Assembly: GCA_963698385.1 (NCBI GenBank)
Contig: CAVOQP010000006.1
Location: forward strand, 880,589 to 944,588
Direction: 5' to 3'
DNA from: an uncultured Acidimicrobiia bacterium
Lineage (GTDB): Bacteria; Actinomycetota; Acidimicrobiia; Spongiisociales; JAENVV01
Length of the DNA stretch: 64,000 nt
Shown: piece by piece, positions 1 to 64,000 of the stretch
Layout: each line of letters opens with the position of its first letter
Position numbering within the stretch: position 1 is the first letter of the stretch
Made by a program: the position numbers and the translations under genes
Notes under the pieces: generated by a model
The model's input: the letters and a program-made list of their open reading frames with translations, nothing else
What the model was told of the DNA's origin: nothing
The model's database searches: none

Positions 1-1
1 G

Positions 2-325
2 GTGGCGATCACCGTCGACCGGGCCGATGCCGACTGGACGCTGGACGTGGGGATGGTCACCCGCCTGATCGGCCGGGTCGGCCTCCACCCTGCCGTCACA
101 ACTTCGATGATCTGCGGGCCGGAGATCATGATGAAGGCCGTCGCCCGCGACCTCCTCGCACGCGGGCTCGACCCCGCCCGCACGTTCGTCACGATGGAGC
201 GAAACATGCACTGTGGGGCTGGCTTCTGCGGGCATTGCCAGTTCGGCCCAGAGTTCGTCTGCAAGGACGGCCCGGTCTTCCCTTGGCCGAGCGTCGCCGA
301 TCTGCTCCTGGTCCCGGAGGTGTGA
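2..325 (+). CDS. [NiFe] hydrogenase (group 3b-like) gamma subunit, PyrK-like FAD/NAD(P)-binding electron-transfer subunit, C-terminal fragment (gene starts upstream of window)
   Basis: C-terminal Cys cluster [10 protein letters not shown]...VCKDGPVF typical of PyrK/HydG 2Fe-2S domain; immediately followed by hydrogenase small and large subunit genes. Confidence 0.6.
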
Positions 326-326
326 C

Positions 327-1082
327 ATGGCCCCGACACTCGCCGTCTGGAAGTTCGCCTCGTGTGACGGATGCCAGCTGAGCCTCCTCGACTGCGAGGA
401 CGAGTTGCTGGCCGTGGCCGGGGCCGTGACCATCGCCAACTTCCCGGAGGCGACCAGGGCCGTGATCGACGGCCCCTACGACGTCTCCCTCGTCGAGGGT
501 TCGATCACCACCGCCCACGATGCCGAGCGGATCCAGGAGATCCGAGCCGAGTCGGGCCTCCTCGTGACGATCGGGGCGTGTGCAACGGCAGGCGGCATCC
601 AGGCACTCAAGAACGGCGCCGACGTCGATGAATTCATCCGCACGGTCTACGCCCACCCGGAATACATCTCGACCCTCGCCACCTCGACCCCGATCTCCGA
701 CCACGTTGCGGTCGACCTCGAGCTGCGGGGTTGCCCGATCGACAAGGGCCAACTGCTCGAGGCGCTCGGGGCGGTGCTGGCGGGCCGCCGACCCAACCTC
801 CCGACCTCGTCGGTGTGTGGGCAGTGCAAGGCCAGGGGCACCGCCTGCATCATGGTGGCCAAGGGGATCCCGTGTATGGGCCCGGTGACCCGGGCCGGGT
901 GCAACGCCCTCTGCCCGGCGTACGACCGAGGATGTTTCGGCTGCTTCGGCCCTTCGGAGACGACCACACTTGCCAGCCTCATCGAAGCCTGGAAGGTCCT
1001 CGGGATGGACGATCGCACCGTCGATCGCATGTTCTCCACGTTCAACGTGACCGCTTTCGGGAAGGTGCGCCAGGATGCATGA
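327..1082 (+). CDS. [NiFe] hydrogenase small (delta) subunit, group 3
   Basis: Cys-rich FeS motifs ([19 protein letters not shown], CPxxxxGC); ATG 1 nt after gamma stop; 8-nt overlap with large subunit. Confidence 0.8.
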
Positions 1083-2430
1083 GACGATTCGCAGGTTCGC
1101 AGTGGACACGCTCGCCCGCGTTGAGGGCGAGGGCGCGATGTACCTCACCATCGATGACGGCACCATCACCGACCTCCGGTTCAAGATCTTCGAGCCGCCC
1201 CGCTTCTTCGAAGCGTTCCTCGTTGGCCGTGACCACAACGAGGCCATTGACATCACCGCCCGGATCTGCGGTATCTGCCCCGTCGCCTACCAGACGAGCG
1301 CGGCCAACGCCATGGAGTCGATCCTCGGCATCGACCTCCACCCCCAACTCCGCCGTCTTCGCAGGCTGCTGTACCTCGGTGAGTGGATCGAGAGCCACGG
1401 TCTCCACATCTATCTCCTGCACGCCCCCGACTTCCTCGGCTACCAGGACGGTATCGCCATGGCGGCCGACCACCCCGACGACGTCCTCAGGGGTCTGCGG
1501 CTCAAGCAGATCGGCAACGAGATGATGACCCTGATCGGCGGGCGGGAGATCCATCCGATCAACGTCCGGGTTGGTGGTGTCTACCGGGCCCCGACCAAGG
1601 CACAGCTCGCCGAGAAAGTCCCCGATCTCGAGTGGGCCCTGGATGCCTCCGAGCAGACCCTCGACTGGGTACACGGGTTCTCGATCCCCGACTTCGAGCA
1701 GGACTACGAATTCGTCGCACTCCATGATCCCGACGAGTACGCCATCATCGGTGGCCGCATCATCTCCAACCGGGGGATCGACATCCCCACCGAGGAGTGG
1801 GGCGAGGTGTTCGAGGAACACCACATCGAGTGGTCCAATGCGCTCCACGCCCGGGTGAAGGAGCGAGGGTCCTACTTCGTTGGGCCGATGGCGCGCATGG
1901 CCCTCAACTACGAACAACTCCATCCACGGGCACGCGTGGCCGCCGAACGAGCCGGGATCGCAGGGGGGACTACCAATCCGTACGCGTCGATCCTGGTCCG
2001 TTCGGTAGAGCTCATCCATGCCTGCGCCACGGCGCTCGAGGAGATCGGCCGGTACGAGGAACCACCGTTCGCCCATCACTCCTCGCCGATGCGTGGGGGC
2101 GTCGGCCACGGGGCGTCGGAGGCGCCACGAGGCATCCTCTACCACCGCTACGAGATCAGCGACGACGGGTCGATTCTCACGGCCAGGATCGTTCCTCCCA
2201 CGTCCCAGAACCAGGCGAGGATCGAGGAAGACCTCAGGGCCTACGTGCTCGCCTCCCTTCACCTCGACGACGAAGCCCTCCAGTGGCAGCTCGAACAGGC
2301 AATACGCAACTACGACCCGTGCATCTCCTGCGCAACCCATTTCCTCGACCTGACGGTCAAGAGGGAGGGCCCAGGGACCAAGGACCAGGGACCGGGAGCC
2401 AGGGGCTCGGGACTCGGGACTCGGGACTAG
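1075..2430 (+). CDS. [NiFe] hydrogenase large (alpha) subunit, group 3
   Basis: N-terminal [10 protein letters not shown] (RxCGxC) and C-terminal DPCISCATH (DPCxxCxxH) Ni-Fe ligating motifs; 29-aa C-terminal extension after His. Confidence 0.9.
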
Positions 2431-2433
2431 CCC

Positions 2434-2652
2434 ATGTGCCTGGGTCTCATCGGAGCGATCGTCGCCATGGACGGCGAGGGCAACGAGCGTCGGGCCATGA
2501 TCGAAGGATCACCCCGGCCCGTCAGCCTCCTGACCCTCCCCGAGGCCCGCCTCGGTGACACGATCAGTGTGCACGCCGGGTTCGCGGTCGCGGTCCTGGA
2601 GCGGTCAGAACGGAGAACGGAGAACGAGGCCGGCGCCACTCGCGTCTCGTAG
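2434..2652 (+). CDS. hypC: hydrogenase maturation chaperone HypC/HupF
   Basis: N-terminal MCLGIP hallmark (MCL[AG]IP), LPEARLGD...VHAGFA matches HypC core; 72 aa. Confidence 0.85.
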   Translation: MCLGLIGAIVAMDGEGNERRAMIEGSPRPVSLLTLPEARLGDTISVHAGFAVAVLERSERRTENEAGATRVS

Positions 2653-2808
2653 CACACGCGTTCACCGGACGCCACACACTCCCCCGGCTGGGGCCCAGGG
2701 CTCCCCAACGGGTTCCTCGCGACGATCGGGCGCCCAGGCGACACTCCGACGAATCTGTCAACCGGGAGGTTGAAGGCATCCCCGCGGCTGGCGCGTGCCG
2801 AGACGGCA

Positions 2809-2833
2809 GGGCCCCCTGCGGCGCAGGGGGCCC
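2809..2833. terminator. GC-rich perfect hairpin (gggccccctgc/gcagggggccc) between convergent hypC and anti-sigma gene; putative bidirectional terminator
   Basis: 11-bp perfect inverted repeat with 3-nt loop read directly from sequence. Confidence 0.45.
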
Positions 2834-2864
2834 ATGACCCGCCTCGATTCGAATCGGCGCGAGC

Positions 2865-3470
2865 TCAGCCCCCGAAGGCCTCGTCGAAGAAGGCCCTCAT
2901 CTCGGGGGTCGCCGGCGCGCTGTATCCGCAGTAGTTGATGGCACCATCCGTGGCAGTGATCAGGTACTGGTCTCCGGGCTCAAAGTCGAAACCGGCGATC
3001 AGCGCACCCGAGCCGGCCTGCCCGACGAGCACCACCTCGGTTGTATCACCCCCGGCGTACCAGCGATCAACCGCGAGGGTGACTCGGTCGCCCTCGACCG
3101 TGGTGGTGGTCCCTTCGAAGGCCACCGGCATCTCGGCGAGTACGGCGACATCGAACTCGAGGCAGGTCATCATCGAGCCGCCCTCACCGAGGGAGAGTTC
3201 CAGGGGTGGCCCGGCGACTGGTACCGAGTCCTCGCCACGATCGCCATCGAGGGCAAGGAACCCGACGACAGCGATGGCTGCAGCGGCGACCGCCACGATT
3301 GACACCCTCCACGGGCGTGTCCTCCGGGCCTTGTCGTGCGTGTGTTGGGTGCTGGTTGACATGATCTGCTCCATTCGGAATCTGGCCGACGCCGTCGTCG
3401 GCGGTTCTGTGGGCACTCCGGGATGCATGGGATCGAGTCGGCCGAGTCTGTTGCGAAGCTCATCGCTCAT
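2865..3470 (-). CDS. membrane-anchored anti-sigma factor (single TM, extracytoplasmic domain)
   Basis: 4-nt ATGA overlap with upstream ECF sigma gene; hydrophobic segment VSIVAVAAAAIAVVGFLAL; typical sigma/anti-sigma arrangement. Confidence 0.55.
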   Translation of the reverse strand: MSDELRNRLGRLDPMHPGVPTEPPTTASARFRMEQIMSTSTQHTHDKARRTRPWRVSIVAVAAAAIAVVGFLALDGDRGEDSVPVAGPPLELSLGEGGSMMTCLEFDVAVLAEMPVAFEGTTTTVEGDRVTLAVDRWYAGGDTTEVVLVGQAGSGALIAGFDFEPGDQYLITATDGAINYCGYSAPATPEMRAFFDEAFGG

Positions 3471-4012
3471 GATCCGTTCTCCTGGGTGCCTTCGAGTGCT
3501 GTATGTCCGGCAACGAGCAGATCCTGTCGGCCCATTTCTGTCGACAGCTTCTTCTTGGCGCGGGTGAGGCGGAGACTGGCGGCGTTGGCAGTGGAACCGA
3601 TCACCAAGGCGATCTCGCGCGGCTCCAACTGCTCCCATGCCCAGAGGCGGAGGATCTCGCGATCGGATTCCGGCAACCGACGCAAGGCACTTGTGAGGAG
3701 GGGCTGGTCGTCGGCTGCGGGGGTGTCGACCACCTGGGGTTGCGAGGCCAGCTTGGCAAGCAGTGCGCGGTAGCGGTTATGGCCCCGCCGCTGGTTCGCC
3801 AAGGCGCGACGAGCCACCCCGTAGCACCACGGGAGGACCGCCTCCGCAGGAACTTCGGGGAGCCGACGCCACACCGTCAGGAGCACGTCGGAGAGGAGCT
3901 CATCCGCGTCCTCTGCCGTGGCGCGTCGCCGCAAGTAGCGCTGCAACGGCTCATAGATCTCTTCGGCGATGGCTTCGAACCGTCGCCGTGGATCGGTGTC
4001 GGGGATACTCAT
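3467..4012 (-). CDS. ECF (sigma-70 family group 4) RNA polymerase sigma factor
   Basis: region-2-like segment DADELLSDVLLTVWRRL and region-4-like segment LPESDREILRLWAWEQLEPREIALVIGSTANAASLRLTRAKKKL; start chosen at MSIPDT (codon arithmetic from ORF track). Confidence 0.8.
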   Translation of the reverse strand: MSIPDTDPRRRFEAIAEEIYEPLQRYLRRRATAEDADELLSDVLLTVWRRLPEVPAEAVLPWCYGVARRALANQRRGHNRYRALLAKLASQPQVVDTPAADDQPLLTSALRRLPESDREILRLWAWEQLEPREIALVIGSTANAASLRLTRAKKKLSTEMGRQDLLVAGHTALEGTQENGS

Positions 4013-4207
4013 GCCAACAATCCGCCCCGGTGGGTGAATCGCCGACATTGACTCGTGAGTGGGATGGCTCGCCTCCGCGCCGCTTCCGGGTGTGCGTCGA
4101 ATCGGACGCTCGATCCGTGTGCTCCGGTTCCCGTTCCCCGAGAACCTCCGAGACCGCAATGGAGGCGGTGCCGAGGGACCAGTGCACCACTCCCTACGCT
4201 TGTTGGC

Positions 4208-4794
4208 ATGGAATTCAGAGAGGTCCTTCGCCGCCGTCGAATGGTGCGGCGGTATTCCGAGCAGCCGGTTGCCCGAGAGGTGGTGGAGCGGATCGTCGAA
4301 GCGGGGCGACGCGCCCCAGCGCGGGGTGGACACAGGGCCAGTCCTTCGTCGTTGTCACCGAACCCGCCGGGCGTGAGACCATCGCCGGCCTGGCCGGCGA
4401 ACAGCACTACGTCGACGCCGGATTCGATCGCTGGATCAGTGGGGCACCCGTCCACATCGTCGTGTGCGTGAGCGAGGCCGCCTACCGCCGCCGGTACTCG
4501 GAGAACGACAAGTACGACTCTGCCGATGTCGACGCCCAGGAATGGCCAGTCCCGTTCTGGTGGGTTGACGCCGGAGCATCGATGCAGAACATCCTGCTGG
4601 CGGCAGTGGACGAGGGCCTGGCTGCGGGGTTCCTCGGCATCCAGTCCATTGGAGAACTCACCACGTTCCTCGGCATCCCTGAGGATGTGTCACCCATCGG
4701 CGTCGTCACCCTCGGCCATCCTCTCCCCGACCGGAAGTCGGGCTCCCTGAAGCGCGGACGACGTACCGACGATGTCCACTGGGAGGGTTGGTAG
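4208..4794 (+). pseudogene. nitroreductase family protein with apparent -1 frameshift near 4316-4318 (pseudogene or homopolymer sequencing indel)
   Basis: N-terminus MEFREVLRRRRMVRRYSEQPV...EAGRRAP in frame 2, then continues ...SAGWTQGQSFVVVTEPAG...GFLGIQSIG in frame 1; junction in C/G run. Confidence 0.55.
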
Positions 4795-4818
4795 CGCCGG
4801 GTCGGGGCTGACGATCCG

Positions 4819-5778
4819 TCAGTCGCTGACGTGGGACGGCGGCGCGCCGAGGCTGTCGGCGAGGGTCCGGGAACGATCCCGCACGATCCGCTCGGCAATC
4901 GACTCGGCGGCGTTCTCGAGCCACATGGCCGTCTGGCTTCCTTCTGTGTAGTCGGCGGGCCCGTAGGCGTCGATGCGACCCTGCTCCAGGAGGCGGTTGA
5001 CCTGGCCGAACTCAGCAGGCGAAGCCGGCTTGTAGACGGCGAAGGTCTTCCCACCGTTCTGCTCGACAACACTGAACACCGGCACATCGGACGGCCCGTC
5101 CGCCACGTAGATCATGTTCTGGAAGGGAACCCGACGGTCCTCCCGCGCAATCTTGGAGTTCACGTTGATCCCGGGGTGCTTGTTCGTGCCCTTGTTGATC
5201 TCGAAGACGGCTCGCGTTTTCGTGGTGTTGTCGATCGTGTACACGATCTCCCGCAGCACACGATCGTCCTGGGCGAAGAGCTTCCCGGACTCCAAGTAAC
5301 CAGGCTGGGCGATCTCCTCGGAGAACTCGCACGCCCATACCTCCTCGAAGAAGGAGGCGGCCGTGCTCCCGAGGATCATCTGTCGCAGGCCGGACGACAC
5401 GACGTAGTGCTCCACTGTGATCCCGTGGTCGGCGTAGTCGGGATGGGACTCGATCTCCTTCTTGAAGAGGCCGAGGAACTCGGGCATCCCCTCGTAGAAC
5501 TCGATCTCCCCACCGAGGGAACGAAGGAGGTCGTTCGTGAGTCCGGCCATCCGACCCTCACGGACGTAGGTGAGGAGGTGGTTGAGGTAGAGGGTGTCCG
5601 GGTTGACCATGCCCGCGCCCCGGGACCGATAGAACTCGACGAGACCGTCGGCCTCCTCCCAGAAGGAGACGGGATCGATGTCGTAGCGCCGGAAGAGCGG
5701 CGCTTGCATGTAGCCGGGAATCAGGGTCTTGTCGAAGTCCCAAATCACCGCGATGACGTTCTGGGGGAAGATCGGCAT
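4819..5778 (-). CDS. HAD-superfamily hydrolase
   Basis: N-terminal DxD motif VIWDFDKTL; later GPSDVPVF/ADG motif; start at MPIFPQ by codon arithmetic. Confidence 0.6.
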   Translation of the reverse strand: MPIFPQNVIAVIWDFDKTLIPGYMQAPLFRRYDIDPVSFWEEADGLVEFYRSRGAGMVNPDTLYLNHLLTYVREGRMAGLTNDLLRSLGGEIEFYEGMPEFLGLFKKEIESHPDYADHGITVEHYVVSSGLRQMILGSTAASFFEEVWACEFSEEIAQPGYLESGKLFAQDDRVLREIVYTIDNTTKTRAVFEINKGTNKHPGINVNSKIAREDRRVPFQNMIYVADGPSDVPVFSVVEQNGGKTFAVYKPASPAEFGQVNRLLEQGRIDAYGPADYTEGSQTAMWLENAAESIAERIVRDRSRTLADSLGAPPSHVSD

Positions 5779-5922
5779 GGGCAGACAGGGTATCGGCACC
5801 TCCCCCGGGGGGGAAGAGGGAAAAAGCCGGTGGAGTCCCAAGTCCCGAGTCCCAAGGAGGTCGGCAACCCCAGGGGGAGCTGGATACCGGCAAGCTCTGC
5901 GTGACCCGGTAGCTTTGCGGGG

Positions 5923-6702
5923 ATGGACGCGTACTTCACCAGGCAGGACGCCCATTGGTTCCTCCCCACCGACTACACCAGGGGGCCGTGGGACAAGGAT
6001 GCGTGCCATGCGGGACCTCCCACGGCTCTCATGGCACGGGCAGTCGAAGCGCTCTTTCCCGACCTCCAACTCACCCGCCTCACGGTGGAGCTCATGCGTC
6101 CGATCCCGATGACCGGGTTCCGGGTGCAGGCCGAGGTACGGCGTCCCGGACGCCAAGTCTCGCTGACCGAGGCCGAGATACTCGACGACGACCACATCTA
6201 CGCCCGGGCTTTCGGCATGCACCTGCGAATACTCCATGACCTCGCGGTCGACACCGCCCCCACCCGGGTTCCTCGCCTCCAGGACGCGATCCCCGGGCCG
6301 TTCCCGATCACGCCCACCCACGACCTCCGGGCAATCAACTCGTCATTCGAGTCTCGTTACGACCCCGAGGGATCGTCCGGCACCGGAGGGCCGACGACGG
6401 TGTGGATGCGGTCACTCGCATCGATCCTTCCCGACGAAGAGGCGTCGCCCTTCCAGAGAATCTGCCCACTGGCCGACTCCGGGAACGGGATTTCCTGGAA
6501 CAACTACCTCGACCAGGTCTCCTTCATCAATCCCGACCTGACGATCTCCATCCACAGGCCGCCCGACGGCGAGTGGCTCTGCTCACGCGTGGCCTCCCAG
6601 TGGCATGCATCGGGGATCGGCACCGCCGACGCCGAGCTCTTCGATCGCCATGGCCCCGTGGGGCGGGCGACCCAGAACCTGTTGCTCTCCCCGACGATCT
6701 AG
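5923..6702 (+). CDS. thioesterase-like (acyl-CoA thioesterase TesB-like superfamily) protein
   Basis: paralogous to 38793-39629 (shared HAGPPTALMARAVE / HGGVVSALLNHAVE and C-terminal GP[IV]GRATQ[NT]L[FL]L motifs). Confidence 0.45.
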   Translation: MDAYFTRQDAHWFLPTDYTRGPWDKDACHAGPPTALMARAVEALFPDLQLTRLTVELMRPIPMTGFRVQAEVRRPGRQVSLTEAEILDDDHIYARAFGMHLRILHDLAVDTAPTRVPRLQDAIPGPFPITPTHDLRAINSSFESRYDPEGSSGTGGPTTVWMRSLASILPDEEASPFQRICPLADSGNGISWNNYLDQVSFINPDLTISIHRPPDGEWLCSRVASQWHASGIGTADAELFDRHGPVGRATQNLLLSPTI

Positions 6703-6703
6703 A

Positions 6704-8035
6704 TCATCCGTCCCCGCTCCACAACCCGGTCCCCGGGTTGAACTGGCTCCAAGCGAACCAGAACGCCTCATGCGAGACGACCTGCACCCCCCCAGCGAAG
6801 GCGACCAAGCCGCTCCCGTCCAGCCGCACGTCCACCCCCTCCACCTCCACCGTCCCCCCAGCCTCCAGGACCGCCACTGCCTCCACCACTGGGATCGCCC
6901 ATGCCACCCCATCGACGACGATGCCGAGCACCTTCGTTGACGCCTCGAGGCGGCCGTCGATGACCCCCACCGGGAAGATCGGCCCTCCGAGGTCCCGTCC
7001 GCCGAGCGGGTCCGGGTCATACGTCCATCCCAGTCCCCCATCCTCGGCGAGGATCGTGGTGCCGGGGTGGGCGGCCCGCCAGTCCTCCCACGTCGAGGTC
7101 ACCACCGGTACCTGTTCGAGGGTGTCCCCGCGGAGGGGGCCTGAGATCGCGACGCCGGCGAAGGTGTCGTAGTACGAGCCCGATACGAGGTCATACATGA
7201 TCTTGTTCGATCGTTGCAGAAGGCCGGATGTCCGAAGGACGAGACGATCCCCCGCCTCGCCAACGAAGAAGGCCTGGGCCGATCCGCACAACGTGCAGTA
7301 GGGGATGGCGATCTCCCTTCCCCCGAGGGTGTCGTTGACCAACTCGTGGAACTCCATCATGTGGCGGGGGTAGGCCCTCGCCTCCCCGTTCACCACCACT
7401 CCGAAGACGATGCGCTGCGGCTGGAGCCATCGTCCACCGTCAGCCTCGGTGACGGCCGGGTGGTCGAGGGCGGGGATACAGTGGCAGGCCAGCGTCGAGT
7501 CGAGCGGGCGGCGGTCGGGAAGCACGCCACCCCAGGTCACGAATCGCCAATCGACCGAGGACGTCGAGTCCCCGAAGAAGCCCTTCCATTCGGGTTCGAA
7601 CCCCCCATACAGGTCGAGTTTGAACCGTCGCAGCCAGTCGCCTGCCGGGACGTTCGTGGCCATGAGGTGATTGGTCACCTCGACCCACGCTATGGGCGAG
7701 TACGGATCCAGTGGGAGGCCGGTGAGGTCGGCCGCAGCTGCCACGAGCATCTCACCCACCACCCCAACCTGGTGGAACCGCAGAAGGTCGGCGATGGCCC
7801 ACCCCGCCTGTACATCGCCGAACCCCACCACCGCAGCCACCTTTTCCCGGGTGATGAATTCCCCGGAGGCATCGGCGATGGCGAGAAGGGCATCCGAGAG
7901 GGCAGGATCGATCTTCGTCGTGGTCGACACGGCCACCGGTGTGGTCTCGTTGGTGGTCGCCGACCCGGTGCAGGCGGCCACCACCACGAGGAGAGCCACC
8001 CCGAGGGGTCCGAAGCGACGAAGATGTGGGGACAC
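6704..8035 (-). CDS. DUF3179-domain lipoprotein
   Basis: signal peptide with lipobox VVAAC; segment RIVFGVVVNGEARAYP typical of DUF3179. Confidence 0.6.
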   Translation of the reverse strand: MSPHLRRFGPLGVALLVVVAACTGSATTNETTPVAVSTTTKIDPALSDALLAIADASGEFITREKVAAVVGFGDVQAGWAIADLLRFHQVGVVGEMLVAAAADLTGLPLDPYSPIAWVEVTNHLMATNVPAGDWLRRFKLDLYGGFEPEWKGFFGDSTSSVDWRFVTWGGVLPDRRPLDSTLACHCIPALDHPAVTEADGGRWLQPQRIVFGVVVNGEARAYPRHMMEFHELVNDTLGGREIAIPYCTLCGSAQAFFVGEAGDRLVLRTSGLLQRSNKIMYDLVSGSYYDTFAGVAISGPLRGDTLEQVPVVTSTWEDWRAAHPGTTILAEDGGLGWTYDPDPLGGRDLGGPIFPVGVIDGRLEASTKVLGIVVDGVAWAIPVVEAVAVLEAGGTVEVEGVDVRLDGSGLVAFAGGVQVVSHEAFWFAWSQFNPGTGLWSGDG

Positions 8036-8058
8036 GCTGCTCTCAACTCCACGAAACG

Positions 8059-8829
8059 ATGATCTCTTCCCCGTCCAATCCTCGCATCAAGCACCTCATA
8101 CGCCTCCGCAAACGATCCCAACGGGATGCCGAGGGGGTCACACTCGTGGAGGGCCTCACCGAGCTTCGCCTGGCAGCATCCGCCGGCGTCTCGATCAGGT
8201 CGGTGTTCCACGACCCGGCGCTCGCCGATGTGTCCTTGTTCGCTGGTGCCCATGAGGTGATCGCCACCTCCCCCGATGCCCTGGCGAGGGCGGCCATGCG
8301 AGGGTCGACCGAGGGCTTCGTCGCGGTGGTCGATCAACGGGAATGCTCGCTTGCTGCCCTCGACACCCACCCAGACCCCCTCGTGCTGGTCATAGAGTCG
8401 ATCGAGAAGCCGGGGAATCTCGGCGCCATGCTGCGCACCGCCGACGCCGCTGGCGCCTCGGCGGTGATCGTCGCCGACCCCACGACTGACGTGTGGAATC
8501 CCAACGTGATCAGGGCGTCACTCGGTTCGGCGTTCACGGTGCCCATCGGAGTCGGGTCGACCAGCGAGGTCCTGGGATGGTTGCTGGACCGGCACATCTC
8601 ACTTTGTGTCACCACCCCGGGAGCCGACCACTCGCTGTTCGACACCGATCTCACCGGGGCCGTCGCCCTTGCCATCGGGGCGGAGCATGCCGGCCTGAGC
8701 TCCGCCTTCCTCGAGGCCGCAGACCATCCGGTCCGGATCCCCATGTTCGGCACCGCCGACTCCCTCAATGCCGCGGTGGCGGCCGCCATCAGCCTGTACG
8801 AGGCGGTTCGCCAGCGCGCCCGAGCCTGA
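8059..8829 (+). CDS. TrmH/SpoU family RNA 2'-O-methyltransferase
   Basis: SpoU motifs LVLVIESIEKPGNLGAMLRTADAAG and GAEHAGLS...VRIPMFGTADSLNAAVAAAISLYE. Confidence 0.8.
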   Translation: MISSPSNPRIKHLIRLRKRSQRDAEGVTLVEGLTELRLAASAGVSIRSVFHDPALADVSLFAGAHEVIATSPDALARAAMRGSTEGFVAVVDQRECSLAALDTHPDPLVLVIESIEKPGNLGAMLRTADAAGASAVIVADPTTDVWNPNVIRASLGSAFTVPIGVGSTSEVLGWLLDRHISLCVTTPGADHSLFDTDLTGAVALAIGAEHAGLSSAFLEAADHPVRIPMFGTADSLNAAVAAAISLYEAVRQRARA

Positions 8830-8861
8830 CCGTCGCCCGGTTTGGTTCCCAACCGTGTTGA

Positions 8862-9419
8862 ATGGGGGGTATGGAGACCTGTCAATGGTGCGGAGAGGAA
8901 GTCGGTGAGGCCCGCCGCTGTCCGTCGTGCGGCCGCATCCAGTACAAGTACGCGCTCGATGAGGGAACCAACGATGCCGTTGCCGCCACGACGGCCAAGG
9001 ACGACCAGACGACTGCCAAGGACAAGGAGCAGTCGCGGATCGATGACCTCTATGGCCGCGAGGACATCCTCGAGGAGATCGTGGAAGTGCTCGGTGGCAA
9101 GCTCCCGCCAGAGCCGACGGCACCGACTCCCCCGCCGCTGCGACGGACGCCTCCCCCGCCCCCCGTGCGGGCGAATCGCGTGCAACGCGGCACGTCGGCT
9201 CGGCAGGGAACCACTCCCACCCCGGTCGACCAGAAAAGGGTCGCCGCGGGATGCTTCACATCGATCCTGCTCCTCGGGGTCGGCATCTTCCTCTTCACAT
9301 CGATCGCCAGCAACGGGACCTCGGTAGGCGAGTTCGACGCCGGCCGGGTTTTCACGATCCTGCCGGTCGTGCTCGTGGTCCTGCTCCTTCGACGTCGCCT
9401 CCGCGACCGGGACCGCTGA
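8862..9419 (+). CDS. hypothetical zinc-ribbon / proline-rich / C-terminal TM protein
   Basis: CQWCGEE...CPSCG zinc ribbon, PPPLRRTPPPPP linker, hydrophobic helix ILLLGVGIFLFTSIA. Confidence 0.4.
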   Translation: MGGMETCQWCGEEVGEARRCPSCGRIQYKYALDEGTNDAVAATTAKDDQTTAKDKEQSRIDDLYGREDILEEIVEVLGGKLPPEPTAPTPPPLRRTPPPPPVRANRVQRGTSARQGTTPTPVDQKRVAAGCFTSILLLGVGIFLFTSIASNGTSVGEFDAGRVFTILPVVLVVLLLRRRLRDRDR

Positions 9420-9460
9420 ACCCCGGGACGATCCGGATCGAACACCTGTTCGTGTAGTGT

Positions 9461-11101
9461 GTGGCCATGCTCGCGCCACAGCGCACGTTCGATGACCTCG
9501 GCACCCCCCTCTTCGACGTCCCGTTCGTCGTGCTCGACCTCGAGACAACCGGGGGTTCCCACCAGGGCGATGCCATCACTGAGGTCGGTGCGGTGAAGCT
9601 TCACCGCGGGGAAGTGGTCGGGGAGTTCCAGACCCTCGTGAACCCGGGCGTCCCGATTCCGCCCTCCATCACCATCCTCACCGGCATCACCCACGCGATG
9701 GTGATCGACGCGCCTCCCATCGAGCAGGTGCTCCCGGCCCTCATGGAGTTCATCGGTGGAGCGGTGTTCGTCGCCCACAACGTCGGTTTCGATGCGGGCT
9801 TCATCCGGTCGGCCTGCGCCGCCAACGGCTACGAGTTCCCCAATCGCACACTCGACACGGTCCGACTCGCCCGGAGACTCCTCCGCAACGAGACCCGCAA
9901 CCTCAAGCTCTCGACGCTCGCCGCATTCTTCCGCTCCCCCACCGTCCCGACCCACCGGGCCCTCGAGGATGCGCGGGCCACGGCCCATGTCTTCCATGGC
10001 CTGCTGGAGCGGGCTGGAACGCTCGGCATCACGGGTCTGGAGGACCTTCTCGCACTCCCCAAAGCCTCGGGAAGTCCCACCTACGAGAAGCTCTCCCTCA
10101 CCGACGGGCTCCCCCGCCGGCCCGGGGTGTACCTGTTCCGCGATCGTCATGGCGAGGTCATCTACGTCGGCAAAGCCAAGAACCTGAGGACGCGGGTCCG
10201 GTCCTACTTCTACGGGGACACCCGCAAGTCGGTCGCCACCATGCTGCGGGAGCTCCAACAGGTCGATCACATCGTCTGCCCAACCGAGCTCGAGGCCACC
10301 GTCACGGAGGTGCGCCTCATCCACGCCCACCGTCCGCGCCACAACCGACGCTCCCGACCGCCGAAAGCCTCACACTGGGTGCGCCTCACCGACGAGCAGT
10401 TCCCGCGCCTGTCGCTTGCCCGGACGCACCGGCCTGACGACCCGTTCGCCCTCGGGCCATTCCGCTCCCGCAAGGCGGCTGAAGTGGTCATGCACGCCCT
10501 GTGGGACGCGCTCCCGATCAGGCGCTGCTCCGGACGGCCGGGGTCACGGGAGGGTCGGTGTCAGTACGCCCAACTCGGTGTTGCGCTCTGCCCGTGTGCC
10601 GGTGACCTCACGATCGAGGAGTACGCGCCGACCATCGACCTTCTCCGTCGGGGCATTGCCGAGGACCCGACGTTCCTCCTCGACCCCATCGCCGACCGCA
10701 TGCGGATCTACTCGGCGTCGCACCGATTCGAGGAAGCGGGATGGCTGCGCGACCGGCATCGAGCACTCGCCCGGGCGCTGCGCCAACGCCGGAACTGGGA
10801 GCTCCTCCTCTCTGCGAAGCAGGTCGTCGCCCGTCGTGGTACCGAGACGGCGGTGTTCGACGGTGGCTACTTCCTTGCCAGTTGGCAGGGTGCCGAGCCT
10901 CCGCTGCTCCCGCCGCCTTCGGATCCCGAGCTCATGAGCACGCCCCCGGACGCCCTGGTGGCTGAAGAGGTCGACCTCGTGTGGAGGTTCCTCGCTGACC
11001 CAGCGACCATCGTCCTGGAATCCGGGGACGTTCCCGCATCGGCGTTCCGGGAAGAGGCCGAGTGGCTCTCAGAAGCAGAGGGCTACTTGCGAGCTTCATA
11101 G
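9461..11101 (+). CDS. DEDDh 3'-5' exonuclease (DnaQ-like) fused to GIY-YIG nuclease domain (Rv2191-like)
   Basis: Exo I VVLDLETTG, Exo III HRALEDARA; GIY-YIG core PGVYLFRDRHGEVIYVGKAKNLRTRVRSY. Confidence 0.8.
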   Translation: MAMLAPQRTFDDLGTPLFDVPFVVLDLETTGGSHQGDAITEVGAVKLHRGEVVGEFQTLVNPGVPIPPSITILTGITHAMVIDAPPIEQVLPALMEFIGGAVFVAHNVGFDAGFIRSACAANGYEFPNRTLDTVRLARRLLRNETRNLKLSTLAAFFRSPTVPTHRALEDARATAHVFHGLLERAGTLGITGLEDLLALPKASGSPTYEKLSLTDGLPRRPGVYLFRDRHGEVIYVGKAKNLRTRVRSYFYGDTRKSVATMLRELQQVDHIVCPTELEATVTEVRLIHAHRPRHNRRSRPPKASHWVRLTDEQFPRLSLARTHRPDDPFALGPFRSRKAAEVVMHALWDALPIRRCSGRPGSREGRCQYAQLGVALCPCAGDLTIEEYAPTIDLLRRGIAEDPTFLLDPIADRMRIYSASHRFEEAGWLRDRHRALARALRQRRNWELLLSAKQVVARRGTETAVFDGGYFLASWQGAEPPLLPPPSDPELMSTPPDALVAEEVDLVWRFLADPATIVLESGDVPASAFREEAEWLSEAEGYLRAS

Positions 11102-11200
11102 AGGGACTGAGGACTGAGGACCTACCTCACCAGTCCCCAATCCGTCGTTCCCCCGTCGTCCCCCGTCCTCAGTCCCCGGTCCCCAGTCCTCAGTCCTCTG
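11102..11200. repeat. 13-bp perfect inverted repeat (gaggactgaggac ... gtcctcagtcctc) flanking a 64-nt C-rich spacer with GTCCCC repeats; REP-like element or terminator
   Basis: read directly: left arm 11109-11121, right arm 11186-11198. Confidence 0.5.
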
Positions 11201-11212
11201 TAGCCTGCGCCG

Positions 11213-13225
11213 ATGCGCTTCACGCTCCGTCCCGGGACCGACCCGTCGGCCGTCGCCGACCGGACGATGCTCACAGCCCTTGGCCTCCCTGGGGGTGGTG
11301 TGGTCCGTTGCGGGGAGACCCACGTGGCGGTGAAGCCGGGGGATACGCCCTCCCCGACCGTCCTCCTCATCGGCCCGCAGACACTCGCCAACTCCGGCAG
11401 CGCCTACGGCTCGTCGGTCGACATCCAGCGGGCGCTCCTCGGCCCAGCCACCCTCGTTCGCCTTGACGCCGAAGACCTTCCTGCCCCAGCACCCCGCCTC
11501 ATGGACGCTCTCGGGGGACGGCCGGTGACGATCGGCGACACGGTGACGATCGACCGTGTCCACCTCCCCGACTCCAGCGAGTCCGCCACGATGCGGGTCC
11601 TCGGCGTGGAACCGGGGCCAGCCGCCCGTATCGGACCCACCACCCGATTCGCCCGCCGCGATGAGCACATCGACGCCCGACTCCCCGGTGGGATACGTGC
11701 CGAGGACCCCGTGGCGGCCGCCACCAGCGCCAAGGTCGGTGTCACCCGGGAAGAGGCACTCCTCGCCGGCCTGGAAGTCGAACTCGAGACCCTGACGGGT
11801 TGGCTACGCCTCCTGGCCGGTCCCGGTGACCTCCCGGCAGCCTGGGGGCTCCCAGCGGTGGCCGGGGTGATCCTCGAGGCACCACCCGGGTGCGGGGGTC
11901 CTGAGCTCACCGCGAGGGCAGCCGCCGCCGCCGGCGTCCACCTCCATGAGATCTCCCTCGACCTCGTCTTCAAGCCAGCCCGCCTGCTCGACCTCCTCGA
12001 GCAGGCCGTGAAGAACACGCCGCGCCCCAGTGTCATCCATGTCGACCGGATCGAGTCGGTGGCGGGGAGTGAGGCCATGGCACCGTTCAAGAGCCAAGTG
12101 GCGGCGATCTTCCGCTGGTTCCTCGACTCGGTGGCGGACGCCCCCGGCCTCGCGGTGGTGCTCGGGGTGACCTCTGCCAGCGCGGTCGACGCCTCTTTGG
12201 CCGAGTCGGCACTCCTTCCCCGGGTTCTTCGCATTCCGCCTCCCGACACCAAGCGCAGGGCGCTCCTCTTCGAATCTGCTCTCGGTCGGGTGCCGACCGA
12301 CGACATCGACTACGACCATCTGGCCTCTCGTTCGCCCGGCTTCAGCGGCGCCGACATCCTGGCGGCTGTCATCCACGCCACCGCCAAGGGTCTCGACAAC
12401 GGCCCACTCACGACCGAGGACGTCAGCGAGGCAGTGGCAGACACGCGGCCATCCCTGGGCGCAATCTCGCTCGGCGAGATCCCGTCGTACGGGTTCGACA
12501 AGGTCGCCAACCTCGTCCATGTCAAGGAGCGCCTCACCGAGTCGGTCATCTGGCCGATGACCCGACCCGACACCTTCCGTCGACTCGGTATCGAGCCCCC
12601 GAAGGGAATGCTCCTCCACGGCCCACCGGGCACTGGCAAGACCTTCGTCATCCGGGCGCTAGCCAACGAGGCTGGGGCGGCGTTCTTTCCTGTGAAGGGT
12701 GCCGAACTGCTCGACAAGTTCGTCGGGGAGTCGGAACGGGCGGTGCGGGACACATTCTCCCGAGCCCGCGCTGCGGCACCGTCGATCCTGTTCTTCGACG
12801 AACTCGATGCCCTGGCGCCGGTGCGTGGCTCTTCGACCAACAACGTCACCGACTCGGTGGTGGCTGCCCTTCTCACCGAGCTTGACGGGATTGGGGGCCG
12901 CGGGGAGGTATTCGTGATCGGGGCCACAAACCGAAAGGACCTGATCGACCCGGCACTCCTCCGAGCAGGCCGGTTCGAAGTCCATCTCGAACTGGGGTTC
13001 CCAGAGAAGGAGGCCCGGCGCGCCCTTCTCGACATCGTCGACATCCCGTTCGACGAGACGGTCGACCTCGACGTGCTCGCCGCCTCCACCGAGGGCCTCT
13101 CCTTCGCCGACATCACCGGGCTGCTGCGGGAGGCGGCGTTGCAGGCCCTGCGGCGGGACGAACATGCACTCGACGTCGGACGCACGGAGCTCGACGCCGC
13201 CCTGGAGCATTACCGCAACCGCTGA
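11213..13225 (+). CDS. CDC48/VCP-like double-ring AAA+ ATPase (Cpa-like); D1 degenerate, D2 canonical
   Basis: degenerate Walker A EAPPGCGGPELT in D1; canonical GPPGTGKT, Walker B ILFFDELD, arginine finger region in D2. Confidence 0.8.
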   Translation: MRFTLRPGTDPSAVADRTMLTALGLPGGGVVRCGETHVAVKPGDTPSPTVLLIGPQTLANSGSAYGSSVDIQRALLGPATLVRLDAEDLPAPAPRLMDALGGRPVTIGDTVTIDRVHLPDSSESATMRVLGVEPGPAARIGPTTRFARRDEHIDARLPGGIRAEDPVAAATSAKVGVTREEALLAGLEVELETLTGWLRLLAGPGDLPAAWGLPAVAGVILEAPPGCGGPELTARAAAAAGVHLHEISLDLVFKPARLLDLLEQAVKNTPRPSVIHVDRIESVAGSEAMAPFKSQVAAIFRWFLDSVADAPGLAVVLGVTSASAVDASLAESALLPRVLRIPPPDTKRRALLFESALGRVPTDDIDYDHLASRSPGFSGADILAAVIHATAKGLDNGPLTTEDVSEAVADTRPSLGAISLGEIPSYGFDKVANLVHVKERLTESVIWPMTRPDTFRRLGIEPPKGMLLHGPPGTGKTFVIRALANEAGAAFFPVKGAELLDKFVGESERAVRDTFSRARAAAPSILFFDELDALAPVRGSSTNNVTDSVVAALLTELDGIGGRGEVFVIGATNRKDLIDPALLRAGRFEVHLELGFPEKEARRALLDIVDIPFDETVDLDVLAASTEGLSFADITGLLREAALQALRRDEHALDVGRTELDAALEHYRNR

Positions 13226-13284
13226 TCCTCCGATGAATGCGAAACGCGCCACCGGTAGCCTGACGAGGAGGAGGAGGTAGGTGC

Positions 13285-14574
13285 ATGGCAGACCAGCACG
13301 AATTCGGTTTCGCGACAAGGGCGATCCACGCGGGTCAACGGCCCGATCCCGAGACCGGAGCGCGGGCCATGCCCATCTACGCCACGACCTCGTTCGTGTT
13401 CGACGACGCCCAACACGCCGCCGACCTCTTCGCCCTCCAGACGTACGGCAATATCTACAGCCGTATCGGCAACCCGACGACAGCGGCTTTCGAGGAGTGC
13501 ATGGCTTCGCTCGAGGGCGGACTGGGGGCGGTGGCCACCGCGTCGGGTCTATCGGCGCAGCTCATCGCCATCCTGGCGATCGCCCAGCAGGGTGACGCGA
13601 TAGTCGCCTCGAACGCCCTCTACGGGGGTACGTACACGCAGCTCGACGTCACGCTGCGGAGAATGGGCATCGACGTGACGTTCGTCGACTTCGCCGACCC
13701 CGCGAGGGTGGAGCGGGCGATCTCCGAGAGGACCAAGGCGCTGTATGCCGAGACGATCGGCAATCCCAGCGGCACCGTGCTCGACATCGCTGGCTATGCG
13801 GACATGGCCCATCGCCACGAGATCCCGCTCATCGTCGACAGCACGTTTGCCACGCCCTACCTGTGTCGGCCCATCGAGCACGGAGCCGACATCGTCGTGC
13901 ATTCGGCGACCAAGTTCATTGGAGGCCACGGTGCGGTGCTCGGAGGCGTCATCGTCGAATCGGGGACGTTCCCGTTCGACAACGGCAGGTTCCCCCTCCT
14001 GGTCGAGCCATCACCCGCGTATCACGGACTCACATTCTGGGAGAACTTCCGGGAGTACGCCTATCTGACGCGGGCCAGGCTGGAAGTGCTGCGCGACATC
14101 GGCTCGGCGATTTCGCCGTTCAACTCCTTCCTGATGCTCCTGGGCCTCGAGACACTGCCCCTCCGAATGAAACAGCACGTGGAGAACGCCAAAGGTGTCG
14201 CCCACTTCCTGGCCGATCATCCGGCTGTGTCCTGGGTCAAGTTCCCGATCTTCGAGGACAACCCGTGGACTCCGCTTGCCGAGCGCTACCTCCCCGAAGG
14301 GCCGGGAGCCATCTTCACGTTCGGGTTGGCGGGCGGCTACGAAGCCGGCGAGCGCTTCATCGAACGCGTGGAGCTGGCCTCGCACCTGGCCAACGTCGGC
14401 GACGCCAAGACCCTCGTGATCCACCCGGCCTCGACGACCCATCAACAGGTGCCTGAGGCCGAGCGGGCCGAGATGGGTATCGGGGCGGACACAATCCGCA
14501 TATCGGTGGGTATAGAGACCCTCAGCGACATCATCTGGGACCTCGGCCAGGCACTTGAGGAGTCAGAGGGATGA
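13285..14574 (+). CDS. metY: O-acetylhomoserine aminocarboxypropyltransferase (O-acetylhomoserine sulfhydrylase), PLP-dependent
   Basis: N-terminus [10 protein letters not shown]..., Cys/Met-metabolism PLP family segments; strong RBS gaggaggagg upstream. Confidence 0.85.
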
Positions 14575-15062
14575 CGGTCGCCGCCGCCGCACCGCCGGAT
14601 GCCACCGCACGCGAGCGGCTGAGGATCATCCGCAACGCACATTCGATCGTCCTGGTGGGTGTATCGGCCAATCCGCTCCGCTCATCGAATTTCGTCGCGA
14701 CCTACCTGGTCCGCACGCCGTATCGCGTCTATTGCGTGAACCCCCTGTATGACGAGGTCCTGGGGCTGAGGTGCTACCCGACCCTCGCCGACCTTCCCGA
14801 GGTACCCGACATCGTCGATGTGTTCCGGACTCGTGACGCACTGCCGACGACCACGGACGAGGCCATCGCAATCGGGGCGCCAACGATCTGGTTCCAGCTC
14901 GGGTTGCGCCACGACGAGGCGGCGCGGAAGGCCCTCGACGCCGGGATGAACGTCGTCCAGGATCGCTGTCTGAAGATCGAGCACGCCCGCTTCAGCGGCA
15001 AGCTCCACCTCGGTGGCTTCGATACCGGGGTGATCAGCAGCAAGCGACGCCGCCCGATCTGA
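14571..15062 (+). CDS. CoA-binding domain protein (YccU-like)
   Basis: ATGA overlap with metY; IVLVGVS...NF core typical of CoA-binding PF13380; commonly linked to metY. Confidence 0.6.
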   Translation: MTVAAAAPPDATARERLRIIRNAHSIVLVGVSANPLRSSNFVATYLVRTPYRVYCVNPLYDEVLGLRCYPTLADLPEVPDIVDVFRTRDALPTTTDEAIAIGAPTIWFQLGLRHDEAARKALDAGMNVVQDRCLKIEHARFSGKLHLGGFDTGVISSKRRRPI

Positions 15063-15117
15063 ACGGCGGGAGCGGGTTCTCAACCCGAACGTCGGTTGCC
15101 GGCGGGGGCACGCAGCC

Positions 15118-15534
15118 CTACGGCATCGCCTTGCCGAGCAGGTCGATCAACTGCCGGAGTTCGACCTCAGAGAGCTCCCTCCCAATGGGGAGGCTCCGGA
15201 GCATCTCGTGCTCGAAGCGAACGCGGGCCGTGCGTCCCTTCTCGGTGAGGACGAGGTTGCGGGCCCGGCGGTCGTTCGGGTCGGGTTGACGCTCCACCAG
15301 GCCGGACTTCTCGAGGCTATCGGCGATCGCCGTCACGTAGGACTTGTCGATCCCCAGGCGGTCACCCAGTGCTCCCATGTGGCATGGGTCCTCCAGGTGT
15401 TGTAGCGCCCACATTTGTGGCGGGGTGAGGTCGGACGACTCGACCGTCTGGAGGATGTGCGTCCGCACAACCTTGCCGAGGCTCCGCAGCAGCCTCGCCA
15501 GTTCCGTCATGAGTTGTGCGCTTTGGTCCGGCAT
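15118..15534 (-). CDS. MarR family transcriptional regulator
   Basis: winged-helix segment LTPPQMWALQHLED...GLVERQPDPNDRRARNLVLTEKG; divergent from drrAB. Confidence 0.8.
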   Translation of the reverse strand: MPDQSAQLMTELARLLRSLGKVVRTHILQTVESSDLTPPQMWALQHLEDPCHMGALGDRLGIDKSYVTAIADSLEKSGLVERQPDPNDRRARNLVLTEKGRTARVRFEHEMLRSLPIGRELSEVELRQLIDLLGKAMP

Positions 15535-15598
15535 TGAAGCCTCGTTGCTTCCTGGAGGAATAGTTTACACTCCCAACCAATCCCAAGGAGACGACACA

Positions 15599-16585
15599 GT
15601 GACGACAAACGCCGTTGAGGTTGAAGGGGTGAGCAGGCTCTTCGGGGAGACCGTCGCGCTCGACAACCTCTCACTCAGCTTCGAGCCCGGCATCGTCTAC
15701 GGCCTGCTGGGCCCGAATGGCGCCGGAAAGACCACGATCATCCGAGTCCTCACGACCCTGCTCAAGCCAAGCGGGGGCCTCGCCCGGGTGTTCGGGCTCG
15801 ACGTCTCCAAGCACCCGAACGAGGTTCGCTCACGGATCGGACTTGCCGGCCAGTACGCGGCAGTCGACGAGTTCCAGACGGGCCGCGAAAACGTCGAGAT
15901 GGTCGGCAAGCTCTACAACCTGTCGGCAAGGGACGCCGAGAAGCGCGCCGAGGAGGTGCTCGAACGGATTCGCCTCACCGACGCTGCCGATCGTCAGGTC
16001 AAGACCTACTCAGGGGGCATGCGTCGCCGCCTCGACCTTGCCGCTTCGATGGTGGGCAAGCCCGACCTCCTCTTCCTCGATGAGCCCACGACCGGCATCG
16101 ACCCCCGGAGCCGCCTCGACCTGTGGGAACTCATCGAAGACCTCGTGAAGGAGGGCATGACGGTCCTGCTCACCACCCAGTATCTCGACGAGGCCGATCG
16201 TCTCGCCGATCGGATCGGGGTGATCGACCACGGCCGCCTCATCGCCGAGGGCACGGAGTCGGAGTTGAAGCTCCAGGTTGGGGGCGAGGTGGTCGAGACA
16301 ACGGTCCGACCCGAGAACCTCGACCGCGCGGTCGCAGCCATCCAGGCCACCACTCGCCAGGAAGCCCGCGTGGTCGGCCAGACCGTGACGGTCCCGGCCG
16401 GCGAGGGCGCACTCACGCTCGCCGGCGTCATCCGGGCCCTCGACGAGATCGGCGTGCACCCCACTGATATCGGGGTTCGCCGCCCCACCCTCAACGACGT
16501 CTTCCTCACCCTCACCGGCCACCAGGCCGAGGACGAGGCGGAACCCGACCCAACGAGTCGCCGTGGCAGGAGGAGCCGACCATGA
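15599..16585 (+). CDS. ABC transporter ATP-binding protein, DrrA-like
   Basis: Walker A GPNGAGKTT, signature YSGGMRRRL, Walker B LLFLDEPTTG; GTG start 8 nt after aaggag RBS. Confidence 0.85.
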   Translation: MTTNAVEVEGVSRLFGETVALDNLSLSFEPGIVYGLLGPNGAGKTTIIRVLTTLLKPSGGLARVFGLDVSKHPNEVRSRIGLAGQYAAVDEFQTGRENVEMVGKLYNLSARDAEKRAEEVLERIRLTDAADRQVKTYSGGMRRRLDLAASMVGKPDLLFLDEPTTGIDPRSRLDLWELIEDLVKEGMTVLLTTQYLDEADRLADRIGVIDHGRLIAEGTESELKLQVGGEVVETTVRPENLDRAVAAIQATTRQEARVVGQTVTVPAGEGALTLAGVIRALDEIGVHPTDIGVRRPTLNDVFLTLTGHQAEDEAEPDPTSRRGRRSRP

Positions 16586-17373
16586 CCACCATTTCCTTTG
16601 CTTCCGGAGTGCGCCACACGGCGATCCTCACCCGCCGCAACCTGTTGCGGGTGACCCGCCTCCCGCAACTCATCGTCTTCACCGCCATCCAGCCGGTCAT
16701 GTTCCTCGTCCTCTTCAACTACGTCTTCGGCGGGGCGCTCTCCTTCGGAGGACCGATCTCGCAGGCCGGCGGCTACATCAACTGGCTCATCCCGGGGATT
16801 CTCCTGCAGAGCGTCGTGTTCGGGTCGTCTGCGACCGCGATCGGCCTCACCGACGACCTGGCCAAGGGGGTCATCGATCGCTTTCGCTCGCTCCCGATGT
16901 CGCGTTCTGCGGTGTTGGCGGCCCGGACGATCGCCGACGTGGTCCGTATGGGCTTCGTGACCCTCCTCATGCTCGGGGTTGGCACGCTCATGGGATGGGA
17001 GTACCAGCACGGGTTCTGGCGGATGACCCTGGGCTGGGTCCTGGCGCTCTCGTTCGGCTATGCGATGACCTGGGTGATGGCGACCATCGGGTTGTTGGTC
17101 AAGGATCCCGAGACGGCGCAGATAGCAGGCTTCCTGCCGCTGTTCCCGCTCGTCTTCGCGAGTTCCGTGTTCGTCCCCACCCAGACGATGCCGTCATGGC
17201 TCCAGACCTTCGCCGACGTCCAGCCCATCACCATCATCACCAACGCCATTCGCGGGCTCATGCTCACCGGTGAGACGGGTGACTACGTGTGGCAGGCGAT
17301 CCTGTGGGTCGGCGCCCTGCTGGCGGTGTTCGTCCCCTTGGCGGTGCGCATGTACAAGAGGGCCAACGACTGA
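16582..17373 (+). CDS. ABC-2 family transporter permease, DrrB-like
   Basis: ATGA overlap with ATPase gene; six hydrophobic segments; ABC-2 type. Confidence 0.75.
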   Translation: MTTISFASGVRHTAILTRRNLLRVTRLPQLIVFTAIQPVMFLVLFNYVFGGALSFGGPISQAGGYINWLIPGILLQSVVFGSSATAIGLTDDLAKGVIDRFRSLPMSRSAVLAARTIADVVRMGFVTLLMLGVGTLMGWEYQHGFWRMTLGWVLALSFGYAMTWVMATIGLLVKDPETAQIAGFLPLFPLVFASSVFVPTQTMPSWLQTFADVQPITIITNAIRGLMLTGETGDYVWQAILWVGALLAVFVPLAVRMYKRAND

Positions 17374-17403
17374 CCGACCCGGGCCGGCGTCTTCCGTGGG
17401 ACA

Positions 17404-17646
17404 ATGATCGAGATGATCGAATCCACAACAGAGACGAAGACGGAACCCGTCACCTCCGAAGGCGACCATGACCGGTTCGCCCACTACGTTCGCAAGGAGG
17501 ACATCCTGCGTGCCAACGTCGAGGGGGTCGAGGTCGTTGCCCTGTGCGGGAAGAAGTGGATTCCCAATCGTGATCCAAGCCGGTACCCGGTCTGTCCGAC
17601 CTGCAAGGAGATCATGAGCGTCCTGCGGGGCGCCTCAGGGAACTGA
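17404..17646 (+). CDS. DUF3039 domain protein
   Basis: FAHYVRKED...VALCGKKWIPNRDPSRYPVCPTCKEI matches DUF3039 conserved core. Confidence 0.65.
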   Translation: MIEMIESTTETKTEPVTSEGDHDRFAHYVRKEDILRANVEGVEVVALCGKKWIPNRDPSRYPVCPTCKEIMSVLRGASGN

Positions 17647-17824
17647 GCGGTCCCCTTCCGGTCAATGCCCGGGGCCGGTTGCCCGGTTGACCTCCCGCTG
17701 CCCACTCGTGAGGTCATACGGGTGTAGCGCGGCAGCCCGCCCTCGGCGCAGCGACCGGCCGACGAGGGTCTCGACCAACTCGGCCAGGCGAGGGCCACGC
17801 CCCGGCTCGTAGTGGTGTCGGGCA

Positions 17825-18223
17825 TCAGGCATCAAGGGAGGCCATGACCCTCACCAGGCGTTCACGGGCTTCTGCCGCCACCGCCATCATCGCCGGCGTC
17901 TCACTGAGGCCAGCCATGATGCCCGGATCCATCGCTGCAATCACCGTGCCCTCGTCTGTGGCGTACACCACGACGTTGCAGGGCAAGAGGAGGCCTATCT
18001 CCGCCTCAGCCAACAACGCCCGGTTGGCGAGCGGTGGGTTGCAGGCTCCAAGGATCTTGTAGGGGGCGCGGTCGACGCCGATCTTCTCCTTGAGAGTGGC
18101 TGCGACGTCGATCTCCGTCAGGATCCCGAATCCTTCGGCAGCCAGGGCAGTTCGCGTGCGCTCCTCGGCCGTGGCCACGTCGTCATCCACGACCACCTTC
18201 AATCCGTACCGGTTCTCTTCCAT
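17825..18223 (-). CDS. DUF302 domain protein
   Basis: size and pattern (EGFGILTEIDVAATLKEKIG...YKILGACNP) typical of DUF302. Confidence 0.55.
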   Translation of the reverse strand: MEENRYGLKVVVDDDVATAEERTRTALAAEGFGILTEIDVAATLKEKIGVDRAPYKILGACNPPLANRALLAEAEIGLLLPCNVVVYATDEGTVIAAMDPGIMAGLSETPAMMAVAAEARERLVRVMASLDA

Positions 18224-18307
18224 GCTCTACTCCAGTAGCGATCCGGGGTGAAGCTACCGTACCCGGGACAAGGCCGAGCGATCCACACCGACCCGATCGG
18301 AGCTGAC

Positions 18308-19066
18308 ATGTCCGCCCCCTCCGTCATCGTCACCGGCTCCTCCCGGGGCATCGGCCTCGCCGCGGCCCGAGAACTCGCCGCCCAGGGAGCCAACGTCGTC
18401 CTGTTCGCCCGTTCGGCGGACGCCCTCGAGGCCGCCAGTCGCCAGCTTCCTGGCTCGACCTTGGCCATCTCCGGCGACATCGCATCCGCTCGCGACCGCA
18501 GTCGGCTTGTCGAGGGGACCCTGTACGCGTTCGGGGGCATCACGGCCGTGGTGAACAACGCCGCCATCCTCGCTCCGCTCGGCCCAATCGCCGACGTGAG
18601 CCCCGAGGAGTGGGACGAAGCGCTCTCCATCAACGTGACCGGCGCAGCCGCCCTCGTTGGACTCGCAGCTGACGCCCTGCGGCAGAGCGAGGGACGCGTG
18701 ATCAATGTCTCCTCGGGCGCCGCGGTCACCCCCATCCAGGGAGCCGGGGTCTACAGCGTCACCAAGGCGGCACTCAAGATGTGGACCGAAGTCCTGGCCG
18801 CGGAGGAGCCGTCCATCACCTCGATCGCGGTGCGGCCCGGGGTGGTGGCGACCGCCATGCAGGAGACCATCCGGGGTGAAGGCGCGGCGAGGTTGCCGAC
18901 CGAGACATACCGTCGGTTCGTGGCCTACCACGAGGACGGCGCCCTGCTCGACCCATCGATCCCCGGGCAGGTGATCGCGGCCCTCGCCCTGGCCGCACCC
19001 CACGAGTGGAGTGGCGAGCAGCTCAACTGGAACGATCCCAAGGTCCTGGCTCTCGCAGGCCAATAG
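18308..19066 (+). CDS. SDR family oxidoreductase
   Basis: TGSSRGIG Rossmann motif; catalytic YxxxK (YSVTKAALK). Confidence 0.8.
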   Translation: MSAPSVIVTGSSRGIGLAAARELAAQGANVVLFARSADALEAASRQLPGSTLAISGDIASARDRSRLVEGTLYAFGGITAVVNNAAILAPLGPIADVSPEEWDEALSINVTGAAALVGLAADALRQSEGRVINVSSGAAVTPIQGAGVYSVTKAALKMWTEVLAAEEPSITSIAVRPGVVATAMQETIRGEGAARLPTETYRRFVAYHEDGALLDPSIPGQVIAALALAAPHEWSGEQLNWNDPKVLALAGQ

Positions 19067-19103
19067 GCAGTTTCCGGAAGATGATCCACCCCTCCCCGGT
19101 TGT

Positions 19104-19505
19104 ATGACCCACATGACCTCGATGGCCCAACTCCTCAATGAGCCCGGCACCACCGTGGCGCTCGTCGGCGCCACGGACGCGCCCTGGAAGTACGGCAACA
19201 CGATTCTTCGCAACCTCCGGGGAAAGGGATTCACCGTCTTCGCCGTGAACCGAGACCGCGAGACGGTCGCCGGGGATCCCGCGTACGCCACCCTGGCCGA
19301 CCTCCCCGAGCGCCCCACGATCATCAACGTGGTTGTCCCGCCGCCCGAAGGGCCAGGGATCGTCCGCCAGGTGGCCGAGTTGGGCTGGGATCACGTGTGG
19401 TTCCAGCCGGGTGCCGAATCCGCCGCGGCCCGTGAAGTCGCCGAGGAGTTGGGGGTCACGATCCTCGACGACGCATGCACGATGGTCGTGGCACGGCGCC
19501 GCTGA
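19104..19505 (+). CDS. CoA-binding domain protein (second copy)
   Basis: VALVGATD...WKYGN...G core similar to 14571-15062 product. Confidence 0.55.
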   Translation: MTHMTSMAQLLNEPGTTVALVGATDAPWKYGNTILRNLRGKGFTVFAVNRDRETVAGDPAYATLADLPERPTIINVVVPPPEGPGIVRQVAELGWDHVWFQPGAESAAAREVAEELGVTILDDACTMVVARRR

Positions 19506-20222
19506 TCACACCGATGCTGCAATCCCTTCTTCGACGCTGAAGCGTCCCTCGAACAGGGCTCGCCCGACCACGACCGCATCGAAACCAACCCGTGCGAGGA
19601 CCCTCAGGTCATTCAGGTCGCCCACCCCTCCCGAGGCGATGATGCGCAAGTCGGGCCACCCCCGCCGGACCGTGTCGAGGAGTTCGAGATCGGGACCATC
19701 CATGGTCCCGTCGCGAGTGATGCCGGTCACGAGGACCCACGGGACACCTTCCGTCGACACCCTGTCGAGCACTTCCTCCAGGGCCGCACCGTCATCCTCC
19801 CAGCCCGACCCCCGGGCCCGACCGTCACGCACGTCGACTGCAGCGACCACCCTTTCACGACCCACCTCGGCGACGATGTCGGCGAGCGATCCGTCATCGA
19901 GCACCGCGGCGGAACCCACCACCACCCGAAGTGCGCCTGCGGACACGGCGTCGGCGGCTGCCTTCGGGGTGCGTACCCCGCCGCCGACCTGGAATGAGAT
20001 GCCCGCCGCCGCCAGCGATCTGCACAACTTGGTCCGTTCGTGGTCGGTGCCATCCCTCGCTGACCCAAGGTCCACCACATGGATGAGGCCCGCCCCCCGA
20101 TCGACGTACGACCGACCCACCATCGTGGGGTCCTCGGCGTACACGGTGACATCTTCGAAACTGCCCCGCATCAGGCGCACAACCCGGCCACCGAGGACAT
20201 CGATCGCGGGAATGAACTGCAC
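19506..20222 (-). CDS. hisA: 1-(5-phosphoribosyl)-5-[(5-phosphoribosylamino)methylideneamino]imidazole-4-carboxamide isomerase (HisA/PriA)
   Basis: MQFIPAIDVLGGRVVRL N-terminus and SGGVGDLNDL C-terminal phosphate-binding motif. Confidence 0.85.
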   Translation of the reverse strand: MQFIPAIDVLGGRVVRLMRGSFEDVTVYAEDPTMVGRSYVDRGAGLIHVVDLGSARDGTDHERTKLCRSLAAAGISFQVGGGVRTPKAAADAVSAGALRVVVGSAAVLDDGSLADIVAEVGRERVVAAVDVRDGRARGSGWEDDGAALEEVLDRVSTEGVPWVLVTGITRDGTMDGPDLELLDTVRRGWPDLRIIASGGVGDLNDLRVLARVGFDAVVVGRALFEGRFSVEEGIAASV

Positions 20223-20302
20223 GTCACTACTTTCGTCTTGTATTAGCCTGCTAACACACTATCGTGTCACGATGCTGATGCTAACCGATCACCGAGACTG
20301 GA

Positions 20303-20608
20303 TTGCCCACCGTGCCCGGACGTGACGACTGGAACAACGCAGAGACCAACGCCCTTGCCGAGGCGTTCCTCTCCCTCGCGACGGCCGAGGAGGTGAAGGC
20401 CTTCCTGCGCGATCTGTGCACCTTCAATGAGATCACCGAGCTCGCCCAACGTTGGCAGATTGCACGCCTTCTTCATGAGGGGCTCTCCTACCGGGAGATC
20501 GCAGGACGCTCGGGAGCTTCCACCGCCACCGTGACTCGGGTGAATCAGTGGTTCCAGCACGGCATGGATGGCTACAAGACAGTGCTCGATCGAACCGGAG
20601 GTTCCTGA
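20303..20608 (+). CDS. YerC/YecD (TrpR-like) family DNA-binding protein
   Basis: FLRDLCTFNEITELAQRWQIARLLHEGLSYREIAGRSGASTATVTRV matches YerC/TrpR-like HTH. Confidence 0.65.
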   Translation: MPTVPGRDDWNNAETNALAEAFLSLATAEEVKAFLRDLCTFNEITELAQRWQIARLLHEGLSYREIAGRSGASTATVTRVNQWFQHGMDGYKTVLDRTGGS

Positions 20609-20609
20609 C

Positions 20610-21473
20610 ATGTCCGCCTCGCCCCTCCGCCTCGCGGTGCCCTCCAAGGGCCGACTCCGGGAAGGCACCCTCACGCTGCTCAAGGACGCCGGCCTCCAGT
20701 TCGAGGCCGCCGAACGGGCCCTTTCGGTCCTGGTTCGCAACGCCGACCTCGAACTGCTCTTCATCCGCACCGACGACATCCCTGAACTCGTCCAGGACGG
20801 AGTGGCCGACGCGGGGATCTGCGGCCAGGACCTGATCGCCGAGTTCGGGGCCGGCGCCACCGAGTTGGCAGCCCTTGGGTACGGACGCTGCCGCCTGATG
20901 GCTGCCGTCCCCAACGCATCCCCCATCCAAACCGTGGGGGAGCTCACCGGCCGCAAAGTCGCGACCGCCCACCGCAACATCACATCCCGCTTCTTCGAGG
21001 GCGAAGGCATCGAAGCCGGAATCATCCCTTTGAAGGGATCGGTGGAGGTCGCTCCCAGGCTCGGAGTGGCCGACGCGATCATCGACCTCGTGTCGAGCGG
21101 ATCGACCCTCAGGGCCAACGGCCTCCGGACCATCGGCACGCTCCTCGACTCGGAGGCTGTCCTCTTCACGTCGCCAGCCGCCCTCGGGGAGAACCGGGCC
21201 GCCTGCCACCAATTGGCCCTCGCGCTCACGGCGGTCGTGAGCGCCCGCCAGAAGCGGTACCTCCTTCTCAATGCCCCGGCAGACGCCGTGGACGCCATCA
21301 CCGAGATCATCCCCGGCCTGGCCAGCCCAACCCTCGTTCCTGAGGCGAGTTCGGACTGGGTGGCAGTCCACTCGGTGGTGGACCGGGACTCGATCTGGGA
21401 TCTCCTCCCCCGCCTGCAGGCCGTCGGCGCCCGGGACATCCTCGTCATGCGCATCGAGCAGATGGTCTCGTGA
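20610..21473 (+). CDS. hisG: ATP phosphoribosyltransferase (long form)
   Basis: LRLAVPSKGRL...DIPELVQDGVADAGICGQD...DLVSSGSTLRANGL motifs. Confidence 0.85.
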   Translation: MSASPLRLAVPSKGRLREGTLTLLKDAGLQFEAAERALSVLVRNADLELLFIRTDDIPELVQDGVADAGICGQDLIAEFGAGATELAALGYGRCRLMAAVPNASPIQTVGELTGRKVATAHRNITSRFFEGEGIEAGIIPLKGSVEVAPRLGVADAIIDLVSSGSTLRANGLRTIGTLLDSEAVLFTSPAALGENRAACHQLALALTAVVSARQKRYLLLNAPADAVDAITEIIPGLASPTLVPEASSDWVAVHSVVDRDSIWDLLPRLQAVGARDILVMRIEQMVS

Positions 21474-21517
21474 GCATGCAGCCGCCAGCCGACCGCCGCT
21501 AGCTCCAGGAAGGAACC

Positions 21518-22864
21518 ATGGGTACACCTCCATCACCCTTGCGACCCATCTTCATTCCGAGGTACGACCTCTCGACGATGACCGCTAGCGACCGCAGCCG
21601 ACTCGTCACCCGCTCCGCCGTGCCCGATCCCCACATTCGGGCGCGGGCCGCCGAGATCTGCGAGGAAATCCGACTCGGTGGCGACCACGCGCTCCGGGAA
21701 GCGTCCGACCGGTTTGGAGGGAGTCGTCCGGGGTCCATCCGGGTCTCGAAGGAGGAGATGCAGACAGCGCTCATGTCGCAGCCTCCTGCCGTCGTGGCCG
21801 CGTTGCGGGCGGCCATCGCCAATGTCGAAAAGGTCCACGCGGCCCAACTTCCGCGTCCGCTCTCTGTCACCACCACGCCGGGAGTGAGGATCGAGCGGCG
21901 CTGGTCACCGCTGCGCCGAGTCGGGGCCTACGTCCCGGGTGGCAAGGCCGCCTATCCATCGACTCTCATCATGACCGTCGTCCCCGCCCGGGTGGCCGGG
22001 GTCGGCGAGATCGCCGTGGCATCCCCCGCGGCCGACGGGAACGTGCAGTCGGTGCTTCTGGCGACCGCGGCCCTCCTGGAGGTCTCGGAGATGTACGTCA
22101 TGGGCGGGGCACAGGCGGTGGCGGCCCTGGCCCACGGGACCGAGACGATCCGGCCCGTGGAGAAGATCGTGGGTCCAGGGAACATGTGGGTCACGGCGGC
22201 CAAGCTCGCCGTGTTCGGGGCCTGCTCGATCGACCTTCCAGCCGGGCCCTCCGAGGTTCTCGTCCTGGCCGACACGACTGCCGACCCGATGCTCGTGGCC
22301 ATCGACATGCTCTGCCAGGCTGAACACGGGCCCGACTCGCCGGCGCTCCTCGTGACCGACGATCCTGATCTCCCGGACAAGGTCGCCATGGCCATCGATG
22401 CACTCCTCCCCACCCTCGACCGGGCCGAGATCCTGACTTCGGCCCTCGAGAAGCACGGTGCCCTGGTGACCACCACCTCCTTGGCCGAGTCCATCGAGTT
22501 CGCCAATGCCTTCGGGCCGGAGCACATCTCCGTCAACACCGCCGACTCGTCCGCGGTGGCCGATCAACTCACCGCAGTGGGGTCGGTCTATGTCGGCGAG
22601 TGGGCGCCCGAGTCCGCCGGGGACTACGCCACCGGGGCCAACCACGTACTCCCAACCGGGGGCCTGGCCCAGGCGGAGGGTCCGCTCTCGGTGGAGGACT
22701 TCGGGTCGTGGCGTCAGGTCCAGTTCATCGACCGGGCCGGCCTTGCAGCCCTGGCTCCGATCATCACGACCCTCGCCACGGCCGAAGGGCTGACGGCCCA
22801 CGGCCTCGCCGCGTCGATGAGACTGTCCACGAACGAAGAACGAGGAACGAGGAACGAAGCATGA
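21518..22864 (+). CDS. hisD: histidinol dehydrogenase
   Basis: CQAEHGPDS, GPEHISV, NHVLPTGG motifs; aggaagga RBS before ATG; C-terminus encoded by GAACGAR heptamer repeat. Confidence 0.85.
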   Translation: MGTPPSPLRPIFIPRYDLSTMTASDRSRLVTRSAVPDPHIRARAAEICEEIRLGGDHALREASDRFGGSRPGSIRVSKEEMQTALMSQPPAVVAALRAAIANVEKVHAAQLPRPLSVTTTPGVRIERRWSPLRRVGAYVPGGKAAYPSTLIMTVVPARVAGVGEIAVASPAADGNVQSVLLATAALLEVSEMYVMGGAQAVAALAHGTETIRPVEKIVGPGNMWVTAAKLAVFGACSIDLPAGPSEVLVLADTTADPMLVAIDMLCQAEHGPDSPALLVTDDPDLPDKVAMAIDALLPTLDRAEILTSALEKHGALVTTTSLAESIEFANAFGPEHISVNTADSSAVADQLTAVGSVYVGEWAPESAGDYATGANHVLPTGGLAQAEGPLSVEDFGSWRQVQFIDRAGLAALAPIITTLATAEGLTAHGLAASMRLSTNEERGTRNEA

Positions 22865-23448
22865 GACGACTCGCCACGGTCACCCGCACCACCAAGGAGA
22901 CCGCCATCACCGTGACCGTCGATCTCGACGGCTCCGGAAAGGCGTCGGTCACCACCGGGGTGCCCGCCTACGACCACCTCCTCGAGTCCCTGTCCAAGCA
23001 CAGCCTCATCGATCTCTCGGTCTCCGCCGAGGGTGACCTCCACATCGACGATCACCACACCGTGGAGGATGTGGCCCTGGCGATCGGCAAGGCGCTCGCC
23101 GACGCGATCGGTGACGGGGCCGGCATCACGCGGTTTGGCGACGCCCGGGTTCCCATGGACGAGGCGATCGCATCCTGTGCGCTCGACTTCTCCGGGCGTC
23201 CCTACGCGGTCCTCGACCTCTCATTCCGAAGCGAACGAATAGGGACCCTGACCACCCAGAACATCCCTCACGCCCTCGAGTCACTCGCCCGTACAGCCGG
23301 CCTCACCCTCCACCTCACAGCCTCGGGCCGCAACGACCACCACGTTGCGGAGGCTGCGTTCAAGGCGCTGGCCCGTTCGCTCCGGCAGGCCGTCGAGCTC
23401 GACCCGCGGCGCGGGGGCGACATCCCCTCGACCAAGGGGAGTCTGTGA
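22861..23448 (+). CDS. hisB: imidazoleglycerol-phosphate dehydratase
   Basis: TKETAITVTVDLDG, IDDHHTVEDVALA, HHVAEAAFKALARS motifs; ATGA overlap with hisD. Confidence 0.9.
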   Translation: MRRLATVTRTTKETAITVTVDLDGSGKASVTTGVPAYDHLLESLSKHSLIDLSVSAEGDLHIDDHHTVEDVALAIGKALADAIGDGAGITRFGDARVPMDEAIASCALDFSGRPYAVLDLSFRSERIGTLTTQNIPHALESLARTAGLTLHLTASGRNDHHVAEAAFKALARSLRQAVELDPRRGGDIPSTKGSL

Positions 23449-24122
23449 GTGGCGCCCGCCCGGCCTCGATCGCCGTCATAGACCACGGCGCCGGCAACCT
23501 CGTGTCGGTAGCCAACGCGCTGCTCGCCGTCGGTGCCGAGGTGGTGGTCGCGACCAAGGCCCACGAGCTGGAAGCCGCTGATGGCATCGTGCTCCCGGGA
23601 GTAGGCCACACCGGCGCAGCCATGCGCAACCTCCGGGCCGAGGGCCTCGTCGAGCCGATTCGTGAGCTGACCAAGCCCCTCCTGGGGATCTGTGTGGGTC
23701 TCCAACTCCTCTTCGAGGGTTCCGACGAGGACGATGAACCGTGCCTTGGGATCCTCCCCGGACGGGTCGAGCGCATTCCTGACGCCCCGACCCTGCCCCA
23801 CATGGGCTGGAACCCGGTGACCGTGACCCGCCCCGACCCGGTGTTCGAAGGCCTCCCCGAAGGTTCGCCCTTCTACTTCGTCCACTCGTTCGTGCCCGTA
23901 CCGGCCGACGACAACGACACCCTCGCCACGGCCGAGCACGGCTCCCGGTTCTGCGCGGCCGCCCGTCGTGGCAGCATCGTCGGGACCCAGTTCCACCCGG
24001 AACGGTCAGGGCGCGCCGGCCTCACCCTCCTCCGCAACTGGGTCCAATCCGTCTTGGGGTCGATCGATGGGGACAGGGCGACCCACGTGACCCCACGACG
24101 AGAGGCGGTGGGCGGATGCTGA
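23445..24122 (+). CDS. hisH: imidazole glycerol phosphate synthase, glutamine amidotransferase subunit
   Basis: [20 protein letters not shown] (catalytic Cys), FHPE motifs; GTGA overlap with hisB. Confidence 0.85.
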
Positions 24123-24880
24123 TGAAGCGGGTGATCCCCTGCCTGGACGTCAGGGACGGGCGAGTGGTCAAGGGCGTCAACTTCGTCAACCTCACCGACG
24201 AGGGCGACCCGGTCGAGCTCGCCGCCCGGTACGCGTCCGAAGGTGCCGACGAGGTGGTCTTCCTCGATATCGGGGCCTCCCCCGAAGGACGGGGAATCAC
24301 CCTTGAGACCGTCCGCCGGACCGCTTCCGAGGTATTCATTCCGCTCGCGGTTGCCGGCGGGGTCCGGACACCCGACGACATGCAGGCCGTGCTCCGGGCC
24401 GGGGCCGACAAGGTCGGGATGAACACTGCCGCAGTCCGAGCACCCGAAGTCCTGACCGAGTGCGCCCGCCGGTTCGGGGCACAGTGCGTCGTCCTCTCCA
24501 TCGATGCCCTCGAGCGATCCCCCGACGAGTTCGAGGTGTACGTGAATGGGGGCCGCACCCCGACAGGCCTCGATGCCATCGAGTGGGCTCGCACCGGGGC
24601 AGCCCTGGGAGCCGGGGAGATCCTCCTCACATCGATCGACCGCGACGGGACGAAGTCCGGGTTCCATCTCCCGTTGCTGCGCGGGGTGAAGCAGGTTGTG
24701 GACGTCCCCGTCATCGCCTCCGGAGGAGCCGGATCTGTCAAGCACTTCGTCGAGGCGGTCGTGGAAGGACAGGCGGATGCGGTCCTGGCTGCGTCCATCT
24801 TCCATCGCAAAGAGATCGAGATCGCCGCGGTCAAGGCAGGAATGGCTGCCGCCGGAATCCCAGTCAGGAGAACCGAATGA
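24116..24880 (+). CDS. hisF: imidazole glycerol phosphate synthase, cyclase subunit
   Basis: [39 protein letters not shown] motifs. Confidence 0.9.
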
Positions 24881-25031
24881 GACCATCCTCTGTCCCCTCG
24901 ACCGAACGGAGTGGGGAAGATCCCGCCGCCGAAGGTAGAGGGGCTCTCCACAGGCGGTGGGGCTCGTGTCTGTGCCTGCAACGAAGTCGGGGGGAAGGTA
25001 CCGCCGCCCGCAGGGCGGGGGTAGCGGGGCA

Positions 25032-25739
25032 ATGCCCTCAGAGCGCCCAAGCGAGGACGGCATGAACTGGTCAGGCCTCTCCCCCGATGCACAGGGCCTC
25101 GTACCGGCCATCGTGCAGGATGGCGAGGGCCTGGTGCGGATGCTCGGCTACATGAACGACGCCGCCTTCAGCGCGACGCTCGAGACGGGACTCGTCACCT
25201 TCTGGAGCCGTTCGCGGCGCGAGCTGTGGACGAAGGGGGCAACCAGCGGGAACACGCTGCACGTGGTCTCGATGCAAGCCGACTGCGACAACGATGCCCT
25301 GCTCGTCACGGCCAGGCCCGCCGGTCCCACCTGTCACACCGGGAGCGAGAGTTGTTTCGGAGCCGTGTCCGTCCCCCCGACATCGTCGAAGGAAGGGTCC
25401 CATCCCCGAATCGAAGCGGCAGTGGAGGAGGGGGAGCCCCAATTCGGATTCCTTGAGACGCTGTGGGATGTCATCGCCTCCCGGGCGAAAGAGCGACCCG
25501 AAGGGTCCTACACCACCACACTGCTCGAGTCAGGCCCGGACTTGCCGGCTCGCAAGCTGGTGGAGGAGGCGACCGAGGTCCTCATCGCGGCCAAGAACCA
25601 CGCCGCCGGCATCGACGACGACCAGCGCCTCGCCGAGGAGGCGGCCGACGTCGTGTACCACCTGTTGGTCACCCTGGCCGAGCGCGGCATCGACCCGTCG
25701 CTCGTCACCGGCGAACTCCGGCGTCGGCACGCCACCTGA
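25032..25739 (+). CDS. hisI: bifunctional phosphoribosyl-AMP cyclohydrolase / phosphoribosyl-ATP pyrophosphatase (HisIE)
   Basis: GLVPAIVQD, WTKGATSGN...CDNDALL (HisI) then EEATEVLIAAKN...EEAADVVYHLLV (HisE); alternative start at 25062. Confidence 0.8.
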   Translation: MPSERPSEDGMNWSGLSPDAQGLVPAIVQDGEGLVRMLGYMNDAAFSATLETGLVTFWSRSRRELWTKGATSGNTLHVVSMQADCDNDALLVTARPAGPTCHTGSESCFGAVSVPPTSSKEGSHPRIEAAVEEGEPQFGFLETLWDVIASRAKERPEGSYTTTLLESGPDLPARKLVEEATEVLIAAKNHAAGIDDDQRLAEEAADVVYHLLVTLAERGIDPSLVTGELRRRHAT

Positions 25740-25758
25740 CCAACGTTCGACGCGGACC

Positions 25759-26379
25759 TCACCAGCCGCGGGCGATCCACTCGTCGAGCGAAGGGCGTTC
25801 AGCACCGACCGTGGTCATCCCGTCCCCATGGCCCGGGTACACGCCGACCTCGTCATCGAGGACGAAGAGCCGATCGCGGATGGACGCGATCGCCGTTTCA
25901 AAGCTGCTGTAGTCCCACCGGGTGGCTCCTGGCCCACCCGGGAACAGCGCGTCACCCGTGATGAGGTGCGAGCCGACCCGGAAGGTGACGGACCCCGGCG
26001 TGTGGCCTGGGGTGTGGACGACCAACACCTCGACGTCACCCAGCATGATGCACTCCCCGTCGGAGAGGAACCCGTCGACCGGCAGGTCGCAGATGTCCTC
26101 CCGAAGGTCAAGTTGGTGAAGCCGGAACGGGATGTCCAAGGCGGCCTTGACGTCCATCGCGGCCGTCACATGGTCATAGTGGCCATGGGTGGAGAGGATG
26201 GATGTCACGTCGACGTCGGCGCACTCAGCGAGGATCACCTCCGGTTCGAACGACGCATCGATGAGCACGGCGGCACCGGTGGCCTTGGAAGCCACCACAT
26301 ACGAGTTGTTCTCGAACTCGCCGGTCCGGAAGCGTCGAATGAGTACGCCTTCGGTGTCAATGAACCAAGGAGTGGGCAT
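25759..26379 (-). CDS. MBL-fold metallo-hydrolase (glyoxalase II-like)
   Basis: THGHYDH metal-binding motif, HTPGHTPGS. Confidence 0.75.
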   Translation of the reverse strand: MPTPWFIDTEGVLIRRFRTGEFENNSYVVASKATGAAVLIDASFEPEVILAECADVDVTSILSTHGHYDHVTAAMDVKAALDIPFRLHQLDLREDICDLPVDGFLSDGECIMLGDVEVLVVHTPGHTPGSVTFRVGSHLITGDALFPGGPGATRWDYSSFETAIASIRDRLFVLDDEVGVYPGHGDGMTTVGAERPSLDEWIARGW

Positions 26380-26382
26380 GCC

Positions 26383-26497
26383 CCGAGCCTAGGGAGTGCC
26401 GAGTCCCGAGTCCCAAGTCCCCTCCTTGCTCCTCGTCCCTCGCTCCCTGCTCCTCGCTCCTCTCCTCGTACTTCGTACTCCCGAGCGATAGGCTCGG
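26383..26497. repeat. 9-bp inverted repeat (ccgagccta / taggctcgg) enclosing GAGTCCC heptamer repeats and an approximately 70-nt CT-only tract with CGCTCCT-like repeats; divergent promoter region
   Basis: read directly from sequence. Confidence 0.5.
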
Positions 26498-26500
26498 TGC

Positions 26501-26719
26501 ATGAGCATCACCAAGACCATTCGACTGTCCGGTACCTCCGACCGCAGCATCGAGGCAGCCATCAAGACCGTCCTCGCCCGAGCGGCGGAGACCATCGCAG
26601 AGATCACCCGGTTCGATGTCGTCAATGTCTCAGGGGAGGTTGACTCCTCCGGGGCCCCGACCGGCTACCACGTCGAACTCGACATCACGTTCGTGGTGCG
26701 GGAGACGACCCACAATTGA
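26501..26719 (+). CDS. dodecin family flavin-binding protein
   Basis: 72 aa; pattern IRLSGTS...EAAIKTVLARAAETI...VELDITF typical of dodecin. Confidence 0.7.
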   Translation: MSITKTIRLSGTSDRSIEAAIKTVLARAAETIAEITRFDVVNVSGEVDSSGAPTGYHVELDITFVVRETTHN

Positions 26720-27702
26720 GCCAGACCACCGCCCGCGACCTGGGAGACGGGATCGGACAGATCCCGATCCCAATTCCTTTTCGCGGCCTCGATTGGGTCA
26801 ATGCCTATGCGATCGCCGACGACGACGGCCTGACCCTCATCGACTGCGGCGTGTGGTCTGATGACGGCTACGAAGCGCTGGTGAGCGGACTGCGCGACCT
26901 CGGCCACGACCTCTCGGCCCTGCACACGCTCGTCGTGAGCCATCTCCATCCCGACCATGTCGGGCTCGCTCCCCGGCTCATCGAGGAGACGAACTGCCGG
27001 TTCATCATGCACGAACGGGTCGACGTCGGGCTGCGGATCCTCAACCACCCCGAGCAGTGGGGCCCGGCGTTCGCGCAGTTGGCGATGGAGCATGGAGCGC
27101 CCCACGACCTGGTGTCGATCTTCGAGCGAGCCCAGCCCACGCCAGACTGGTGGCACCTGATCGAACCGCCACATGAGACCGTCACCGACGGCGACCGGAT
27201 CGGCATCGGCGGCGACCGGACCCTCGAAGTCCTCTACACCCCCGGGCACGAGATCGCCCACATCTGCCTCACGGACTCGCTCTCCGGGGCCCTGTTCTCG
27301 GGCGACCACGTCCTTCCGCGGATCACCCCGTACATCGGGTACGAGGGGCTCGAGCGGGACCCCAATCCGCTTGGCCACTTCATGACGTCCCTCCAGCGGA
27401 TCGTCGACGGGCGCCACGGCGTGACCTACCCAGCCCACGGCGACATCGTCGAACGAGGGTGGGCCAGGGCCGAGCAGATCCTGCTCCACCACGAGCGGCG
27501 CCTCGCGGACACGCTCGACGAGATCATCACCCCAGCCACCGCCTGGCAGGTTATGGAGGGTATCTTCCGTCCCAATCTCGACTTGTTCCACAAGCGCCTC
27601 GCCCTCCGCGAGACCCTCTCCCACCTCGAGTATCTCCGGTTCGAGGAGCAGGCCAGGCGGGACCTCAAGAACCAGCACTGGTTCTACCGCAAACACCACT
27701 GA
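26716..27702 (+). CDS. MBL-fold metallo-hydrolase
   Basis: HLHPDHVG motif, YTPGHEIAH; TTG start overlapping dodecin stop. Confidence 0.7.
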   Translation: MSQTTARDLGDGIGQIPIPIPFRGLDWVNAYAIADDDGLTLIDCGVWSDDGYEALVSGLRDLGHDLSALHTLVVSHLHPDHVGLAPRLIEETNCRFIMHERVDVGLRILNHPEQWGPAFAQLAMEHGAPHDLVSIFERAQPTPDWWHLIEPPHETVTDGDRIGIGGDRTLEVLYTPGHEIAHICLTDSLSGALFSGDHVLPRITPYIGYEGLERDPNPLGHFMTSLQRIVDGRHGVTYPAHGDIVERGWARAEQILLHHERRLADTLDEIITPATAWQVMEGIFRPNLDLFHKRLALRETLSHLEYLRFEEQARRDLKNQHWFYRKHH

Positions 27703-28490
27703 TGGACGGGCAGCCCGAGCACGTCGCCGAGAACCGGCGCTACTGGAACGACATGGCCCACGAGTGGGTGCCCGCAGGAGAACGGGCGTGGGCCGGCAAG
27801 CCCTCTTGGGGGATGTGGGGGATCCCGGAAAGCAACCTGCACCTCCTTCCGACTGACATGGCGGGGATGCAGGCCATCGACCTCGGATGCGGGACCGGGT
27901 ACGTCTCGGCGTGGATGACACGACTGGGAGCGACGGTCACCGCGATCGACATCTCCGAGCAGCAGCTCGCCACGGCGAAACGCCTGGCCGTCGAGCACGG
28001 TGCGGAGATCGACTTCATCCACGGCTCGGCCGAAGCCGTGCCCCGATCCGACGCCTCGTTCGACTTCGCCATCAGCGAGTACGGCGCCGCCATCTGGTGT
28101 GACCCCGCGGTGTGGATACCCGAGGCGGTCCGCCTCCTGAGACCGGGCGGGACGCTGGTGTTCCTCGGCAACCACCCGCTCACCCTCATCACGACCCCCC
28201 TCGACGGGTCGAATGTCGGCCGTGAGTTGACGAGGCCCTACTTCGGGATGCACCTTGCCGATTGGCGGAGTGTCGAGCACGACCCCGGTGGGATGGAGTT
28301 CAACCTGACGATCTCGGACTGGATCGCCCTCTTCTCGGCCCACGGACTCACGATCGAGCGGTACCTGGAACTGCAGGCTCCCCTGGGGAGTGGAGCCGGC
28401 GACGCCGACGAGGTCTTGTTCACTGCTTCGCGTGGCTGGGCACACGAGTTTCCAAGCGAGCAGGTGTGGGTCCTCCGCACGGAGGGATGA
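27702..28490 (+). CDS. class I SAM-dependent methyltransferase
   Basis: motif I IDLGCGTGY; acidic motif-II-like segment VTAIDISEQQL. Confidence 0.75.
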   Translation: MDGQPEHVAENRRYWNDMAHEWVPAGERAWAGKPSWGMWGIPESNLHLLPTDMAGMQAIDLGCGTGYVSAWMTRLGATVTAIDISEQQLATAKRLAVEHGAEIDFIHGSAEAVPRSDASFDFAISEYGAAIWCDPAVWIPEAVRLLRPGGTLVFLGNHPLTLITTPLDGSNVGRELTRPYFGMHLADWRSVEHDPGGMEFNLTISDWIALFSAHGLTIERYLELQAPLGSGAGDADEVLFTASRGWAHEFPSEQVWVLRTEG

Positions 28491-28502
28491 CACGCCGGGA
28501 GG

Positions 28503-28859
28503 TCAACCGGCGAGTTGGCCGAGCACCGTCATGGCGGTATCAGAGGTCGCGAAGTTGGACCACAGGCGGCCGACGGCCCGAGACGATTCGTGGCTCGGCC
28601 CTGAGCTCGACCGCGTCCTCACGGGCTCGACAGCGTTCACAGTGAGGGCCACCGGTTCGGGGTAGTCCCACACGAGGTCGAATCCCCCCTCGTTGCCGGG
28701 GGCGAACGGGTCGGCATAGTCCAGGTCGACCTTGATCTGCACCTCGTCCATGGGAGGAAGCGCGGGGGGAGCGCCGGACGCGTTGAGTACATCGATCTCA
28801 CCAGATCGATCCGCATACCCGAGCAAGCGTGCCCGGGCTTCGCCGATCAGCGTTGACAT
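28503..28859 (-). CDS. hypothetical protein (weak)
   Basis: ORF downstream of icmF on same strand; acidic N-terminal half looks protein-like, C-terminal part low complexity. Confidence 0.2.
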   Translation of the reverse strand: MSTLIGEARARLLGYADRSGEIDVLNASGAPPALPPMDEVQIKVDLDYADPFAPGNEGGFDLVWDYPEPVALTVNAVEPVRTRSSSGPSHESSRAVGRLWSNFATSDTAMTVLGQLAG

Positions 28860-28963
28860 AGAAGAATGGTCGACAAACTACGGCTACCTCTTGAGTGTTT
28901 CTGCACAGGAATCGGATCTCCGGCTCAGCTTGAGGTCCGGTGTCCTGCACCCGGGATCGCCGG

Positions 28964-31900
28964 TCACATATTGCGGCGGTACCTTCCACCCACCGCATAC
29001 AGCGCTCCACTTATCTGCCCGATCGACGCCACCTTGGCCACATTCATGAGGGCTCCGAACGCGTTCCCTCCCAATGTCACCCTTCGCTGGAGATCCGCCA
29101 ACGCCGGGGGTGCAACGGCCGCAAACCGGGCATGGACGTCCCGGAGGTTCGCCACCTCACGGTCCTTGTCCTCGTCGGTCGAGCGGGTCACCTCCTCGGG
29201 GATGACGAACGGTGACCCGGTCGGCGATAGGAACGTGTTCACGCCGATGATCGGGTAGGCACCGCTCTCCTTCTGTCGCTCGTACTTCATCGACTCGTCC
29301 TGGATCTTCGTGCGCTGGTACTGACGTTCCATCGCACCCAGGACGCCCCCACGGCTCGTCAGGCGGTCGAATTCGGCAAGGACCGCCTCCTCGACGAGGT
29401 CGGTGAGTTCTTCGATGATGAACGAGCCTTGGAGCGGATTCTCGTTCTTGGCAAGGCCGAGCTCGCGGTTGATGATCAGCTGAATCGCCAGGGCCCGTCG
29501 CACGGACTCCTCGGTTGGGGTGGTGATTGCCTCGTCGTAGGCGTTCGTGTGGAGGCTGTTGCAGTTGTCGTAGACCGCGTACAGGGCCTGGAGCGTGGTG
29601 CGGATGTCGTTGAATCCGATCTCCTGGGCGTGGAGGGACCTTCCCGACGTCTGGATGTGGTACTTCAGCCGCTGGCTCAGCTCACCACCCTGGTAGCGGA
29701 GCCTCATCGCCTTGGCCCAGATCCTGCGGGCCACTCGACCGATGACTGCATACTCGGGGTCGATGCCGTTCGAGAAGAAGAACGACAGGCTGGGTGCGAA
29801 CGCATCAATGTGCATCCCCCGCGACAGGTAGTACTCGACGTATGTGAAGCCGTTGGCGAGGGTGAACGCCAGCTGGCTGATCGGGTTGGCGCCCGCTTCG
29901 GCCATGTGATACCCCGAGATCGAGACCGAGTAGAAGTTGCGCACCCCTTGCTCGATGAACCACTCCTGGATGTCGCCCATCATCCGCAGGCTGAACTCGG
30001 TGGAGAATATGCAGGTGTTCTGGGCCTGGTCCTCCTTGAGGATGTCGGCCTGGATGGTGCCGCGCACGGTGCGCAGGGTGTGGTCCCTGATCTCGGCGTA
30101 GGTGTCGGCAGGGAGCACCTGGTCGCCGGAGACGCCCAGAAGCATCAGGCCGAGGCCGTCGTTGCCCGGTGGGAGAGGACCGTGGTAGGTGGGACGAACC
30201 CGGTCCCCGAGGATCCCGGCGATCCTCGTCTCCACCTCCGCCTCCAAGCCATTGGTCACGATGTACTTCTCGCACTGCTGGTCGATGGCTGCGTTGAGGA
30301 AGAAGGCCAGCATGATCGGCGCGGGCCCGTTGATGGTCATCGACACCGAGGTGGCCGGGTGGCAGAGGTCGAAGCCCGAGTAGAGCTTCTTGGCGTCGTC
30401 GAGTGTCGAGACCGAGACGCCCGAGTTCCCGACCTTGCCATAGATGTCGGGCCGCTCATCGGGGTCCTCGCCATAGAGGGTGACGGAGTCGAATGCCGTG
30501 GAAAGGCGAATGGCCGGCATCCCCTCGGACAGGTAGTGGAACCGGCGATTGGTCTGCTCGGCCCCCCCTTCGCCGGCGAACATGCGGGTCGGATCCTCGC
30601 CGCGCCGCTTGTAGGGGAACACACCTGCGGTGAACGGGAACTCCCCTGGTACGTTCTCCTGCAAGAGCCACCGGAGCCGATCGCCCCATGCCCGGTAGCG
30701 GGGTAGGGCGATCTTGGGCACCTTGGTACCGGAGAGCGTCTCCACGTGGTTGTCGACCGAGATGTCGTTGCCTCGGACCCGATAGGAGTGTGACTCCCCC
30801 TCGTAGGCCCCGAGAAGCGCATCCCAGCCCTCGAGGAGGTCGGAGTTCGCAGGGTCGAGCTGACGAGTCGCCTCGCCCAACAGCCGGGAGACCTCCTCGG
30901 CAGTGGCACCCTCGAGCTCCTCGAGAATGGACTGGAGCCGATCCACCCGGTCCGCCACGCCAGCCTGCACCTCCACCCACTCGTTGTACGAACGGATGGA
31001 ATCGGAGATCTCAGACAGATACCGGGTTCGTTCCGGCGGAACGACCGCATGGGAGGAGATCTCACCATCACTGCCCCCGACGCGTGCCGACAGGTTGCTG
31101 ACTTCCGACAGGCGCTCCATGAGGTCCCTGTGGAGGGCGGTGACGCCCGCGTCGTTGAAACGGGACGCAACGACCGAATGGATCGGCAGGTCTTCATCAG
31201 GGCCGTCCCACAGCCCCCGGTTGCGGCGGTACTGCTTCCGCACATCACGAAGTGCGTCGAGCGCTCCCTGCTTGTCTGACTTGTTGATCACGACGAAGTC
31301 GGCGAAGTCGAGCATGTCGATCTTCTCGAGTTGGCTCGCCGCCCCGTACTCGGGCGTCATCACGTAGAGCGAGACGTCACAGTGGTCGACGATCTCCGTG
31401 TCCGACTGCCCGATACCCGACGTCTCGAGGATCACCAGGTCGAAACCCGCCGCCTTCACGATCGAGATCGCCGAGTGCACGGCCGGGGAGAGCGCGAGGT
31501 TTGCTTGCCGGGTAGCGAGGGAACGCATGAACACGCGCGCATCGTCGATGGCGTTCATCCTGATACGGTCGCCGAGCAGCGCCCCGCCGGTCCGCCTCCG
31601 GGACGGGTCGACAGAGATCACCGCGATGGTGATCTCCGGGTCGGCAAGGAGTGTGCGCAGGACGAGTTCGTCGACGAGCGACGACTTCCCGGCCCCTCCG
31701 GTGCCAGTGATTCCGAGGACCGGCGTCCCGGTGCCGACCGCCTTCGTGTCCACCGCGGTGAGGAACTCGAAGTGCTCCTCGGGACGGTCCTCGGCGACGG
31801 ATATCGCCCGGGCAATGGCCGCCGAGGCGCCCGGCGAGAGATCATCGAGGAGTGGGGCCCGGCTGGCGGTCCGGGCCGCGGCCGCCCGCTCGACCATGTC

Positions 31901-32335
31901 GTCAACCATCCCCTGGAGGCCCATGGTTCGGCCGTCGTCCGGTGAGTACAACCGGGCCGTGCCCTCCGTGGCGAGTGCCTCGGCCTCGAGGGGAAGGATG
32001 GTGCCTCCTCCCCCGCCGAATACCTGGATCCCGGTCCCGCCCATGTCGTCGAGTCGGGCACGCAGGTAGCGGAAGAACTCCATGTGTCCTCCCTGGTAGG
32101 AGGTGATGGCTACGCCGTCCGCATCCTCTTGGATGGCTGCGGCCGCGACCTCCTCCACGGAGCGGTTGTGGCCGAGATGGATGACCTCGGCGCCGCTCGA
32201 CTGGAGGATGCGGCGGAAGATGTTGATGGCTGCGTCATGCCCATCGAAGAGGCTGGTCGCAGTGACGAACCGGAGTCCCCGCCGGTCGGTCGGGAGGTCC
32301 ACCTGGCGTGCGACGGGATCGGAGGTCACGGTCAT
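28964..32335 (-). CDS. icmF: fused isobutyryl-CoA mutase IcmF (B12-binding domain + MeaB-like G-protein + methylmalonyl-CoA-mutase-like catalytic domain)
   Basis: N-terminal B12-binding DGHD...; GxxGxGKSS P-loop ([13 protein letters not shown]), NKSD; C-terminal mutase TIM-barrel segments; 1123 aa. Confidence 0.85.
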
Positions 32336-32925
32336 GGGCGGTCCTCCTCCAGCATGTGGATGGCGAGGTCGGCAACGCGCTCGGCCGTCGCGTCGGGATC
32401 CTCCGCGTCGGCATCGAACCATTGGTAGACCCAGTTCCCCAGCGCCAGGACGGAGTTGGCCGCGATCCGGGCGTCGAGGTCGGGACGGATCGTTCCGTTT
32501 GCCTGCCCCGCTTCGATGAGCGTTCGAACGAACCGGTCGTAGGTGCGCCGATCGCGACCGACTCGCTCGCGCCGCTCCCCCGCCAACGCCTCGAACTCCC
32601 TGAAGTACACGCCGATCTGGGCGATGTTGCGGCAGTTGTAGGCCGAGTGGTCCCTCGCGAACCATCGGAGTCGCTCCAGGTGGCTTCCCTCTCGTTCCCG
32701 GGCAAGGGAGAGTCGCTCCATGGCGGCGGCATGCACGTCATCGATGATGCCAACCAGGAGGTCCTCCTTCGAACCGATGTGGTGGTAGAGGCTGCCTTTG
32801 AGCATTCCCACCGCGTCCGCGACGTCCTGGGTGGTGGTTGCCCCGTATCCCTTTCGGAAGAAGAGATCGGCGGCGGCATCGAGGATCTGCTGGTATCGCT
32901 CGGTGGGTGGGCTGGCAACGGTCAT
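32332..32925 (-). CDS. TetR/AcrR family transcriptional regulator
   Basis: N-terminal [31 protein letters not shown]; ATGA overlap with icmF. Confidence 0.8.
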
Positions 32926-33008
32926 GCCGCCACCCTACCAAACGTTTGGTTGGTCCGTCCAGTCCTCATGTCGGGGTGGGTCAGGTGACCCCATGACGGA
33001 GCAACGGC

Positions 33009-34568
33009 TCAGCCGAGCGCGGCGACCACCCGGGGGTCGAGTGCAGGGAAGCCTTGGATGTAGGCGCGACGCTCCGCATCCAGCGTGGCCACGAGCTGCT
33101 CGTAGGTCTCTCCTTGCCCGGTTCGCTCGTAGAGGCGCCGCGGTTGGAGCAGTTCGATGTCATCGATACCGGGGACGGACATGGCGACCTCGTACCCGAA
33201 ATGCGGGTCTCGCTCCCACGCGATCGATCCCTCGACGATGCCCTGCACGACTGCGGAGCTGTCGGAGATGCGCACCTTCTTGGACCGGCCGTCGCTCTCG
33301 CGGCCACCGACCCGACCGGTGTTCATGAGGAAGACCTGCAGGTCGGGCATGGTGTCGAGGAGTTCGAGGAGGCGGTTCCCCTGCATGGCGTCGTCGTTGA
33401 AGAAGAACGGGTTGGTGCCAGGCACCCGCAGGCTCTTGCCGGCCTCGGCCGCGCCTCCAGCCGACGTTCCCCGCGTCTCTCCGAGCATGAAGTAGAGGGC
33501 CACCTGGTCGCGATCGAGCCGCGCCACTGCGGGAATGATGGTCTCGTTGCGATTGAGGATGAGCAGGAAGTCCGCCGGCGGGACGTCCCGCGGGTCGCGG
33601 TGGCGGATGTTGGCGAGCGGGAACGTCGACCGACCGTTGGCCGTGTAGCCCGTGTCGTGGAAGTCGACCCGGCCGTCGGCATCGACGCTCACGTTTTCGA
33701 GCCAGGCGTCGGGACGGGTCGTTCCCCCGTAGATCGTCGGCTCGTCCTCCGGGTCGAGACCGAAGGTCTTGGCGAAGCACCCGTTCTCGGTGGTGTACAC
33801 CTTGCCACCCGGCATGAGGGCGACGAAGTCGTCCTGCACGGGCAGCGAGCCGAGCTGTTGGCGGAAGGTGGTGGTCGTCTTGCCAGTCCCGGACAGCCCG
33901 ATGATCAGCGCCACCTTCTCCTTGCCGTCGGGGGTGCGGTCGGCGGGGAACGTTTTGAGACCGGAGTGGAGGGCGAGGCCGCCCCGGTCGTACACAAGCT
34001 TGTTCCACATCCGGAGACCGCCCATCTTCGACTCCCCGAAGTAGTCGGACCCGAACACTCGGGTGACGTAGGTGTCGAGGTCAACCGTGATGAGTCGCTC
34101 GTCCGGCATTCCCGGCGCCAGGAGCCCCGGCGTGTAGATGACCGTGAATTCGGAGACCCAGGTTGCGTCCTTCGGGAAGAACAACTGCTGCTGCATGGCG
34201 GGGATGTTCGAAGTGGTCCGCTCCATGTAGAGCCGGGTCCCCGTCTGGAAGGCGAGGTCGGGCCCGATGTAGCCCTCGATGAGCACCATGTCCCGGTTGG
34301 CGATGTACTCGTCCTGGCGAGCTGCCCATTCCGCGGCTTCGGCCCGGGAGATCCGATTCTGGTGAATCTCCTCATCGGAGACGAAGAAGGTCGAGTTCTT
34401 GAGGCGGGCTGTGACCTCTGCCTTGTAGTTGAGGTTGCCGAACTCGGTCTCGGTGACCCGAGGCATGTATTCGAGGACCCAGTCGCGCAGCTCCTCCTGG
34501 GTGGGATTCACCGAGACGGATAGTGCTTCGGGGAGGTCCATTGGTGTCTCCAACTCGTCATGCGGCAA
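33009..34568 (-). CDS. pckA: phosphoenolpyruvate carboxykinase (ATP)
   Basis: kinase-1a GLSGTGKTT, and other PEPCK-ATP family segments; 519 aa. Confidence 0.85.
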   Translation of the reverse strand: MPHDELETPMDLPEALSVSVNPTQEELRDWVLEYMPRVTETEFGNLNYKAEVTARLKNSTFFVSDEEIHQNRISRAEAAEWAARQDEYIANRDMVLIEGYIGPDLAFQTGTRLYMERTTSNIPAMQQQLFFPKDATWVSEFTVIYTPGLLAPGMPDERLITVDLDTYVTRVFGSDYFGESKMGGLRMWNKLVYDRGGLALHSGLKTFPADRTPDGKEKVALIIGLSGTGKTTTTFRQQLGSLPVQDDFVALMPGGKVYTTENGCFAKTFGLDPEDEPTIYGGTTRPDAWLENVSVDADGRVDFHDTGYTANGRSTFPLANIRHRDPRDVPPADFLLILNRNETIIPAVARLDRDQVALYFMLGETRGTSAGGAAEAGKSLRVPGTNPFFFNDDAMQGNRLLELLDTMPDLQVFLMNTGRVGGRESDGRSKKVRISDSSAVVQGIVEGSIAWERDPHFGYEVAMSVPGIDDIELLQPRRLYERTGQGETYEQLVATLDAERRAYIQGFPALDPRVVAALG

Positions 34569-34773
34569 CGTCGTTCCAGCCTAGGCCGCGCCATTGATAC
34601 CTTCTTCCGGAATCGACCCGTCGGGGTAGGCAAGATCGTTCGTTGTTTCGTCGACCGTGGCGGTCATGCGGCGGCCCACCTACCCGCGCGCTCCTGATAA
34701 CGTTCCGGCTTCAGCCCGACCCGCTGATCTGCTTCGGCTCCCGAGAGGGAGCCGTTGCTGTTTCCCGGCCCTA

Positions 34774-35349
34774 TCACGCCTTCCTTGGCGAACGCCCCAT
34801 GGTGTAGAACTCGTCGTTGGGCTGCATGCCGGTCACGTTCGCCATCCGGTTGGAGAGCGCGAAGAGCGCAGTGATCGCCCCGATGTCCCAGATGTCCTCA
34901 TCGTCGAAGGCGTGGGCGTGCAGCGTTTCGAAGTCGGAGTCGGTGACGTCCTGCGACCGTTGGGCCACCTTCGTCGCGAAGTCGAGCATCGCCTTCTGGC
35001 GGGCCGTGATGGGAGCCTTGCGGTAGTTGATGGCGACCTGGTCGCCAAGCAATGGCTCCTTGCTGTAGATCCGCAGGAACGCCCCGTGGCTGACGACGCA
35101 ATAGAGGCACTCGTTGGTCGCCGAGGTCGCCACGACGATCATCTCCTTCTCGGCCTTCGTGAGGTTCCCCGCCCGCTCCATCACGGCGTCGTAGTAGGCG
35201 AAGAATGCCCTGAACTCGTCCGGCCGGTGCGCCATGCCCAGGAACACATTCGGCACGAAGCCCGCCTTCTCCGCAACCTCGATGACTTGGGCCTTGATGT
35301 CGTCGGGTAGTTCGTCCAGTTCGGGGACGGGATAGCGGTCGGCGGCCAT
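34774..35349 (-). CDS. carboxymuconolactone decarboxylase / AhpD-like peroxidase-related protein
   Basis: NECLYCVVSHG (CxxC..H) AhpD-core-like motif. Confidence 0.6.
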   Translation of the reverse strand: MAADRYPVPELDELPDDIKAQVIEVAEKAGFVPNVFLGMAHRPDEFRAFFAYYDAVMERAGNLTKAEKEMIVVATSATNECLYCVVSHGAFLRIYSKEPLLGDQVAINYRKAPITARQKAMLDFATKVAQRSQDVTDSDFETLHAHAFDDEDIWDIGAITALFALSNRMANVTGMQPNDEFYTMGRSPRKA

Positions 35350-35480
35350 TGGAGTCTCCGTTCGTCGTTGCCGCCGAGCCTACGCCAGCACTGCGAGGAC
35401 TCGGGCTCAAGGTCGTGCTCGGGCTTCTTTGCTCGTGCTCGATTCGGAACAACCGGCGGCACCCTAGGGTTGATCCAGCC

Positions 35481-35966
35481 ATGAAGCGACCACTGGCGTT
35501 CCTCGCCGTCCTGACCATCGTCGCCGCTGCCTGCAGCTCCCCTACCAACGATGCTGTCCAGGCTGAAGGCGACCTTCCCCTGGCATCCGCACAGGAGATC
35601 AGCGACATCGTCGCAGCCGACCCGAGGCCGGCAGTCGTCAACGTGTGGGCGTCATGGTGTGGACCGTGCCGCTCAGAGGCCCCACTCCTCCGCGAGGCTC
35701 ATGCCGAGTACGGCGACCGGGTCCTGTTCATCGGCGTCGACATCCAGGACACCCAGCAATCGGCGAAGGAGTTCATCGAGGAGTTCGACCTCGGTTTCGA
35801 CCACTACTTCGACCCGAACCGAGACGTCCCGGCCGCCTGGGGCGGGCTCGGTGTCCCACTCACCTACTTCCTGTCCACCGACGGGGAGATCCTTGCCCTC
35901 CACAACGGCATACTCGACGAGCGGAGCCTGGTCGAGGGCCTCGAGGGCTTGCTCGCCGACTCCTGA
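35481..35966 (+). CDS. TlpA-like thiol:disulfide oxidoreductase lipoprotein
   Basis: signal peptide with lipobox AAAC; WASWCGPCR active site. Confidence 0.8.
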   Translation: MKRPLAFLAVLTIVAAACSSPTNDAVQAEGDLPLASAQEISDIVAADPRPAVVNVWASWCGPCRSEAPLLREAHAEYGDRVLFIGVDIQDTQQSAKEFIEEFDLGFDHYFDPNRDVPAAWGGLGVPLTYFLSTDGEILALHNGILDERSLVEGLEGLLADS

Positions 35967-36676
35967 TGGAGTTCACCCTCCTCGGCAACGCCCTCATCGC
36001 GGTCGCCGCGCTCCATGTCACGGTGCGCGTGCTCTCCCGCGATGCGCGGTTCACGACGGCAGCCCCGAGGGCATGGGACTCTCTCCTGGGCGCTGCCATG
36101 ATCGGCCTGGTCGTCGGTCGGCTGTGGGCGATGATCGCAACGGGTACGAACCCGGCCACTCACCTGTTCGACATACTTCTCATTCGAGGTGGTGTCGACA
36201 CGATCGGGGCGACCGTGGGGTTCATCGCCGCGATCGTCTGGGGCTACCGAGAGCGACTCTCCCCGGCTGCGGACGCCCTGGCCGCGCCGGCGTTGTTTGG
36301 TCTTGCCGGATGGCACGGAGGGTGCCTCGTTCGGGATGCGTGTACCGGGGTCGCGACAACGCTTCCCTGGGGGATCGAAGGGACGGTCGGGGTGAGCCGC
36401 CACCCAGTGGAGATCTACACCGCCCTGCTCCTCATCATCGCCGGCGCCTGGTCGATCCGGGCTTGGCGGAAGGGGTCACTGGCGGGGGTCCTCGGCCCAC
36501 TCGGGCTCGTCATGGCCTCCCTCGCCAGGGCCGTCACCGAACCCCTCCGACTCCACCTCGGATCAGGACTCGTCGGCTTCTACCTCTTCGGTGCTGCCGC
36601 CGGCGGAATCCTCCTGCTCCTGGGCCGAGGGAAGGGCTATCGAGCCCGACCACAGCAGCCAGCCGAGGACGCCTGA
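35966..36676 (+). CDS. Lgt-family-like integral membrane protein (divergent prolipoprotein diacylglyceryl transferase candidate)
   Basis: 1-nt overlap with tlpA-like gene; multiple TM helices; RHPVEIYTALLLI resembles Lgt RHPSQLYE region, but GNFING signature absent. Confidence 0.35.
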   Translation: MEFTLLGNALIAVAALHVTVRVLSRDARFTTAAPRAWDSLLGAAMIGLVVGRLWAMIATGTNPATHLFDILLIRGGVDTIGATVGFIAAIVWGYRERLSPAADALAAPALFGLAGWHGGCLVRDACTGVATTLPWGIEGTVGVSRHPVEIYTALLLIIAGAWSIRAWRKGSLAGVLGPLGLVMASLARAVTEPLRLHLGSGLVGFYLFGAAAGGILLLLGRGKGYRARPQQPAEDA

Positions 36677-37423
36677 GCCGACCTGGGAGACGGCCAGCAT
36701 CATGCCCGCGAGGAAGATCGCCGTTCGCGCCAGCGGGACCTGGGAGTCGATCTCGGCACCGACATCGGCCACCAGCCGCTTGGCCTCTTCGGTCGTGGCC
36801 TCGTAGGTGGCCAATACCCCCGAGGCACTGGTGAGCGCCATGCGGAGATCGACGACCTGCCCCGCCGTCTCGTACATCCGCTCGGTGACACCAACCATCC
36901 CGTCGTTGGCCCGGCTGAGCAGCACCGACTGCCGACGCAGCTTGTCAGGGAGTTCGGCGAGGCCCGCGTCCAGCTGGGCTATCGCCTCGTCGAGCGGGAT
37001 CTCCGGGTCGTAGTCGTCGGTCGTGAACAGGTTGAGCGCACGCAGGGTGGTATCGATGGCCGAGGCAGCCCGGATGAGACCGGGCATCGACGACCTGAAC
37101 GCATCGAGTGTCTCGGGGATGTCCTCCCCGGTGATCTCGGCCACCTCGGCCAGGAGCGCGTGGGAGTTCTCCAGCGTTCCACCAACGACGAGCGTGGTCG
37201 TCGCCAGCCCATCCAGACTGACCGCCACGTCGTCGAGGGCATCGTGGGCGACGGTGATCGTGGTGTCGGCTGCTGCCAACGCATCGGCGGTGAGCGTGAG
37301 CCCGTCGGAGAGCGACGCTCCCATGGCATCGATCAGTCGGCTTCCGAGCACTGCTCCGAAAAGCCCCACGGCAGCGGTGAGCACCGCCACTCCCACGATC
37401 ACCGCACCGAGCTTCCGTTGCAT
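36563..37423 (-). CDS. hypothetical membrane protein (N- and C-terminal TM, Ala/Leu-rich periplasmic coiled region)
   Basis: ORF only; start uncertain; 114-nt convergent overlap with previous gene. Confidence 0.3.
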   Translation of the reverse strand: MQRKLGAVIVGVAVLTAAVGLFGAVLGSRLIDAMGASLSDGLTLTADALAAADTTITVAHDALDDVAVSLDGLATTTLVVGGTLENSHALLAEVAEITGEDIPETLDAFRSSMPGLIRAASAIDTTLRALNLFTTDDYDPEIPLDEAIAQLDAGLAELPDKLRRQSVLLSRANDGMVGVTERMYETAGQVVDLRMALTSASGVLATYEATTEEAKRLVADVGAEIDSQVPLARTAIFLAGMMLAVSQVGSGVLGWLLWSGSIALPSAQEQEDSAGGSTEEVEADES

Positions 37424-37500
37424 CGAGACGATCGTAGGCGCTCCGGCGGCGAGGGCCTCGGAGACCCCCGATATGATCGTCGCCGCGAAGGAGGAGAGAA

Positions 37501-38796
37501 ATGTTCGCCCAGGACTACTTGGACCGTGAGACACTCACCAACCTGCAGGATGCTCGGTTGGCCGCCACGATCGAGCACGTGAAGGCGAGCACCGCGCCCT
37601 ACTGGCAGGAGAAGATGGCCGGGGTGCCGGATATCGAGCATGTCAGCCGGATCCAGGATCTCCCCTTCACCGTGAAGCAGGAGTACCGGGACACATTCCC
37701 GACTGGCATGGTCGCCACGTCGATGGAGAACGTGGTGCGGGTCCACGCTTCGTCGGGGACCTCGGGGAAGCCGACGATCGTCGCCTACTCGGCCGGGGAC
37801 ATCGCCATCTTCGGTGAGATCAACGCTCGAGCCATGGCCGGAGCCGGCGCCACCGCTTCCGACATCGTCCAGAATGCCTACGGGTACGGACTCTTCACGG
37901 GAGGACTGGGACTCCACTTCGGGATCGAGGCCCTCGGCGCAACCTGCATCCCCGCCTCCGGGGGGGTCCCGGGCTTCCAGGTGCAGCTCATGGCTGACCT
38001 CGGCGCCACCGGGCTGTGCGCAACGCCGTCGTTCGCGGTGATCCTCGCTGAACGCGCGATTGCCGATGGGGTCAAGGACCGCATCAAGCTTCGGTGGGGC
38101 ATGCACGGAGCCGAGCCGTGGTCGAACGAGCTGCGCGACAAGCTGGAGGACCTGTGGGGAGGGGGCTACGACGCCTGTGACCTGTACGGCCTGTCTGAGG
38201 TCATGGGCCCCGGCGTGGCCGCCGAATGCCGGGAGGGAAAGGGGAGCCTGCACGTCTTCGAGGACCACTTCTACCCCGAGATCGTCGACCCTGAAACCGG
38301 GGAGTCCCTCCCGGAGGGCGAGCAGGGCGAGCTGGTACTCACCAGCCTCTCCAAGGAAGCGCAACCGGTCATCCGCTACCGCACCCGGGACATCACCCGC
38401 TTCAACCCCGAGCCGTGCCCGTGCGGACGCACCCTGCGCCGCATCGACCGCCTCGCCGGCCGGGCGGATGACATGCTCATCATCCGGGGTATCAACGTCT
38501 ACCCCACGACGATCGAGTCCGTGATCCTCGAGGACCCCAGCCTCGGTGGCCACTTCTACCTCATCGTGGATCGCCGGGCCACCCTGCCCGAACTCCACGC
38601 ACGGGTGGAACTCCTCGACATCGTCGACATGGGCCGGGCCGCCGAGATCGCTGGACGCCTCGAGACCCGACTGCGGGAAGTCGTCCGGATCAGGCTCAAC
38701 ATCGAGGTGAACCCGCCCGGGGCGCTCCCCCGCAATGAGCTCGGCAAGACGAGACGGGTGTGGGAGCAGCACACCGACGAGGACCCGCTGGGGTGA
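37501..38796 (+). CDS. paaK: phenylacetate-CoA ligase family protein (PaaK / F390 synthetase-like adenylating enzyme)
   Basis: SSGTSGKPT adenylation motif, YGLSE, C-terminal PRNELGKTRRV (conserved Lys). Confidence 0.8.
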   Translation: MFAQDYLDRETLTNLQDARLAATIEHVKASTAPYWQEKMAGVPDIEHVSRIQDLPFTVKQEYRDTFPTGMVATSMENVVRVHASSGTSGKPTIVAYSAGDIAIFGEINARAMAGAGATASDIVQNAYGYGLFTGGLGLHFGIEALGATCIPASGGVPGFQVQLMADLGATGLCATPSFAVILAERAIADGVKDRIKLRWGMHGAEPWSNELRDKLEDLWGGGYDACDLYGLSEVMGPGVAAECREGKGSLHVFEDHFYPEIVDPETGESLPEGEQGELVLTSLSKEAQPVIRYRTRDITRFNPEPCPCGRTLRRIDRLAGRADDMLIIRGINVYPTTIESVILEDPSLGGHFYLIVDRRATLPELHARVELLDIVDMGRAAEIAGRLETRLREVVRIRLNIEVNPPGALPRNELGKTRRVWEQHTDEDPLG

Positions 38797-39629
38797 CCGA
38801 CGTCCCGTCCTCCTGTTATCGGCTGCTCGGTGAGACCGGGCCCCATGGTGGCGTCATGTATGAGTCGACCCGCCTGGCGGCCGCCGAGTGGTACCCGGAC
38901 GGTCAGCACGGTGGCGTCGTATCGGCGCTCCTCAACCATGCCGTCGAGACATCGCCCTCCCTCACCCGTATGGAAGTGGCTCGCATCACCTGCGAGTTGT
39001 TCCGTGTCGTCCCGGTCACCACCCTGGAAGTGGTCACCGAACTCGTCCGGGAGGGCAAACGCATCCAATCCACGGAGGCCCGGCTCTACTCCGGGGACCT
39101 CGAACTCGCTCGAGCACTGGTGCAGAGGCTCCGCACCACCGACCTCGCGCTCCCGGCGGAGACTTCGGAACGCATCTCCACTCCTCCCCTCCCCGAGACG
39201 CTCCCGGACGTCGACTTCCGTTCGCTCATGCCGTTCGGCGGCGAAGGCCCGGTCTCGTTTGGTCGTCACGCGGTCCAGATCCGCCAGGCCAAGGGGACGT
39301 TCGCCGAGCCCGGGCCCGCCACGGTATGGCTCCGCTTCCCGGTGCAGTTGATCGAGGGCATCGAGATGAGCCCCACCGAACGGGCGATCATCGCCTCCGA
39401 CTTCTCGAATGGTCTCTCCCGTCTCGCCCAGCCGTGGGAGGTCGTGTTCATGAACTCCGACATCTCGGTCCACCTGGCACGACCACCCGAGGGCGAGTGG
39501 GTGGGCCTCGACGGCGAGTCGATCTGGAACCGGGACGGTCGAGGGGTCGCCACCAGCCATCTCTTCGACACGAGAGGGCCGATCGGCCGGGCCACCCAGA
39601 CGCTCTTCCTGGATGTCCGGGGCGGCTGA
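38793..39629 (+). CDS. thioesterase-like protein (paralog of 5923-6702)
   Basis: shared N- and C-terminal motifs with 5923-6702; GTGA overlap with paaK. Confidence 0.45.
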   Translation: MTDVPSSCYRLLGETGPHGGVMYESTRLAAAEWYPDGQHGGVVSALLNHAVETSPSLTRMEVARITCELFRVVPVTTLEVVTELVREGKRIQSTEARLYSGDLELARALVQRLRTTDLALPAETSERISTPPLPETLPDVDFRSLMPFGGEGPVSFGRHAVQIRQAKGTFAEPGPATVWLRFPVQLIEGIEMSPTERAIIASDFSNGLSRLAQPWEVVFMNSDISVHLARPPEGEWVGLDGESIWNRDGRGVATSHLFDTRGPIGRATQTLFLDVRGG

Positions 39630-39764
39630 TACCAACCCGACTCGACGACCTCATGGGTGAATCCAGCCGGGCGGTCGACCGAGCCACGACTGCGGCGGTT
39701 CCACCTCGCCGGGTGCCTGGATCGGGACTGACCGTCGGCTCCGCCGCTCGACCGGTACCCGGCG

Positions 39765-40853
39765 TCAGGTGCCGAGGAACGTGGCGATGATGTCGAGGAT
39801 CGGTTCACCGTCGAACGCCGTGCCGGGCCCGATCCCGTGGCCGGCCCCGGGGAACGCGTACGCCTCGAACGGCACACCTGCTCCCGACAGCGCATCCATG
39901 AGCTGGACAGCCTGGTCGAACTCGACTGTCTCGTCGGCAGTCCCATGCACGATCAAGACCGGAGGTCCGCCGGCAGCGACTTCGTCGACCTCGGCGAACA
40001 GTCCTCCCCACAGGTCGACGACGCGGTGCACGGGTACGCCGTCGGGGCCGAACCCGACGAGGAGCGCCGTGATCGCCCCGGCCGACGACCCCCCGATCGA
40101 GACCCGATCGGGGTCGACCGAGAGCCGCTCTGCATTGGCCCGCACCCACCCGACCGCTGCCACCGCGTCTTCCACCGCAGCGTCGATAGCCCTGACGAGT
40201 CGTGGCCCGTCCCCGGGCGGCTCGTCGGGGACAAGTCGATAGCTGATCGAGACGCACACCTGGCCCCGTGCGGCCAGTGACCGGCAGACGGCCGAGACCA
40301 CGAGGTCGCCCCGGGTCCCGGTGACGAACCCACCCCCGTGGATGGCGACCAGGGCAGGGCGGTTCGGCGTGGGGTCATCCTCGGGCAGGTAGATGTCGAG
40401 TTCGAGCTCCTTCGTGCCGCCGGCCACCGCCCCTTCGGCATAGACGACATCCCGCTCGACCTCCACTTCGAACCGCGTGGTCACGAAGTCGACACCACCC
40501 ACTGCTGTCGGTTGCTCTGAACTGCGGATCCGTACGTCCGGGGTTGTGAGTACGAGGGACGGGATCGGGGTGCCGGTCGCCACGACGATGTCATCGCCCC
40601 GGACCGCCGCGTCCGCCGCCGCCTGCACGCTGGGGTACGCGGAGGGCACCACCCGGACGCCGTCCACAGCCGGGGTACCGATCGTTGGTGGCGCGACGGT
40701 CGATGTCGTGGTAGCCATCGCGATGGTCGTTGGAGCTACGCTCGGTGTCGTTGTGACCATGGTGGTGCTCGGCGCCTCCTCCACGGCCACGGAGGCACAC
40801 GCCGCCACGACCACGGCGCCCACTACGAGCAGGATGATGCGAGCGTTCGGCAT
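39765..40853 (-). CDS. secreted alpha/beta-hydrolase (esterase/lipase) lipoprotein
   Basis: lipobox VVAAC; HGGGF oxyanion motif, GGSSAG nucleophile elbow, HGTAD. Confidence 0.8.
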   Translation of the reverse strand: MPNARIILLVVGAVVVAACASVAVEEAPSTTMVTTTPSVAPTTIAMATTTSTVAPPTIGTPAVDGVRVVPSAYPSVQAAADAAVRGDDIVVATGTPIPSLVLTTPDVRIRSSEQPTAVGGVDFVTTRFEVEVERDVVYAEGAVAGGTKELELDIYLPEDDPTPNRPALVAIHGGGFVTGTRGDLVVSAVCRSLAARGQVCVSISYRLVPDEPPGDGPRLVRAIDAAVEDAVAAVGWVRANAERLSVDPDRVSIGGSSAGAITALLVGFGPDGVPVHRVVDLWGGLFAEVDEVAAGGPPVLIVHGTADETVEFDQAVQLMDALSGAGVPFEAYAFPGAGHGIGPGTAFDGEPILDIIATFLGT

Positions 40854-40891
40854 GACTGGGCGACACGGTACTGGCGGCAGGGGCTAGTCGA

Positions 40892-41743
40892 TCAGGCAGG
40901 AAGCACCACTGCGTCGAAGTCGTTGGCGACGATGACCTCACCGACGAACCCACCGGATCTGACATCGTCAAGGAACGCCTTGCACTCCGTCTCGGAGTTC
41001 GGTTCGGGGATGAGATGCGTCAGGATGAGTGTTCTGACCCCCAGTTCGGTGGCCTGGCGGCCGATGAGACGGGTGTCGGCGTGGTAATCGAGGATGAAGC
41101 GCCGGGGTCCGGGGAGGGCCCGAATCGAGTCGAAGCGCATCGCCTCATAGACGAGGACATCGGCCCCGTGAGCGAGACGTGCCACCTCGTCACACACCAG
41201 CGTGTCCCCCGAGATGGCCACCACGCCGTCGGGGGTCTCGACCCGGTAGCCGACGGCCGGTGTCAACGGCTCATGCCGGACGGCGCCACCGATCACGGTG
41301 ACCTCGCCGCCACTCCACACCACCGTCGGGTCCCCGGCCACGAACGGCCTGAGGCTGATCTCGGGTCGCGTCGGCCTCCCCGAGTGGGCACTGCGTGCCT
41401 CGAGGTCGGCCTCCCACACATCGAGCATCCGATCGGCGAATCCGACCATCGAGCCGGTGGGGACGATGAGGGGAAGCGGCGGGCACTCGTCGGCCCGGTC
41501 CATCACCCAACGGGTGAGGACGAGGTCCTGCAGGCCGCTCACATGGTCGGAGTGATGGTGGGTGATGCACACGGCGTCGAGGTGTGTCGGCCACAGGTCG
41601 ACGCCGGCCAGGCGCTGCACCACCGATCGGCCAGCATCGAACAAGACAGCCGTGTCGCCATGGGTCACCAAGACAGCTGGCCCGGCCCGGCGGGCCGAAG
41701 GGATCGGGGTACCGCTGCCGAGGATCGTGACGGTCGTGGCCAT
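40892..41743 (-). CDS. MBL-fold metallo-hydrolase (RNase Z/BN-like)
   Basis: ITHHHSDHVSG motif, ISGDT, H at C-terminal region. Confidence 0.7.
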   Translation of the reverse strand: MATTVTILGSGTPIPSARRAGPAVLVTHGDTAVLFDAGRSVVQRLAGVDLWPTHLDAVCITHHHSDHVSGLQDLVLTRWVMDRADECPPLPLIVPTGSMVGFADRMLDVWEADLEARSAHSGRPTRPEISLRPFVAGDPTVVWSGGEVTVIGGAVRHEPLTPAVGYRVETPDGVVAISGDTLVCDEVARLAHGADVLVYEAMRFDSIRALPGPRRFILDYHADTRLIGRQATELGVRTLILTHLIPEPNSETECKAFLDDVRSGGFVGEVIVANDFDAVVLPA

Positions 41744-41823
41744 TGCCCGGGACCCTACTGCCCGGAGTCATTCGTTTTGGGGTCGTTTCAGTTCCTCCAC
41801 CGCGGTGAAGCGACCCCAAGACC

Positions 41824-43389
41824 TCAGGGGGTCTCCTCGAAGCGGCCGCGGATGATGCAGACGCCGCGGCCGTCCCACCCCGAGAACCACAGTTCGTCCC
41901 CCACCGCCTGCCAGTTGGTGAAGTCCGTCCCGCAGTCGAGGGCGTCGATCACGGCGGTTGGGTCGAACGCCTCCCACGTGACACCGTCACCCGAGACCGC
42001 CAGTCTCGTGTTCTGACCCCAGTCGACGCCGAGGAAGTGGTTGCCCAAGGACTGGATCCAGTCCCAGTTCCCAATGCCCTCGAGTTCGGCCCACTCCCCC
42101 TCCACCCTGACGAAGGACTCGTCCATCACCCGGACCAGTGCCCGGCTCGGGGTGGCGACGACACTCATCTGGCCGAGTGGCTCGCCTATCGGGAGGTCCA
42201 CTTCGAGGCCGATGTCGACCCACGTTCGGGCGTCCGTCGACGCCAGAACCCGAACCGAGGAGGGCTCACCGATGTGCCATTCCCGACCGGTCAAGGACAA
42301 GGAGACATCGGGTTGGACGACGATGACCTCCCCCTCCACGACTGCTACTCCGCCTGGAAATGGGGTGAATGGCACGGCCGAGACCAAGTGGAACTCAATT
42401 CCGTCGACCGAGGTCCAGAAGCGCTGTTCGCCGCCGACGGAGAGGATGTGGCCAGCGTCGGAGACCTTCTCGGGGTCCTCTGATAGCGCGTACGCCACAA
42501 GCTGCTCGAAGAGAGGCTCCGCCCCCGGGGGCGAGCGCCAGATGACTTTCCCCAGGGGATGAACGAGCACGGCCACCGCGCTGCTCCCTGAGCCGAGCAG
42601 ACTCAGCGTGCCCATCGGCGCTTCCTGGGCGCAGGAGTCGACAAGGTTCACCGACAACCCGAACTCAGTGGAACGAACACCCTGGACCGCGGGGCACCCG
42701 TAGTCTCCCCAAGCAAGGCCGGAGAACGGTCCCCCGGCGTCGGTGACAAGAAGTTCCTCTCCGCTCGCGAGCGTGGTCAATGATGTGCTCGTTAGCCCTG
42801 TGGTCGACGGCACTCCCTCCAACAGGAGCCATTCGCCGTTCCGCCATCGCCAGGACTCCCAGGGCGCACCCTGGGTCGGCTCGTCCGGGTACCCATATGA
42901 CACGAGCACCACGCCATCGTCCGCTCCGATGAGGCCCGGATTGTGCACCCCATCGGGGATCGAGGGCATGGTGTGCCACTCGACGCCGTCCCCGGACTCC
43001 TCGATCACCCAGCCACCCTCTCGCCCGAAGTCGATCCGGTAGTAGTGCCCCTGCTCGTCGCGGACCTCCGGCAGGACCTGCACAGTCTCCTCTTCATGGC
43101 CCACGACCTCGAAGGTGAGGGTCCCGTCGAGCGTGACAAGGGAGACGGTGTCCCCGCTGACGATGGGTTCGAGCAGGGTTGCGGGAGGCGACGCCGGCTC
43201 AGAGGCTCCAGGCTCCTCGACCGTCGTGCCCGGTGGCACCGACGCCGGCGGGGCAGCAACGACAGTCGACGACGGCGTGGAGGATGCCGGGGGCGTTCCA
43301 TCCCGCATGACCGCCCACGCGACGATTGCGATCAGGGGCAGCAAGGCACCAACGAGCATCCAGGACCGGCTCGTCGGTGACCCGGCCAT
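41824..43389 (-). CDS. secreted BNR/Asp-box repeat beta-propeller protein (hypothetical)
   Basis: N-terminal TM/signal; repeated S/TxDGxxW motifs (GDGVEWHTM, GDGVTWEAF); start uncertain (43389 or 43434). Confidence 0.45.
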   Translation of the reverse strand: MAGSPTSRSWMLVGALLPLIAIVAWAVMRDGTPPASSTPSSTVVAAPPASVPPGTTVEEPGASEPASPPATLLEPIVSGDTVSLVTLDGTLTFEVVGHEEETVQVLPEVRDEQGHYYRIDFGREGGWVIEESGDGVEWHTMPSIPDGVHNPGLIGADDGVVLVSYGYPDEPTQGAPWESWRWRNGEWLLLEGVPSTTGLTSTSLTTLASGEELLVTDAGGPFSGLAWGDYGCPAVQGVRSTEFGLSVNLVDSCAQEAPMGTLSLLGSGSSAVAVLVHPLGKVIWRSPPGAEPLFEQLVAYALSEDPEKVSDAGHILSVGGEQRFWTSVDGIEFHLVSAVPFTPFPGGVAVVEGEVIVVQPDVSLSLTGREWHIGEPSSVRVLASTDARTWVDIGLEVDLPIGEPLGQMSVVATPSRALVRVMDESFVRVEGEWAELEGIGNWDWIQSLGNHFLGVDWGQNTRLAVSGDGVTWEAFDPTAVIDALDCGTDFTNWQAVGDELWFSGWDGRGVCIIRGRFEETP

Positions 43390-43627
43390 GACTACCCGCA
43401 GCCTTCGATGCACTCTGGGAGCACAGCCCCCCACCTATCGACCATCCGATCAGCGTAGGCCCCTCGTCCACCGAGGGAGGTTCGAGCGACGTTGGTCATC
43501 ACAGGGGCGGCCACTGCGTCCCGTGGTCCTTCTTGGAGCCGATTCGCAGTTGACCTGAACGCGAGCTTTCGCCATGAATCCACCCCTGAAGAAGCGGCGG
43601 AGTTCGGTCCGAAGCAGCCTCCGACAA

Positions 43628-43665
43628 GGCAGGGAGGGGAGAGCCGAGGCCCTCCCCTCCCTGCC
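43628..43665 (-). terminator. 14-bp perfect GC-rich hairpin (ggcagggaggggag...ctcccctccctgcc) immediately 3' of SLH-protein gene
   Basis: read directly; 5-7 nt after stop codon at 43671-43673. Confidence 0.5.
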
Positions 43666-43670
43666 TCGGT

Positions 43671-45698
43671 TCAGGGGGTCAGATTCCAGACGCTGTCGTC
43701 GTTGCTGGCGGACTCGTAGGGATTCGACGTCAGGGCGGTGCCGCCACCGCCGTCGATGTCGGGCAGGGTGAGCGCATTCAGCGCGGACTCGAACTGCGAC
43801 CGGGTCTTGGAATCACCCGATACGGCAAACGTGTCGCCGTTGTCGTACGACAGGCGGTACCAGGCAGTTCCTCCGCTCAGCTTCTTCACGTCGATGGTGT
43901 TGGCTCCGGTGTCAACTGCGATGATGTCGTAGTCGGCAGAGCCTCCGATCGAAGGCGCCGCCTCCACCGTGTACACCGTCAGGTTGACCACATCGCCGGC
44001 CGCGACATCGATCGAGGCGTCGTTGCCAACGTCGACCTCGGCGTCCACCGAGTCCTCACCAGGATTGGCCGCGCTGAAGCTGAAGCTGACAACACCGGAA
44101 CTGTCGGTGGTCCCGGTGGTTCCACTGGCGGCGTTGGCACCGGTGACGACCCAATTGACCACGGCGCCGCTGACGGGGGTGCCGAACTTGTCCGTGACGG
44201 TCACCGTCACAGAGTGGTTGCCACCGACGAGGCGGGACCTGGTGGACGCCGACAGAACCGCCGCATCGTCGCGAGGCAGGTCGTCATCCCAGGTGACGGT
44301 GGACGTGTCGTCGAGCTCGGCTGCGCCGTCGTCGACCCCGTCGAGATCCTTGTCCCAGAACACCGTCACATTGTCGGTCACGGCGTCATCGCCGCCTGAC
44401 GGATCCGCTGGACCGGTGTAGGTGTAGGTGGCGATGCCGGCAGAGTTGGTGAGAACTGCGGCCGTCTTCACGGTGGTCGCTCCCCGCACCACCCTGATCT
44501 GGATCGTCTGGTTGGCCAGGGGCACCGTCGCCCCGCCACCGTCGACGAACTTGATCGACAGGCCAGCCGGGGTCCCGAACTTGGCGACCACGTCGGCCGA
44601 GACGATGGCCGCCGGTGGCGGCCCCCAGACCACGTCGAGACTCGCCTTGGTGCGAACGACATCGTCGTCGAAGTTCTCCCCGGACTCACCGATCCAGGCA
44701 AAGACCTTGTCCGTCTCTTGCGTCGTGTTGTGGGTCAGGTTGACCGTGACCACGCCAGATGAGTTGGTCTTGGGATCGTTGTTGTCGATCCTGCAGTCGG
44801 TGCCGGTGCCAGGGTCGCCGTTGTTGAGTTTGGCGTCGGGGTCCACCACGCAGGTGCCGTCGGCTTTGAGCGTCCCCACGAACACGTCCACTGAGATTCC
44901 GGATGCGGCGGTTCCATTGGCGTTGCGAACCGTGACAGTCAGCACGACCGTATCGGTAGTCGAGGCAACACTGGTGCTCGCCACCATCGTGACCGTGTAT
45001 GGCTTGGCCTTGGCCGCATCGAGTTCACGAGCCAGGAAGAGAGCCATCTGGGAGCGAACCACGTCGTTGGCCGGGCTGTACTGGTTCGCACCGGTGCCCT
45101 GGGCGATCCCGAGTTGCGCGAGTTGGTTGATTGCCGTCTGGAGGTTTGCCGGGTAGGTGCCGATATCGGTGAAGCCCTGCGAGTTCCCACTGGGCAGGCC
45201 GAAGCCGGCCCTGGCATGGAGGCGGGTCAGGAACAGCGCCATCTGCAACCGACTGACGGTGGTCGCGGGCGAGTACTGGGTCGCCGTCGTGCCCTTGGTG
45301 ATGCCCAGCTGTGCCAGTTGGTTGATCGCCTTCTGCGCCTCGGCCGACAGACCGCCGAGATCGGTGAAACCCTGACTGACCCCGTCGGGCAGGACGATGC
45401 CGATGTCTTCGGCGGTCCTGATCAGGAACAGCGCCATCTGCACGCGCGTGACCGACTGGCTCGGGCTGAACTTGGTGGCAGAGGTCCCCTGGGCGATCCC
45501 ATAGAAACGGATGCAGTCGATGGCATCGACCGCATCTCTACTCAACCCGCCGAGGTCGTTGAAACCCGAGGCGGGGATGCTGGTTGGACACGCCTCGGAT
45601 GTGAGGGCGTGAGCCGCCGGGGCGGCGATGAGTGTCATCAACATGCTGAACGCGGCGACGGCAACGAGCCGTCGCGAGAACCACGAACGAGCCAACAT
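43671..45698 (-). CDS. surface-layer homology (SLH) domain protein with three N-terminal SLH repeats and C-terminal Ig-like/adhesin-like region
   Basis: signal peptide; three about 55-aa repeats F[NT]D[LI]G...AI[ND]QLAQLGI[TA][KQ]GT...[QY][YF]SP...V[ST]R.QMALFL.R. Confidence 0.8.
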   Translation of the reverse strand: MLARSWFSRRLVAVAAFSMLMTLIAAPAAHALTSEACPTSIPASGFNDLGGLSRDAVDAIDCIRFYGIAQGTSATKFSPSQSVTRVQMALFLIRTAEDIGIVLPDGVSQGFTDLGGLSAEAQKAINQLAQLGITKGTTATQYSPATTVSRLQMALFLTRLHARAGFGLPSGNSQGFTDIGTYPANLQTAINQLAQLGIAQGTGANQYSPANDVVRSQMALFLARELDAAKAKPYTVTMVASTSVASTTDTVVLTVTVRNANGTAASGISVDVFVGTLKADGTCVVDPDAKLNNGDPGTGTDCRIDNNDPKTNSSGVVTVNLTHNTTQETDKVFAWIGESGENFDDDVVRTKASLDVVWGPPPAAIVSADVVAKFGTPAGLSIKFVDGGGATVPLANQTIQIRVVRGATTVKTAAVLTNSAGIATYTYTGPADPSGGDDAVTDNVTVFWDKDLDGVDDGAAELDDTSTVTWDDDLPRDDAAVLSASTRSRLVGGNHSVTVTVTDKFGTPVSGAVVNWVVTGANAASGTTGTTDSSGVVSFSFSAANPGEDSVDAEVDVGNDASIDVAAGDVVNLTVYTVEAAPSIGGSADYDIIAVDTGANTIDVKKLSGGTAWYRLSYDNGDTFAVSGDSKTRSQFESALNALTLPDIDGGGGTALTSNPYESASNDDSVWNLTP

Positions 45699-45844
45699 GA
45701 TTCCTCCGAATCTCTCTTCCCGATGAGACGCAATCGTGAGGGTTCCAGGTTCCCGCCCCAGACAGAATCTTTCCTGGCTGGTCGAGTCCCGCTACCCAAC
45801 AGCCCCCGCCTATCCGGAGCCGCTCGTCGGTGACGCCGCCATGA

Positions 45845-46486
45845 CTACCGCCCGTAGGCCATGACGTGGTCGGGGACCGGGATACCCGGTGCCAGGTTGG
45901 GGGCCGGCTCGGGAGGACCCCAGGCTTGGGTGAGGGGGATCACTCCGGCCCACACCGGCCAGCCGGCGTCCTCATCGTCGTCGGCCCCGGGAGGTCCGGT
46001 CCGGACCTTGGCCGAGGCGTTGTCGATCGGCATCCGCAGGACGGTCGTCGCCTTGACCTCCTTCTCGGTCATCGGGCGAAGGTGCTCGGTGCGCCCCGGG
46101 AGGAGCGCCTCGGTCAGCGCCTCGAGGGCAGCCCACTTCTCCTCGCGGTCGGTGACCTCCTCCATGACGCCGTAGAGGACGACCGAGCGGTAGTTCATCG
46201 AGCTGTTGAATCCCGACCTGGCCAACACCAGGCCATCGAGGAGCGTGACCGTGAGGCAGGCCGGGACACCCGACCGATAGGCGCGAAAAAGCCGCGAGGC
46301 GGGAGAGCCGTGGATGAGGACGTGGTTGCCATCGCGGGCGTAGGACACGGGGATGACGATCGGGTGTCCGTCCTCGACAAGGCCCATGTGGGCAACGAGT
46401 CCTTCGTCGAGGATGGCGTCGATGGTCTCCCGGTCATGGGCACCTCGATGCGGGGCCCGTCGTATCTCGGTGGATGGAGTGGTCAT
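45845..46486 (-). CDS. pyridoxamine 5'-phosphate oxidase-related FMN-binding family protein
   Basis: pattern ETIDAILDEGLVAHMGLVEDGHPIVIPVSYARDGNHVLIHGS typical of PNPOx-like split-barrel family. Confidence 0.6.
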   Translation of the reverse strand: MTTPSTEIRRAPHRGAHDRETIDAILDEGLVAHMGLVEDGHPIVIPVSYARDGNHVLIHGSPASRLFRAYRSGVPACLTVTLLDGLVLARSGFNSSMNYRSVVLYGVMEEVTDREEKWAALEALTEALLPGRTEHLRPMTEKEVKATTVLRMPIDNASAKVRTGPPGADDDEDAGWPVWAGVIPLTQAWGPPEPAPNLAPGIPVPDHVMAYGR

Positions 46487-46550
46487 CTCGCCAGCCTATC
46501 CCCGGTCCCGGCACCCGCCGTGACGGCAGTCCGCCCCCTACGATTCGACA

Positions 46551-47348
46551 ATGTCAGAGATCGGGACGTTGCTCGCCGTCGGCCGCACGGCCGAGGTCTT
46601 CGAGTACGGGCCTGGGAAGGTCGCCAAGGTGCTCCGTCCGGGGTTCGGGGAGCGCCTCATCGAGGTGGAGGAACTGGCCTGCGCTGCGCTCGCGGCTACC
46701 GGGGCGTCGGCCGCGCGCACCTTCGGACGGATCGTCCACGACGGTAGACCCGGGCTCGTCATGGAACGCTTCGACGGCACCGACATGCTGGCCGCACTCG
46801 ACCGACGCCCTTGGCATGCCGGCAGGCTGGCCGAGAGCCTCGCGGTCACCCACGCCGGGATCCACTCGGCTTCTTCCACCGACCTCCCCGATGTTCGAGA
46901 ACTCCTGATCGCCAAGATCGACCACGCGAGCGGCGTGCTCGGATTCACCGAACGAGAGACCGCCAAGGGTCGGGTACGAGCGCTCGCAGGAGGCGACCGG
47001 GTGCTCCACGGCGACCTCCACCCCGGAAACGTGCTCTTGTCGGGGGATCGAGTCGTTCCCATCGACTGGTCCGACGCCACCCGGGGGCCGATCGCCCCCG
47101 ACATCGTGCGGACGCTGTGGTTGCTGTCACCGCCGGTGATCCCGCGAGACCTGCCGAGGCGCCGACTCCTCCTGCTGATCGTCAACCGCTTCCGTCACCG
47201 CTACCAGGCCCACTACGAGCGCTGCACCGGCCTCGACCGGAGGACACTCGCCCCGTGGCGACTCCCCGTCCTCGCAGCTCGCCTCAGCGAGGGCATCGCC
47301 CATGAGGAGGCCGCCCTCGTCGCCGCCGTCCGCGCCCTCGCCCGATAG
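46551..47348 (+). CDS. aminoglycoside/antibiotic phosphotransferase (APH) family kinase
   Basis: catalytic loop HGDLHPGNVL and IDWSDA motif. Confidence 0.75.
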   Translation: MSEIGTLLAVGRTAEVFEYGPGKVAKVLRPGFGERLIEVEELACAALAATGASAARTFGRIVHDGRPGLVMERFDGTDMLAALDRRPWHAGRLAESLAVTHAGIHSASSTDLPDVRELLIAKIDHASGVLGFTERETAKGRVRALAGGDRVLHGDLHPGNVLLSGDRVVPIDWSDATRGPIAPDIVRTLWLLSPPVIPRDLPRRRLLLLIVNRFRHRYQAHYERCTGLDRRTLAPWRLPVLAARLSEGIAHEEAALVAAVRALAR

Positions 47349-47376
47349 CGCCACACACCCCCCGTCAGATGCAGAG

Positions 47377-47400
47377 GTAGACGTAGACGTAGAGGTAGGT
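47377..47400. repeat. hexamer tandem repeat (GTAGAC/GTAGAG/GTAGGT) x4 in convergent intergenic region
   Basis: gtagacgtagacgtagaggtaggt read directly. Confidence 0.6.
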
Positions 47401-47448
47401 GGGCCGCGCACTCCAACGTCCCTCGAACGGCCGCCAGGCCGGATCCTC

Positions 47449-48477
47449 CTAGATCACGCCCGACGCCACTCGCTCCTTGGCGATGTGGATCGCCATCTCC
47501 TCGGGGAGGATCCCTTCGAGATGGGCCCTTTCGAGCAACTCCGCCACCGTCTCGCCGATCGCGACGACCCGGCGATGCACCCGCTCGGGGTCGATATCTC
47601 CGTCCAACTCGTCGGCAACGTCGATGAGGCCGCCGGCGTTCGCGATGAAGTCGGGGACGTAGAGGATGCCGCGTGATGCGAGGCGCCTGGCATCGTCCTC
47701 AGAGGCCAGTTGGTTGTTCGCCGAACCGACCACCGCCCAGCATCCCAGCTGGGGAATCGTCGCCTCATTGAGGATCGCCCCGATGGCACAGGGTGAGTAG
47801 ACGTCAACCCGCTCCCGGATGGCGCTAGCCAGCGGGAGGGGCTCGATGTCGTGGGCCACGACCATTGCTTTCACCGCTTCTGGGCGGATGTCAGCCCCAA
47901 AGACCTTGGCACCTTCGGCGGTGAGTAACTCGATCAGGACCCGGCCCACCGAGCCGAGCCCGCTCACCATCACGGAGGACTCGCTGATCTGCTTCCCCAT
48001 GGTGGCGAGAGCGGCCCGGATGGATTCGAGCACGCCGAGCGCCGTCCACTTCCCCGGGTCCCCCGAACCATGGGAGGTGCCAACGACATGGCTGGTGACT
48101 TCGCTCATGATGTCCACGTCGGCGGTGGTGATGTTCATGTCCTCGGCGGTGATATACCGGCCGTCGAGCATCTCAACGCGCGTGGCGTAGGCCCGCAGCA
48201 GTTCGGGCGTCTTGGTGGCGGGGTCACCGATGATGATCGCCTTGCCTCCCCCGAGCGGGAGTCGGGCCATCGCCGCCTTGTAGCTCATCCCCTCGGAGAG
48301 CCGCAGGACGTCGTCGAAGGCGGCTGCCTCCGTCGGGTAGTCGTAGAAGCGGGTCCCCCCGAGGGCTGGGCCAAGCCGGGTCGAGTGGATCGCGATCACG
48401 GTGCGCAACCCGGTCACCTTGTCCCGGAAGACGTGCACCTCCTCATGCCCCTTGGTGCGCAGGACATCGAACAGCAT
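47449..48477 (-). CDS. ldh: leucine (branched-chain amino acid) dehydrogenase, Glu/Leu/Phe/Val dehydrogenase family
   Basis: GGGKAII (catalytic Lys region), Rossmann GLGSVG; 343 aa. Confidence 0.8.
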   Translation of the reverse strand: MLFDVLRTKGHEEVHVFRDKVTGLRTVIAIHSTRLGPALGGTRFYDYPTEAAAFDDVLRLSEGMSYKAAMARLPLGGGKAIIIGDPATKTPELLRAYATRVEMLDGRYITAEDMNITTADVDIMSEVTSHVVGTSHGSGDPGKWTALGVLESIRAALATMGKQISESSVMVSGLGSVGRVLIELLTAEGAKVFGADIRPEAVKAMVVAHDIEPLPLASAIRERVDVYSPCAIGAILNEATIPQLGCWAVVGSANNQLASEDDARRLASRGILYVPDFIANAGGLIDVADELDGDIDPERVHRRVVAIGETVAELLERAHLEGILPEEMAIHIAKERVASGVI

Positions 48478-48617
48478 GGCTCGCCTCTCTGGTCTCTGGC
48501 AGTCACCGCCAAGCCTATCCATGCGGCATACACGCATCTTTCCGGCAACGCTGAGCGCTCCCGGCAGGAGTGGCGCGCCGAGTTCGGAAAGGGACCGAAC
48601 CGTTAGGCTCCTCGCTC

Positions 48618-49250
48618 ATGCTCGTCTCCGTGGAGGATCTCGTCGTCGTTCGCGGTGACACACCGGTCCTGCAGGGCGTCTCCCTCTCGCTCGGGCCGGG
48701 CGAATCGCTTGGGATCGCCGGCCACAACGGCTCGGGCAAGACCACACTCCTGAGGGTCCTGGCCACCCTGCTGCGACCGACATCCGGCATCGTGCAGATC
48801 CTCGGGAAGGACGCGACAGACAAGGATGCGCGACTGGTTCGACCACGGATCGGGATGGTCGGCCATGTCCCGGCCCTGTCGCCGCACCTCACACTCGGCG
48901 AGAACCTCCGTTTCGCGGCGACCCTCGGTGGGATCGATACCGCGTTCGTGCCGGAAGCGCTGGCCATGGTGGGTCTCGGACGAGCAGGTGATCGACTCGC
49001 CGGGAAGGCATCCCAGGGGATGGGTCGGCGGGCGGACCTCGCCCGCATCGTCCTCACCCAGCCGACGCTTCTCCTCCTCGACGAGCCATTCGCCGGCCTC
49101 GACGCCCACGCCACCGGGATCATCGGGGCCATCATCGAGCGCACCGTCGCCCGCGGCGGCGCCGTGGTGGTGGTGTCGCACGAGCCCGCCCGGGCCGCGA
49201 CGGTGGTCGATCGCACCATCACGCTGGAGAACGGGAGGTTGGTCCCATGA
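48618..49250 (+). CDS. ccmA: heme exporter ATP-binding protein CcmA
   Basis: Walker A GHNGSGKTT, Walker B LLLLDEPFAGLD; first gene of ccm cluster. Confidence 0.8.
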   Translation: MLVSVEDLVVVRGDTPVLQGVSLSLGPGESLGIAGHNGSGKTTLLRVLATLLRPTSGIVQILGKDATDKDARLVRPRIGMVGHVPALSPHLTLGENLRFAATLGGIDTAFVPEALAMVGLGRAGDRLAGKASQGMGRRADLARIVLTQPTLLLLDEPFAGLDAHATGIIGAIIERTVARGGAVVVVSHEPARAATVVDRTITLENGRLVP

Positions 49251-49915
49251 CGTTCTGGCGTCAGGCCTTCGCCATCACCCGTCGCGACCTCCTCGCCGAA
49301 GGACGAGCCGGGGACGTGCTGTGGATCGTCATCCCCTACGGGGCGCTCGCCGTCTTCCTCTCCCCCATCGCCCTCAATTCGTCGAGGGCGATCCTCAGCG
49401 AGATCGGGCTCGGGCTCAACTGGCTCATCGTCCTGCTCTTTGGCATGTTCGTGACCTTCCGCCGCTCCGCCCAGGCAACCGCGGCTGAGTCGGACATGCT
49501 GGCGCTCATGCTCGGCGACCCGGCGTCGTCCTTCCTCGGACGAACCGTGTCCTCGACGGCCCTCCTCCTTGCATTCCAACTCGTCATGACGCCCCTGACC
49601 ATGGGGCTCTTCTCCCCCGCACCACCGCGCTCATGGGCTGCGTACGCGGGTGTGGCGGCACTTGCCGCACTTGGACTCGGCATGATCGGGACCATCGCCG
49701 GGTCGCTCGTGGCGGGGACCGGGGCGGGGACCGCCCTCGCCCCGCTGCTCACCGGGGCGCTCAGCTTCCCGCTGCTCGTGGGCGCGGCCATCTCCACCGA
49801 CCGGTTGACCGGGGGCGACAGTATCCTCGCCCCCGTCGCACTCCTTGCCCTCGTGGACGTCGCAGTCCTCACGGCCGGGGTGTTGACCTCCCGCCCGCTC
49901 GAGGAGACAGCGTGA
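49247..49915 (+). CDS. ccmB: heme exporter permease CcmB
   Basis: ATGA overlap with ccmA; six TM helices; position in ccm locus. Confidence 0.75.
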   Translation: MTFWRQAFAITRRDLLAEGRAGDVLWIVIPYGALAVFLSPIALNSSRAILSEIGLGLNWLIVLLFGMFVTFRRSAQATAAESDMLALMLGDPASSFLGRTVSSTALLLAFQLVMTPLTMGLFSPAPPRSWAAYAGVAALAALGLGMIGTIAGSLVAGTGAGTALAPLLTGALSFPLLVGAAISTDRLTGGDSILAPVALLALVDVAVLTAGVLTSRPLEETA

Positions 49916-50625
49916 AGCTTGCGCAACGAATCCTGACGGTCCTCGCCCTTGCGGCGATCATCACGGGTCTCGTCCTTGCCATGAACACCGAGCCCGACGC
50001 AGTGCAGGGCGAGTTCGCCCGCGTGTTCCACGTGCACGTCCCATCCGCCTGGCTGGCATTCCTGGCCTTCGGGGTGACACTGCTGGGCTCGATCGGGTGG
50101 CTGATCTGGCGGAAACCCGCGGCCGACCACCTGGCCGCCGCCTCGGCTGAGATCGGGGTCTTCTTCACCGGCCTCGCGCTCGTCACCGGCATGATCTGGG
50201 GATACCCCGTGTGGGGCGTCGCCTGGGACTGGGGAGACGCTCGGCTGGTCTCCACCGCGGTGATGTTCTTCGTCTATGTCGGTTACCTCGCCCTCCGGAG
50301 AGCGATCCCCGACCCGGTCGTACGCGCCACCCGCTCGGCGGTGCTCGGATCCCTCGCCTTCCTGCTGGTGCCTGCCGTCTACTTCTCGGTCGAGATCTTC
50401 CGGACGCTGCATCAGGGCATGACGATCACCCCCCAGGGCGCGTCGATGAGTTCTGAGATGCTGGTCGCCTTCCTCGTCAACCTCATGGCGTTCACGATCC
50501 TCTACCTGGCGTTCCTCGTCAGCCGCACCCGCCTGGCATTCGCCCAGGCGGAGGCCGCGGCGAGTCGACCGGTGTCGGGGCTGGGCGACGTCGAACCTCC
50601 CGACCTGGGGGCCATCCGTGGCTGA
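49912..50625 (+). CDS. ccmC: heme exporter protein CcmC
   Basis: GTG start overlapping ccmB stop; W-rich motif VWGVAWDWGDARL (WxWD-type heme-handling motif); conserved His residues. Confidence 0.8.
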   Translation: MKLAQRILTVLALAAIITGLVLAMNTEPDAVQGEFARVFHVHVPSAWLAFLAFGVTLLGSIGWLIWRKPAADHLAAASAEIGVFFTGLALVTGMIWGYPVWGVAWDWGDARLVSTAVMFFVYVGYLALRRAIPDPVVRATRSAVLGSLAFLLVPAVYFSVEIFRTLHQGMTITPQGASMSSEMLVAFLVNLMAFTILYLAFLVSRTRLAFAQAEAAASRPVSGLGDVEPPDLGAIRG

Positions 50626-50719
50626 GGGTTGGGTCACGTTTGCCTACGTCGTCGTATACGGCTTCATCGTCGGGTATGGCGTCTCGTTGGCGGTTCGCTG
50701 GCGGAGGCTCCGCAAGTGA
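50618..50719 (+). CDS. ccmD: heme exporter protein CcmD-like small membrane protein (33 aa; not in ORF track)
   Basis: VAEGWVTFAYVVVYGFIVGYGVSLAVRWRRLRK: single TM helix followed by basic tail, GTG start overlapping ccmC end, GTGA overlap with ccmE start. Confidence 0.6.
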   Translation: MAEGWVTFAYVVVYGFIVGYGVSLAVRWRRLRK

Positions 50720-51144
50720 CACAGCCGGACCGACCCGGGCCTGCCGCGGGCCGGCGCCTCTTCGTCGTCGGGGCCGTGCTGGCCATCGTCGCGCTCGCCG
50801 CCGTGCTCCTCAACCAACTCTTGGCAGAGAACTCCGTCCTCTACCTCGAGCCGCGGGAGGCCCTCGACCAACGAGATGAACTCCCCGATGGTGAGGCATT
50901 CCGACTCGGCGGGTGGATCGTCCCCGGCAGCCTGTCAGATGGTGGCGGAACACTCACCTTCGAGGTGACCGACTTCGCCGAGGTGATCCCGGTTCGCACC
51001 GGGGCCACTCCACCCCAACTGTTCGGAGAGGACATCCCGGTCCTGCTCGACGGCGCCTTCGAGGGCGACACTTTCGTGGCCACCGGGATCATCCTTCGTC
51101 ACGAGGAGAACTACCAGCCGCCGGAGGACGAGGCAGACGAATGA
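50716..51144 (+). CDS. ccmE: cytochrome c-type biogenesis heme chaperone CcmE
   Basis: N-terminal TM then LRHEENYQPP-like C-terminus; FRLGGWIVPGSL...GTLTFEVTD OB-fold region; position in locus. Confidence 0.75.
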   Translation: MTQPDRPGPAAGRRLFVVGAVLAIVALAAVLLNQLLAENSVLYLEPREALDQRDELPDGEAFRLGGWIVPGSLSDGGGTLTFEVTDFAEVIPVRTGATPPQLFGEDIPVLLDGAFEGDTFVATGIILRHEENYQPPEDEADE

Positions 51145-53135
51145 TCGCCCTCATCGGCCTCCTCGGGGTGCTGGCGGGGGTAGTCGGTGGGCTCTGGCTG
51201 GCCACTGCGGCGTTCTCCTCGGCCCGGGAAGCAACCCCGGACCTCCGCCGTCCGGTCGGGTTCCTCCTCTCGGGAGCGATCATCTCGATGCTCGCGCTCG
51301 TCGCCGGCCTCCTCACCGATGACTTCTCCATCGCCTACGTGGCCAACCACAGCGCCGCCTCGACGCCGTTTGTCTTCAAGGTGGCCTCGGCGTGGGGGGC
51401 CCTTGAAGGGTCGATCGTCCTGTGGGGCCTCGTGCTCGCGACAGCGGTGTGGTGGTCGCTGCGATCCCGACGCGACGCCCTCGACCGACTCGACGTCCTC
51501 GCGCTGGGAGTCATGGGGGTCGTAGCGGTCTTCTTCTTCGGGCTCATGGCGACCGTCGCCAATCCATTCGAGGTCTGCACGATCCCGGCGAGCATCGGAT
51601 GTGCGGACTCGTCGTGGTGGCCGTTCGTCGCGGGTAGCGCACCCGCCCAGGGCCGCGGCCCCAATCCGCTCCTTCAGAACCACATCCTCATGGCCATCCA
51701 TCCCCCGATGCTGTACCTCGGGTACGTCGGACTCACCGCCCCATTCAGCTACGCCATTGCCGCCCTGCTCGTCGGCACCCCCGGCGTGGCGTGGGTGACC
51801 CGCACCCGTCGCCTCACGCTGCTGGCCTGGGCCTTCCTGACGATCGGCATCCTCCTCGGTGCATGGTGGTCGTACGAGGTGCTCGGCTGGGGCGGCTACT
51901 GGGGATGGGACCCCGTGGAGAACGCATCGCTGCTTCCCTGGATCACCGCGACGGCCTTCCTCCACTCCTCGGCCGTCCAGGTCCGGCGGGGAGCGCTCCA
52001 GGCCTGGAACTTCGTCCTCGTGATCGCGTCGTTCGCCCTCACCATCCTCGGTACGTTCCTCACGCGATCCGGGGTGATCACCTCGGTTCACTCCTTCACC
52101 CAATCGGCCATCAGTCCACTCCTGCTCGGGTTTTTCGTGGTGGTGATCGTCGGCGGCCTCGGCCTCTTCGCCCTTCGCTCGCACCTCGTGGCCACACCCG
52201 GCACGGTCGACGAGCCGATCAGCCGAGCAGGAGGCCTCCTCGTCAACAACATCCTGCTCTCGGCATGGGCGGTCACGGTGCTGATCGGAACCGTGTACCC
52301 GATCCTCGTGGAAGCCTTTGCCACCCGGACCGTGGGCGTTGGACGAGGCTTCTTCGACGCCACCACGATCCCCCTCGCCTTCACGTTGCTCCTTGTGATG
52401 GGATTCGGCGAGGTCGCCCCATGGAAGAAGGCCGCGTGGTCGACGGTCCGGGGCCGGATGGCGCTCCCAGCCCAGGTCGCGCTCGGGGTGGGAGCCGGGG
52501 CGGTCCTCCTCGGTGTTCGCTCCCGAGGAGCCCTGACGGCCATCACCTTGGCCGTCTTCGTGGCTGTCCCACCCATCAAGGAACTCGTACGCCTCACACG
52601 GACCCGGGCCGGGAAGGGGACGCCGGCGCTCGCCGCCCTGCTCGGCATCGTGCGCCGCGACCGGGGGTATTGGGGCGGCATGCTCTCCCATCTGGGGATT
52701 GCCGTCATCGTGATCGGGATTGCCGGCTCCGGGGGTTTGGCCACGACCCACCGGGAGGTCGAACTGCCCCGAAACGAGACGGTCGTCGTCGGCGACTACT
52801 CGCTCTCCTTCACCGGCGGATTCACGACGACCGAGCCACAACGAACCGTCACCGGGGCAACCATCGAACTACGCCGGGACGGCGACCTGGTCACGCTCCT
52901 GCGGCCGACGATCAACGACTACCGGGTGCAGGCCGTCCCAACACCCGCCGTCGACACCTCGATCACCCGGGATGTCTATGTCTCTCTGCGCTCCATCGAT
53001 GGCAGTCGAGCCATCGTCGACATGCACGTCTTCCCACTCCAATGGATGGTCTGGGTTGGCGGCTTCCTGGTGGCGTCCGGCGGTTTCTGGGCGCTGTCGA
53101 GCCGCACCCGGGAGCGTGAGGTCGCACGGGCATGA
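51141..53135 (+). CDS. ccmF: cytochrome c-type biogenesis protein CcmF (heme lyase)
   Basis: 664 aa polytopic; W-rich motif LGWGGYWGWDPVENASLLPW; conserved His. Confidence 0.85.
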   Translation: MIALIGLLGVLAGVVGGLWLATAAFSSAREATPDLRRPVGFLLSGAIISMLALVAGLLTDDFSIAYVANHSAASTPFVFKVASAWGALEGSIVLWGLVLATAVWWSLRSRRDALDRLDVLALGVMGVVAVFFFGLMATVANPFEVCTIPASIGCADSSWWPFVAGSAPAQGRGPNPLLQNHILMAIHPPMLYLGYVGLTAPFSYAIAALLVGTPGVAWVTRTRRLTLLAWAFLTIGILLGAWWSYEVLGWGGYWGWDPVENASLLPWITATAFLHSSAVQVRRGALQAWNFVLVIASFALTILGTFLTRSGVITSVHSFTQSAISPLLLGFFVVVIVGGLGLFALRSHLVATPGTVDEPISRAGGLLVNNILLSAWAVTVLIGTVYPILVEAFATRTVGVGRGFFDATTIPLAFTLLLVMGFGEVAPWKKAAWSTVRGRMALPAQVALGVGAGAVLLGVRSRGALTAITLAVFVAVPPIKELVRLTRTRAGKGTPALAALLGIVRRDRGYWGGMLSHLGIAVIVIGIAGSGGLATTHREVELPRNETVVVGDYSLSFTGGFTTTEPQRTVTGATIELRRDGDLVTLLRPTINDYRVQAVPTPAVDTSITRDVYVSLRSIDGSRAIVDMHVFPLQWMVWVGGFLVASGGFWALSSRTREREVARA

Positions 53136-54109
53136 CCGCCCGTCGCCTCGCCAGTTGGACATTCACCGTCGTCGCCGCCGGGATCCTGCTGTGGGGGATG
53201 ATCGCCGTCCAGGGTGGTGACATCGACCCGCTCGCCATCGGGGACAAGATCGCCTGCCCGAAGTGCGAGGGCGAGTCGATCGCCGCGTCCCAGACGCAGA
53301 CCGCCCGGGCGATGATGGTCATCGTCGAGGAGCGCATCGCCGAGGGACTGTCCGAGCGTGAGATCCTCGACTGGTTCGCAGCCCGGTACGGGCCTGACAT
53401 CGTCCTCGAGCCCCCGCTCGACCTCGGAGGGTTGGCGCTGTGGGCGATCCCCATGGTCGTGGTGGCGGGCGGGGCGATTGTCGCCGTCCGCTCCTCGAAG
53501 GGACGGCAAGAGGAACCAGACTCCGCACCCTCCGGGCGTCGTAGCCTCGTGGTGCTTGGCGTGGCCGCGCTGGTCCTGACCGGCCTCGCGTTCGGTATCG
53601 GGCAGTTCGTTCAACCCCGAGCCGCCGGCTCGGCGGTGAGCGGGAACCTCGAGGTGGGCACCAGCACCGACCTCGACGGTGTGAGCAATGCCGAGATGGA
53701 GGAATTGCTCCAGCAGTTCGCCGGGATCCCGGAGGCCAACCGAATGCGCCTCGCGCTTGCGCGGAGGTACTTCGAGGAAACGAACTACTCGAAAGCCGTC
53801 GAGCACTTCCAACTCGTCCTCGGCAACGACCCAACGCCATTGGAGGCGAGTGAGGCACTCGGCCGGATCGGCTGGATCCTCTTCGCCAACGGCGAGCTCG
53901 CGGCGGCGGAATCGGCCTATGTCCAAGCGCTCGACGCCCTGCCCGGGAACGGAGAGGCGAAGTGGTTCTACGCCATCCTCCTGGTCGATTCCGACCGCGG
54001 CCCGGAGGCCGTGCCCCTCCTGGAGGAGCTCCTGGCGGACGAGACCGTTCCGCCGGAGATCATGACGGAGATCGAAGTCCTTCTCGACCAGGCCAAGGTG
54101 GGCACGTGA
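53132..54109 (+). CDS. ccmH: cytochrome c-type biogenesis protein CcmH (CxxC) with C-terminal TPR (CcmI-like) domain
   Basis: CPKCEGES redox motif after N-terminal TM; second TM; TPR-like C-terminus. Confidence 0.75.
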   Translation: MTARRLASWTFTVVAAGILLWGMIAVQGGDIDPLAIGDKIACPKCEGESIAASQTQTARAMMVIVEERIAEGLSEREILDWFAARYGPDIVLEPPLDLGGLALWAIPMVVVAGGAIVAVRSSKGRQEEPDSAPSGRRSLVVLGVAALVLTGLAFGIGQFVQPRAAGSAVSGNLEVGTSTDLDGVSNAEMEELLQQFAGIPEANRMRLALARRYFEETNYSKAVEHFQLVLGNDPTPLEASEALGRIGWILFANGELAAAESAYVQALDALPGNGEAKWFYAILLVDSDRGPEAVPLLEELLADETVPPEIMTEIEVLLDQAKVGT

Positions 54110-54675
54110 AGCGTTGGCCCACATGGGTGGCGATCGGCGTGATCGTCGTATTCGCCGGGTTCATGGCTGGACGCCTTGGCCTCGGCGAGTCCATCCCCGA
54201 GTCGCCGCTCATCGGCTCCCCCGTCACCGACATGGAACTCCCACTCCTCGAGGAGGAAGGCAGCATCCGACTCACCGACTACGCGGGGAAGATCGTCGTC
54301 GCCAACTTCTGGGCCTCGTGGTGCACCCCGTGTCGTGAGGAGCATCCGGCGTTCGTGGCAGCAGCCGACCTCTACGCCGGTGAAGGCGTCCAGTTCGTGG
54401 CCATCAACCATGAGGACCCGGGCGACGCCGGCAGCCGCTTCCTGGACGCATACGGCCGAAGCATCCACCAGGTGGTCGTGAGGGACGAGGGCAGCCGGGC
54501 GGGGATCGAGTTCGGTGTATTCGGCCTCCCGGAGACCTTCTTCATCGATGGCAAGGGAATCATCGTCGGTCGGGTCGCGGGGGCGATCGACCTGCCGATT
54601 CTCATCGACTTCATCACCCAGATCCAGGCGGGCGACGCCCCCGGGGAGCTGGACGGCATCGTTTACCGGCCGTAG
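54106..54675 (+). CDS. ccmG: thiol:disulfide oxidoreductase CcmG/DsbE (TlpA family)
   Basis: WASWCTPCREEHP active site; GTGA overlap with ccmH. Confidence 0.8.
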   Translation: MKRWPTWVAIGVIVVFAGFMAGRLGLGESIPESPLIGSPVTDMELPLLEEEGSIRLTDYAGKIVVANFWASWCTPCREEHPAFVAAADLYAGEGVQFVAINHEDPGDAGSRFLDAYGRSIHQVVVRDEGSRAGIEFGVFGLPETFFIDGKGIIVGRVAGAIDLPILIDFITQIQAGDAPGELDGIVYRP

Positions 54676-54720
54676 CGGTTCGTCGGCCAGTTGGTTGCCC
54701 GGCGCGTACACTCGCCCGCC

Positions 54721-55857
54721 ATGCCATCTCCCACAGGACCCCTCTCTGGTCTCCTCGTCGCCGACTTCTCGCGGATCGTCGCCGGCCCGCTCGCAGCCCA
54801 GATCCTCGGTGATCTCGGGGCCGAGGTCATCAAGGTGGAACACCCGGATGGGGATGACCCCCGGCGTTGGGGTCCCCCGTGGACGGAGGACGGCGTCTCG
54901 ACCTACTTCCTGGCGGCCAACCGCAACAAGCGGTCGATCCGGCTCGACCTCAAGGATCCTGCAGACCTCGCACTGGCCCACACGTTGGCGGAACGGGCCG
55001 ATGTGCTCCTCGAGAACATGAAGCCCGGCGGAATGGATGGTCTGGGATTCGGCTACGGCGACGTGGTGGCGGCCAACCCTGGACTGATCTACGTCTCGCT
55101 CTCCGGGTACGGGTCGAGGAGCGTTCGGCCCGGCTACGACTTTCTTCTCCAGGCCGAGTCGGGGCTCATGAGCACCACGGGGACCGCCGACGGTCAGCGT
55201 CTCAAGGTCGGGGTGCCCGCGGTGGACATCTTCGCCGCCCACTACGCGACCATCGGGGCGTGCGCAGCCCTCTTCGAGAGGGAGACGTCGGGGGTCGGCC
55301 AGCACGTCGAGCTCAGCCTCATGGGGGCCGCCCAGGCAAGCCTTCTCAACCAAGCGTCGGCATGGCTCAACGGAGGCGTGGTGCCCCACCCGATGGGCAA
55401 CAGCCATCCTTCCATCACGCCCTACGAGCCCTTCGAGGCGACGGACGGGACGTTCGTCGTTGCGACTGCCAGCGAGCCGCAGTGGCGGAGCCTGTGTGAA
55501 ATCCTCGGACTTGAGGATCTCATCGCCGACTCCCGCTATCGCACGAATGCCGATCGAGTGGAGCATCGGGCCGAGCTGCTACGGATCCTGGGCGAGCGGT
55601 TCGCAACCAGGCCACGGTCTGCTTGGATCGCGGACCTGGCGGATGCGGGCATTCCGTGTGGCGCTGTCAATGACATCCCCGGGGGCCTCGCCTTGGCCGT
55701 GACCGAGGGAGTGGAGCCGACGATCGAACTGGGAGGCCGCAAGGGCATCGCCAGCCCACTGGGATTCTCCCGCACACCGGTCTCCTACCGCTTGCCGCCC
55801 CCGGGGCTTGGCGAGCACGACGGCGAGCTACGCGCCTGGCTGTCAGAACCAACCTGA
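54721..55857 (+). CDS. CoA-transferase family III (CaiB/BaiF) protein
   Basis: LSGLLVADFSRIVAGP N-terminus, conserved Asp region typical of family III CoA-transferases. Confidence 0.75.
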   Translation: MPSPTGPLSGLLVADFSRIVAGPLAAQILGDLGAEVIKVEHPDGDDPRRWGPPWTEDGVSTYFLAANRNKRSIRLDLKDPADLALAHTLAERADVLLENMKPGGMDGLGFGYGDVVAANPGLIYVSLSGYGSRSVRPGYDFLLQAESGLMSTTGTADGQRLKVGVPAVDIFAAHYATIGACAALFERETSGVGQHVELSLMGAAQASLLNQASAWLNGGVVPHPMGNSHPSITPYEPFEATDGTFVVATASEPQWRSLCEILGLEDLIADSRYRTNADRVEHRAELLRILGERFATRPRSAWIADLADAGIPCGAVNDIPGGLALAVTEGVEPTIELGGRKGIASPLGFSRTPVSYRLPPPGLGEHDGELRAWLSEPT

Positions 55858-55864
55858 CCCCTGG

Positions 55865-56572
55865 TCACGCCAACCGGTGCTCCTGCAGGAACGGGAGGTC
55901 TGCGACGATCTCCCCGATATCGCCGTCCCGGACGACGCGGCCACGGTCCAGCACGATCGCCCGAGTACACAGCGCGTGGGCAAGGTCGAGGTGATGGGTG
56001 ACGAGGAGGAGTGCCTCCGGGAGGTCTGCCAGGAGGTGTGTGAGCTCACGTCGACCGGCGGGGTCGAGGCCTGATGAGGGTTCGTCCATGATGAGGAGCC
56101 GGGGCCGCATCGCCAGGACGCCGGCGATCGCCACCCTCCGTCGCTCACCTGCTGAGAGGTGGTGGGGAGCTCGTCCCGCGAGGTGGGCAGCCCCGACCCT
56201 GGCCAGGTTCTCTCGAACCACTTCGACCAGCTCCTCCCCTGTCACCCCGTAGTTGGCGGGTCCGAAGGCCACATCGTCTCGCACAGTGGGCATGAAAAGC
56301 TGATCGTTGGGGTCCTGGAAGACCAGCCCGACATGGCGACGAAGCTCGAACGCCGAATCCGCGGTGAGCTTCTCATCGACGATCTCGACGGTGCCGGCGG
56401 TGGGAAGGACAACCCCCATCAACGCCAACACGAGTGTCGTCTTGCCGGCGCCATTCGGTCCGAGGAGCGCCACCCGCTCGCCCTCTTCGATCGAGAACCC
56501 GACGTCCACCAGCGCCACCTCACCGCCCGGGAATGTGTGCCCAACCCGCTCGACTGACACGAGCCTGCTCAC
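55865..56572 (-). CDS. ECF transporter ATP-binding protein (CbiO/NikO/EcfA)
   Basis: Walker A GPNGAGKTT, signature LSAGERRRV, Walker B LLIMDEPSSGLD; GTGA overlap with Q-component. Confidence 0.8.
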   Translation of the reverse strand: MSRLVSVERVGHTFPGGEVALVDVGFSIEEGERVALLGPNGAGKTTLVLALMGVVLPTAGTVEIVDEKLTADSAFELRRHVGLVFQDPNDQLFMPTVRDDVAFGPANYGVTGEELVEVVRENLARVGAAHLAGRAPHHLSAGERRRVAIAGVLAMRPRLLIMDEPSSGLDPAGRRELTHLLADLPEALLLVTHHLDLAHALCTRAIVLDRGRVVRDGDIGEIVADLPFLQEHRLA

Positions 56573-57330
56573 AGCGCCACCGCCACGGCCGCGGCAAGCA
56601 CCGCCACCGACGGAAGGGCCAGACCGGCCCCCCAGTCGCCGAGTGATGCGGTCGCCCCGAACGGCGTCGGCATGACGCCTCGGTAGCCGCGGACCACCAT
56701 TGCAGCATGGATCCGCTCGCCACGTTCGAAGGCCCGGACCAGCATCGTGCCGACGAGCATCGCGAGTACCCGCACCGCACCCAGCCCGGTCGCCCGATAG
56801 CCGCGGACGGCGGCGGCAGTACGCATCCGTCCGAACTCGCCTGCGAGGACATCGAGGTAGCGGATCATGAACCCGGCGATCGCCACCAGGACGGCCGGCA
56901 GCTTGAGGCGGCTGAGCCCGGCAAGGATGTCGGGCACCTCGGTGGTGGCGGCCAGCACGACGGAGGCCCCAGTGCCCAGGGAGGCCCTGGCCAGGATCGA
57001 CCACGCCGACCACAGGCCCTCCCCGCTGAGCGCCACACCGAGGACGGCGACCCGGGGGTCGGGACCGACGAATGGCAGGAACGCGGCGAAGAGCACGAAT
57101 GGGACCTCCACCACCATCCGCCGGACAACGAAGCCCACGGCCAGTTCGGAGCGGGCAATGACGAACGCCAGGACGACCGCGTGAAGCCCAAAGGCCCAGA
57201 CGGCCGCCCTGGGTGTGGCGACAACAGCAGCAAGGAACAGGAGGAGCGCAGCCACTTTGACATGCGGGGCGAGGCCGTGGGCCCGACTGTGGCCGTGGAC
57301 GTAGAGAGCATGGGTGTGGAGACCGCTCAT
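56569..57330 (-). CDS. ECF transporter transmembrane component CbiQ/NikQ
   Basis: polytopic membrane protein between M/N and O components; ATGA overlaps both sides. Confidence 0.65.
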   Translation of the reverse strand: MSGLHTHALYVHGHSRAHGLAPHVKVAALLLFLAAVVATPRAAVWAFGLHAVVLAFVIARSELAVGFVVRRMVVEVPFVLFAAFLPFVGPDPRVAVLGVALSGEGLWSAWSILARASLGTGASVVLAATTEVPDILAGLSRLKLPAVLVAIAGFMIRYLDVLAGEFGRMRTAAAVRGYRATGLGAVRVLAMLVGTMLVRAFERGERIHAAMVVRGYRGVMPTPFGATASLGDWGAGLALPSVAVLAAAVAVAL

Positions 57331-58286
57331 CGGCCGGCCGGCCGACGGAGGAGTCGAGTGAGGCCCCACAAGAGCATCCCGGCGACGACTGCACCAACAA
57401 TGCCGGCCACCCCGACGGCCACGACATTGCTTTCGAGCCCGGGGAGTGCGTACCCCGCGAGTGGGCTATCGGACAATTGATGGTCCAGCGCTGCCTCGTC
57501 GAATCCGAGTTGGATGGCGACCCGCTGCAACCCGTCGGGTGACGACGCCGCGAATGGCGCCACCCCAAGCGCCAGCACCCCCACGAGGACGGCTCCCGCC
57601 ACGACAGCGCCCCGGTTGGTGGTCGACGGCTGGCCGTCCAGGCCACCGACCCCGACCGCGACATCCGGGCGAACCCGCATGAGGGCTCCGACGATCAAGG
57701 CACTGATGAGTCCCTCGCCGACCCCGATGACAAGGTGGACGGAGGTCATGGCCGCCAGTACGGATCCAAGGGGTGCTCCCCCTTGCCCTCCCAACGCGTA
57801 CTCGATGGAGAAGGCGACCGCTGATGCCACCACCGAAGCCAACCCCGCGAGGAACACCGCGACGGTCACGGCCCAGCGGCGGTCCGGGGTGACAGACCGA
57901 ACGAGCCGAAACACCGCCCAGCCGACCAGGACGGTGACGACGGCCATGTTGAGCAGGTTCGACCCCAGGGCCGAGATCCCACCGTCGGCGAACACGAGTG
58001 CCTGCACTCCGACCACGACGGTGAGCACGAGGACACCCAGCCACGGGCCGAGGAGGACTGCAGCGAGCGCCCCTCCCAGGAGGTGCCCCGAGGTGCCGAA
58101 GGCAACGGGGAAGTTGAGCATCTGTAGGACGAAGATCATCGCGGCCGAGATGCCGGCCAGCGGGATCCGCCGGTCAGTGGAGAGTGATCGCCCTGACTGA
58201 CGGAGCGCAGCTCCGATGCCCCCCGCCGCCACGAGACCCGTGCCGATCGAGGTGGTCGCGTTCAGGAATCCATCCGGTATGTGCAC
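57327..58286 (-). CDS. fused Ni/Co ECF transporter substrate-capture components CbiM-CbiN (NikMN-like)
   Basis: N-terminal MHIPDGFL metal-binding hallmark; about 320 aa with additional C-terminal TM pair consistent with fused N component. Confidence 0.8.
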   Translation of the reverse strand: MHIPDGFLNATTSIGTGLVAAGGIGAALRQSGRSLSTDRRIPLAGISAAMIFVLQMLNFPVAFGTSGHLLGGALAAVLLGPWLGVLVLTVVVGVQALVFADGGISALGSNLLNMAVVTVLVGWAVFRLVRSVTPDRRWAVTVAVFLAGLASVVASAVAFSIEYALGGQGGAPLGSVLAAMTSVHLVIGVGEGLISALIVGALMRVRPDVAVGVGGLDGQPSTTNRGAVVAGAVLVGVLALGVAPFAASSPDGLQRVAIQLGFDEAALDHQLSDSPLAGYALPGLESNVVAVGVAGIVGAVVAGMLLWGLTRLLRRPAGR

Positions 58287-58303
58287 CGTCGGAGCGTACC
58301 TTG

Positions 58304-58320
58304 TTGCAAGGGACTTGCAT
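58304..58320 (-). promoter_or_regulatory. Nur-box-like palindrome TTGCAA-gggac-TTGCAT 18-34 nt upstream of cbiM/nikM start; candidate operator for adjacent Fur-family regulator
   Basis: sequence read directly; resembles Streptomyces Nur consensus tcTTGCAA-N5-TTGCAAga as recalled. Confidence 0.4.
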
Positions 58321-58354
58321 TAGGGGACTGGATGGTGTCCCGGTGAGCTTGCGC

Positions 58355-58990
58355 CTATCCGTAGCTCGTGAGGGTGTCGAGCTTCTCTCGTACTCCGTCC
58401 TCACCGAGGGCGCCCGACCACTGGTCGACGATCACGCCGTTGAAGATCATCACCGTGACCGGCTGGTACGGGACCCCATAGGCCTCGAAGATGGCTTCCT
58501 CGGCGTCGAGCCCCCATTGGATCGCCCCGGCTCCGAGCAGTTCGTTCGCCTTGGCCAAGGTCTTCTCGAACGAACCCTTCCACGCGACCGCGACGAACGC
58601 GACCTCGTCTTCATAGTCCGCACTCACCTTGTCGACAACGGGCAACTCCCGTTGACAGGTGCCTCACCATTCGGCCCAGAACACCAGGTAGACGGGCCGG
58701 GCCTCCTCCGACAACGTGAACGAGCGACCGTCGCCCAATGCGAGGGTGAAATCGGGCGCAGGTGGACCGGCAGGGGGTGCAACCGTCTCGGCCGGCGGAG
58801 GGTCGGTCTCGGTCGGAGCAGGGCTCTCGAGGTCCGCCGGGGGTGACTCGGCTTGGCCGAGCGTGGACGGCGCCACCACCGCCGTCGAGGAACTGACGCC
58901 GCCCTCGGCGATCGAGTCCTGGGTGCTGGGGGCGGCACAGGCGACCGCCACGAGCAGGAGGGCAACGAGATGTGGGGCCCGGGGGGTCAT
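58355..58990 (-). CDS. TlpA/ResA-like thioredoxin-fold lipoprotein, candidate selenoprotein (in-frame UGA at 58664-58666 replacing first Cys of CxxC: FWAEW-U-GTC)
   Basis: two adjacent ORFs (58664-59044 and 58355-58645) are one continuous thioredoxin fold if TGA is read through; lipobox VAVAC; hairpin caacggg-agttg-cccgttg begins 9 nt 3' of UGA. Confidence 0.6.
58636..58654 (-). ncRNA. candidate bacterial SECIS hairpin (mRNA element) 9 nt downstream of the in-frame UGA
   Basis: perfect 7-bp stem CAACGGG/CCCGUUG with 5-nt loop AGUUG in coding mRNA. Confidence 0.45.
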
Positions 58991-59000
58991 ACCGACCACT

Positions 59001-59021
59001 CTATGGGTCGACACCCCATAG
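59001..59021. promoter_or_regulatory. inverted repeat CTATGGG-N7-CCCATAG in the fur-tlpA(Sec) intergenic region
   Basis: read directly; located 11-31 nt upstream of the tlpA start on the minus strand. Confidence 0.3.
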
Positions 59022-59047
59022 GGGTAGGACCCGAAGGACAACAATCC

Positions 59048-59482
59048 CTAAACGGCCTCGCCGAGCGAGCAGGCGGCGCAGGTACCGACGAGGGCGAAGT
59101 GGAGGGTGTCGGCGGCGAAGCCGTGGCGATCGGCCACCGGGGACAGGGCACTGAGGACCTCGGCTGCTGGGATATCCACGACGACACCACACACGCGGCA
59201 GCTGAGGTGGTGATGCGGCTCCTCGGTGAGATGGACAACCGTCGTCCCTTGGCCAGTGTGCACGTGCTCGACGAGCCCGAGTCCCTGGAGAACCTCGATT
59301 GTCCGGTAGACGGTCGATGCATCGATCCGGCCCCCGGTGAGTGCCTCGGCGCCGGCCTTCAGCTCGACGGCTGAATGGTGGCGGTCCGGTCCGGAGGCGA
59401 GCACTTCGCACAGCGCCGTCCGGGCGGCGGTGATCCGCATCCCCTCTGCCCGAAGGGCGTCGAGGAGGAGGTCTGCGTTCAA
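59048..59482 (-). CDS. Fur family metalloregulator (Nur/Zur/PerR-like)
   Basis: RITAARTALCEVL DNA-binding helix, HHH..C and CxxC metal sites (HLTEEPHHHLSCRVCG, CAAC). Confidence 0.8.
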   Translation of the reverse strand: MNADLLLDALRAEGMRITAARTALCEVLASGPDRHHSAVELKAGAEALTGGRIDASTVYRTIEVLQGLGLVEHVHTGQGTTVVHLTEEPHHHLSCRVCGVVVDIPAAEVLSALSPVADRHGFAADTLHFALVGTCAACSLGEAV

Positions 59483-60498
59483 CCCTTGAGCTCCGCGGAG
59501 CGGACGAGCACCCGGTCGAGCGTCTCGGCGGCGGCCCCGGAATCGATGGTCTCCCTGGCAACCCGCACTCCGTCGACGAACCCCGCGGCCAGGCCGGCCA
59601 CCACGAGGGGGGCCGACGCGTTGATGAGGACGATGTCCCGCCGGGGTCCCCGCTCCCCCTCGAGCACCGACCGGAGGATCCCGGCGTTCGTCTCCGCGTC
59701 GCCACCGAGGACATCCTCGATGGAGCCCCGGTCCACCCCGAAGTCCTCTGGTGTGAACTCGGCCACCGTGATCTCCCCCTCGCGAAGCCGATAGATGAAC
59801 GACGGCGCTGCTATCGAGAGCTCGTCGAGTCCGTCCTCGCCGTAGTAGACGAAGGCGTTGGCAGCCCCGAGGTTGCGGAGGACGTTGATCATTTTCTCGG
59901 CCATGGCGCTGTCGGAGACGCCAATGGCCAGGTTCGTGGCCCCTGCGGGGTTGGTGAGGGGGCCGAGGAAGTTGAAGACGGTCGGGATACCGAGTTCCTT
60001 GCGGACGGGTACGGCATGGCGCATGGACGGGTGGTACGCCGGCGCGAACAGGAAACCGAACCCGGTCTCCTCGATCAACTGTGCGGTCGTCTCCGGGTCG
60101 AGGTCGAGTGGGTATCCGAGCGCTTCGAGCACGTCGGCGGCACCTGACTTCGAGGAGGCCGAGCGGTTCCCGTGCTTTGCGACCCGCCCCCCGGCTGCTG
60201 CGACGACGAAGGCACTGGTCGTGGAGATGTTGAACGTGCCGGATCGATCGCCACCGGTCCCGACCACGTCAACGAGGGGGCCGGGGACCGGGCACTTCAC
60301 CGAGGCTTCGCGCATTGCCTCGACGAGACCGGTCAGTTCGTCAACCGTCTCGCCTTTCATCCGCAAGGCCACGATGAGGGCAGCTGTCTGGGAAGGGGTT
60401 GCTTCGCCGGCCATGACGACCTGCATCGCCTTGCGTGCCTCGCTCCGTGTGATGTCTGCTCCCGAGGCGAGCTTGCCGAGTGTCTTGGCCCAGTCCAC
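59479..60498 (-). CDS. trpD: anthranilate phosphoribosyltransferase
   Basis: GTGGD motif (VDVVGTGGDRSGTFNIST), KHGNRS, conserved N-terminal ALRMKGET; GTG start with ggag RBS; ATGA overlap with fur. Confidence 0.85.
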   Translation of the reverse strand: MDWAKTLGKLASGADITRSEARKAMQVVMAGEATPSQTAALIVALRMKGETVDELTGLVEAMREASVKCPVPGPLVDVVGTGGDRSGTFNISTTSAFVVAAAGGRVAKHGNRSASSKSGAADVLEALGYPLDLDPETTAQLIEETGFGFLFAPAYHPSMRHAVPVRKELGIPTVFNFLGPLTNPAGATNLAIGVSDSAMAEKMINVLRNLGAANAFVYYGEDGLDELSIAAPSFIYRLREGEITVAEFTPEDFGVDRGSIEDVLGGDAETNAGILRSVLEGERGPRRDIVLINASAPLVVAGLAAGFVDGVRVARETIDSGAAAETLDRVLVRSAELKG

Positions 60499-60638
60499 TG
60501 AGTCTCCAGATCCGTGTTCGAGCCGCGATGGTAGAGCGTCCCAGAAGAGAGCGGCAGGACGAGCAGCCGCTGCCAGCACGCAGTGAACACACCGTCCACC
60601 CTGAATAGACTTGAAGCGACGCCGAGGAGACCACCCAC

Positions 60639-61103
60639 ATGACCGCCAGAGATGTGTATTACTTCGCGTACTCCTCACTGCTGTCACCCGAGGTGCTCTC
60701 GAGGGTCGCACCGAAGGCTTCCTTTCTGCTGACGGCACATCTTCCCGAGACGAAACTCCTCTTCCGGGACCCGGGCATGCGGTGGGAAGGGGCGATACCA
60801 ACCGTGATCGCCGAGGAGGGAAACACGGTGTGGGGGGCGCTCTTCCATGTCACGAAGGACGAACTGGCCGCCATCGATGCCGAGGAAGCCGCGAATGGTC
60901 GAGTACCAACCGAGAGCTTCTCGGCGGTTGATCGTGAGGGGAAGCGCTACTGGGTGGTCACCCACATCGTCGAGGTTGGCCCGGAGGCGGCCCCCGACCT
61001 CACGTACATCGAGCACATGGTCACCGGGGGAACCCACTGGCGTCTCCCGACCGGCTGGGTTCTCAACCTCGAGGACTACCTCGAGGAGGACCTGCTCGCA
61101 TGA
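60639..61103 (+). CDS. gamma-glutamylcyclotransferase-like (AIG2/GGACT family) protein
   Basis: N-terminal YYFAYSSLL matches YGSNL-type GGCT motif; about 150 aa. Confidence 0.6.
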   Translation: MTARDVYYFAYSSLLSPEVLSRVAPKASFLLTAHLPETKLLFRDPGMRWEGAIPTVIAEEGNTVWGALFHVTKDELAAIDAEEAANGRVPTESFSAVDREGKRYWVVTHIVEVGPEAAPDLTYIEHMVTGGTHWRLPTGWVLNLEDYLEEDLLA

Positions 61104-62246
61104 CATCACATGGGGGATCGGACCTGAGCCTCGAAGGACCCGTCCTCGAACGACTCTCACGACTCGATCGCTTCCTCCCGATCTGGATCCTCTCTGCCAT
61201 GGCGCTCGGGATCGCCCTCGGCCGAGTGGTCCCTGATCTCGATCAATGGCTCGACGCCGTGAAGGTCGGCACCGTCTCACTCCCGATCGCGATCGGGTTG
61301 CTGGCCATGATGTATCCGGTGCTGGCCAAGGTTCGCTACTCCCGGGTCGGCAACGTCGTCAGCGACCGCAGGCTCATGACCACCTCACTCGTGTTGAACT
61401 GGGTTGTCGGTCCCGCTCTCATGTTCGCCCTGGCCTGGCTCCTCCTTCCGGACCTCCCCGAGTACCGCACCGGCCTCATCATCGTCGGCCTGGCTCGCTG
61501 CATCGCGATGGTCCTGATCTGGAACGACCTGGCCTGCGGCGACCGAGAGGCCGCTGCCGTCCTCGTCGCCCTCAACTCGATGTTCCAGATCGTTGCCTAC
61601 GCCGTCCTCGGCTACTTCTACCTCGAGCTCCTTCCCGGGTGGCTGGGTCTCAGCACCGCGACGCTCGACGTGGCGATGTGGGAGATCGCCAAGATCGTCC
61701 TTGTCTTCTTGGGTGCTCCACTGGTCGCCGGATATCTCACCCGACTCTGGGGGGAACGAACGCGCGGCGCCGAGTGGTATGAGACCCGATTCCTCCCCAG
61801 GATCTCACCGTGGGCGCTCTATGGCCTGCTCTTCACCGTGGTGGTCCTCTTCGCCCTGCAGGGCCAAGCCATCACCTCCCAACCCGTCGATGTGCTGCGC
61901 ATCGCGCTCCCCCTGCTCGCCTACTTCGTGCTGATGTGGGGCCTGTCCTTCGCGCTCGGACTCAGACTTGGGTTTCTCGTACGACAAGAACACCACATTG
62001 GCGTTCACCGCCGCCGGCAACAACTTCGAGTTGGCGATCGCCGTCGCCATCGGCGTGTTCGGTGTCACGTCCGGCCAGGCACTCGCCGGAGTCGTCGGCC
62101 CGCTCATCGAGGTCCCGGTTCTCGTCGCCCTCGTCTACGTCGCCCTGTGGGCCCGGCGCCGGTTCTACCAGCCGAACGCCGGGGCTGTCGTACCTCCGAG
62201 TGAATACCCGTCCAACCCGGGAGCAGACGGCGACCCGCATGACTGA
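61100..62246 (+). pseudogene. ACR3 family arsenite efflux transporter with +1 frameshift in TTT run at about 61973-61975 (pseudogene or homopolymer error)
   Basis: N-terminal LDRFLPIWILSAMALGIALG (ACR3 hallmark) in frame of 61100; C-terminal [31 protein letters not shown] continues in ORF 61968-62246. Confidence 0.6.
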
Positions 62247-62347
62247 GTGAGGGAAGCCAACTTGTATCCGCTCGGGTCGTCCGGTCCCCGGTACAGTGGC
62301 GGATCCTGGGGCAGCTCCGCCAGCCACCGCTCCTATCCTCGCTCACG

Positions 62348-62716
62348 ATGCGTCTCAACCCCATGTCGACCGTCCTCGGGCTCGCTGCCGGGTTCCTCCT
62401 GGCCGCCCTGGTGGCGATCCTGGTGTGGGGAGGAGAGCGGCTCGGCGCCGGCGCCGCTGACCCGACCGTCGCCATCACGATCGGCGCGGTGGTCGGTGCG
62501 CTCGGCGCCGGGGTCGTCGCCGGGAGGTTCTCCGGTGCGCAGGTGTTCAACGGTGCGGTGGCGGGGGTCCTCTTCACCGGCTCGATCACGATCCTGTCGG
62601 TGCTGGATGGGTCCCCGGCCCCGACCGCGACCATCGTTCTCTTCGTGGTCTCGGGTCTCGTCCTCGGTGCCATCGGCGGAGGTGCTGCCCATCGTCGAGC
62701 GACCCGCCAGCCGTAG
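62348..62716 (+). CDS. hypothetical Gly/Ala-rich small membrane protein
   Basis: ORF with 3-4 hydrophobic helices; no recognisable motif. Confidence 0.3.
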   Translation: MRLNPMSTVLGLAAGFLLAALVAILVWGGERLGAGAADPTVAITIGAVVGALGAGVVAGRFSGAQVFNGAVAGVLFTGSITILSVLDGSPAPTATIVLFVVSGLVLGAIGGGAAHRRATRQP

Positions 62717-62717
62717 A

Positions 62718-63096
<379 letters not shown>

Positions 63097-63140
63097 TGGA
63101 GGCCCTTCGGGGCCTCCACCCGTGTGGGGCGCAGCGTTGG

Positions 63141-64000
63141 CTATCCCAGTGGCGGAGAGAAGGCGACCCGGCCTCCCCCGAACAAGACGGCTCGGCCCTT
63201 CCACATGACAATGTGGTTCGCCCACACCGACGCGCTATCGGCGAGTGTCGCCACGGTCCAGTCGACGCCGTCGGCAGAGGTCCACACGGTCGTGAGCCGT
63301 CTGGTTGCGTCACCCAATGCGAGGAACTCCTGACCGGTCCACACCACGACCCCGGGGGTCGTGTCGAGTTCGCCCGGCATCTCGACCCGGTTCCAGGTGA
63401 GTCCGTCCTCACTCCAGAAGGCCACCGGGAAGTCCTCGCTCATCGGAGCGTCCCACGACCGCAACTCGCTGCCGACGGCAACGATCCGTCCGGCACCGAC
63501 TGCGACGTCGCTCACCTCGACCCATTCGCCCTCGGCCGGGGGATGGCCCCCCTCGATCCAGCTGACCCCATCGGTGGTCACATACGAGACAAGACGACGC
63601 GGCTTGTTGCTGCGCCAAACCACTGCGACGACCCGGTCGTCCAGCGTCTCGACGCCTGCGAAATTGAGGAATCCCAACGGCTCCTCGTCGACGCTGTGGG
63701 TGGTCCACGAGTCCCCTCCGAGGAGGCTCATGGTCGCGAAGTCCGAGTCGGAGGTCTCGTAAGGGATCCACCACTGGCCGTCGGCGACCACGTGGACCTG
63801 GTCGTCCAGGCCGGCGATCCCACCGAGGTTGGTGATCCGGAAGTTGCGCGGGCCGTCCAGCCGCTGATCGAGGCCGGTCTCTTCCGGACCCATCACCCGA
63901 ACCCCACCGTCCGCTGCGCCGGCCGTGGTAACCACCCACAGGTCGGCGCCGACTCCCTCGACGCTGACTCCGGGCTGCGGGCGGGCCGCCAGCATCCCGA
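63141..64000 (-). CDS. secreted BNR/Asp-box repeat protein (partial; start beyond window end)
   Basis: repeated SxDGxxW motifs (TTDGVSWIEG, SEDGLTWNRV, SADGVDWTVA); similar architecture to 41824-43389 product. Confidence 0.45.
   Translation of the reverse strand, partial: GMLAARPQPGVSVEGVGADLWVVTTAGAADGGVRVMGPEETGLDQRLDGPRNFRITNLGGIAGLDDQVHVVADGQWWIPYETSDSDFATMSLLGGDSWTTHSVDEEPLGFLNFAGVETLDDRVVAVVWRSNKPRRLVSYVTTDGVSWIEGGHPPAEGEWVEVSDVAVGAGRIVAVGSELRSWDAPMSEDFPVAFWSEDGLTWNRVEMPGELDTTPGVVVWTGQEFLALGDATRRLTTVWTSADGVDWTVATLADSASVWANHIVMWKGRAVLFGGGRVAFSPPLG

Follow-up and report, generated by a model that had tools for sequence, protein, structure and literature searches.

Eight contiguous genes, ccmA, ccmB, ccmC, ccmD, ccmE, ccmF, ccmH, and ccmG, lie at positions 48618–54675 on the plus strand of the window, the whole 64-kb stretch of DNA that we analyzed. 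The first two encode a predicted ABC ATPase of the heme-release complex (ccmA, 48618–49250, 210 aa) and an ABC permease (ccmB, 49247–49915, 222 aa). They are followed by ccmC (49912–50625, 237 aa), whose product is predicted to present heme via its WWD domain, by a GTG-initiated ORF of 33 codons plus a TGA stop, designated ccmD (50618–50719), encoding one predicted transmembrane helix and the basic tail RWRRLRK, and by ccmE (50716–51144, 142 aa), for a putative membrane-anchored heme chaperone. The remaining genes encode a predicted heme lyase subunit (ccmF, 51141–53135, 664 aa), a CcmH protein with a C-terminal TPR domain (ccmH, 53132–54109, 325 aa), and a predicted membrane-anchored thioredoxin-like reductase of the DsbE/ResA type (ccmG, 54106–54675, 189 aa). 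Like ccmD, the genes ccmC, ccmE, and ccmG start with GTG. Six of the seven junctions are 4-nt ATGA or GTGA overlaps, among them ccmA/ccmB (ATGA) and ccmD/ccmE, and the ccmC/ccmD overlap spans 8 nt (50618–50625). The sequence-only reading had described every junction as overlapping by 1–4 nt or using a GTG start; six do overlap by 4 nt, and ccmC/ccmD exceeds that range. Its account of a complete eight-gene System I locus stands, both for the ORFs and for their family assignments, as does the small peptide that it quoted, whose ORF overlaps the end of ccmC and the GTG start of ccmE. CcmC, CcmE, CcmF, and CcmH, with the starts given here, exactly match genes called on the public source contig of 1.34 Mb. 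A scan inside the locus for promoter-like sites (both strands) and terminator-like sites (plus strand) gave no match; the eight genes are probably co-transcribed.

The proteins were assigned by profile searches and by alignment with their Escherichia coli counterparts. CcmA is recognized by TIGR01189 (151.1 bits vs. a cutoff of 131.6) and by PF00005, and shares 36% identity with E. coli CcmA. CcmB matches PF03379 (43.1 bits, cutoff 24.9). CcmC matches PF01578 with 88 bits and scores 155.7 bits with TIGR01191, under the cutoff of 186. Aligned with the E. coli protein, it retains an intact WWD motif, WGYPVWGVAWDWGDARL, and its His ligands, found in the segments HVHVP and TLHQG, correspond to H60 and H184. 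In CcmE (PF03100, 63.3 bits), the segment RHEENYQPPE is the aligned counterpart of KHDENYTPPE in E. coli, which contains H130-x3-Y134 of the HxxxY heme-binding motif. A CcmE chaperone bearing HxxxY is the hallmark of System I. CcmF matches PF16327 (210 bits) and PF01578 (108 bits). Its WWD motif, GWGGYWGWDPVENAS, aligns with that of E. coli CcmF, and the His residues in IHPP, FLHS, SVHSF, and LSHLG correspond by alignment to H173, H261, H303, and H491, respectively. It also has an insertion of about 17 aa that includes two Cys and is specific to its clade. CcmH matches PF03918 (77 bits), and the CxxC motif CPKC aligns with LRCPKC of E. coli. The TPR tail announced from the sequence proved correct: the TPR_16, TPR_19, and TPR_2 families match residues 207–304, in a fusion of the CcmH–CcmI type. 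CcmG scores 92.7 bits with TIGR00385 (dsbE), under the cutoff of 123, and also matches AhpC-TSA and Redoxin; its segments WCTPC and GVFGLPETF align with WCPTC and GVYGAPETF of E. coli. Every E. coli catalytic residue that we checked is conserved in the Ccm proteins of the window.

The phylogenetic context of the locus was examined with CcmF and with the housekeeping protein TrpD encoded in the window, whose matches are all from Acidimicrobiia and place the genome in this class. In a crude neighbor-joining tree, CcmF belongs to a clade of about 20–21 genomes at species level. Almost every one bears the label Acidimicrobiia, Actinomycetota, or Actinomycetes, although several labels of metagenome-assembled genomes (MAGs) are inconsistent (L003 is labelled "Acidobacteriota" and L004 "Gemmatimonadales"). 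This clade splits into two subclades, and the order A-B-C-D-E-F-H-G is the same across its genomes that carry the window-type locus. CcmF is 50–62% identical to its homologues in GTDB species representatives, and CcmE 74–83% identical to those of the closest metagenomic contigs. TrpD is 59% identical to its homologues in L009 and L007, a value close to that of the ccm genes. Flanking genes are partly syntenic among relatives: the downstream flank (cbiM, an ECF ATPase gene, and trpD) is shared with L009 and L007, and the upstream amino-acid dehydrogenase gene is also present in L118.

The sequence-only reading had suggested that the locus might be a lateral acquisition or mark an unusual lineage, full System I loci being uncommon in actinobacteria. 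A recent transfer into an actinobacterial genome otherwise using System II would agree with the use of ResB/ResC by Corynebacterium and other textbook Actinomycetota (PMC9145763), with the absence of Actinomycetota from the list of System I-encoding classes in the supplement of a 2025 survey (PMC12077264), and with the nearest relatives of CcmF outside its own clade, which come from other phyla at about 36–42% identity. However, the locus is indistinguishable from the rest of the window in GC content (0.677 vs. 0.668 ± 0.018) and in GC3 (0.851 vs. 0.830 ± 0.020), and its codon-usage distance (0.318) is close to the mean of the other 6-kb blocks (0.330). Moreover, its neighbors in the window are core genes (trpD, his genes, and the RNase P RNA), and the flank synteny with other Acidimicrobiia genomes, the single, nearly all-actinobacterial CcmF clade, and the comparable divergence of TrpD also argue against recent arrival, which we consider very unlikely. 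The CcmF clade, the partial flank synteny, and the matching composition therefore indicate long-standing inheritance of the locus rather than a recent transfer. The ancestor of Acidimicrobiia may have received the locus by an ancient transfer. The supposed rarity fails at the level of the class, because the locus is typical for the clade of this organism. The description as an unusual lineage is right in a loose sense, since System II, not System I, is what has been described for classical Actinomycetes, whereas within the class the locus is ordinary.

On the evidence of its sequence, we identify the 33-codon ORF as a real CcmD gene, as the first reading had proposed. In its frame GC3 reaches 0.83, against 0.45 and 0.55 in the two others. 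Of 72 loci, at least 68 have a positional homologue behind ccmC, and at all 48 related loci with ccmC then ccmE, a small ORF encoding one helix and a basic tail occupies the same site. Four close relatives (L118–L121) retain exactly 33 codons, the GTG start, and the TGA stop, with about as many synonymous-only codon changes as amino-acid-changing ones. The window CcmD and its Acidimicrobiia relatives have the motif EGWVxFAYxVVYGF in common. Using the protein as a query, phmmer retrieved six small proteins at E ≤ 1e-3 from 1.84 billion searched, and a family profile retrieved 267, some of which carry PF04995 and bear the name "heme exporter protein CcmD [Acidimicrobiales bacterium]". Among 21 positional homologues, eight match TIGR04391, eight TIGR03141, and six PF04995 at about 1e-4. 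Finally, hhalign aligned the window CcmD subfamily with PF04995-positive Acidimicrobiia proteins over 34 columns (96.2% probability, E = 2e-9).

The search with CcmD profiles recommended by the sequence-only reading gave a divided answer. Taken alone, the window CcmD has no Pfam match and falls under every curated CcmD cutoff (PF04995, TIGR03141, and TIGR04391), its sole direct profile match being to TIGR04391 (E = 0.28, 11.2 bits vs. a cutoff of 24), while the profile of its subfamily is homologous to the PF04995-positive proteins. The closest subfamily members are likewise sub-threshold for the curated profiles. For a protein so short and evolving so fast, such a cutoff serves as an operational threshold and does not define CcmD biologically. 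A profile search against PDB chains gave only chance matches, and with the E. coli CcmD sequence alone as target hhalign detected no similarity (1.4% probability); these comparisons are uninformative either way, because E. coli CcmD is too divergent.

Could the ORF be a chance frame in the short spacer between ccmC and ccmE, the true start of ccmE lying upstream, at TTG 50629? Its very small size and poor profile matches fit this idea, as do the weak Shine–Dalgarno-like sequence upstream (ctggggg) and the fact that the gene caller of the source contig skipped it. The upstream TTG start was nevertheless rejected on GC3, which is only 0.45 in the ccmE-frame extension, and on the public gene call, a 142-aa CcmE starting at GTG 50716. 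In addition, the CcmE alignments of relatives start within residues 5–57 of the 142-aa protein, and therefore no relative supports a longer N-terminus. Together with the positional conservation of the small ORF, its preserved length in the four close relatives despite many synonymous changes, and the homology found by hhalign, these data leave a chance ORF most improbable, and we regard it as effectively refuted. The gene was fairly called overlooked, since the public annotation of the source contig has no call for the 33-aa sequence; it is also uncalled in L118 and L119, and called in L120 and L121.

In the CcmD encoded by this ORF, a hydrophobic segment extends over 22 residues, and the tail has a net charge of +5. 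The minimal protein would thus consist of about four residues outside the membrane, the transmembrane helix WVTFAYVVVYGFIVGYGVSLAV, and a seven-residue basic tail. According to the positive-inside rule, this tail would give the protein an N-out/C-in orientation, the one reported for E. coli CcmD (PMC12077264).

By analogy with E. coli, CcmC and the one-helix CcmD would take up heme and present it on the outer face in the WWD domain, and CcmE would bind it covalently via the His of HxxxY. CcmA2B2 would dock on CcmCD, and ATP hydrolysis would lead to the release of holo-CcmE. Heme would be attached to CxxCH sites by CcmF and CcmH, the latter with its presumed apocytochrome-binding TPR tail fused here, and the CxxCH cysteines would be kept reduced by CcmG and CcmH. 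No coding frame of the 64-kb window contains CxxCH, so that a gene for a c-type cytochrome was not found there, and we detected no member of the CcdA/DsbD family among the window ORFs scanned. The best NCBIfam names of CcmF and CcmH include the NrfE and NrfF models (TIGR03145, 362.7 bits for CcmF; TIGR03147, 52.1 bits for CcmH), from which one might read that CcmF, CcmH, and CcmG are not a general holocytochrome c synthase but an NrfEFG-type lyase dedicated to a special CXXCK heme site. We reject this extremely unlikely reading because the scores are far under the cutoffs set for Nrf, 927 and 159 bits; the location of the three genes in one operon with ccmABCDE and the lack of an nrfA-like gene and of a second ccmF in the window also oppose it. 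We retain, with strong confidence, the view that the eight genes form one operon for a complete System I pathway with a minimal CcmD, long inherited within Acidimicrobiia.

As a complete System I operon, the locus is ordinary and leaves the understanding of the System I mechanism unchanged. What is mildly notable is that System I looks usual for an actinobacterial class without an entry in the 2025 survey (PMC12077264). In the literature searched, we came across no relevant work on ccm genes or on the maturation or biogenesis of cytochrome c in Acidimicrobiia or Acidimicrobiales. The present data document a complete, conserved System I in Acidimicrobiia. A broader and decidedly tentative proposal, to which we give somewhat less than even weight, is that Acidimicrobiia as a whole use System I as their usual route, in place of the System II described for Actinomycetes, and in a clade-specific version with a minimal CcmD of 33–37 aa almost devoid of a cytoplasmic domain, a periplasmic insertion in CcmF whose Cys pair is conserved, and a CcmH–TPR fusion. 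If so, the minimal CcmD, a transmembrane helix with a short basic anchor, would define the part of the protein that is really needed, and the distribution would revise the phylum-level view of cytochrome c maturation systems in "Gram-positive" bacteria. The finding that CcmD can shrink to 33 residues, approximately one helix and a basic anchor, bears on the requirements of the CcmABCD complex. In practice, the public gene calls of this genome and of L118 and L119 need correction, as they omit a real gene of 33 aa.

Compared with known systems, the locus has the same eight functions as E. coli ccmABCDEFGH and similar overlapping stop/start junctions, with protein identities of 27–37% and conservation of all the catalytic residues checked. 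The fusion of CcmH to a TPR (CcmI-like) domain is also found in E. coli. The two loci differ in gene order, F-H-G in the window and F-G-H in E. coli, and in the two-Cys insertion of CcmF, a feature of the window clade unlike E. coli. A further difference concerns CcmD: the window protein is 33 aa long, compared with 69 aa in E. coli, whose CcmABCD structure is available (PDB 7F04; PMC12077264), and almost none of the C-terminal cytoplasmic part is left in it; no pairwise or profile similarity is detectable between the two. It is also shorter than the CcmD proteins of a 44-organism survey, which range from 37 to 100 aa (PMC12077264). The short CcmD families TIGR04391 (CcmD_alt_fam, a 36-position model) and PF04995/TIGR03141 comprise small single-helix proteins that end in a basic tail and whose genes directly follow ccmC, as in the window, and the window CcmD subfamily gives consistent sub-threshold matches to these three models. 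Within the class, the order is F-G-H in a second Acidimicrobiia subclade, whose CcmD ends in PPEDRRWM. The loci of other Acidimicrobiia MAGs (for example L001, L008, and L009, and the close relatives L118–L121) are identical to that of the window in content and in order, A-B-C-D-E-F-H-G, share its 8-nt ccmC/ccmD overlap, and differ from it by sequence divergence only.

The ORF list and the window sequence place eight genes head-to-tail on the forward strand at 48618-54675: ccmA (48618-49250, ATG start), ccmB (49247-49915, ATG), ccmC (49912-50625, GTG), a small ORF of 33 codons plus a TGA stop (50618-50719, GTG), ccmE (50716-51144, GTG), ccmF (51141-53135, ATG), ccmH (53132-54109, ATG), and ccmG (54106-54675, GTG). 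All junctions overlap, as the sequence-only reading had claimed, but not always by the 1-4 nt it gave: six are 4-nt ATGA or GTGA overlaps, and the ccmC/small-ORF overlap is 8 nt. Such coupling is usual in ccm operons, the Escherichia coli operon having overlapping junctions of the same kind. Scanned for promoter-like sites on both strands and for terminator-like sites on the forward strand, the locus yielded none. CcmC, CcmE, CcmF, and CcmH correspond exactly, including their start codons, to genes already called on a 1,343,564-bp public contig, which supports the gene boundaries.

The seven large genes were assigned to families with Pfam and NCBIfam. CcmA exceeds the cutoff of TIGR01189, CcmB matches PF03379, CcmC PF01578 and TIGR01191, CcmE PF03100, CcmF PF16327 and PF01578, and CcmH PF03918, followed by TPR repeats; CcmG is a DsbE/ResA-type thioredoxin. 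When aligned with their annotated counterparts from E. coli K-12 (27-37% identity), the encoded proteins show all functional residues checked: the WWD domain and both His ligands of CcmC, the H-x3-Y of CcmE (as RHEENY), the WWD domain and four His of CcmF, the CPKC of CcmH, and the WCTPC and GVFGLPETF of CcmG. Together, the ORF list, the family matches, and these residues confirm the proposed eight-gene System I locus. The CcmF subclade of the window, including L001-L009 among the relatives' loci, carries an insertion of ~17 aa (window ~51576-51635, residues ~146-165) in the periplasmic loop directly ahead of the NPLLQNH..HPP (P-His1) segment. Missing from a second Acidimicrobiia subclade, other phyla, and E. 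coli, it holds two conserved cysteines (NPFxVC-x7-C-xxSSWxP) that might form a disulfide with a structural role close to the heme site.

The 33-codon ORF behaves as a coding sequence. In the stretch that separates the ccmC stop from the ccmE start, its frame has a GC3 of 0.83, equal to the coding GC3 of the genome (0.83); the ccmE frame has 0.45 and the third frame 0.55. As GC3 is high only in the small-ORF frame, a TTG start for ccmE further upstream is excluded. We collected comparison loci via CcmF from species-representative genomes and via CcmC from metagenomes. As the sequence-only reading would predict, all 48 loci where ccmE follows ccmC have, between the two genes, a small ORF for a single hydrophobic helix with a basic tail; of the 72 loci whose ccmC 3' end is complete, at least 68 have such an ORF directly 3' of ccmC. 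Most close relatives likewise start this ORF at -7, counted from the final base of the ccmC stop codon (an 8-nt overlap); the start codon there is ATG, that of the window GTG. On the contigs of the four closest relatives (L118-L121, CcmE 74-83% identical), the ORF has in each case exactly 33 codons, a GTG start, and a TGA stop; its N-terminal two thirds are almost invariant (V[A/T]EGWVVFAYxVVYGFIxGYAVSL), and its tail is variable yet basic throughout. Synonymous-only and amino-acid-changing codon changes are about equal among close relatives (e.g., 8 vs 5, 11 vs 9), a level of synonymous change above that expected of unconstrained sequence, albeit in a small sample. Public gene callers do not agree on this gene: called in L120 (GCA_041637055.1, 1827-1928) and L121 (862-963), it was missed in L118 (2403-2504), L119 (2296-2397), and the source contig of the window, where it had indeed been overlooked.

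With the window peptide alone as query, six small proteins (35-55 aa) came up at E<=1e-3 in a set of 1.84 billion representatives. Neither it nor its closest subfamily members reach the curated CcmD thresholds (window peptide against TIGR04391: E=0.28, 11.2 bits, cutoff 24), and the window peptide has no Pfam match. Among 21 positional homologues, eight match TIGR04391, eight TIGR03141, and six PF04995, with best E-values near 1e-4 and no recurring unrelated family. Among 5.8 billion, their profile found 267 small proteins with E<=0.01; some of these are PF04995-positive and bear the names "heme exporter protein CcmD [Acidimicrobiales bacterium]" or "CcmD family protein". For the window peptide's subfamily, profile-profile comparison with nine PF04995-positive proteins yielded a match (96.2% probability, E=2e-9, 34 columns). 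Neither E. coli CcmD by itself nor PDB chains gave a match, in line with a report that CcmD is very poorly conserved among System I organisms (PMC12077264). On the basis of coding frame, positional conservation, close relatives, and homology to recognized CcmD, we file the small ORF as a divergent, minimal CcmD. The gene assignments and this interpretation are supported; the missed gene is a modest annotation point. In the second Acidimicrobiia subclade, CcmD ends in a conserved cytoplasmic motif, PPEDRRWM (L012, L014, L020, L027, P0010, P0011, P0028, P0043, P0048), which the window's subfamily does not have.

The locus had been considered uncommon for Actinomycetota and perhaps laterally acquired. 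Classical Actinomycetes do use ResB/ResC (PMC9145763), and no class of Actinomycetota is among those listed as encoding System I in a 2025 survey (PMC12077264), but the claim is not supported for the class of this organism. The same 1.34-Mb contig encodes a 100% match to the housekeeping protein TrpD (59479-60801, reverse strand), all of whose named relatives are "Acidimicrobiia bacterium". The best CcmF relatives in species-representative genomes (50-62% identity) are labelled mostly Acidimicrobiia, followed by other phyla at ~36-42%. A crude NJ tree of CcmF places the window in a clade of ~21 genomes with two subclades, apart from Acidobacteriota and Chloroflexota and labelled nearly throughout Acidimicrobiia, Actinomycetota, or Actinomycetes, a few MAG labels being inconsistent. 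The order A-B-C-D-E-F-H-G is common to the window's subclade, the other having F-G-H. Downstream, cbiM, a fused ECF ATPase gene, and trpD are syntenic with loci L009 and L007, and their 48-59% identity resembles that of the ccm genes; upstream, an amino-acid dehydrogenase is retained in L118. The locus resembles the rest of the window in GC (0.677 vs 0.668 +/- 0.018), GC3 (0.851 vs 0.830 +/- 0.020), and codon-usage distance (0.318 vs a mean of 0.330 for other 6-kb blocks, 15 of 30 blocks being at least as distant). Taxonomy, CcmF relatives and tree, gene order, synteny, and composition thus give no support to a recent lateral acquisition. The ancestor of the class may have received the locus by an ancient transfer. 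The locus is typical for its clade, and System I is apparently the norm in Acidimicrobiia; in the literature collection searched, we found no paper discussing ccm in this class. In the CcmF tree, some MAGs fall where their labels would not put them: L003 ("Acidobacteriota") is sister to an Acidimicrobiia MAG, L004 ("Gemmatimonadales") falls inside the Acidimicrobiia clade, and L018 ("Acidimicrobiia") and L051 ("Actinomycetota") lie among Acidobacteriota. Wrong labels, contaminated bins, or separate transfers could explain this.

Within the 64-kb window, no CxxCH motif occurs in a coding frame, and the ORFs scanned include no ResB, CcsA, or CcdA/DsbD family member. A bacterial class A RNase P RNA (62728-63092, forward strand, 277.6 bits) confirms a core chromosomal context. 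Cobalt/ECF-type transporter genes lie on the reverse strand at 55865-57664 and 57327-58286. The 599-aa protein has an ECF ATPase domain at residues ~369-598 only, and its unassigned N-terminal ~360 aa may be a fused CbiQ-like part; its gene adjoins the CbiM-like gene. As listed, both ORFs overlap, so their starts are tentative. Also on the reverse strand are genes for a 675-aa protein with S-layer homology (SLH) and Big_1 Ig-like domains (43671-45698), probably a cell-surface protein, and for a 1233-aa fusion of B12-binding, MeaB GTPase, and methylmalonyl-CoA mutase domains (28964-32665), an architecture that, judged from its domains, is IcmF-like.

By analogy with work on E. coli (PMC12077264, PMC12285233), CcmC and CcmD would take heme and keep it in the WWD domain, and the CcmE histidine would attach it covalently. 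CcmA2B2 would dock through CcmD, ATP hydrolysis releasing holo-CcmE, and CcmF/CcmH would join heme to CxxCH sites whose thiols are held reduced by CcmG and CcmH. The window CcmD has ~4 residues ahead of its helix and a 7-residue tail with a net charge of +5; the positive-inside rule predicts an N-out/C-in orientation, as in E. coli CcmD. Its length of 33 aa falls below the 37-100 aa of CcmD in a survey of 44 organisms (PMC12077264), so the essential part of CcmD may be the helix plus a short basic anchor.

Follow-up and report, generated by a model that had tools for sequence, protein, structure and literature searches.

The 64-kb window analysed here, the whole stretch of DNA under study, comes from an Acidimicrobiia-like genome and carries on its minus strand, in this order, trpD, a Fur-family gene, a gene for a TlpA/ResA-like lipoprotein, in which a TGA occurs in frame, and nik(MN)-nikQ-nikO. 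Gene calls and family matches confirmed the cluster trpD-fur-tlpA(Sec)-nikMNQO put forward in the original prediction and refined its coordinates; nikQ and nikO extend just beyond the range covered there (57327-60498). The trpD gene (anthranilate phosphoribosyltransferase, 59479-60498, minus strand) matches TIGR01245 with 407 bits (cut-off 199), as well as PF00591 and PF02885. Its TGA stop (59481-59479) and the TTG with which the regulator gene begins (59482-59480) overlap as gTTGA. The overlap suggestive of translational coupling is thus present, but its sequence is TTGA rather than the ATGA that had been claimed, and in close relatives the junction reads TTGA or GTGA. In loci L081-L086 and L088, and in many metagenome loci, trpD is also located directly upstream of fur, either overlapping or within ~70 nt.

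The transporter genes start with nik(MN) (57327-58286, minus strand, GTG start), encoding a 319-aa protein in which an ECF S component is fused to an N-like PDGLE domain. PF01891 (CbiM) covers residues 2-208 with 200 bits, and PF13190 residues 228-315 with 43.5 bits, and both the MHIPDGFL start and the fused N-like C-terminal domain that were described before were borne out. The MHIP(D/E)G motif supplies the Met1 and His2 ligands, and His68 corresponds to His67 of TtNikM2 (4M58), in which Met1/His2/His67 are the metal ligands (PMC3945884). As in RcNik(MN)QO of Rhodobacter capsulatus, M and N are naturally fused in one polypeptide, and Q and O come next with overlapping start and stop codons, whereas the N-like part is here a PDGLE domain. 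The nikQ gene (56569-57330, minus strand), coding for a 253-aa ECF T component (PF02361; TIGR02454 127 bits, cut-off 111.8) equal in length to the 253-aa CbiQ of L081 and L083, overlaps with its ATG the nikMN stop as ATGA (57327-57330), which is the ATGA overlap of this cluster. The nikO gene (55865-56572, minus strand) encodes a 235-aa ECF ATPase (PF00005), whose NCBIfam ECF ATPase/cbiO matches all fall short of their respective cut-offs; the GTG start of nikO and the stop of nikQ share the sequence GTGA.

A regulator with the metal-site residues of Nur

The Fur-family gene (59048-59482, minus strand, TTG start) encodes a 144-aa protein (PF01475) with an N-terminus consistent with that of its homologues, and its best PDB match is Streptomyces coelicolor Nur (SCO4180, PDB 3EYY). 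With a family profile, Nur reached 155.7 bits against 125.4 bits for the next solved Fur-family protein, and as a single sequence the regulator gave 78.8 bits with Nur and 64.8 bits with Mycobacterium tuberculosis Zur. Aside from the Fur fold and the two CxxC motifs (C95/C98 and C135/C138), the regulator shares with Nur the Ni-site histidines H70/H72/H126 (H73/H75/H128 here), the M-site histidines H33/H88/H90 (H35/H90/H92) and the DNA-contacting residues Y56/R57 (Y59/R60). These residues are conserved across 42 homologues, in which H73/H75/H128 are nearly invariant. The fourth M-site position, H86 in Nur, is Glu (E88) in an alignment that uses the CxxC motifs as anchor; an H86A mutant of Nur retained DNA binding (An et al. 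2009). The three Ni-site histidines were found to be conserved only in Nur orthologues and to be essential for DNA binding (An et al. 2009).

Actinobacterial Zur proteins (M. tuberculosis FurB 2O03, S. coelicolor Zur 3MWM) also have the Fur fold, the HHH-L-x-C-x-x-C-G sequence and the Cys4 motifs, but they score only 113.6 and 98.6 bits with the family profile against 155.7 bits for Nur. In the alignment with Zur the regulatory-site Cys is absent, since C76 of MtZur aligns with Leu85, and D62 aligns with Glu72. In a residue table of ScNur, MtZur and other Fur homologues, the Zur-like homologues lack H73 and H128, which are present in this regulator. The metal-site comparison therefore sustained the assignment of the protein as a Nur-like Fur paralogue.

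The strongest competitor of this assignment is that the regulator senses Co, Zn or Fe, that the transporter is a CbiMNQO-type cobalt importer for B12 synthesis, and that the likeness to Nur reflects shared ancestry without shared metal specificity. Ni and Co share one binding site in NikM and CbiM (PMC3945884), thus the two metals are not separable by sequence, and the best NCBIfam matches carry the names CbiM and CbiN, with the M models, named 'cobalt transporter CbiM', all below cut-off. A B12-dependent IcmF-like mutase is encoded in the window as well, indicating that a demand for cobalt exists too, and Glu takes the place of one M-site His, as outlined above. Moreover, two loci, L135 and L163, encode relatives (41% identical) that share the His signature and precede ZnuA/ABC-3-type transporters behind a degenerate box, so metal specificity may vary within the regulator family. 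Against this explanation stand the three Ni-site histidines, all of which are kept, and the missing Zur regulatory Cys. The best PDB match of the M component is TtNikM2, and although this amounts to only ~93 bits, it lies above the 66.6 bits for RcCbiM (5X3X), so that the M component is closer to TtNikM2 than to RcCbiM. Pfam CbiN was not among the matches of the N-like domain, and neither a cobalamin riboswitch nor any other Rfam element was found before nikM. Finally, in L093 and L099 the same regulator and the same box precede a NicO nickel permease (PF03824), which belongs to a transporter family unrelated to nikM. Taken together, we consider another metal unlikely.

A conserved palindrome upstream of nikM

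Directly before the M gene lies the predicted Nur-box-like operator TTGCAAGGGACTTGCAT (58304-58320), a 6-5-6 palindrome that is separated from the nikMN start by 17 nt and, read towards nikM, has the sequence ATGCAA-gtccc-TTGCAA. It matches the published site tTGCaa-N5-ttGCAA, at which Nur shows Ni-dependent binding to the nikM promoter of nikMNOQ (An et al. 2009). In the 64 kb, no other sequence came within 2 mismatches (0.20 matches expected), and there was no second box. None of 100 shuffled windows gave any match with at most 1 mismatch, and the PWM score was 32.1 bits compared to 9.5 bits for the runner-up in the window. The TTGCAA-N5-TTGCAT site that had been pointed out before is therefore present and unique in the window, and it is conserved: among relatives whose regulators are 40-79% identical, 27 distinct site contexts have a TTGCAA-N5-TTGCAA site (up to 2 mismatches) upstream of nikM. 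The distance to nikM ranged from 10 to 130 nt, was 10-21 nt in most cases and 43-63 nt in a subgroup, and the single site at 130 nt came with a second one at 25 nt. Further Nur boxes were found in related loci upstream of nikM or the NicO gene, but not elsewhere in the 64-kb window. In the fetched loci (~1.5 Mb), all sites with at most 1 mismatch were located upstream of nikM or a NicO permease gene.

When the sites were aligned, the half-sites were fixed and the spacer was variable, giving the consensus ctTaTTGCAA-N5-TTGCAAtAag. Compared to the S. coelicolor box, the box here has extended arms (cTTATTGCAA...TTGCAATAAG), and its 5-nt spacer differs from the 1-nt centre of Zur boxes. In further contrast to S. 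coelicolor Nur, the regulator gene is found in cis: it shares the strand of its target, precedes the box by 728 nt and shows translational coupling to trpD. The targets of S. coelicolor Nur are nikMNOQ, nikABCDE and sodF; here no sodF-type target was seen in the window.

The box could in principle be bound by another protein, or be a mere promoter element, with the Fur paralogue regulating elsewhere. TTGCAA does resemble the -35 hexamer TTGACA, and ~20 relatives without tlpA beside the regulator, for which sufficient downstream sequence was available, have no adjoining nik genes and, except for L099, L135 and L163, no box beside the regulator. However, conservation extends over both half-sites and their flanks (cTTA...TAAG), which together form an inverted repeat around a variable 5-nt spacer, as expected for an operator bound by a dimer and not for a hexamer. 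The box goes with the regulator in two transporter families that are unrelated to each other, agrees with the Nur box defined by footprinting, and is missing where the regulator lacks the HxH signature, as in Chloroflexota, where Fur homologues adjoining NikMN have neither H73/H75 nor a box. We regard a different function of the palindrome as very improbable.

A scan with the sigma-70 consensus found no promoter, so the proposed promoter geometry rests on few aligned sequences. A putative -10 hexamer TACGCT (TAnnnT; 58293-58298, minus strand) lies 6 nt upstream of the GTG start, and the spacing of box, 5 nt, TAnnnT, 6 nt and start codon recurs in L081 (TAGGAT) and L083 (TAACCT), despite differences in the intervening bases. 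This geometry would yield a leaderless nikMN mRNA.

A putative selenocysteine in the TlpA-like protein

Between the regulator gene and the box lies the gene for a thioredoxin-fold lipoprotein that is 211 aa long when translated through the TGA (58355-58990, minus strand). With U replaced by C it matches the Pfam families Redoxin, AhpC-TSA and Thioredoxin, and its NCBIfam matches to ResA, DsbE and TlpA are all below cut-off. The signal peptide contains a lipobox-like AVAC, with canonical lipoboxes in homologues, and the redox motif is W-A-E-W-U-G-T-C (FWAEW-U-GTC). The TGA (58664-58666, minus strand) very probably encodes selenocysteine, judging from its conservation in about 27 distinct orthologues, from other orthologues with Cys in its place and from a SECIS-like hairpin after it. 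It is found at the first Cys of CxxC in 27 orthologues down to ~45% identity, with coding conservation running in frame past it, and Cys occupies this position in L097, L130, L131, L140 and dozens of full-length database homologues. The hairpin (58625-58661, minus strand; MFE fold) begins 3 nt after the TGA, and has an upper stem-loop at 58636-58654 with the apical loop AGUUG and, across orthologues, an invariant GGGAGUU(G/A)CCC apex. Across 18 orthologues, pairing holds in 93% of cells, and pair 14-30 covaries (G-C in 10, A-U in 6), whereby a Gln/Arg change is linked to a synonymous Val codon change. That the TGA is instead a true stop, in a pseudogene or between two small genes, agrees with public gene calls ending there (P0043, 126 aa; L081, 97 + 96 aa), with the lack of selA, selB, selC, selD or tRNA-Sec in the window and with the unexceptional folding energy (z -0.3), but in view of the conserved downstream frame, the Cys orthologues and the hairpin we consider this very unlikely.

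The protein resembles UxxC thioredoxin-fold selenoproteins (thiol:disulfide interchange selenoprotein, UGC-containing TlpA, NF041054 WAxxUGC, NF041057 Rcas_1661 (seleno)lipoprotein) in its TlpA/ResA-like redoxin fold, Sec in place of the first CxxC Cys, the occurrence of Cys-containing orthologues, the hairpin just downstream of the UGA and the lipoprotein signal peptide. Its scores with the named NCBIfam selenoprotein families, 26.9 (cut-off 300) and 18.8 (cut-off 190), are far below the cut-offs, which places it in a separate TlpA-like subfamily. Sec forms are nearly confined to the position between the gene for a Nur-type regulator and nik(MN)QO. The idea of a Sec-thioredoxin inside a nickel regulon holds as far as its location in the cluster is concerned. 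As tlpA is situated upstream of the box, and its Cys orthologues retain these neighbours where fur and nik are absent, membership in the regulon and a nickel role for TlpA are no more than possibilities.

A predicted nickel-uptake switch

The combination of a Nur-like regulator, a Nur-box-like operator and an ECF Ni/Co importer was upheld in every proposed test that could be run, and the Fur-family protein is probably a Nur-type nickel-responsive repressor that occludes the nikMNQO promoter. Such a nickel-uptake switch is of an already-known kind, as Nur, its box and the control of nikMNOQ have been published for Streptomyces, whereas the system predicted here belongs to an Acidimicrobiia-like lineage. 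The identities of the genes, the place and conservation of the box, the conserved Nur signature residues and their joint occurrence with the box are direct observations, and from these we infer nickel as the metal sensed and transported, repression rather than activation, and the promoter positions. Ni(II) would load the regulator at the H73/H75/H128 site, together with the common M-site, and the loaded dimer would bind the palindrome, which would overlap the nik(MN)QO core promoter. In the window and its closest relatives, the box would cover the -35 region and spacer of the probable leaderless promoter, and in more distant relatives it would span the transcription start, immediately 3' of a TATACT -10 box. 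With the operator occupied, the importer would be shut off and read-through from trpD-nur-tlpA probably blocked as well.

The start of the window encodes the small (213-1082) and large subunits (1075-2430; motif RICGIC...DPCISCATH) of a [NiFe] hydrogenase, followed by hypC (2434-2652). A nickel regulon supplying this hydrogenase, as originally suggested, agrees with the presence of these genes, but there is no Nur box near them, and the link to the nickel cluster is circumstantial. When nickel is scarce, the repressor would leave the operator and Nik(MN)QO would import nickel, which may then serve nickel enzymes, among them the [NiFe] hydrogenase whose genes lie at a distance of 55 kb.

Gene composition and the identity of the regulator

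From 55865 to 60498, the minus strand encodes six genes, all in one orientation and either overlapping or separated by tiny gaps, and Pfam and NCBIfam matches to their products confirmed the trpD-fur-tlpA(Sec)-nik cluster described in the original prediction. The trpD gene (59479-60498) encodes a true anthranilate phosphoribosyltransferase (TIGR01245, 407 bits versus a cut-off of 199), the second gene (59048-59482) a Fur-family regulator (PF01475, 73.5 bits versus a cut-off of 23.1), and the third (58355-58990) a TlpA/ResA-like protein whose redoxin domain is broken within FWAEW-TGA-GTC, the TGA being located at 58664-58666. The coupling overlap reported for trpD and the regulator gene is indeed present, but it reads gTTGA and not ATGA, the regulator starting with TTG; apart from this detail, the observation was confirmed. 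The N-terminus of the regulator, MNADLLLDALR, is in agreement with its homologues, and in close relatives the junction is either TTGA or GTGA. The M, N, Q and O components of an ECF-type importer are encoded together, first as one protein that joins a CbiM domain (200 bits) to a PDGLE domain, then as a CbiQ protein (TIGR02454 above cut-off) and an ABC ATPase, with start/stop overlaps throughout. As had been claimed before, the M component starts with MHIPDGFL and carries a fused, N-like C-terminal domain, which is the PDGLE domain. The nik(MN) gene (57327-58286) uses a GTG start with an in-frame stop immediately upstream, nikQ most likely begins at the ATG at 57330, which overlaps the nikMN stop as ATGA and gives a protein of 253 aa, the same length as in relatives, and nikO begins with a GTG that overlaps the nikQ stop. 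On the trpD side of the cluster, the window also contains an apparently frameshifted SBF/ACR3-like permease gene (61100-62246), in which the long ORF (61100-62203) runs out into a nonsense tail rich in Arg and a typical C-terminus lies in another frame (61968-62246), and a bacterial RNase P RNA of class A (62728-63092, plus strand; 277.6 bits, E 1.4e-89, Rfam).

The regulator matched 23 solved Fur-family proteins. In a single-sequence search, the nickel-responsive Nur of Streptomyces coelicolor (3EYY) was the best match, with 78.8 bits versus 64.8 for Zur of M. tuberculosis, and when a profile of 42 family members was used, Nur scored 155.7 bits versus 125.4 for the next solved Fur-family protein in the bit-score ranking. 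The metal-site residues of this Fur paralogue were compared with those of Nur and Zur, and the histidine triad of the Nur Ni-site was found to be kept: the counterparts of H70, H72 and H126 are H73, H75 and H128, which are nearly invariant across 42 homologues, and the family motif HVH-L/T-G-H/Q-G is almost identical to the HAHLGHG of Nur. According to An et al. 2009 (PMC2691836), conservation of these three histidines is limited to Nur orthologues, and each of them is essential for DNA binding. Of the M-site residues, H33, H88 and H90 of Nur correspond to H35, H90 and H92, and H86 corresponds to Glu88 in an alignment anchored on CxxC; H86A is the sole M-site mutant of Nur that retains DNA binding (PMC2691836). 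The DNA-contacting residues Y56 and R57 of Nur are found as Y59 and R60 and are invariant in the regulator family. The regulatory Zn site of M. tuberculosis Zur (D62/C76/H81/H83) has Asp and Cys ligands, whereas the window regulator lacks that Cys; a Zur identity was rejected, with C76 aligned to L85 and D62 to E72, an operator spacer of 5 nt versus the 1-nt-centred Zur box, and Zur bit scores below those of Nur.

The predicted Nur-box-like operator and its promoter context

In Streptomyces, binding of Nur to the nikM promoter of nikMNOQ depends on nickel, and the Nur box has been defined as tTGCaa-N5-ttGCAA (An et al. 2009, PMC2691836). The corresponding site in the window, TTGCAAGGGACTTGCAT at 58304-58320, ends 17 nt before the nikMN start codon, differs from TTGCAA-N5-TTGCAA at one position, and is the sole match with at most two mismatches in the 64 kb (expected 0.20), and matches with at most one mismatch occurred in none of 100 shuffles. 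Relatives of the regulator were gathered by exact-protein look-ups, a genome scan and a metagenome scan, which, with the window counted, gave 27 distinct site contexts; the regulators of the relatives are 40% to 79% identical to the window protein. The proposal that TTGCAA-N5-TTGCAT is a Nur-box-like operator is therefore borne out at the level of a predicted site, being unique in the window and conserved in these contexts. All Acidimicrobiia-type loci in which NikMN adjoins the regulator gene have a site with at most two mismatches upstream of nikM, except for L162, a relative locus with just a degenerate palindrome (4 mismatches). The distance between box and start codon is 10-21 nt in most loci and 43-63 nt in a subgroup, and one divergent locus has two sites, located 25 and 130 nt upstream of nikM. 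The 5-nt spacer is freely variable, the half-sites and flanks are fixed, and the consensus of the sites is ctTaTTGCAA-N5-TTGCAAtAag. With a 25-nt position weight matrix made from 26 sites, the window box scored 32.1 bits (training median 32.5), and the runner-up position in the window 9.5. Neither the mismatch scan nor the matrix scan revealed a second box near the hydrogenase genes or elsewhere in the 64 kb window, and in about 1.5 Mb of fetched loci all sites with at most one mismatch were located upstream of nikM or, in one relative locus (L099), of a NicO-type gene. These sequence comparisons are strong evidence in favour of reading regulator and box as a Nur-type switch that controls an ECF nickel importer in response to nickel.

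How such a switch might work is suggested by the sequence between box and gene. In the window and in two relatives (L081 and L083), the box is followed by 5 nt, a TAnnnT hexamer (TACGCT, TAGGAT and TAACCT, respectively), 6 nt and the start codon; by this aligned geometry, TACGCT (58293-58298, minus strand) is the putative -10 element of nikMN. This layout would correspond to a leaderless actinobacterial promoter in which the box lies over the -35 region and the spacer. Many more distant relatives have a TATACT hexamer just upstream of the box or overlapping it, and a Shine-Dalgarno sequence after the box, and in these the transcription start would lie under the box. Both layouts would be compatible with repression by promoter occlusion, which is the weakest step in the proposed mechanism, because a sigma-70 consensus scan of 55700-60900 did not find a promoter. 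In the same region only two terminator-like matches, both at chance level, were detected, and no terminator-like hairpin was found between tlpA and nikM, so that a repressor bound to the box could also block transcription running in from trpD-nur-tlpA.

Metal specificity of the importer and its physiological setting

The metal ligands described for the M component TtNikM2 are Met1, His2 and His67 (PMC3945884). Met1 and His2 are in place in Nik(MN), and H68 aligns with the ligand His67 of TtNikM2, which is also the best solved match of the M component (4M58, 93 bits versus 66.6 for CbiM of R. capsulatus). The natural M-N fusion is shared with the known nickel transporter RcNik(MN)QO, and a search of the literature for PDGLE/NikN found nothing relevant. 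A cobalt transporter of the CbiMNQO type is the less likely reading. Pfam CbiN is not among the matches to Nik(MN), of which the N-like domain is PDGLE, and the NCBIfam 'CbiN' matches over the PDGLE region are weak (E 2.6e-4, far below cut-off); Rfam gave no riboswitch or other element near nikM and no cobalamin riboswitch anywhere in the window, its sole match being the RNase P RNA; and the window ORFs that were scanned, a subset of all ORFs, included no cbi or cob gene. The lack of a B12 riboswitch, the PDGLE domain, the likeness to TtNikM2, the Nur-type regulator and the presence of NicO under the box elsewhere all point to nickel, but these indications fall short of proof, since the M site accepts Ni as well as Co. 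The window also encodes a cobalamin-dependent enzyme, an IcmF-like fused protein of 1233 aa (28964-32665, minus strand) with a B12-binding domain, a MeaB GTPase and a methylmalonyl-CoA-mutase-like part. Considering both the M site and this mutase, nickel is the better-supported but not a proven substrate of the importer.

A demand for nickel is documented by the genuine [NiFe] hydrogenase at the start of the window, with a small subunit gene at 213-1082 and a large subunit gene at 1075-2430 that encodes the RICGIC and DPCISCATH motifs and is followed by hypC. The original prediction of a nickel regulon supplying the hydrogenase holds for the presence of these genes, but they lie 55 kb away without a box near them, and hydrogenase supply by the importer is therefore plausible physiology and not a demonstrated regulon. 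Further along, a gene for a DUF3179 protein is found at 6704-8035 (minus strand), and another lies near the regulator gene in a relative locus (L088, 2854-4101).

The predicted selenoprotein and the wider regulator family

The signal peptide of the TlpA-like protein has AVAC as a lipobox-like sequence, where homologues have a canonical LAAC or LGAC, and a Pro/Ser/Thr-rich linker joins it to the redoxin domain. A census of Sec and Cys forms, done by a motif search in all frames, found the TGA at the first Cys position of CxxC kept in 27 distinct orthologues, with a coding frame that continues past it (FWAEW*[GSTPL][TS]C[QRS][RG]ELPV[VI]). Cys orthologues occur in four fetched loci (L097, L130, L131 and L140) and as dozens of full-length database proteins (P0044-P0092), the latter annotated as TlpA family disulfide reductase. 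A SECIS-like hairpin (58625-58661) begins 3 nt past the TGA and has an AGUUG apical loop; its apex, GGGAGUU(G/A)CCC, is invariant, and across 18 orthologues pairing is kept in 93% of cells. One pair is G-C in 10 sequences and A-U in 6, which ties a Gln/Arg replacement to a synonymous change in a Val codon. The folding energy on its own gives weak support (z -0.3). With a conserved TGA at a Cys position, Cys orthologues and a SECIS-like hairpin, the tlpA gene has what is usually asked of a bacterial selenoprotein gene and qualifies as a predicted one. No selA, selB, selC or selD was seen in the ORFs scanned, and ARAGORN detected no tRNA genes, hence no tRNA-Sec, in the window, whose 64 kb are part of a contig of 1.34 Mb. 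Selenoproteins of the UxxC TlpA-like and thiol:disulfide interchange kinds have been catalogued already, but none of the named NCBIfam selenoprotein families matches the window protein anywhere near its cut-off. Public gene calls end or split tlpA at the TGA, giving 126 aa in the window (P0043), 97 + 96 aa in L081 (gene at 3096-3698) and 125 + 80 aa in L083 (gene at 8439-9128), and since the resulting short ORFs have no Pfam hit, the family is invisible to automated annotation. This conserved, mis-annotated selenocysteine lipoprotein between regulator and transporter is the most unusual element of the cluster.

Does this protein take part in nickel acquisition? Its selenolate-thiolate pair might capture Ni(II) outside the cytoplasmic membrane and pass it to Nik(MN), or it might free nickel reductively from thiol or sulfide complexes. 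Sec is a nickel ligand in [NiFeSe] hydrogenases, and Sec forms are followed by nik(MN)QO in 18 of the 20 scorable loci, compared to none of the two Cys forms beside a regulator gene and none in three regulator-less loci. However, this correlation may reflect shared descent within one clade, and seven regulator-nik loci are entirely without tlpA. Moreover, tlpA appears in several relatives to be preceded by a promoter-like conserved region of its own, and Cys orthologues reside in the same trpD/GGACT/ccm neighbourhood without nickel genes: two relative loci (L169 and L170) combine a Cys orthologue with GGACT/AIG2 and ccm genes, including their own CcmG-like redoxin, a third (L171) has GGACT/AIG2 and trpD, and all three have neither regulator nor nik genes. 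Finally, the candidate Sec thioredoxin gene that the original prediction placed in the nickel cluster is there, but it is located upstream of the Nur box and not behind it. A role of TlpA(Sec) in nickel acquisition, by either route, is therefore improbable.

Several other features were noticed around tlpA. In one subgroup (L098, L101, L103, L108, L112 and L123), some 60 nt between fur and tlpA, TGAACGWTCG..GGGAATGA…GGTTGCRTACASTG, form a conserved block that could be a separate tlpA promoter or regulatory element. In the window, an inverted repeat in the fur-tlpA intergenic region (CTATGGG-N7-CCCATAG, 59001-59021) overlaps a TAGAGT hexamer (within 58998-59021) located 7 nt upstream of the tlpA ATG; the hexamer could be a leaderless tlpA promoter, and the repeat was discarded as an operator, since it is not conserved in relatives. 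System I ccm genes (49633-54675, plus strand; ccmC-like, ccmF, ccmH-TPR and one for a CcmG-like redoxin with WCTPC) are convergent with the nik operon, and it is this same ccm block that borders the Cys-type orthologues of L169 and L170. The gene at 35349-35966 encodes a third TlpA-like redoxin, with WCGPC.

Returning to the Nur-type switch, its two parts were followed through the wider family. In two metagenome relatives a NicO/NiCoT-type nickel permease takes the place of NikMNQO: in L099 (623-1508), the regulator and a box of 38.9 bits precede its gene, and in L093 (565-1011) the regulator and a 2-mismatch box (30.7 bits) precede that of a homologue. These permeases score above the gathering score of PF03824 and have the RHG-x-DWDH signature and a His-rich loop; thus, the regulator-plus-box pair precedes two unrelated families of nickel or cobalt uptake proteins. 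According to a residue table, H73, H75 and H128 are present in all box-bearing relatives, and Zur-like homologues lack H73 and H128. In nine Chloroflexota MAG loci (L003, L007, L009, L012, L022, L023, L032, L049 and L062), a Fur homologue (29-36% identical) directly upstream of NikMN has neither H73/H75 nor a 6-5-6 box. In most of these nine loci, the HIPDG of NikM comes after a short N-terminal leader (e.g. MLASPAQL-HIPDG) and not at the protein start. Besides the Chloroflexota loci and L001, a genome scan with 17 close query sequences returned mostly Zur-like or other Fur homologues without nearby NikMN. Relatives with the HxH signature and the box, set against signature-less Fur homologues beside NikMN without it, form a natural control for the link between Ni-site and 6-5-6 recognition. 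Two HxH-signature relatives, both 41% identical (L135, 1290-3983; L163, 4476-4701), lie upstream of ZnuA/ABC-3-type (Zn/Mn-class) ABC transporters and have a degenerate box (TTGCATATCATTTGCGA or TTGCGACCGGGTCGCAG), which hints at target or metal diversity inside the family. In some 20 further relatives, for which the sequence reaches far enough downstream, no nik genes adjoin the regulator gene, so that the choice of target, and perhaps of metal, varies in the wider family.

The searchable literature contained no experimental description of a Nur/Nur-box/nikMNQO circuit outside Streptomyces. The comparisons made here provide a sharper operator model, cTTATTGCAA-N5-TTGCAATAAG, from 26 independent sites, and a natural test of the idea of An et al. 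that the Ni-site dictates 6-5-6 recognition. They also flag a TlpA-like selenoprotein subfamily in a setting where automated annotation obscures the operon structure as well as the selenoprotein. The predicted Nur/Nur-box/nikMNQO circuit would thereby be extended beyond Streptomyces, as far as a large clade of uncultured Acidimicrobiia-type bacteria whose regulator adjoins its target.

Follow-up and report, generated by a model that had tools for sequence, protein, structure and literature searches.

The open reading frame list of the window (the whole 64-kb stretch of Acidimicrobiia DNA that was analysed, whose numbering is used here) breaks up what is almost certainly a single gene for a membrane-anchored, selenocysteine (Sec)-using thioredoxin-like redox protein. 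That this candidate selenoprotein gene, named as such in an original prediction, is very probably a genuine one finds strong support in comparison with related sequences: the UGA is conserved, the frame downstream of it is intact, a SECIS-like hairpin that shows covariation follows it, and Cys homologues align with it. Most of the closest species-level representatives (76/80) have the Sec form.

RESULTS

A single reading frame interrupted by one UGA codon

The minus strand from 58990 to 58355 translates as one frame of 211 codons, with an ATG at 58990, a terminal TAG at 58357..58355 and a single internal stop, the TGA at 58666..58664 (codon 109, the predicted Sec codon). The ORF list gives the gene as two pieces on this strand, 58664..59044 and 58355..58645. 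As had been proposed, the two merge through the TGA into one frame (58355..58990, minus strand), which directly reads ...PVYLVFWAEW-(stop)-GTCQRELPVVDKV...GVPYQPVTVMIFNGVIV...SYG-(stop). The TGA had also been placed at the first Cys of a W-C-x-x-C motif, and alignment with about 50 full-length Cys homologues agrees, the TGA column being that of the first Cys of FWAEW-C-P-[TV]-C. With Sec predicted in the first position, the redox motif would be U-G-T-C (58666..58655, minus strand), and W-U-G-T-C would occupy residues 108-112 of the predicted selenoprotein. When Cys was put in place of the stop, Pfam Redoxin (2e-12; 47.5 bits against a cut-off of 26.6), AhpC-TSA and Thioredoxin all scored above their cut-offs.

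Related loci were scanned with one genome per species, and the best 80, almost all from Acidimicrobiia MAGs, were counted. The Sec codon is TGA in 76 of these 80 closest loci and TGT or TGC in the other 4; across the 90 loci examined, the column contains TGA 86 times and TGT and TGC twice each. Because their amino-acid identity to the window protein is 56-73%, the loci are not copies of one contaminating sequence, and two of the relatives, L015 and L069, lie on complete genomes (CP070681.1 and OZ244163.1). All 82 non-redundant TGA loci have the same gene architecture with 98-106 open codons after the TGA, and a second stop or a frameshift within these codons was found in none (0/82). Downstream of the TGA, codon positions 1, 2 and 3 have entropies of 0.82, 0.60 and 1.48 bits (82 loci), the same pattern as upstream (0.54, 0.46 and 1.25 bits). 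Since third positions dominate downstream as they do upstream, the part after the TGA is translated and under selection. Residues invariant after the UGA in the alignment of homologues include W82, G83, D85, Q99 and P100, and the column of the resolving Cys is invariant too, with Cys in every locus examined. Ten public gene calls, the window's own P0001 among them, stop exactly at ...FWAEW, and the full thioredoxin domain is regained in each of six fetched loci when the TGA is read through.

Global reassignment of UGA is ruled out. TGA is the stop of 41 of the 60 long ORFs in the window, and it cannot have been reassigned in the Sec-lipoprotein family, as it is also the terminal stop of 53 of the family's 82 genes.

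A bSECIS-type hairpin follows the UGA

A hairpin of the bacterial SECIS (bSECIS) type is located at 58636..58654 (minus strand), with the 5' stem CAACGGG at 58654..58648, the loop AGUUG at 58647..58643 and the 3' stem CCCGUUG at 58642..58636. It starts exactly 9 nt downstream of the TGA, and its loop begins 16 nt after the UGA. The original prediction of a perfect hairpin at this distance stands for the position and for the 7-bp pairing in the window, but the conserved stem is only 6 bp, the seventh, outermost pair being unpaired in 20 of 79 relatives. RNAalifold on the 79 sequences independently returned the same helix, a 6-bp stem with a 5-nt loop. The 19-nt window hairpin has a folding energy of -9.8 kcal/mol, and the 42-nt stretch from the TGA one of -16.8 kcal/mol (z = -2.3; 5 of 200 shuffles fold as well). 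By itself, the window hairpin is only modestly unusual, and it is the comparative data, not the folding energy alone, that make it significant.

The 79 distinct TGA sequences have the loop AGUUG (70) or AGUUA (9), with loop positions 1-4 (A-G-U-U) invariant in all of them, and the spacing from the UGA to the apical loop is 16 nt (a 9-nt spacer plus a 7-nt stem arm) without any length variation. Codons within the hairpin are frozen: Arg is CGG in 79/79, Glu is GAG in 79/79 and Pro is CCC in 78/79 sequences, while Leu is TTG or TTA in 79/79 and never CTN (the window has 67% GC). Third-position entropy falls to 0-0.5 bits in the four core codons CGG, GAG, TTG and CCC, against about 0.8 in the stem codons next to them and 1.7-1.9 just outside the hairpin. 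Paired cells make up 95.8% of the stem, compared with 34-76% in slid controls. The stem pair at columns 14-30, which joins the second base of a Gln/Arg codon to the synonymous third base of a Val codon, shows compensatory covariation (GC 60, AU 14, GU 2, CG 1, unpaired 2). Cells with both sides changed number 16, against 3.2 +/- 1.5 in shuffles, and the observed value was reached in 0/500 shuffles; this signal comes mostly from one pair, and each of the four G-C core pairs shows variation in no more than one sequence. The invariant signature of the Sec forms is TGA-N9-NNNCGGGAGTTRCCCG.

Fig. 2 of PMC13188914 presents a bSECIS model with an apical loop of 3-9 nt, an upper stem of 4-16 bp, a G at loop position 1 or 2 that is mostly followed by G or U, a distance of 16-37 nt from the UGA to the apical loop, and a minimum free energy (MFE) of -7.5 kcal/mol or lower. 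As far as that figure defines the element, the hairpin falls within it. Its loop has 5 nt and its stem 6 bp (consensus) or 7 bp (window), U follows the invariant G of loop position 2, the spacing of 16 nt is at the lowest end of the accepted range, and the MFE of the window hairpin, given above, is below the limit. For the Sec-form hairpins the median MFE is -11.4 kcal/mol, with 76/79 at or below -7.5. The claim of a SECIS-like element is thus upheld by its fit to the bSECIS constraints, by synonymous-site conservation in the TGA forms only and by covariation in one pair. An Rfam search of the hairpin in E-value mode gave only a meaningless miRNA match (E = 1).

The hairpin could have been a by-product of the conserved RELPVV peptide. 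This was ruled out, as seven Cys-form relatives encode the near-identical peptide R[R/K]ELP[V/I]V from AAG/CGA/CGC, CTN and CCG codons without a comparable hairpin (19-nt MFE -0.1 to -6.8 kcal/mol). One Cys form, L093, keeps a decayed SECIS (CGGGAGTTGCCA). Judged from the sequences, this remnant and the Sec-to-Cys switches within the family make up the classical pattern of Sec/Cys interchange.

Search for Sec machinery and other selenoproteins

No selA, selB, selD or tRNA-Sec was found within the 64-kb window or the 1.25 Mb of related loci. There, tblastn with E. coli SelA, SelB and SelD gave only one weak GTPase match, and ARAGORN and Rfam detected no tRNA at all in the window, hence no tRNA-Sec. 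In a database search seeded with E. coli SelA, the best 120 matches listed were all enterobacterial. Sec machinery has been reported within the class Acidimicrobiia, the only account of Sec use there that we found in the literature being a single 2026 preprint on one order.

Neither a second selenoprotein gene nor a second SECIS of the same type was seen in the window or the related loci. A de novo scan of the window for in-frame TGAs in coding-like sequence gave only antisense artefacts; the scan is insensitive and missed the target gene itself. Matches to the loop pattern GGAGTT[GA]CC elsewhere in the loci were rejected, none being linked to a TGA and the recurring one being RNase P RNA. None of the NCBIfam selenoprotein models reaches its cut-off with the window protein.

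The product is a predicted lipoprotein with a thioredoxin fold

The N-terminus (MTPRAPHLVALLLVAVAC) carries a signal peptide at 58937..58990 (minus strand) with a lipobox (MTPRAPHLVALLLVAV-A-C) that can be read directly from the sequence as A-V-A-C, in agreement with the lipoprotein signal described before; Cys18 (58939..58937) is the residue predicted to be lipidated. The strict lipobox pattern is present in 77 of 86 related loci, and inspection by eye adds six more. This leaves three loci: an N-masked one, one truncated at the end of its contig, and L053, which has none in the N-terminal part printed. Residues 19-77 (58760..58936, minus strand) form a low-complexity linker rich in Pro, Ser, Thr, Ala and Glu between the lipid anchor and the catalytic domain, and its length varies among relatives from 15 to 81 residues (median 52).

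The catalytic domain, residues 78-211 (58358..58759, minus strand), has a thioredoxin fold of the TlpA/ResA/DsbE/DsbF type. PDB sequence matches to M. tuberculosis DsbF (3ios), ResA (1st9) and MPT53 (1lu4) extend across the whole domain. An AlphaFold model was available for a proxy, the 60%-identical Cys orthologue P0005 (not the window protein itself), with a pLDDT of 96.7, and its best Foldseek matches are 3ios (TM 0.87) and ResA (TM 0.89). In this model the motif C33..C36 precedes helix 34-50, i.e. it lies at the N-terminus of helix alpha-1, and an invariant Q-P (YQPVT) occupies the expected cis-Pro place directly before strand 102-106, suggesting that this proline could adopt the cis conformation. 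Pfam, the full-domain ResA and DsbF alignments and the P0005 model all agree with the TlpA/ResA-type fold first proposed, that of the family cd02966, which is marked by an N-terminal beta-hairpin and a central insertion. Sequence and proxy model together point to a lipoprotein product whose fold is of the ResA/DsbF type, and it is predicted to be exported and anchored on the outer face of the membrane.

Gene neighbourhood

The gene had been described as lying between a Fur-family regulator and a Ni/Co transporter, and Pfam assignments (FUR; CbiM, PDGLE and ABC_tran) confirm this. Directly upstream is the Fur-family gene (59048..59482, minus strand; Pfam FUR 2e-20), which is probably Nur-like and nickel-responsive, as a Nur-box-like candidate operator stands in front of cbiM. 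Directly downstream are the genes of an ECF-type Ni/Co uptake transporter (55865..58286, minus strand), namely CbiM with PDGLE (57327..58286; CbiM 4e-59), CbiQ (56569..57369) and an ABC ATPase (55865..~56620; Pfam ABC_tran), CbiQ being assigned by its match in tblastn to genes that Pfam annotates as CbiQ in two related loci (L001 and L006). In 44 of 85 related loci a Fur-family gene precedes the Sec gene, and the cbiMQO set is syntenic with it in about 40 of 85. The candidate Nur box is the inverted repeat ATGCAA-GTCCC-TTGCAA at 58304..58320 (minus strand), between the stop of the selenoprotein gene and the start of cbiM, and is the only match in the window. At the same place, 26 related loci have its strict core TGCAA-N5-TTGCA, with one C/T and one G/A alternative allowed, and others have looser forms, for instance TTGCGA-N5-TTCGCAA; the Nur-box consensus used for comparison was taken from PMC3919588.

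The window also contains a ccmABC-F-H cluster, in which a separate Cys-type CcmG (...NFWASWCTPCREEHP..., NFWASWCTPC) is encoded within 53962..54675 (plus strand), directly after ccmH; related loci are arranged alike. Because of this separate CcmG next to ccmH, identity of the Sec protein with CcmG/ResA proper is ruled out. Across loci, the most stable neighbours of the Sec gene are an AIG2-like gene and the ccm cluster.

DISCUSSION

Alternative readings of the UGA codon

In one alternative, the lineage has no Sec machinery and the UGA is recoded, but not to Sec: with the help of the hairpin, it would be read through by a near-cognate tRNA as Trp, Cys or Arg, or be decoded in some other non-Sec way. 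We consider this quite improbable. Downstream hairpins can stimulate stop-codon read-through as a general phenomenon, and such decoding is in line with the failure to find any Sec machinery across the window plus 1.25 Mb of sequence from related loci. However, the UGA is located exactly at the catalytic Cys of CxxC, where Trp or Arg would kill the active site, and to our knowledge only Sec is a functional replacement at this position. The hairpin, moreover, fits the published figure of the SelB-binding bSECIS in loop size, loop G-U and spacing, the family contains Sec-to-Cys switches including the L093 Cys form with its decayed SECIS, and Sec machinery is reported in the same class.

Less probable still is the reading in which the locus yields two products, a 108-residue lipoprotein stub that ends at the TGA and a 96-residue C-terminal fragment made by re-initiation at the TTG at 58645, with the hairpin serving termination-reinitiation coupling. 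It agrees with gene callers, which in every public record examined annotate the split form as two 'hypothetical' fragments, and the TTG start lies 18 nt after the TGA. Yet neither half would be a foldable thioredoxin domain, as the active-site motif would be cut in two where helix alpha-1 starts. The stretch G-T-C-Q-R-E that separates the TGA from the TTG is conserved together with its resolving Cys, which would be needless if it were untranslated, and the C-terminal piece would have no export signal of any kind.

A pseudogene or a sequencing or assembly error, i.e. a dead gene in which TGC or TGT was mutated or miscalled to TGA by a single base change and the hairpin is coincidental, is effectively refuted and has next to no chance of being right: although the assembly is of the metagenome type and the window's exact protein occurs on only two contigs, the same TGA is shared by 86 of 90 loci that are independent, having come from various species, studies and sequencing platforms, and whose divergence from the window excludes copies of one contaminant, the downstream frame is free of further stops and frameshifts in 82/82 TGA loci with substitutions mainly at third codon positions, and the hairpin is conserved more than the protein sequence demands.

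Proposed function

From the canonical bacterial pathway we infer how the UGA could be read: the hairpin with its AGUUG loop, 9 nt after UGA-109, would recruit SelB-GTP-Sec-tRNA(Sec), and selenocysteine would be inserted at UGA-109 in place of termination. The product would be a 211-residue prelipoprotein that, after export and lipidation of Cys18, becomes anchored on the outside of the cytoplasmic membrane, where a flexible linker of about 59 residues could hold the TlpA/ResA/DsbF-type thioredoxin domain with its U-G-T-C active site. By analogy with the family, the selenolate would be the nucleophile that attacks substrate disulfides or sulfenates, and the resulting selenenylsulfide would then be resolved by Cys112. 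Re-reduction would presumably be performed by a membrane electron shuttle of the CcdA/DsbD type; a scan of 19 window ORFs between 39.7 and 64 kb showed no DsbD/CcdA domain. The protein would be a second extracytoplasmic reductase, distinct from the Cys-type CcmG encoded 4 kb away.

The neighbourhood raises another, rather unlikely function, in which the Sec-lipoprotein would be the extracytoplasmic partner of a Nur-regulated NikM(N)QO-type ECF transporter, as a metal capture protein or chaperone or as a redox accessory. The order fur(nur)-tlpA(Sec)-[Nur box]-cbiMQO, found again in about 40 of 85 loci that belong to different species, counts in its favour. Against it, the candidate Nur box follows the Sec gene instead of preceding it, no transporter adjoins the gene in about half of the Sec loci or in any of the seven Cys loci, and the AIG2-like gene and the ccm cluster are the steadier neighbours. 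For metal capture the selenol-thiol pair would be the site, while a redox accessory would keep the metal, or the N-terminal metal-binding site of the transporter, competent. If true, this would be the first selenoprotein tied to nickel acquisition.

Implications for annotation and selenium biology

Regardless of its function, the gene is a comparatively validated selenoprotein gene in Acidimicrobiia that reveals no new mechanism. It belongs to a lineage-wide clade that public databases mis-annotate as fragments. This systematic error affects 76 or more of the species-representative genomes that were scanned, and the TGA-N9-NNNCGGGAGTTRCCCG signature offers a ready annotation fix. The gene could also serve as a marker, in that a MAG carrying it should encode Sec machinery. 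The family provides a natural Sec/Cys series for the study of Sec-to-Cys replacement, including a Cys form with a decaying SECIS. With it, the envelope redox systems of these actinobacteria, which are abundant in soil, sediment and the sea, would include a predicted exported reductase that depends on selenium.

Comparison with known systems

Among Cys enzymes, M. tuberculosis DsbF (Rv1677, 3ios) and DsbE/MPT53 (1lu4) are likewise actinobacterial and exported, with a thioredoxin fold of the TlpA/ResA type. Structurally, DsbF matches best (TM 0.87 and 29% identity to the model of the Cys orthologue), and its sequence matches over the full length as well. Unlike the Sec protein, both have a Cys-Cys CxxC motif with no UGA and no SECIS, share about 30% identity with it and have another genomic context. 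B. subtilis ResA, Bradyrhizobium TlpA and CcmG (DsbE) are membrane-tethered extracytoplasmic proteins with a W-C-x-x-C motif as well (TM 0.83-0.89 to the P0005 model). In these proteins the N-terminal Cys makes the nucleophilic attack, and they are recycled by CcdA/DsbD. They differ from the Sec protein in being dedicated to cytochrome c or oxidase maturation and in being anchored by a transmembrane helix rather than a lipid. S. pneumoniae Etrx1 and Etrx2 (4hqs, 2yp6, 4hqz) share the lipoprotein anchor, being TlpA-like reductases outside a monoderm membrane, but they are Cys enzymes encoded with CcdA and MsrAB, partners that were not seen beside the Sec gene.

Two NCBIfam families are Sec-containing and ResA-like, NF041054 (ResA-like WAxxUGC motif-containing protein) and NF041057 (Rcas_1661 family thioredoxin-like (seleno)lipoprotein), and the WAxxU context resembles WAEW-U. 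The window protein is a member of neither, scoring 26.9 bits against a cut-off of 300 for NF041054 and 18.8 against 190 for NF041057, and its motif is UxxC whereas that of NF041054 is UGC.

The type of selenoprotein is not new, since UxxC selenoproteins that are TlpA-, Prx- or Trx-like have long been known and, going by the catalogue sections we drew on, have been listed since 2005 (PMC1088965, PMC2398784, PMC13188914). As described in those sections, they resemble the present family in having a thioredoxin fold of the Pfam AhpC-TSA/Redoxin type, Sec for the first Cys of CxxC, a bSECIS in the coding region just downstream and common Cys homologues, and their families were found by the same comparative logic as used here. 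The Acidimicrobiia clade, whose signature FWAEW-U-x-x-C-[RQ]-RELPV may or may not be among the sequences catalogued there, has features that these sections do not describe for UxxC selenoproteins: a loop fixed as AGUUR, a lipoprotein build that includes a long linker, and a gene position that is often between a Fur/Nur-like gene and cbiMQO.

A single reading frame interrupted by one TGA

The TlpA-like lipoprotein gene at 58355..58990 (-) appears in the mechanical ORF list as two halves, 58664..59044 and 58355..58645 (-). That the halves belong to one frame, as the original prediction proposed, was borne out by translation: the frame opens with the ATG at 58990, closes with the TAG at 58357..58355, and has the TGA at 58666..58664 as its lone in-frame internal stop. 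The read-through product of 211 residues comprises a signal peptide that ends in the predicted lipobox (A-V-A-C, with Cys18), a 59-residue linker rich in Pro, Ser, Thr, Ala and Glu, and a catalytic domain of 134 residues that starts with APDFTL and includes PVYLVFWAEW-[TGA]-GTCQRELPVVD. When the stop is replaced by Cys, the protein scores above cut-off for Pfam Redoxin, AhpC-TSA and Thioredoxin. Among 86 relatives, a strict pattern recovers a lipobox in 77, and six of the remaining nine show one by eye.

The prediction also placed the TGA at the first Cys of a W-C-x-x-C motif, and homologues agree. Searching 5.8 billion predicted proteins, we obtained about 50 full-length Cys homologues that read FWAEW-C-P-[TV]-C, several of which, from Acidimicrobiia, are named TlpA-family disulfide reductase. 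Also returned were ten short 'hypothetical' proteins that stop exactly at FWAEW, the window's own N-terminal ORF among them. Seven of these fragments other than the window's trace back to ten loci, and the codon next to FWAEW is TGA in all ten. At one locus (L010) the contig ends right at the TGA; for the six proteins whose sequence extends far enough, read-through always completed the thioredoxin domain, giving the motifs UGSC, UGVC, USSC, USTC and UPTC.

A family-alignment scan of GTDB representatives (one genome per species, a set that does not include the window's genome) gave 289 relatives, the best locus being 73% identical. Among the best 80 loci of these, nearly all labelled as Acidimicrobiia MAGs, the codon at this position is TGA in 76 and TGT or TGC in four. 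The frame remains open for 98-106 codons past the TGA in 82 of 82 non-redundant TGA loci, where the entropy at codon positions 1, 2 and 3 is 0.82, 0.60 and 1.48 bits downstream of the TGA, compared with 0.54, 0.46 and 1.25 bits upstream. The open frame and the concentration of variation at third positions indicate that the region after the TGA is translated and under purifying selection.

The hairpin downstream of the TGA

The predicted hairpin, CAACGGG-AGUUG-CCCGUUG, is indeed found nine nucleotides after the TGA, at 58654..58636 (-), with a dG of -9.8 kcal/mol. Starting at the TGA, a 42-nt stretch has a folding energy of -16.8 kcal/mol (z = -2.3), which 5 of 200 shuffled versions match. On the window sequence alone the hairpin is suggestive and not decisive.

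We aligned 79 distinct TGA-form sequences, without gaps, over the 48 nt that begin at the TGA. Practically no variation occurs in the four core hairpin codons, synonymous positions included: Arg is CGG and Glu is GAG in all 79, Leu is TTG in 70, TTA in 9 and never CTN (the window has a GC content of 67%), and Pro is CCC in 78 and CCT, which retains a G-U pair, in one. In these codons the entropy at third positions is 0-0.5 bits; it rises to about 0.8 in the neighbouring stem codons and to 1.7-1.9 just outside the hairpin. Stem columns 14 and 30, which are the second base of a Gln/Arg codon and the synonymous third base of a Val codon, covary, with G-C in 60 sequences, A-U in 14, G-U in two, C-G in one and no pair in two. 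Overall, 95.8% of the cells are paired, compared with 34-76% if the partner column is shifted by 1-3 positions, and none of 500 shuffles equalled the observed covariation. RNAalifold, run unguided, returned an identical 6-bp stem and 5-nt loop. Since the seventh, outermost pair of the window stem is unpaired in 20 of the 79 relatives, the conserved element is one of 6 bp.

The bSECIS model in Fig. 2 of PMC13188914 has a loop of 3-9 nt, a stem of 4-16 bp, a G within the first two loop positions that is usually followed by G or U, a UGA-to-loop distance of 16-37 nt and an MFE of at most -7.5 kcal/mol. The window hairpin falls within these ranges: its loop is 5 nt and its stem 6-7 bp, A-G-U-U is invariant, the distance is exactly 16 nt, at the lower limit, and its -9.8 kcal/mol is below the energy limit, as are the values of 76 of the 79 sequences.

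The nine sequences with Leu TTA (L018, L019, L022, L023, L026, L027, L039, L058 and L075) have the loop AGUUA in place of AGUUG; as the first four loop bases are unchanged throughout, the fifth position apparently tolerates either purine. The MAG KW1-S11_42 has two Sec-form copies on separate contigs (L054 and L086), one of which carries the sole CCT variant; they may be paralogues or reflect a strain mixture in the bin.

In seven relatives with the Cys form, other codons (AAG/CGA/CGC, CTT/CTA/CTC/CTG, CCG) specify almost the same peptide, R[R/K]ELP[V/I]V, and there is no comparable hairpin, the region folding at -0.1 to -6.8 kcal/mol versus a median of -11.4 for the TGA forms. One Cys form, L093, retains CGGGAGTTGCCA. 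Its gene at 5001..5573 (P0012) has TGT at the Sec position and the Sec-type codons CGA CGG GAG TTG CCA, in which the stem is disrupted; this appears to be a SECIS in decay since Sec was recently replaced by Cys.

Decoding of the TGA

As a description of the sequence, the original prediction is right throughout. The conserved TGA, the constrained frame downstream and the hairpin kept in TGA forms together support the selenoprotein reading originally predicted, which we consider very probable. It is improbable that the UGA is decoded by a route other than Sec. Queries with E. coli SelA, SelB and SelD had no match, either in the window or across 1.25 Mb of sequence from related loci. The 64-kb window, part of a 1.34-Mb contig, has no tRNA genes, and its sole Rfam match is a bacterial class A RNase P RNA (62728..63092 (+), 277.6 bits). 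Indirect support comes from Actinomarinales, another order of the same class, in which selA, selB, selC and selD are reported from 84 of 84 complete genomes (bioRxiv 10.64898/2026.04.03.716425). Reassignment of TGA in the lineage was rejected, for TGA is the stop codon of 41 of the window's 60 long ORFs and of 53 of 82 genes of the family. A pseudogene or sequencing error is excluded by the translation and purifying selection indicated downstream across the 82 TGA loci.

The 53 family mRNAs that end in UGA would use this codon two times, as Sec and then as terminal stop about 100 codons on; the window copy, unlike these, ends in TAG.

Predicted function

By sequence, the catalytic domain aligns over its full length with M. 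tuberculosis DsbF (3ios) and MPT53/DsbE (1lu4), B. subtilis ResA (1st9) and the pneumococcal lipoproteins Etrx1 and Etrx2. We modelled the Cys orthologue P0005, which is 60% identical to the window protein, from a 51-sequence alignment (pLDDT 96.7, pTM 0.91). Its best matches in the PDB are DsbF (TM 0.87) and ResA (TM 0.89), followed by CcmG, StoA, SdbA and Etrx, and its CxxC directly precedes helix 34-50, as in the family.

The selenoprotein is best read as an exported, lipid-anchored reductase. The Sec109 selenolate would attack substrate disulfides and Cys112 would resolve the selenenylsulfide; re-reduction, judging from the family, would be by a CcdA/DsbD-type shuttle. A role as the thioredoxin of cytochrome c maturation is ruled out by a separate Cys-type CcmG (NFWASWCTPC) in the window, located within 53962..54675 (+), NFWASWCTPCREEHP. 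This CcmG comes after ccmH in a System I cluster at 48570..54675 (+), which encodes a CcmA-like ABC ATPase, CcmB, CcmC, CcmF, CcmH-TPR and CcmG. In related loci, too, the ccm cluster has the tlpA gene, in its Sec or Cys form, close by, and the two are therefore long-standing neighbours.

Genomic neighbourhood

The same-strand gene order starts with trpD (59479..60540 (-)) and continues with a FUR-family gene (59048..59482 (-)), the selenoprotein gene and cbiM+PDGLE, cbiQ and an ABC ATPase (55865..58286 (-)), so that the gene does lie between the regulator and the Ni/Co transporter originally named as its flanks. About 40-45 of 85 related loci have the same order. Between the selenoprotein stop and cbiM is an inverted repeat, ATGCAA-GTCCC-TTGCAA (58320..58304 (-)), 18 nt upstream of the cbiM GTG start. 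The window has no other ATGCAA-N5-TTGCAA site. In 26 other loci the strict core of the repeat is found at this position, and further loci have looser variants. Such a unique, position-conserved repeat before cbiM suggests that the adjacent regulator is probably a nickel-responsive Nur homologue and cbiMQO nickel-regulated. That the selenoprotein is itself an accessory to nickel uptake is doubtful, because the putative operator is downstream of its gene, about half of the Sec loci have no transporter next door, and the Cys orthologues share the wider neighbourhood (AIG2-like gene ... ccmG-ccmH-ccmF) without the transporter.

The related locus L072 also has an RNase P RNA, at a distance of a few kb from its tlpA gene, and a common 60-nt element suggests the same in nine others. 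A recurring match to a 'SECIS-loop' pattern elsewhere was this RNA, a false positive. Unrelated to the selenoprotein, 43671..45698 (-) encodes a 675-residue protein with S-layer homology and bacterial Ig-like (Big_1) domains, probably a cell-surface protein.

Annotation and comparison with known selenoproteins

Every public gene call that we examined splits the family gene at the TGA (proteins P0001, P0051, P0052 and P0055-P0061; loci L001-L010 and L013-L092), giving an N-terminal 'hypothetical protein' without a Pfam domain and, where called, a C-terminal ORF of 80-99 residues. The mis-annotation is systematic and extends to at least 76 of the scanned species-representative genomes. In the literature searched, the sole substantive treatment of Acidimicrobiia selenoproteins is the Actinomarina preprint.

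Among predicted bacterial selenoproteins, no class is commoner than the UxxC variants of the thioredoxin fold, with Sec for Cys. The families catalogued include 'Prx-like' and 'Trx-like', from GOS in 2008 (PMC2398784), and the UxxC and UGC families of cd02966 (TlpA-like), given in a 2026 review (PMC13188914). The selenoprotein gene is well supported, is of use for annotation and is not mechanistically surprising. Its product falls outside the two NCBIfam Sec-specific ResA-like/lipoprotein models. It works in the same way as, and is of the same kind as, the UxxC TlpA-, Prx- and Trx-like selenoproteins of these two sources.
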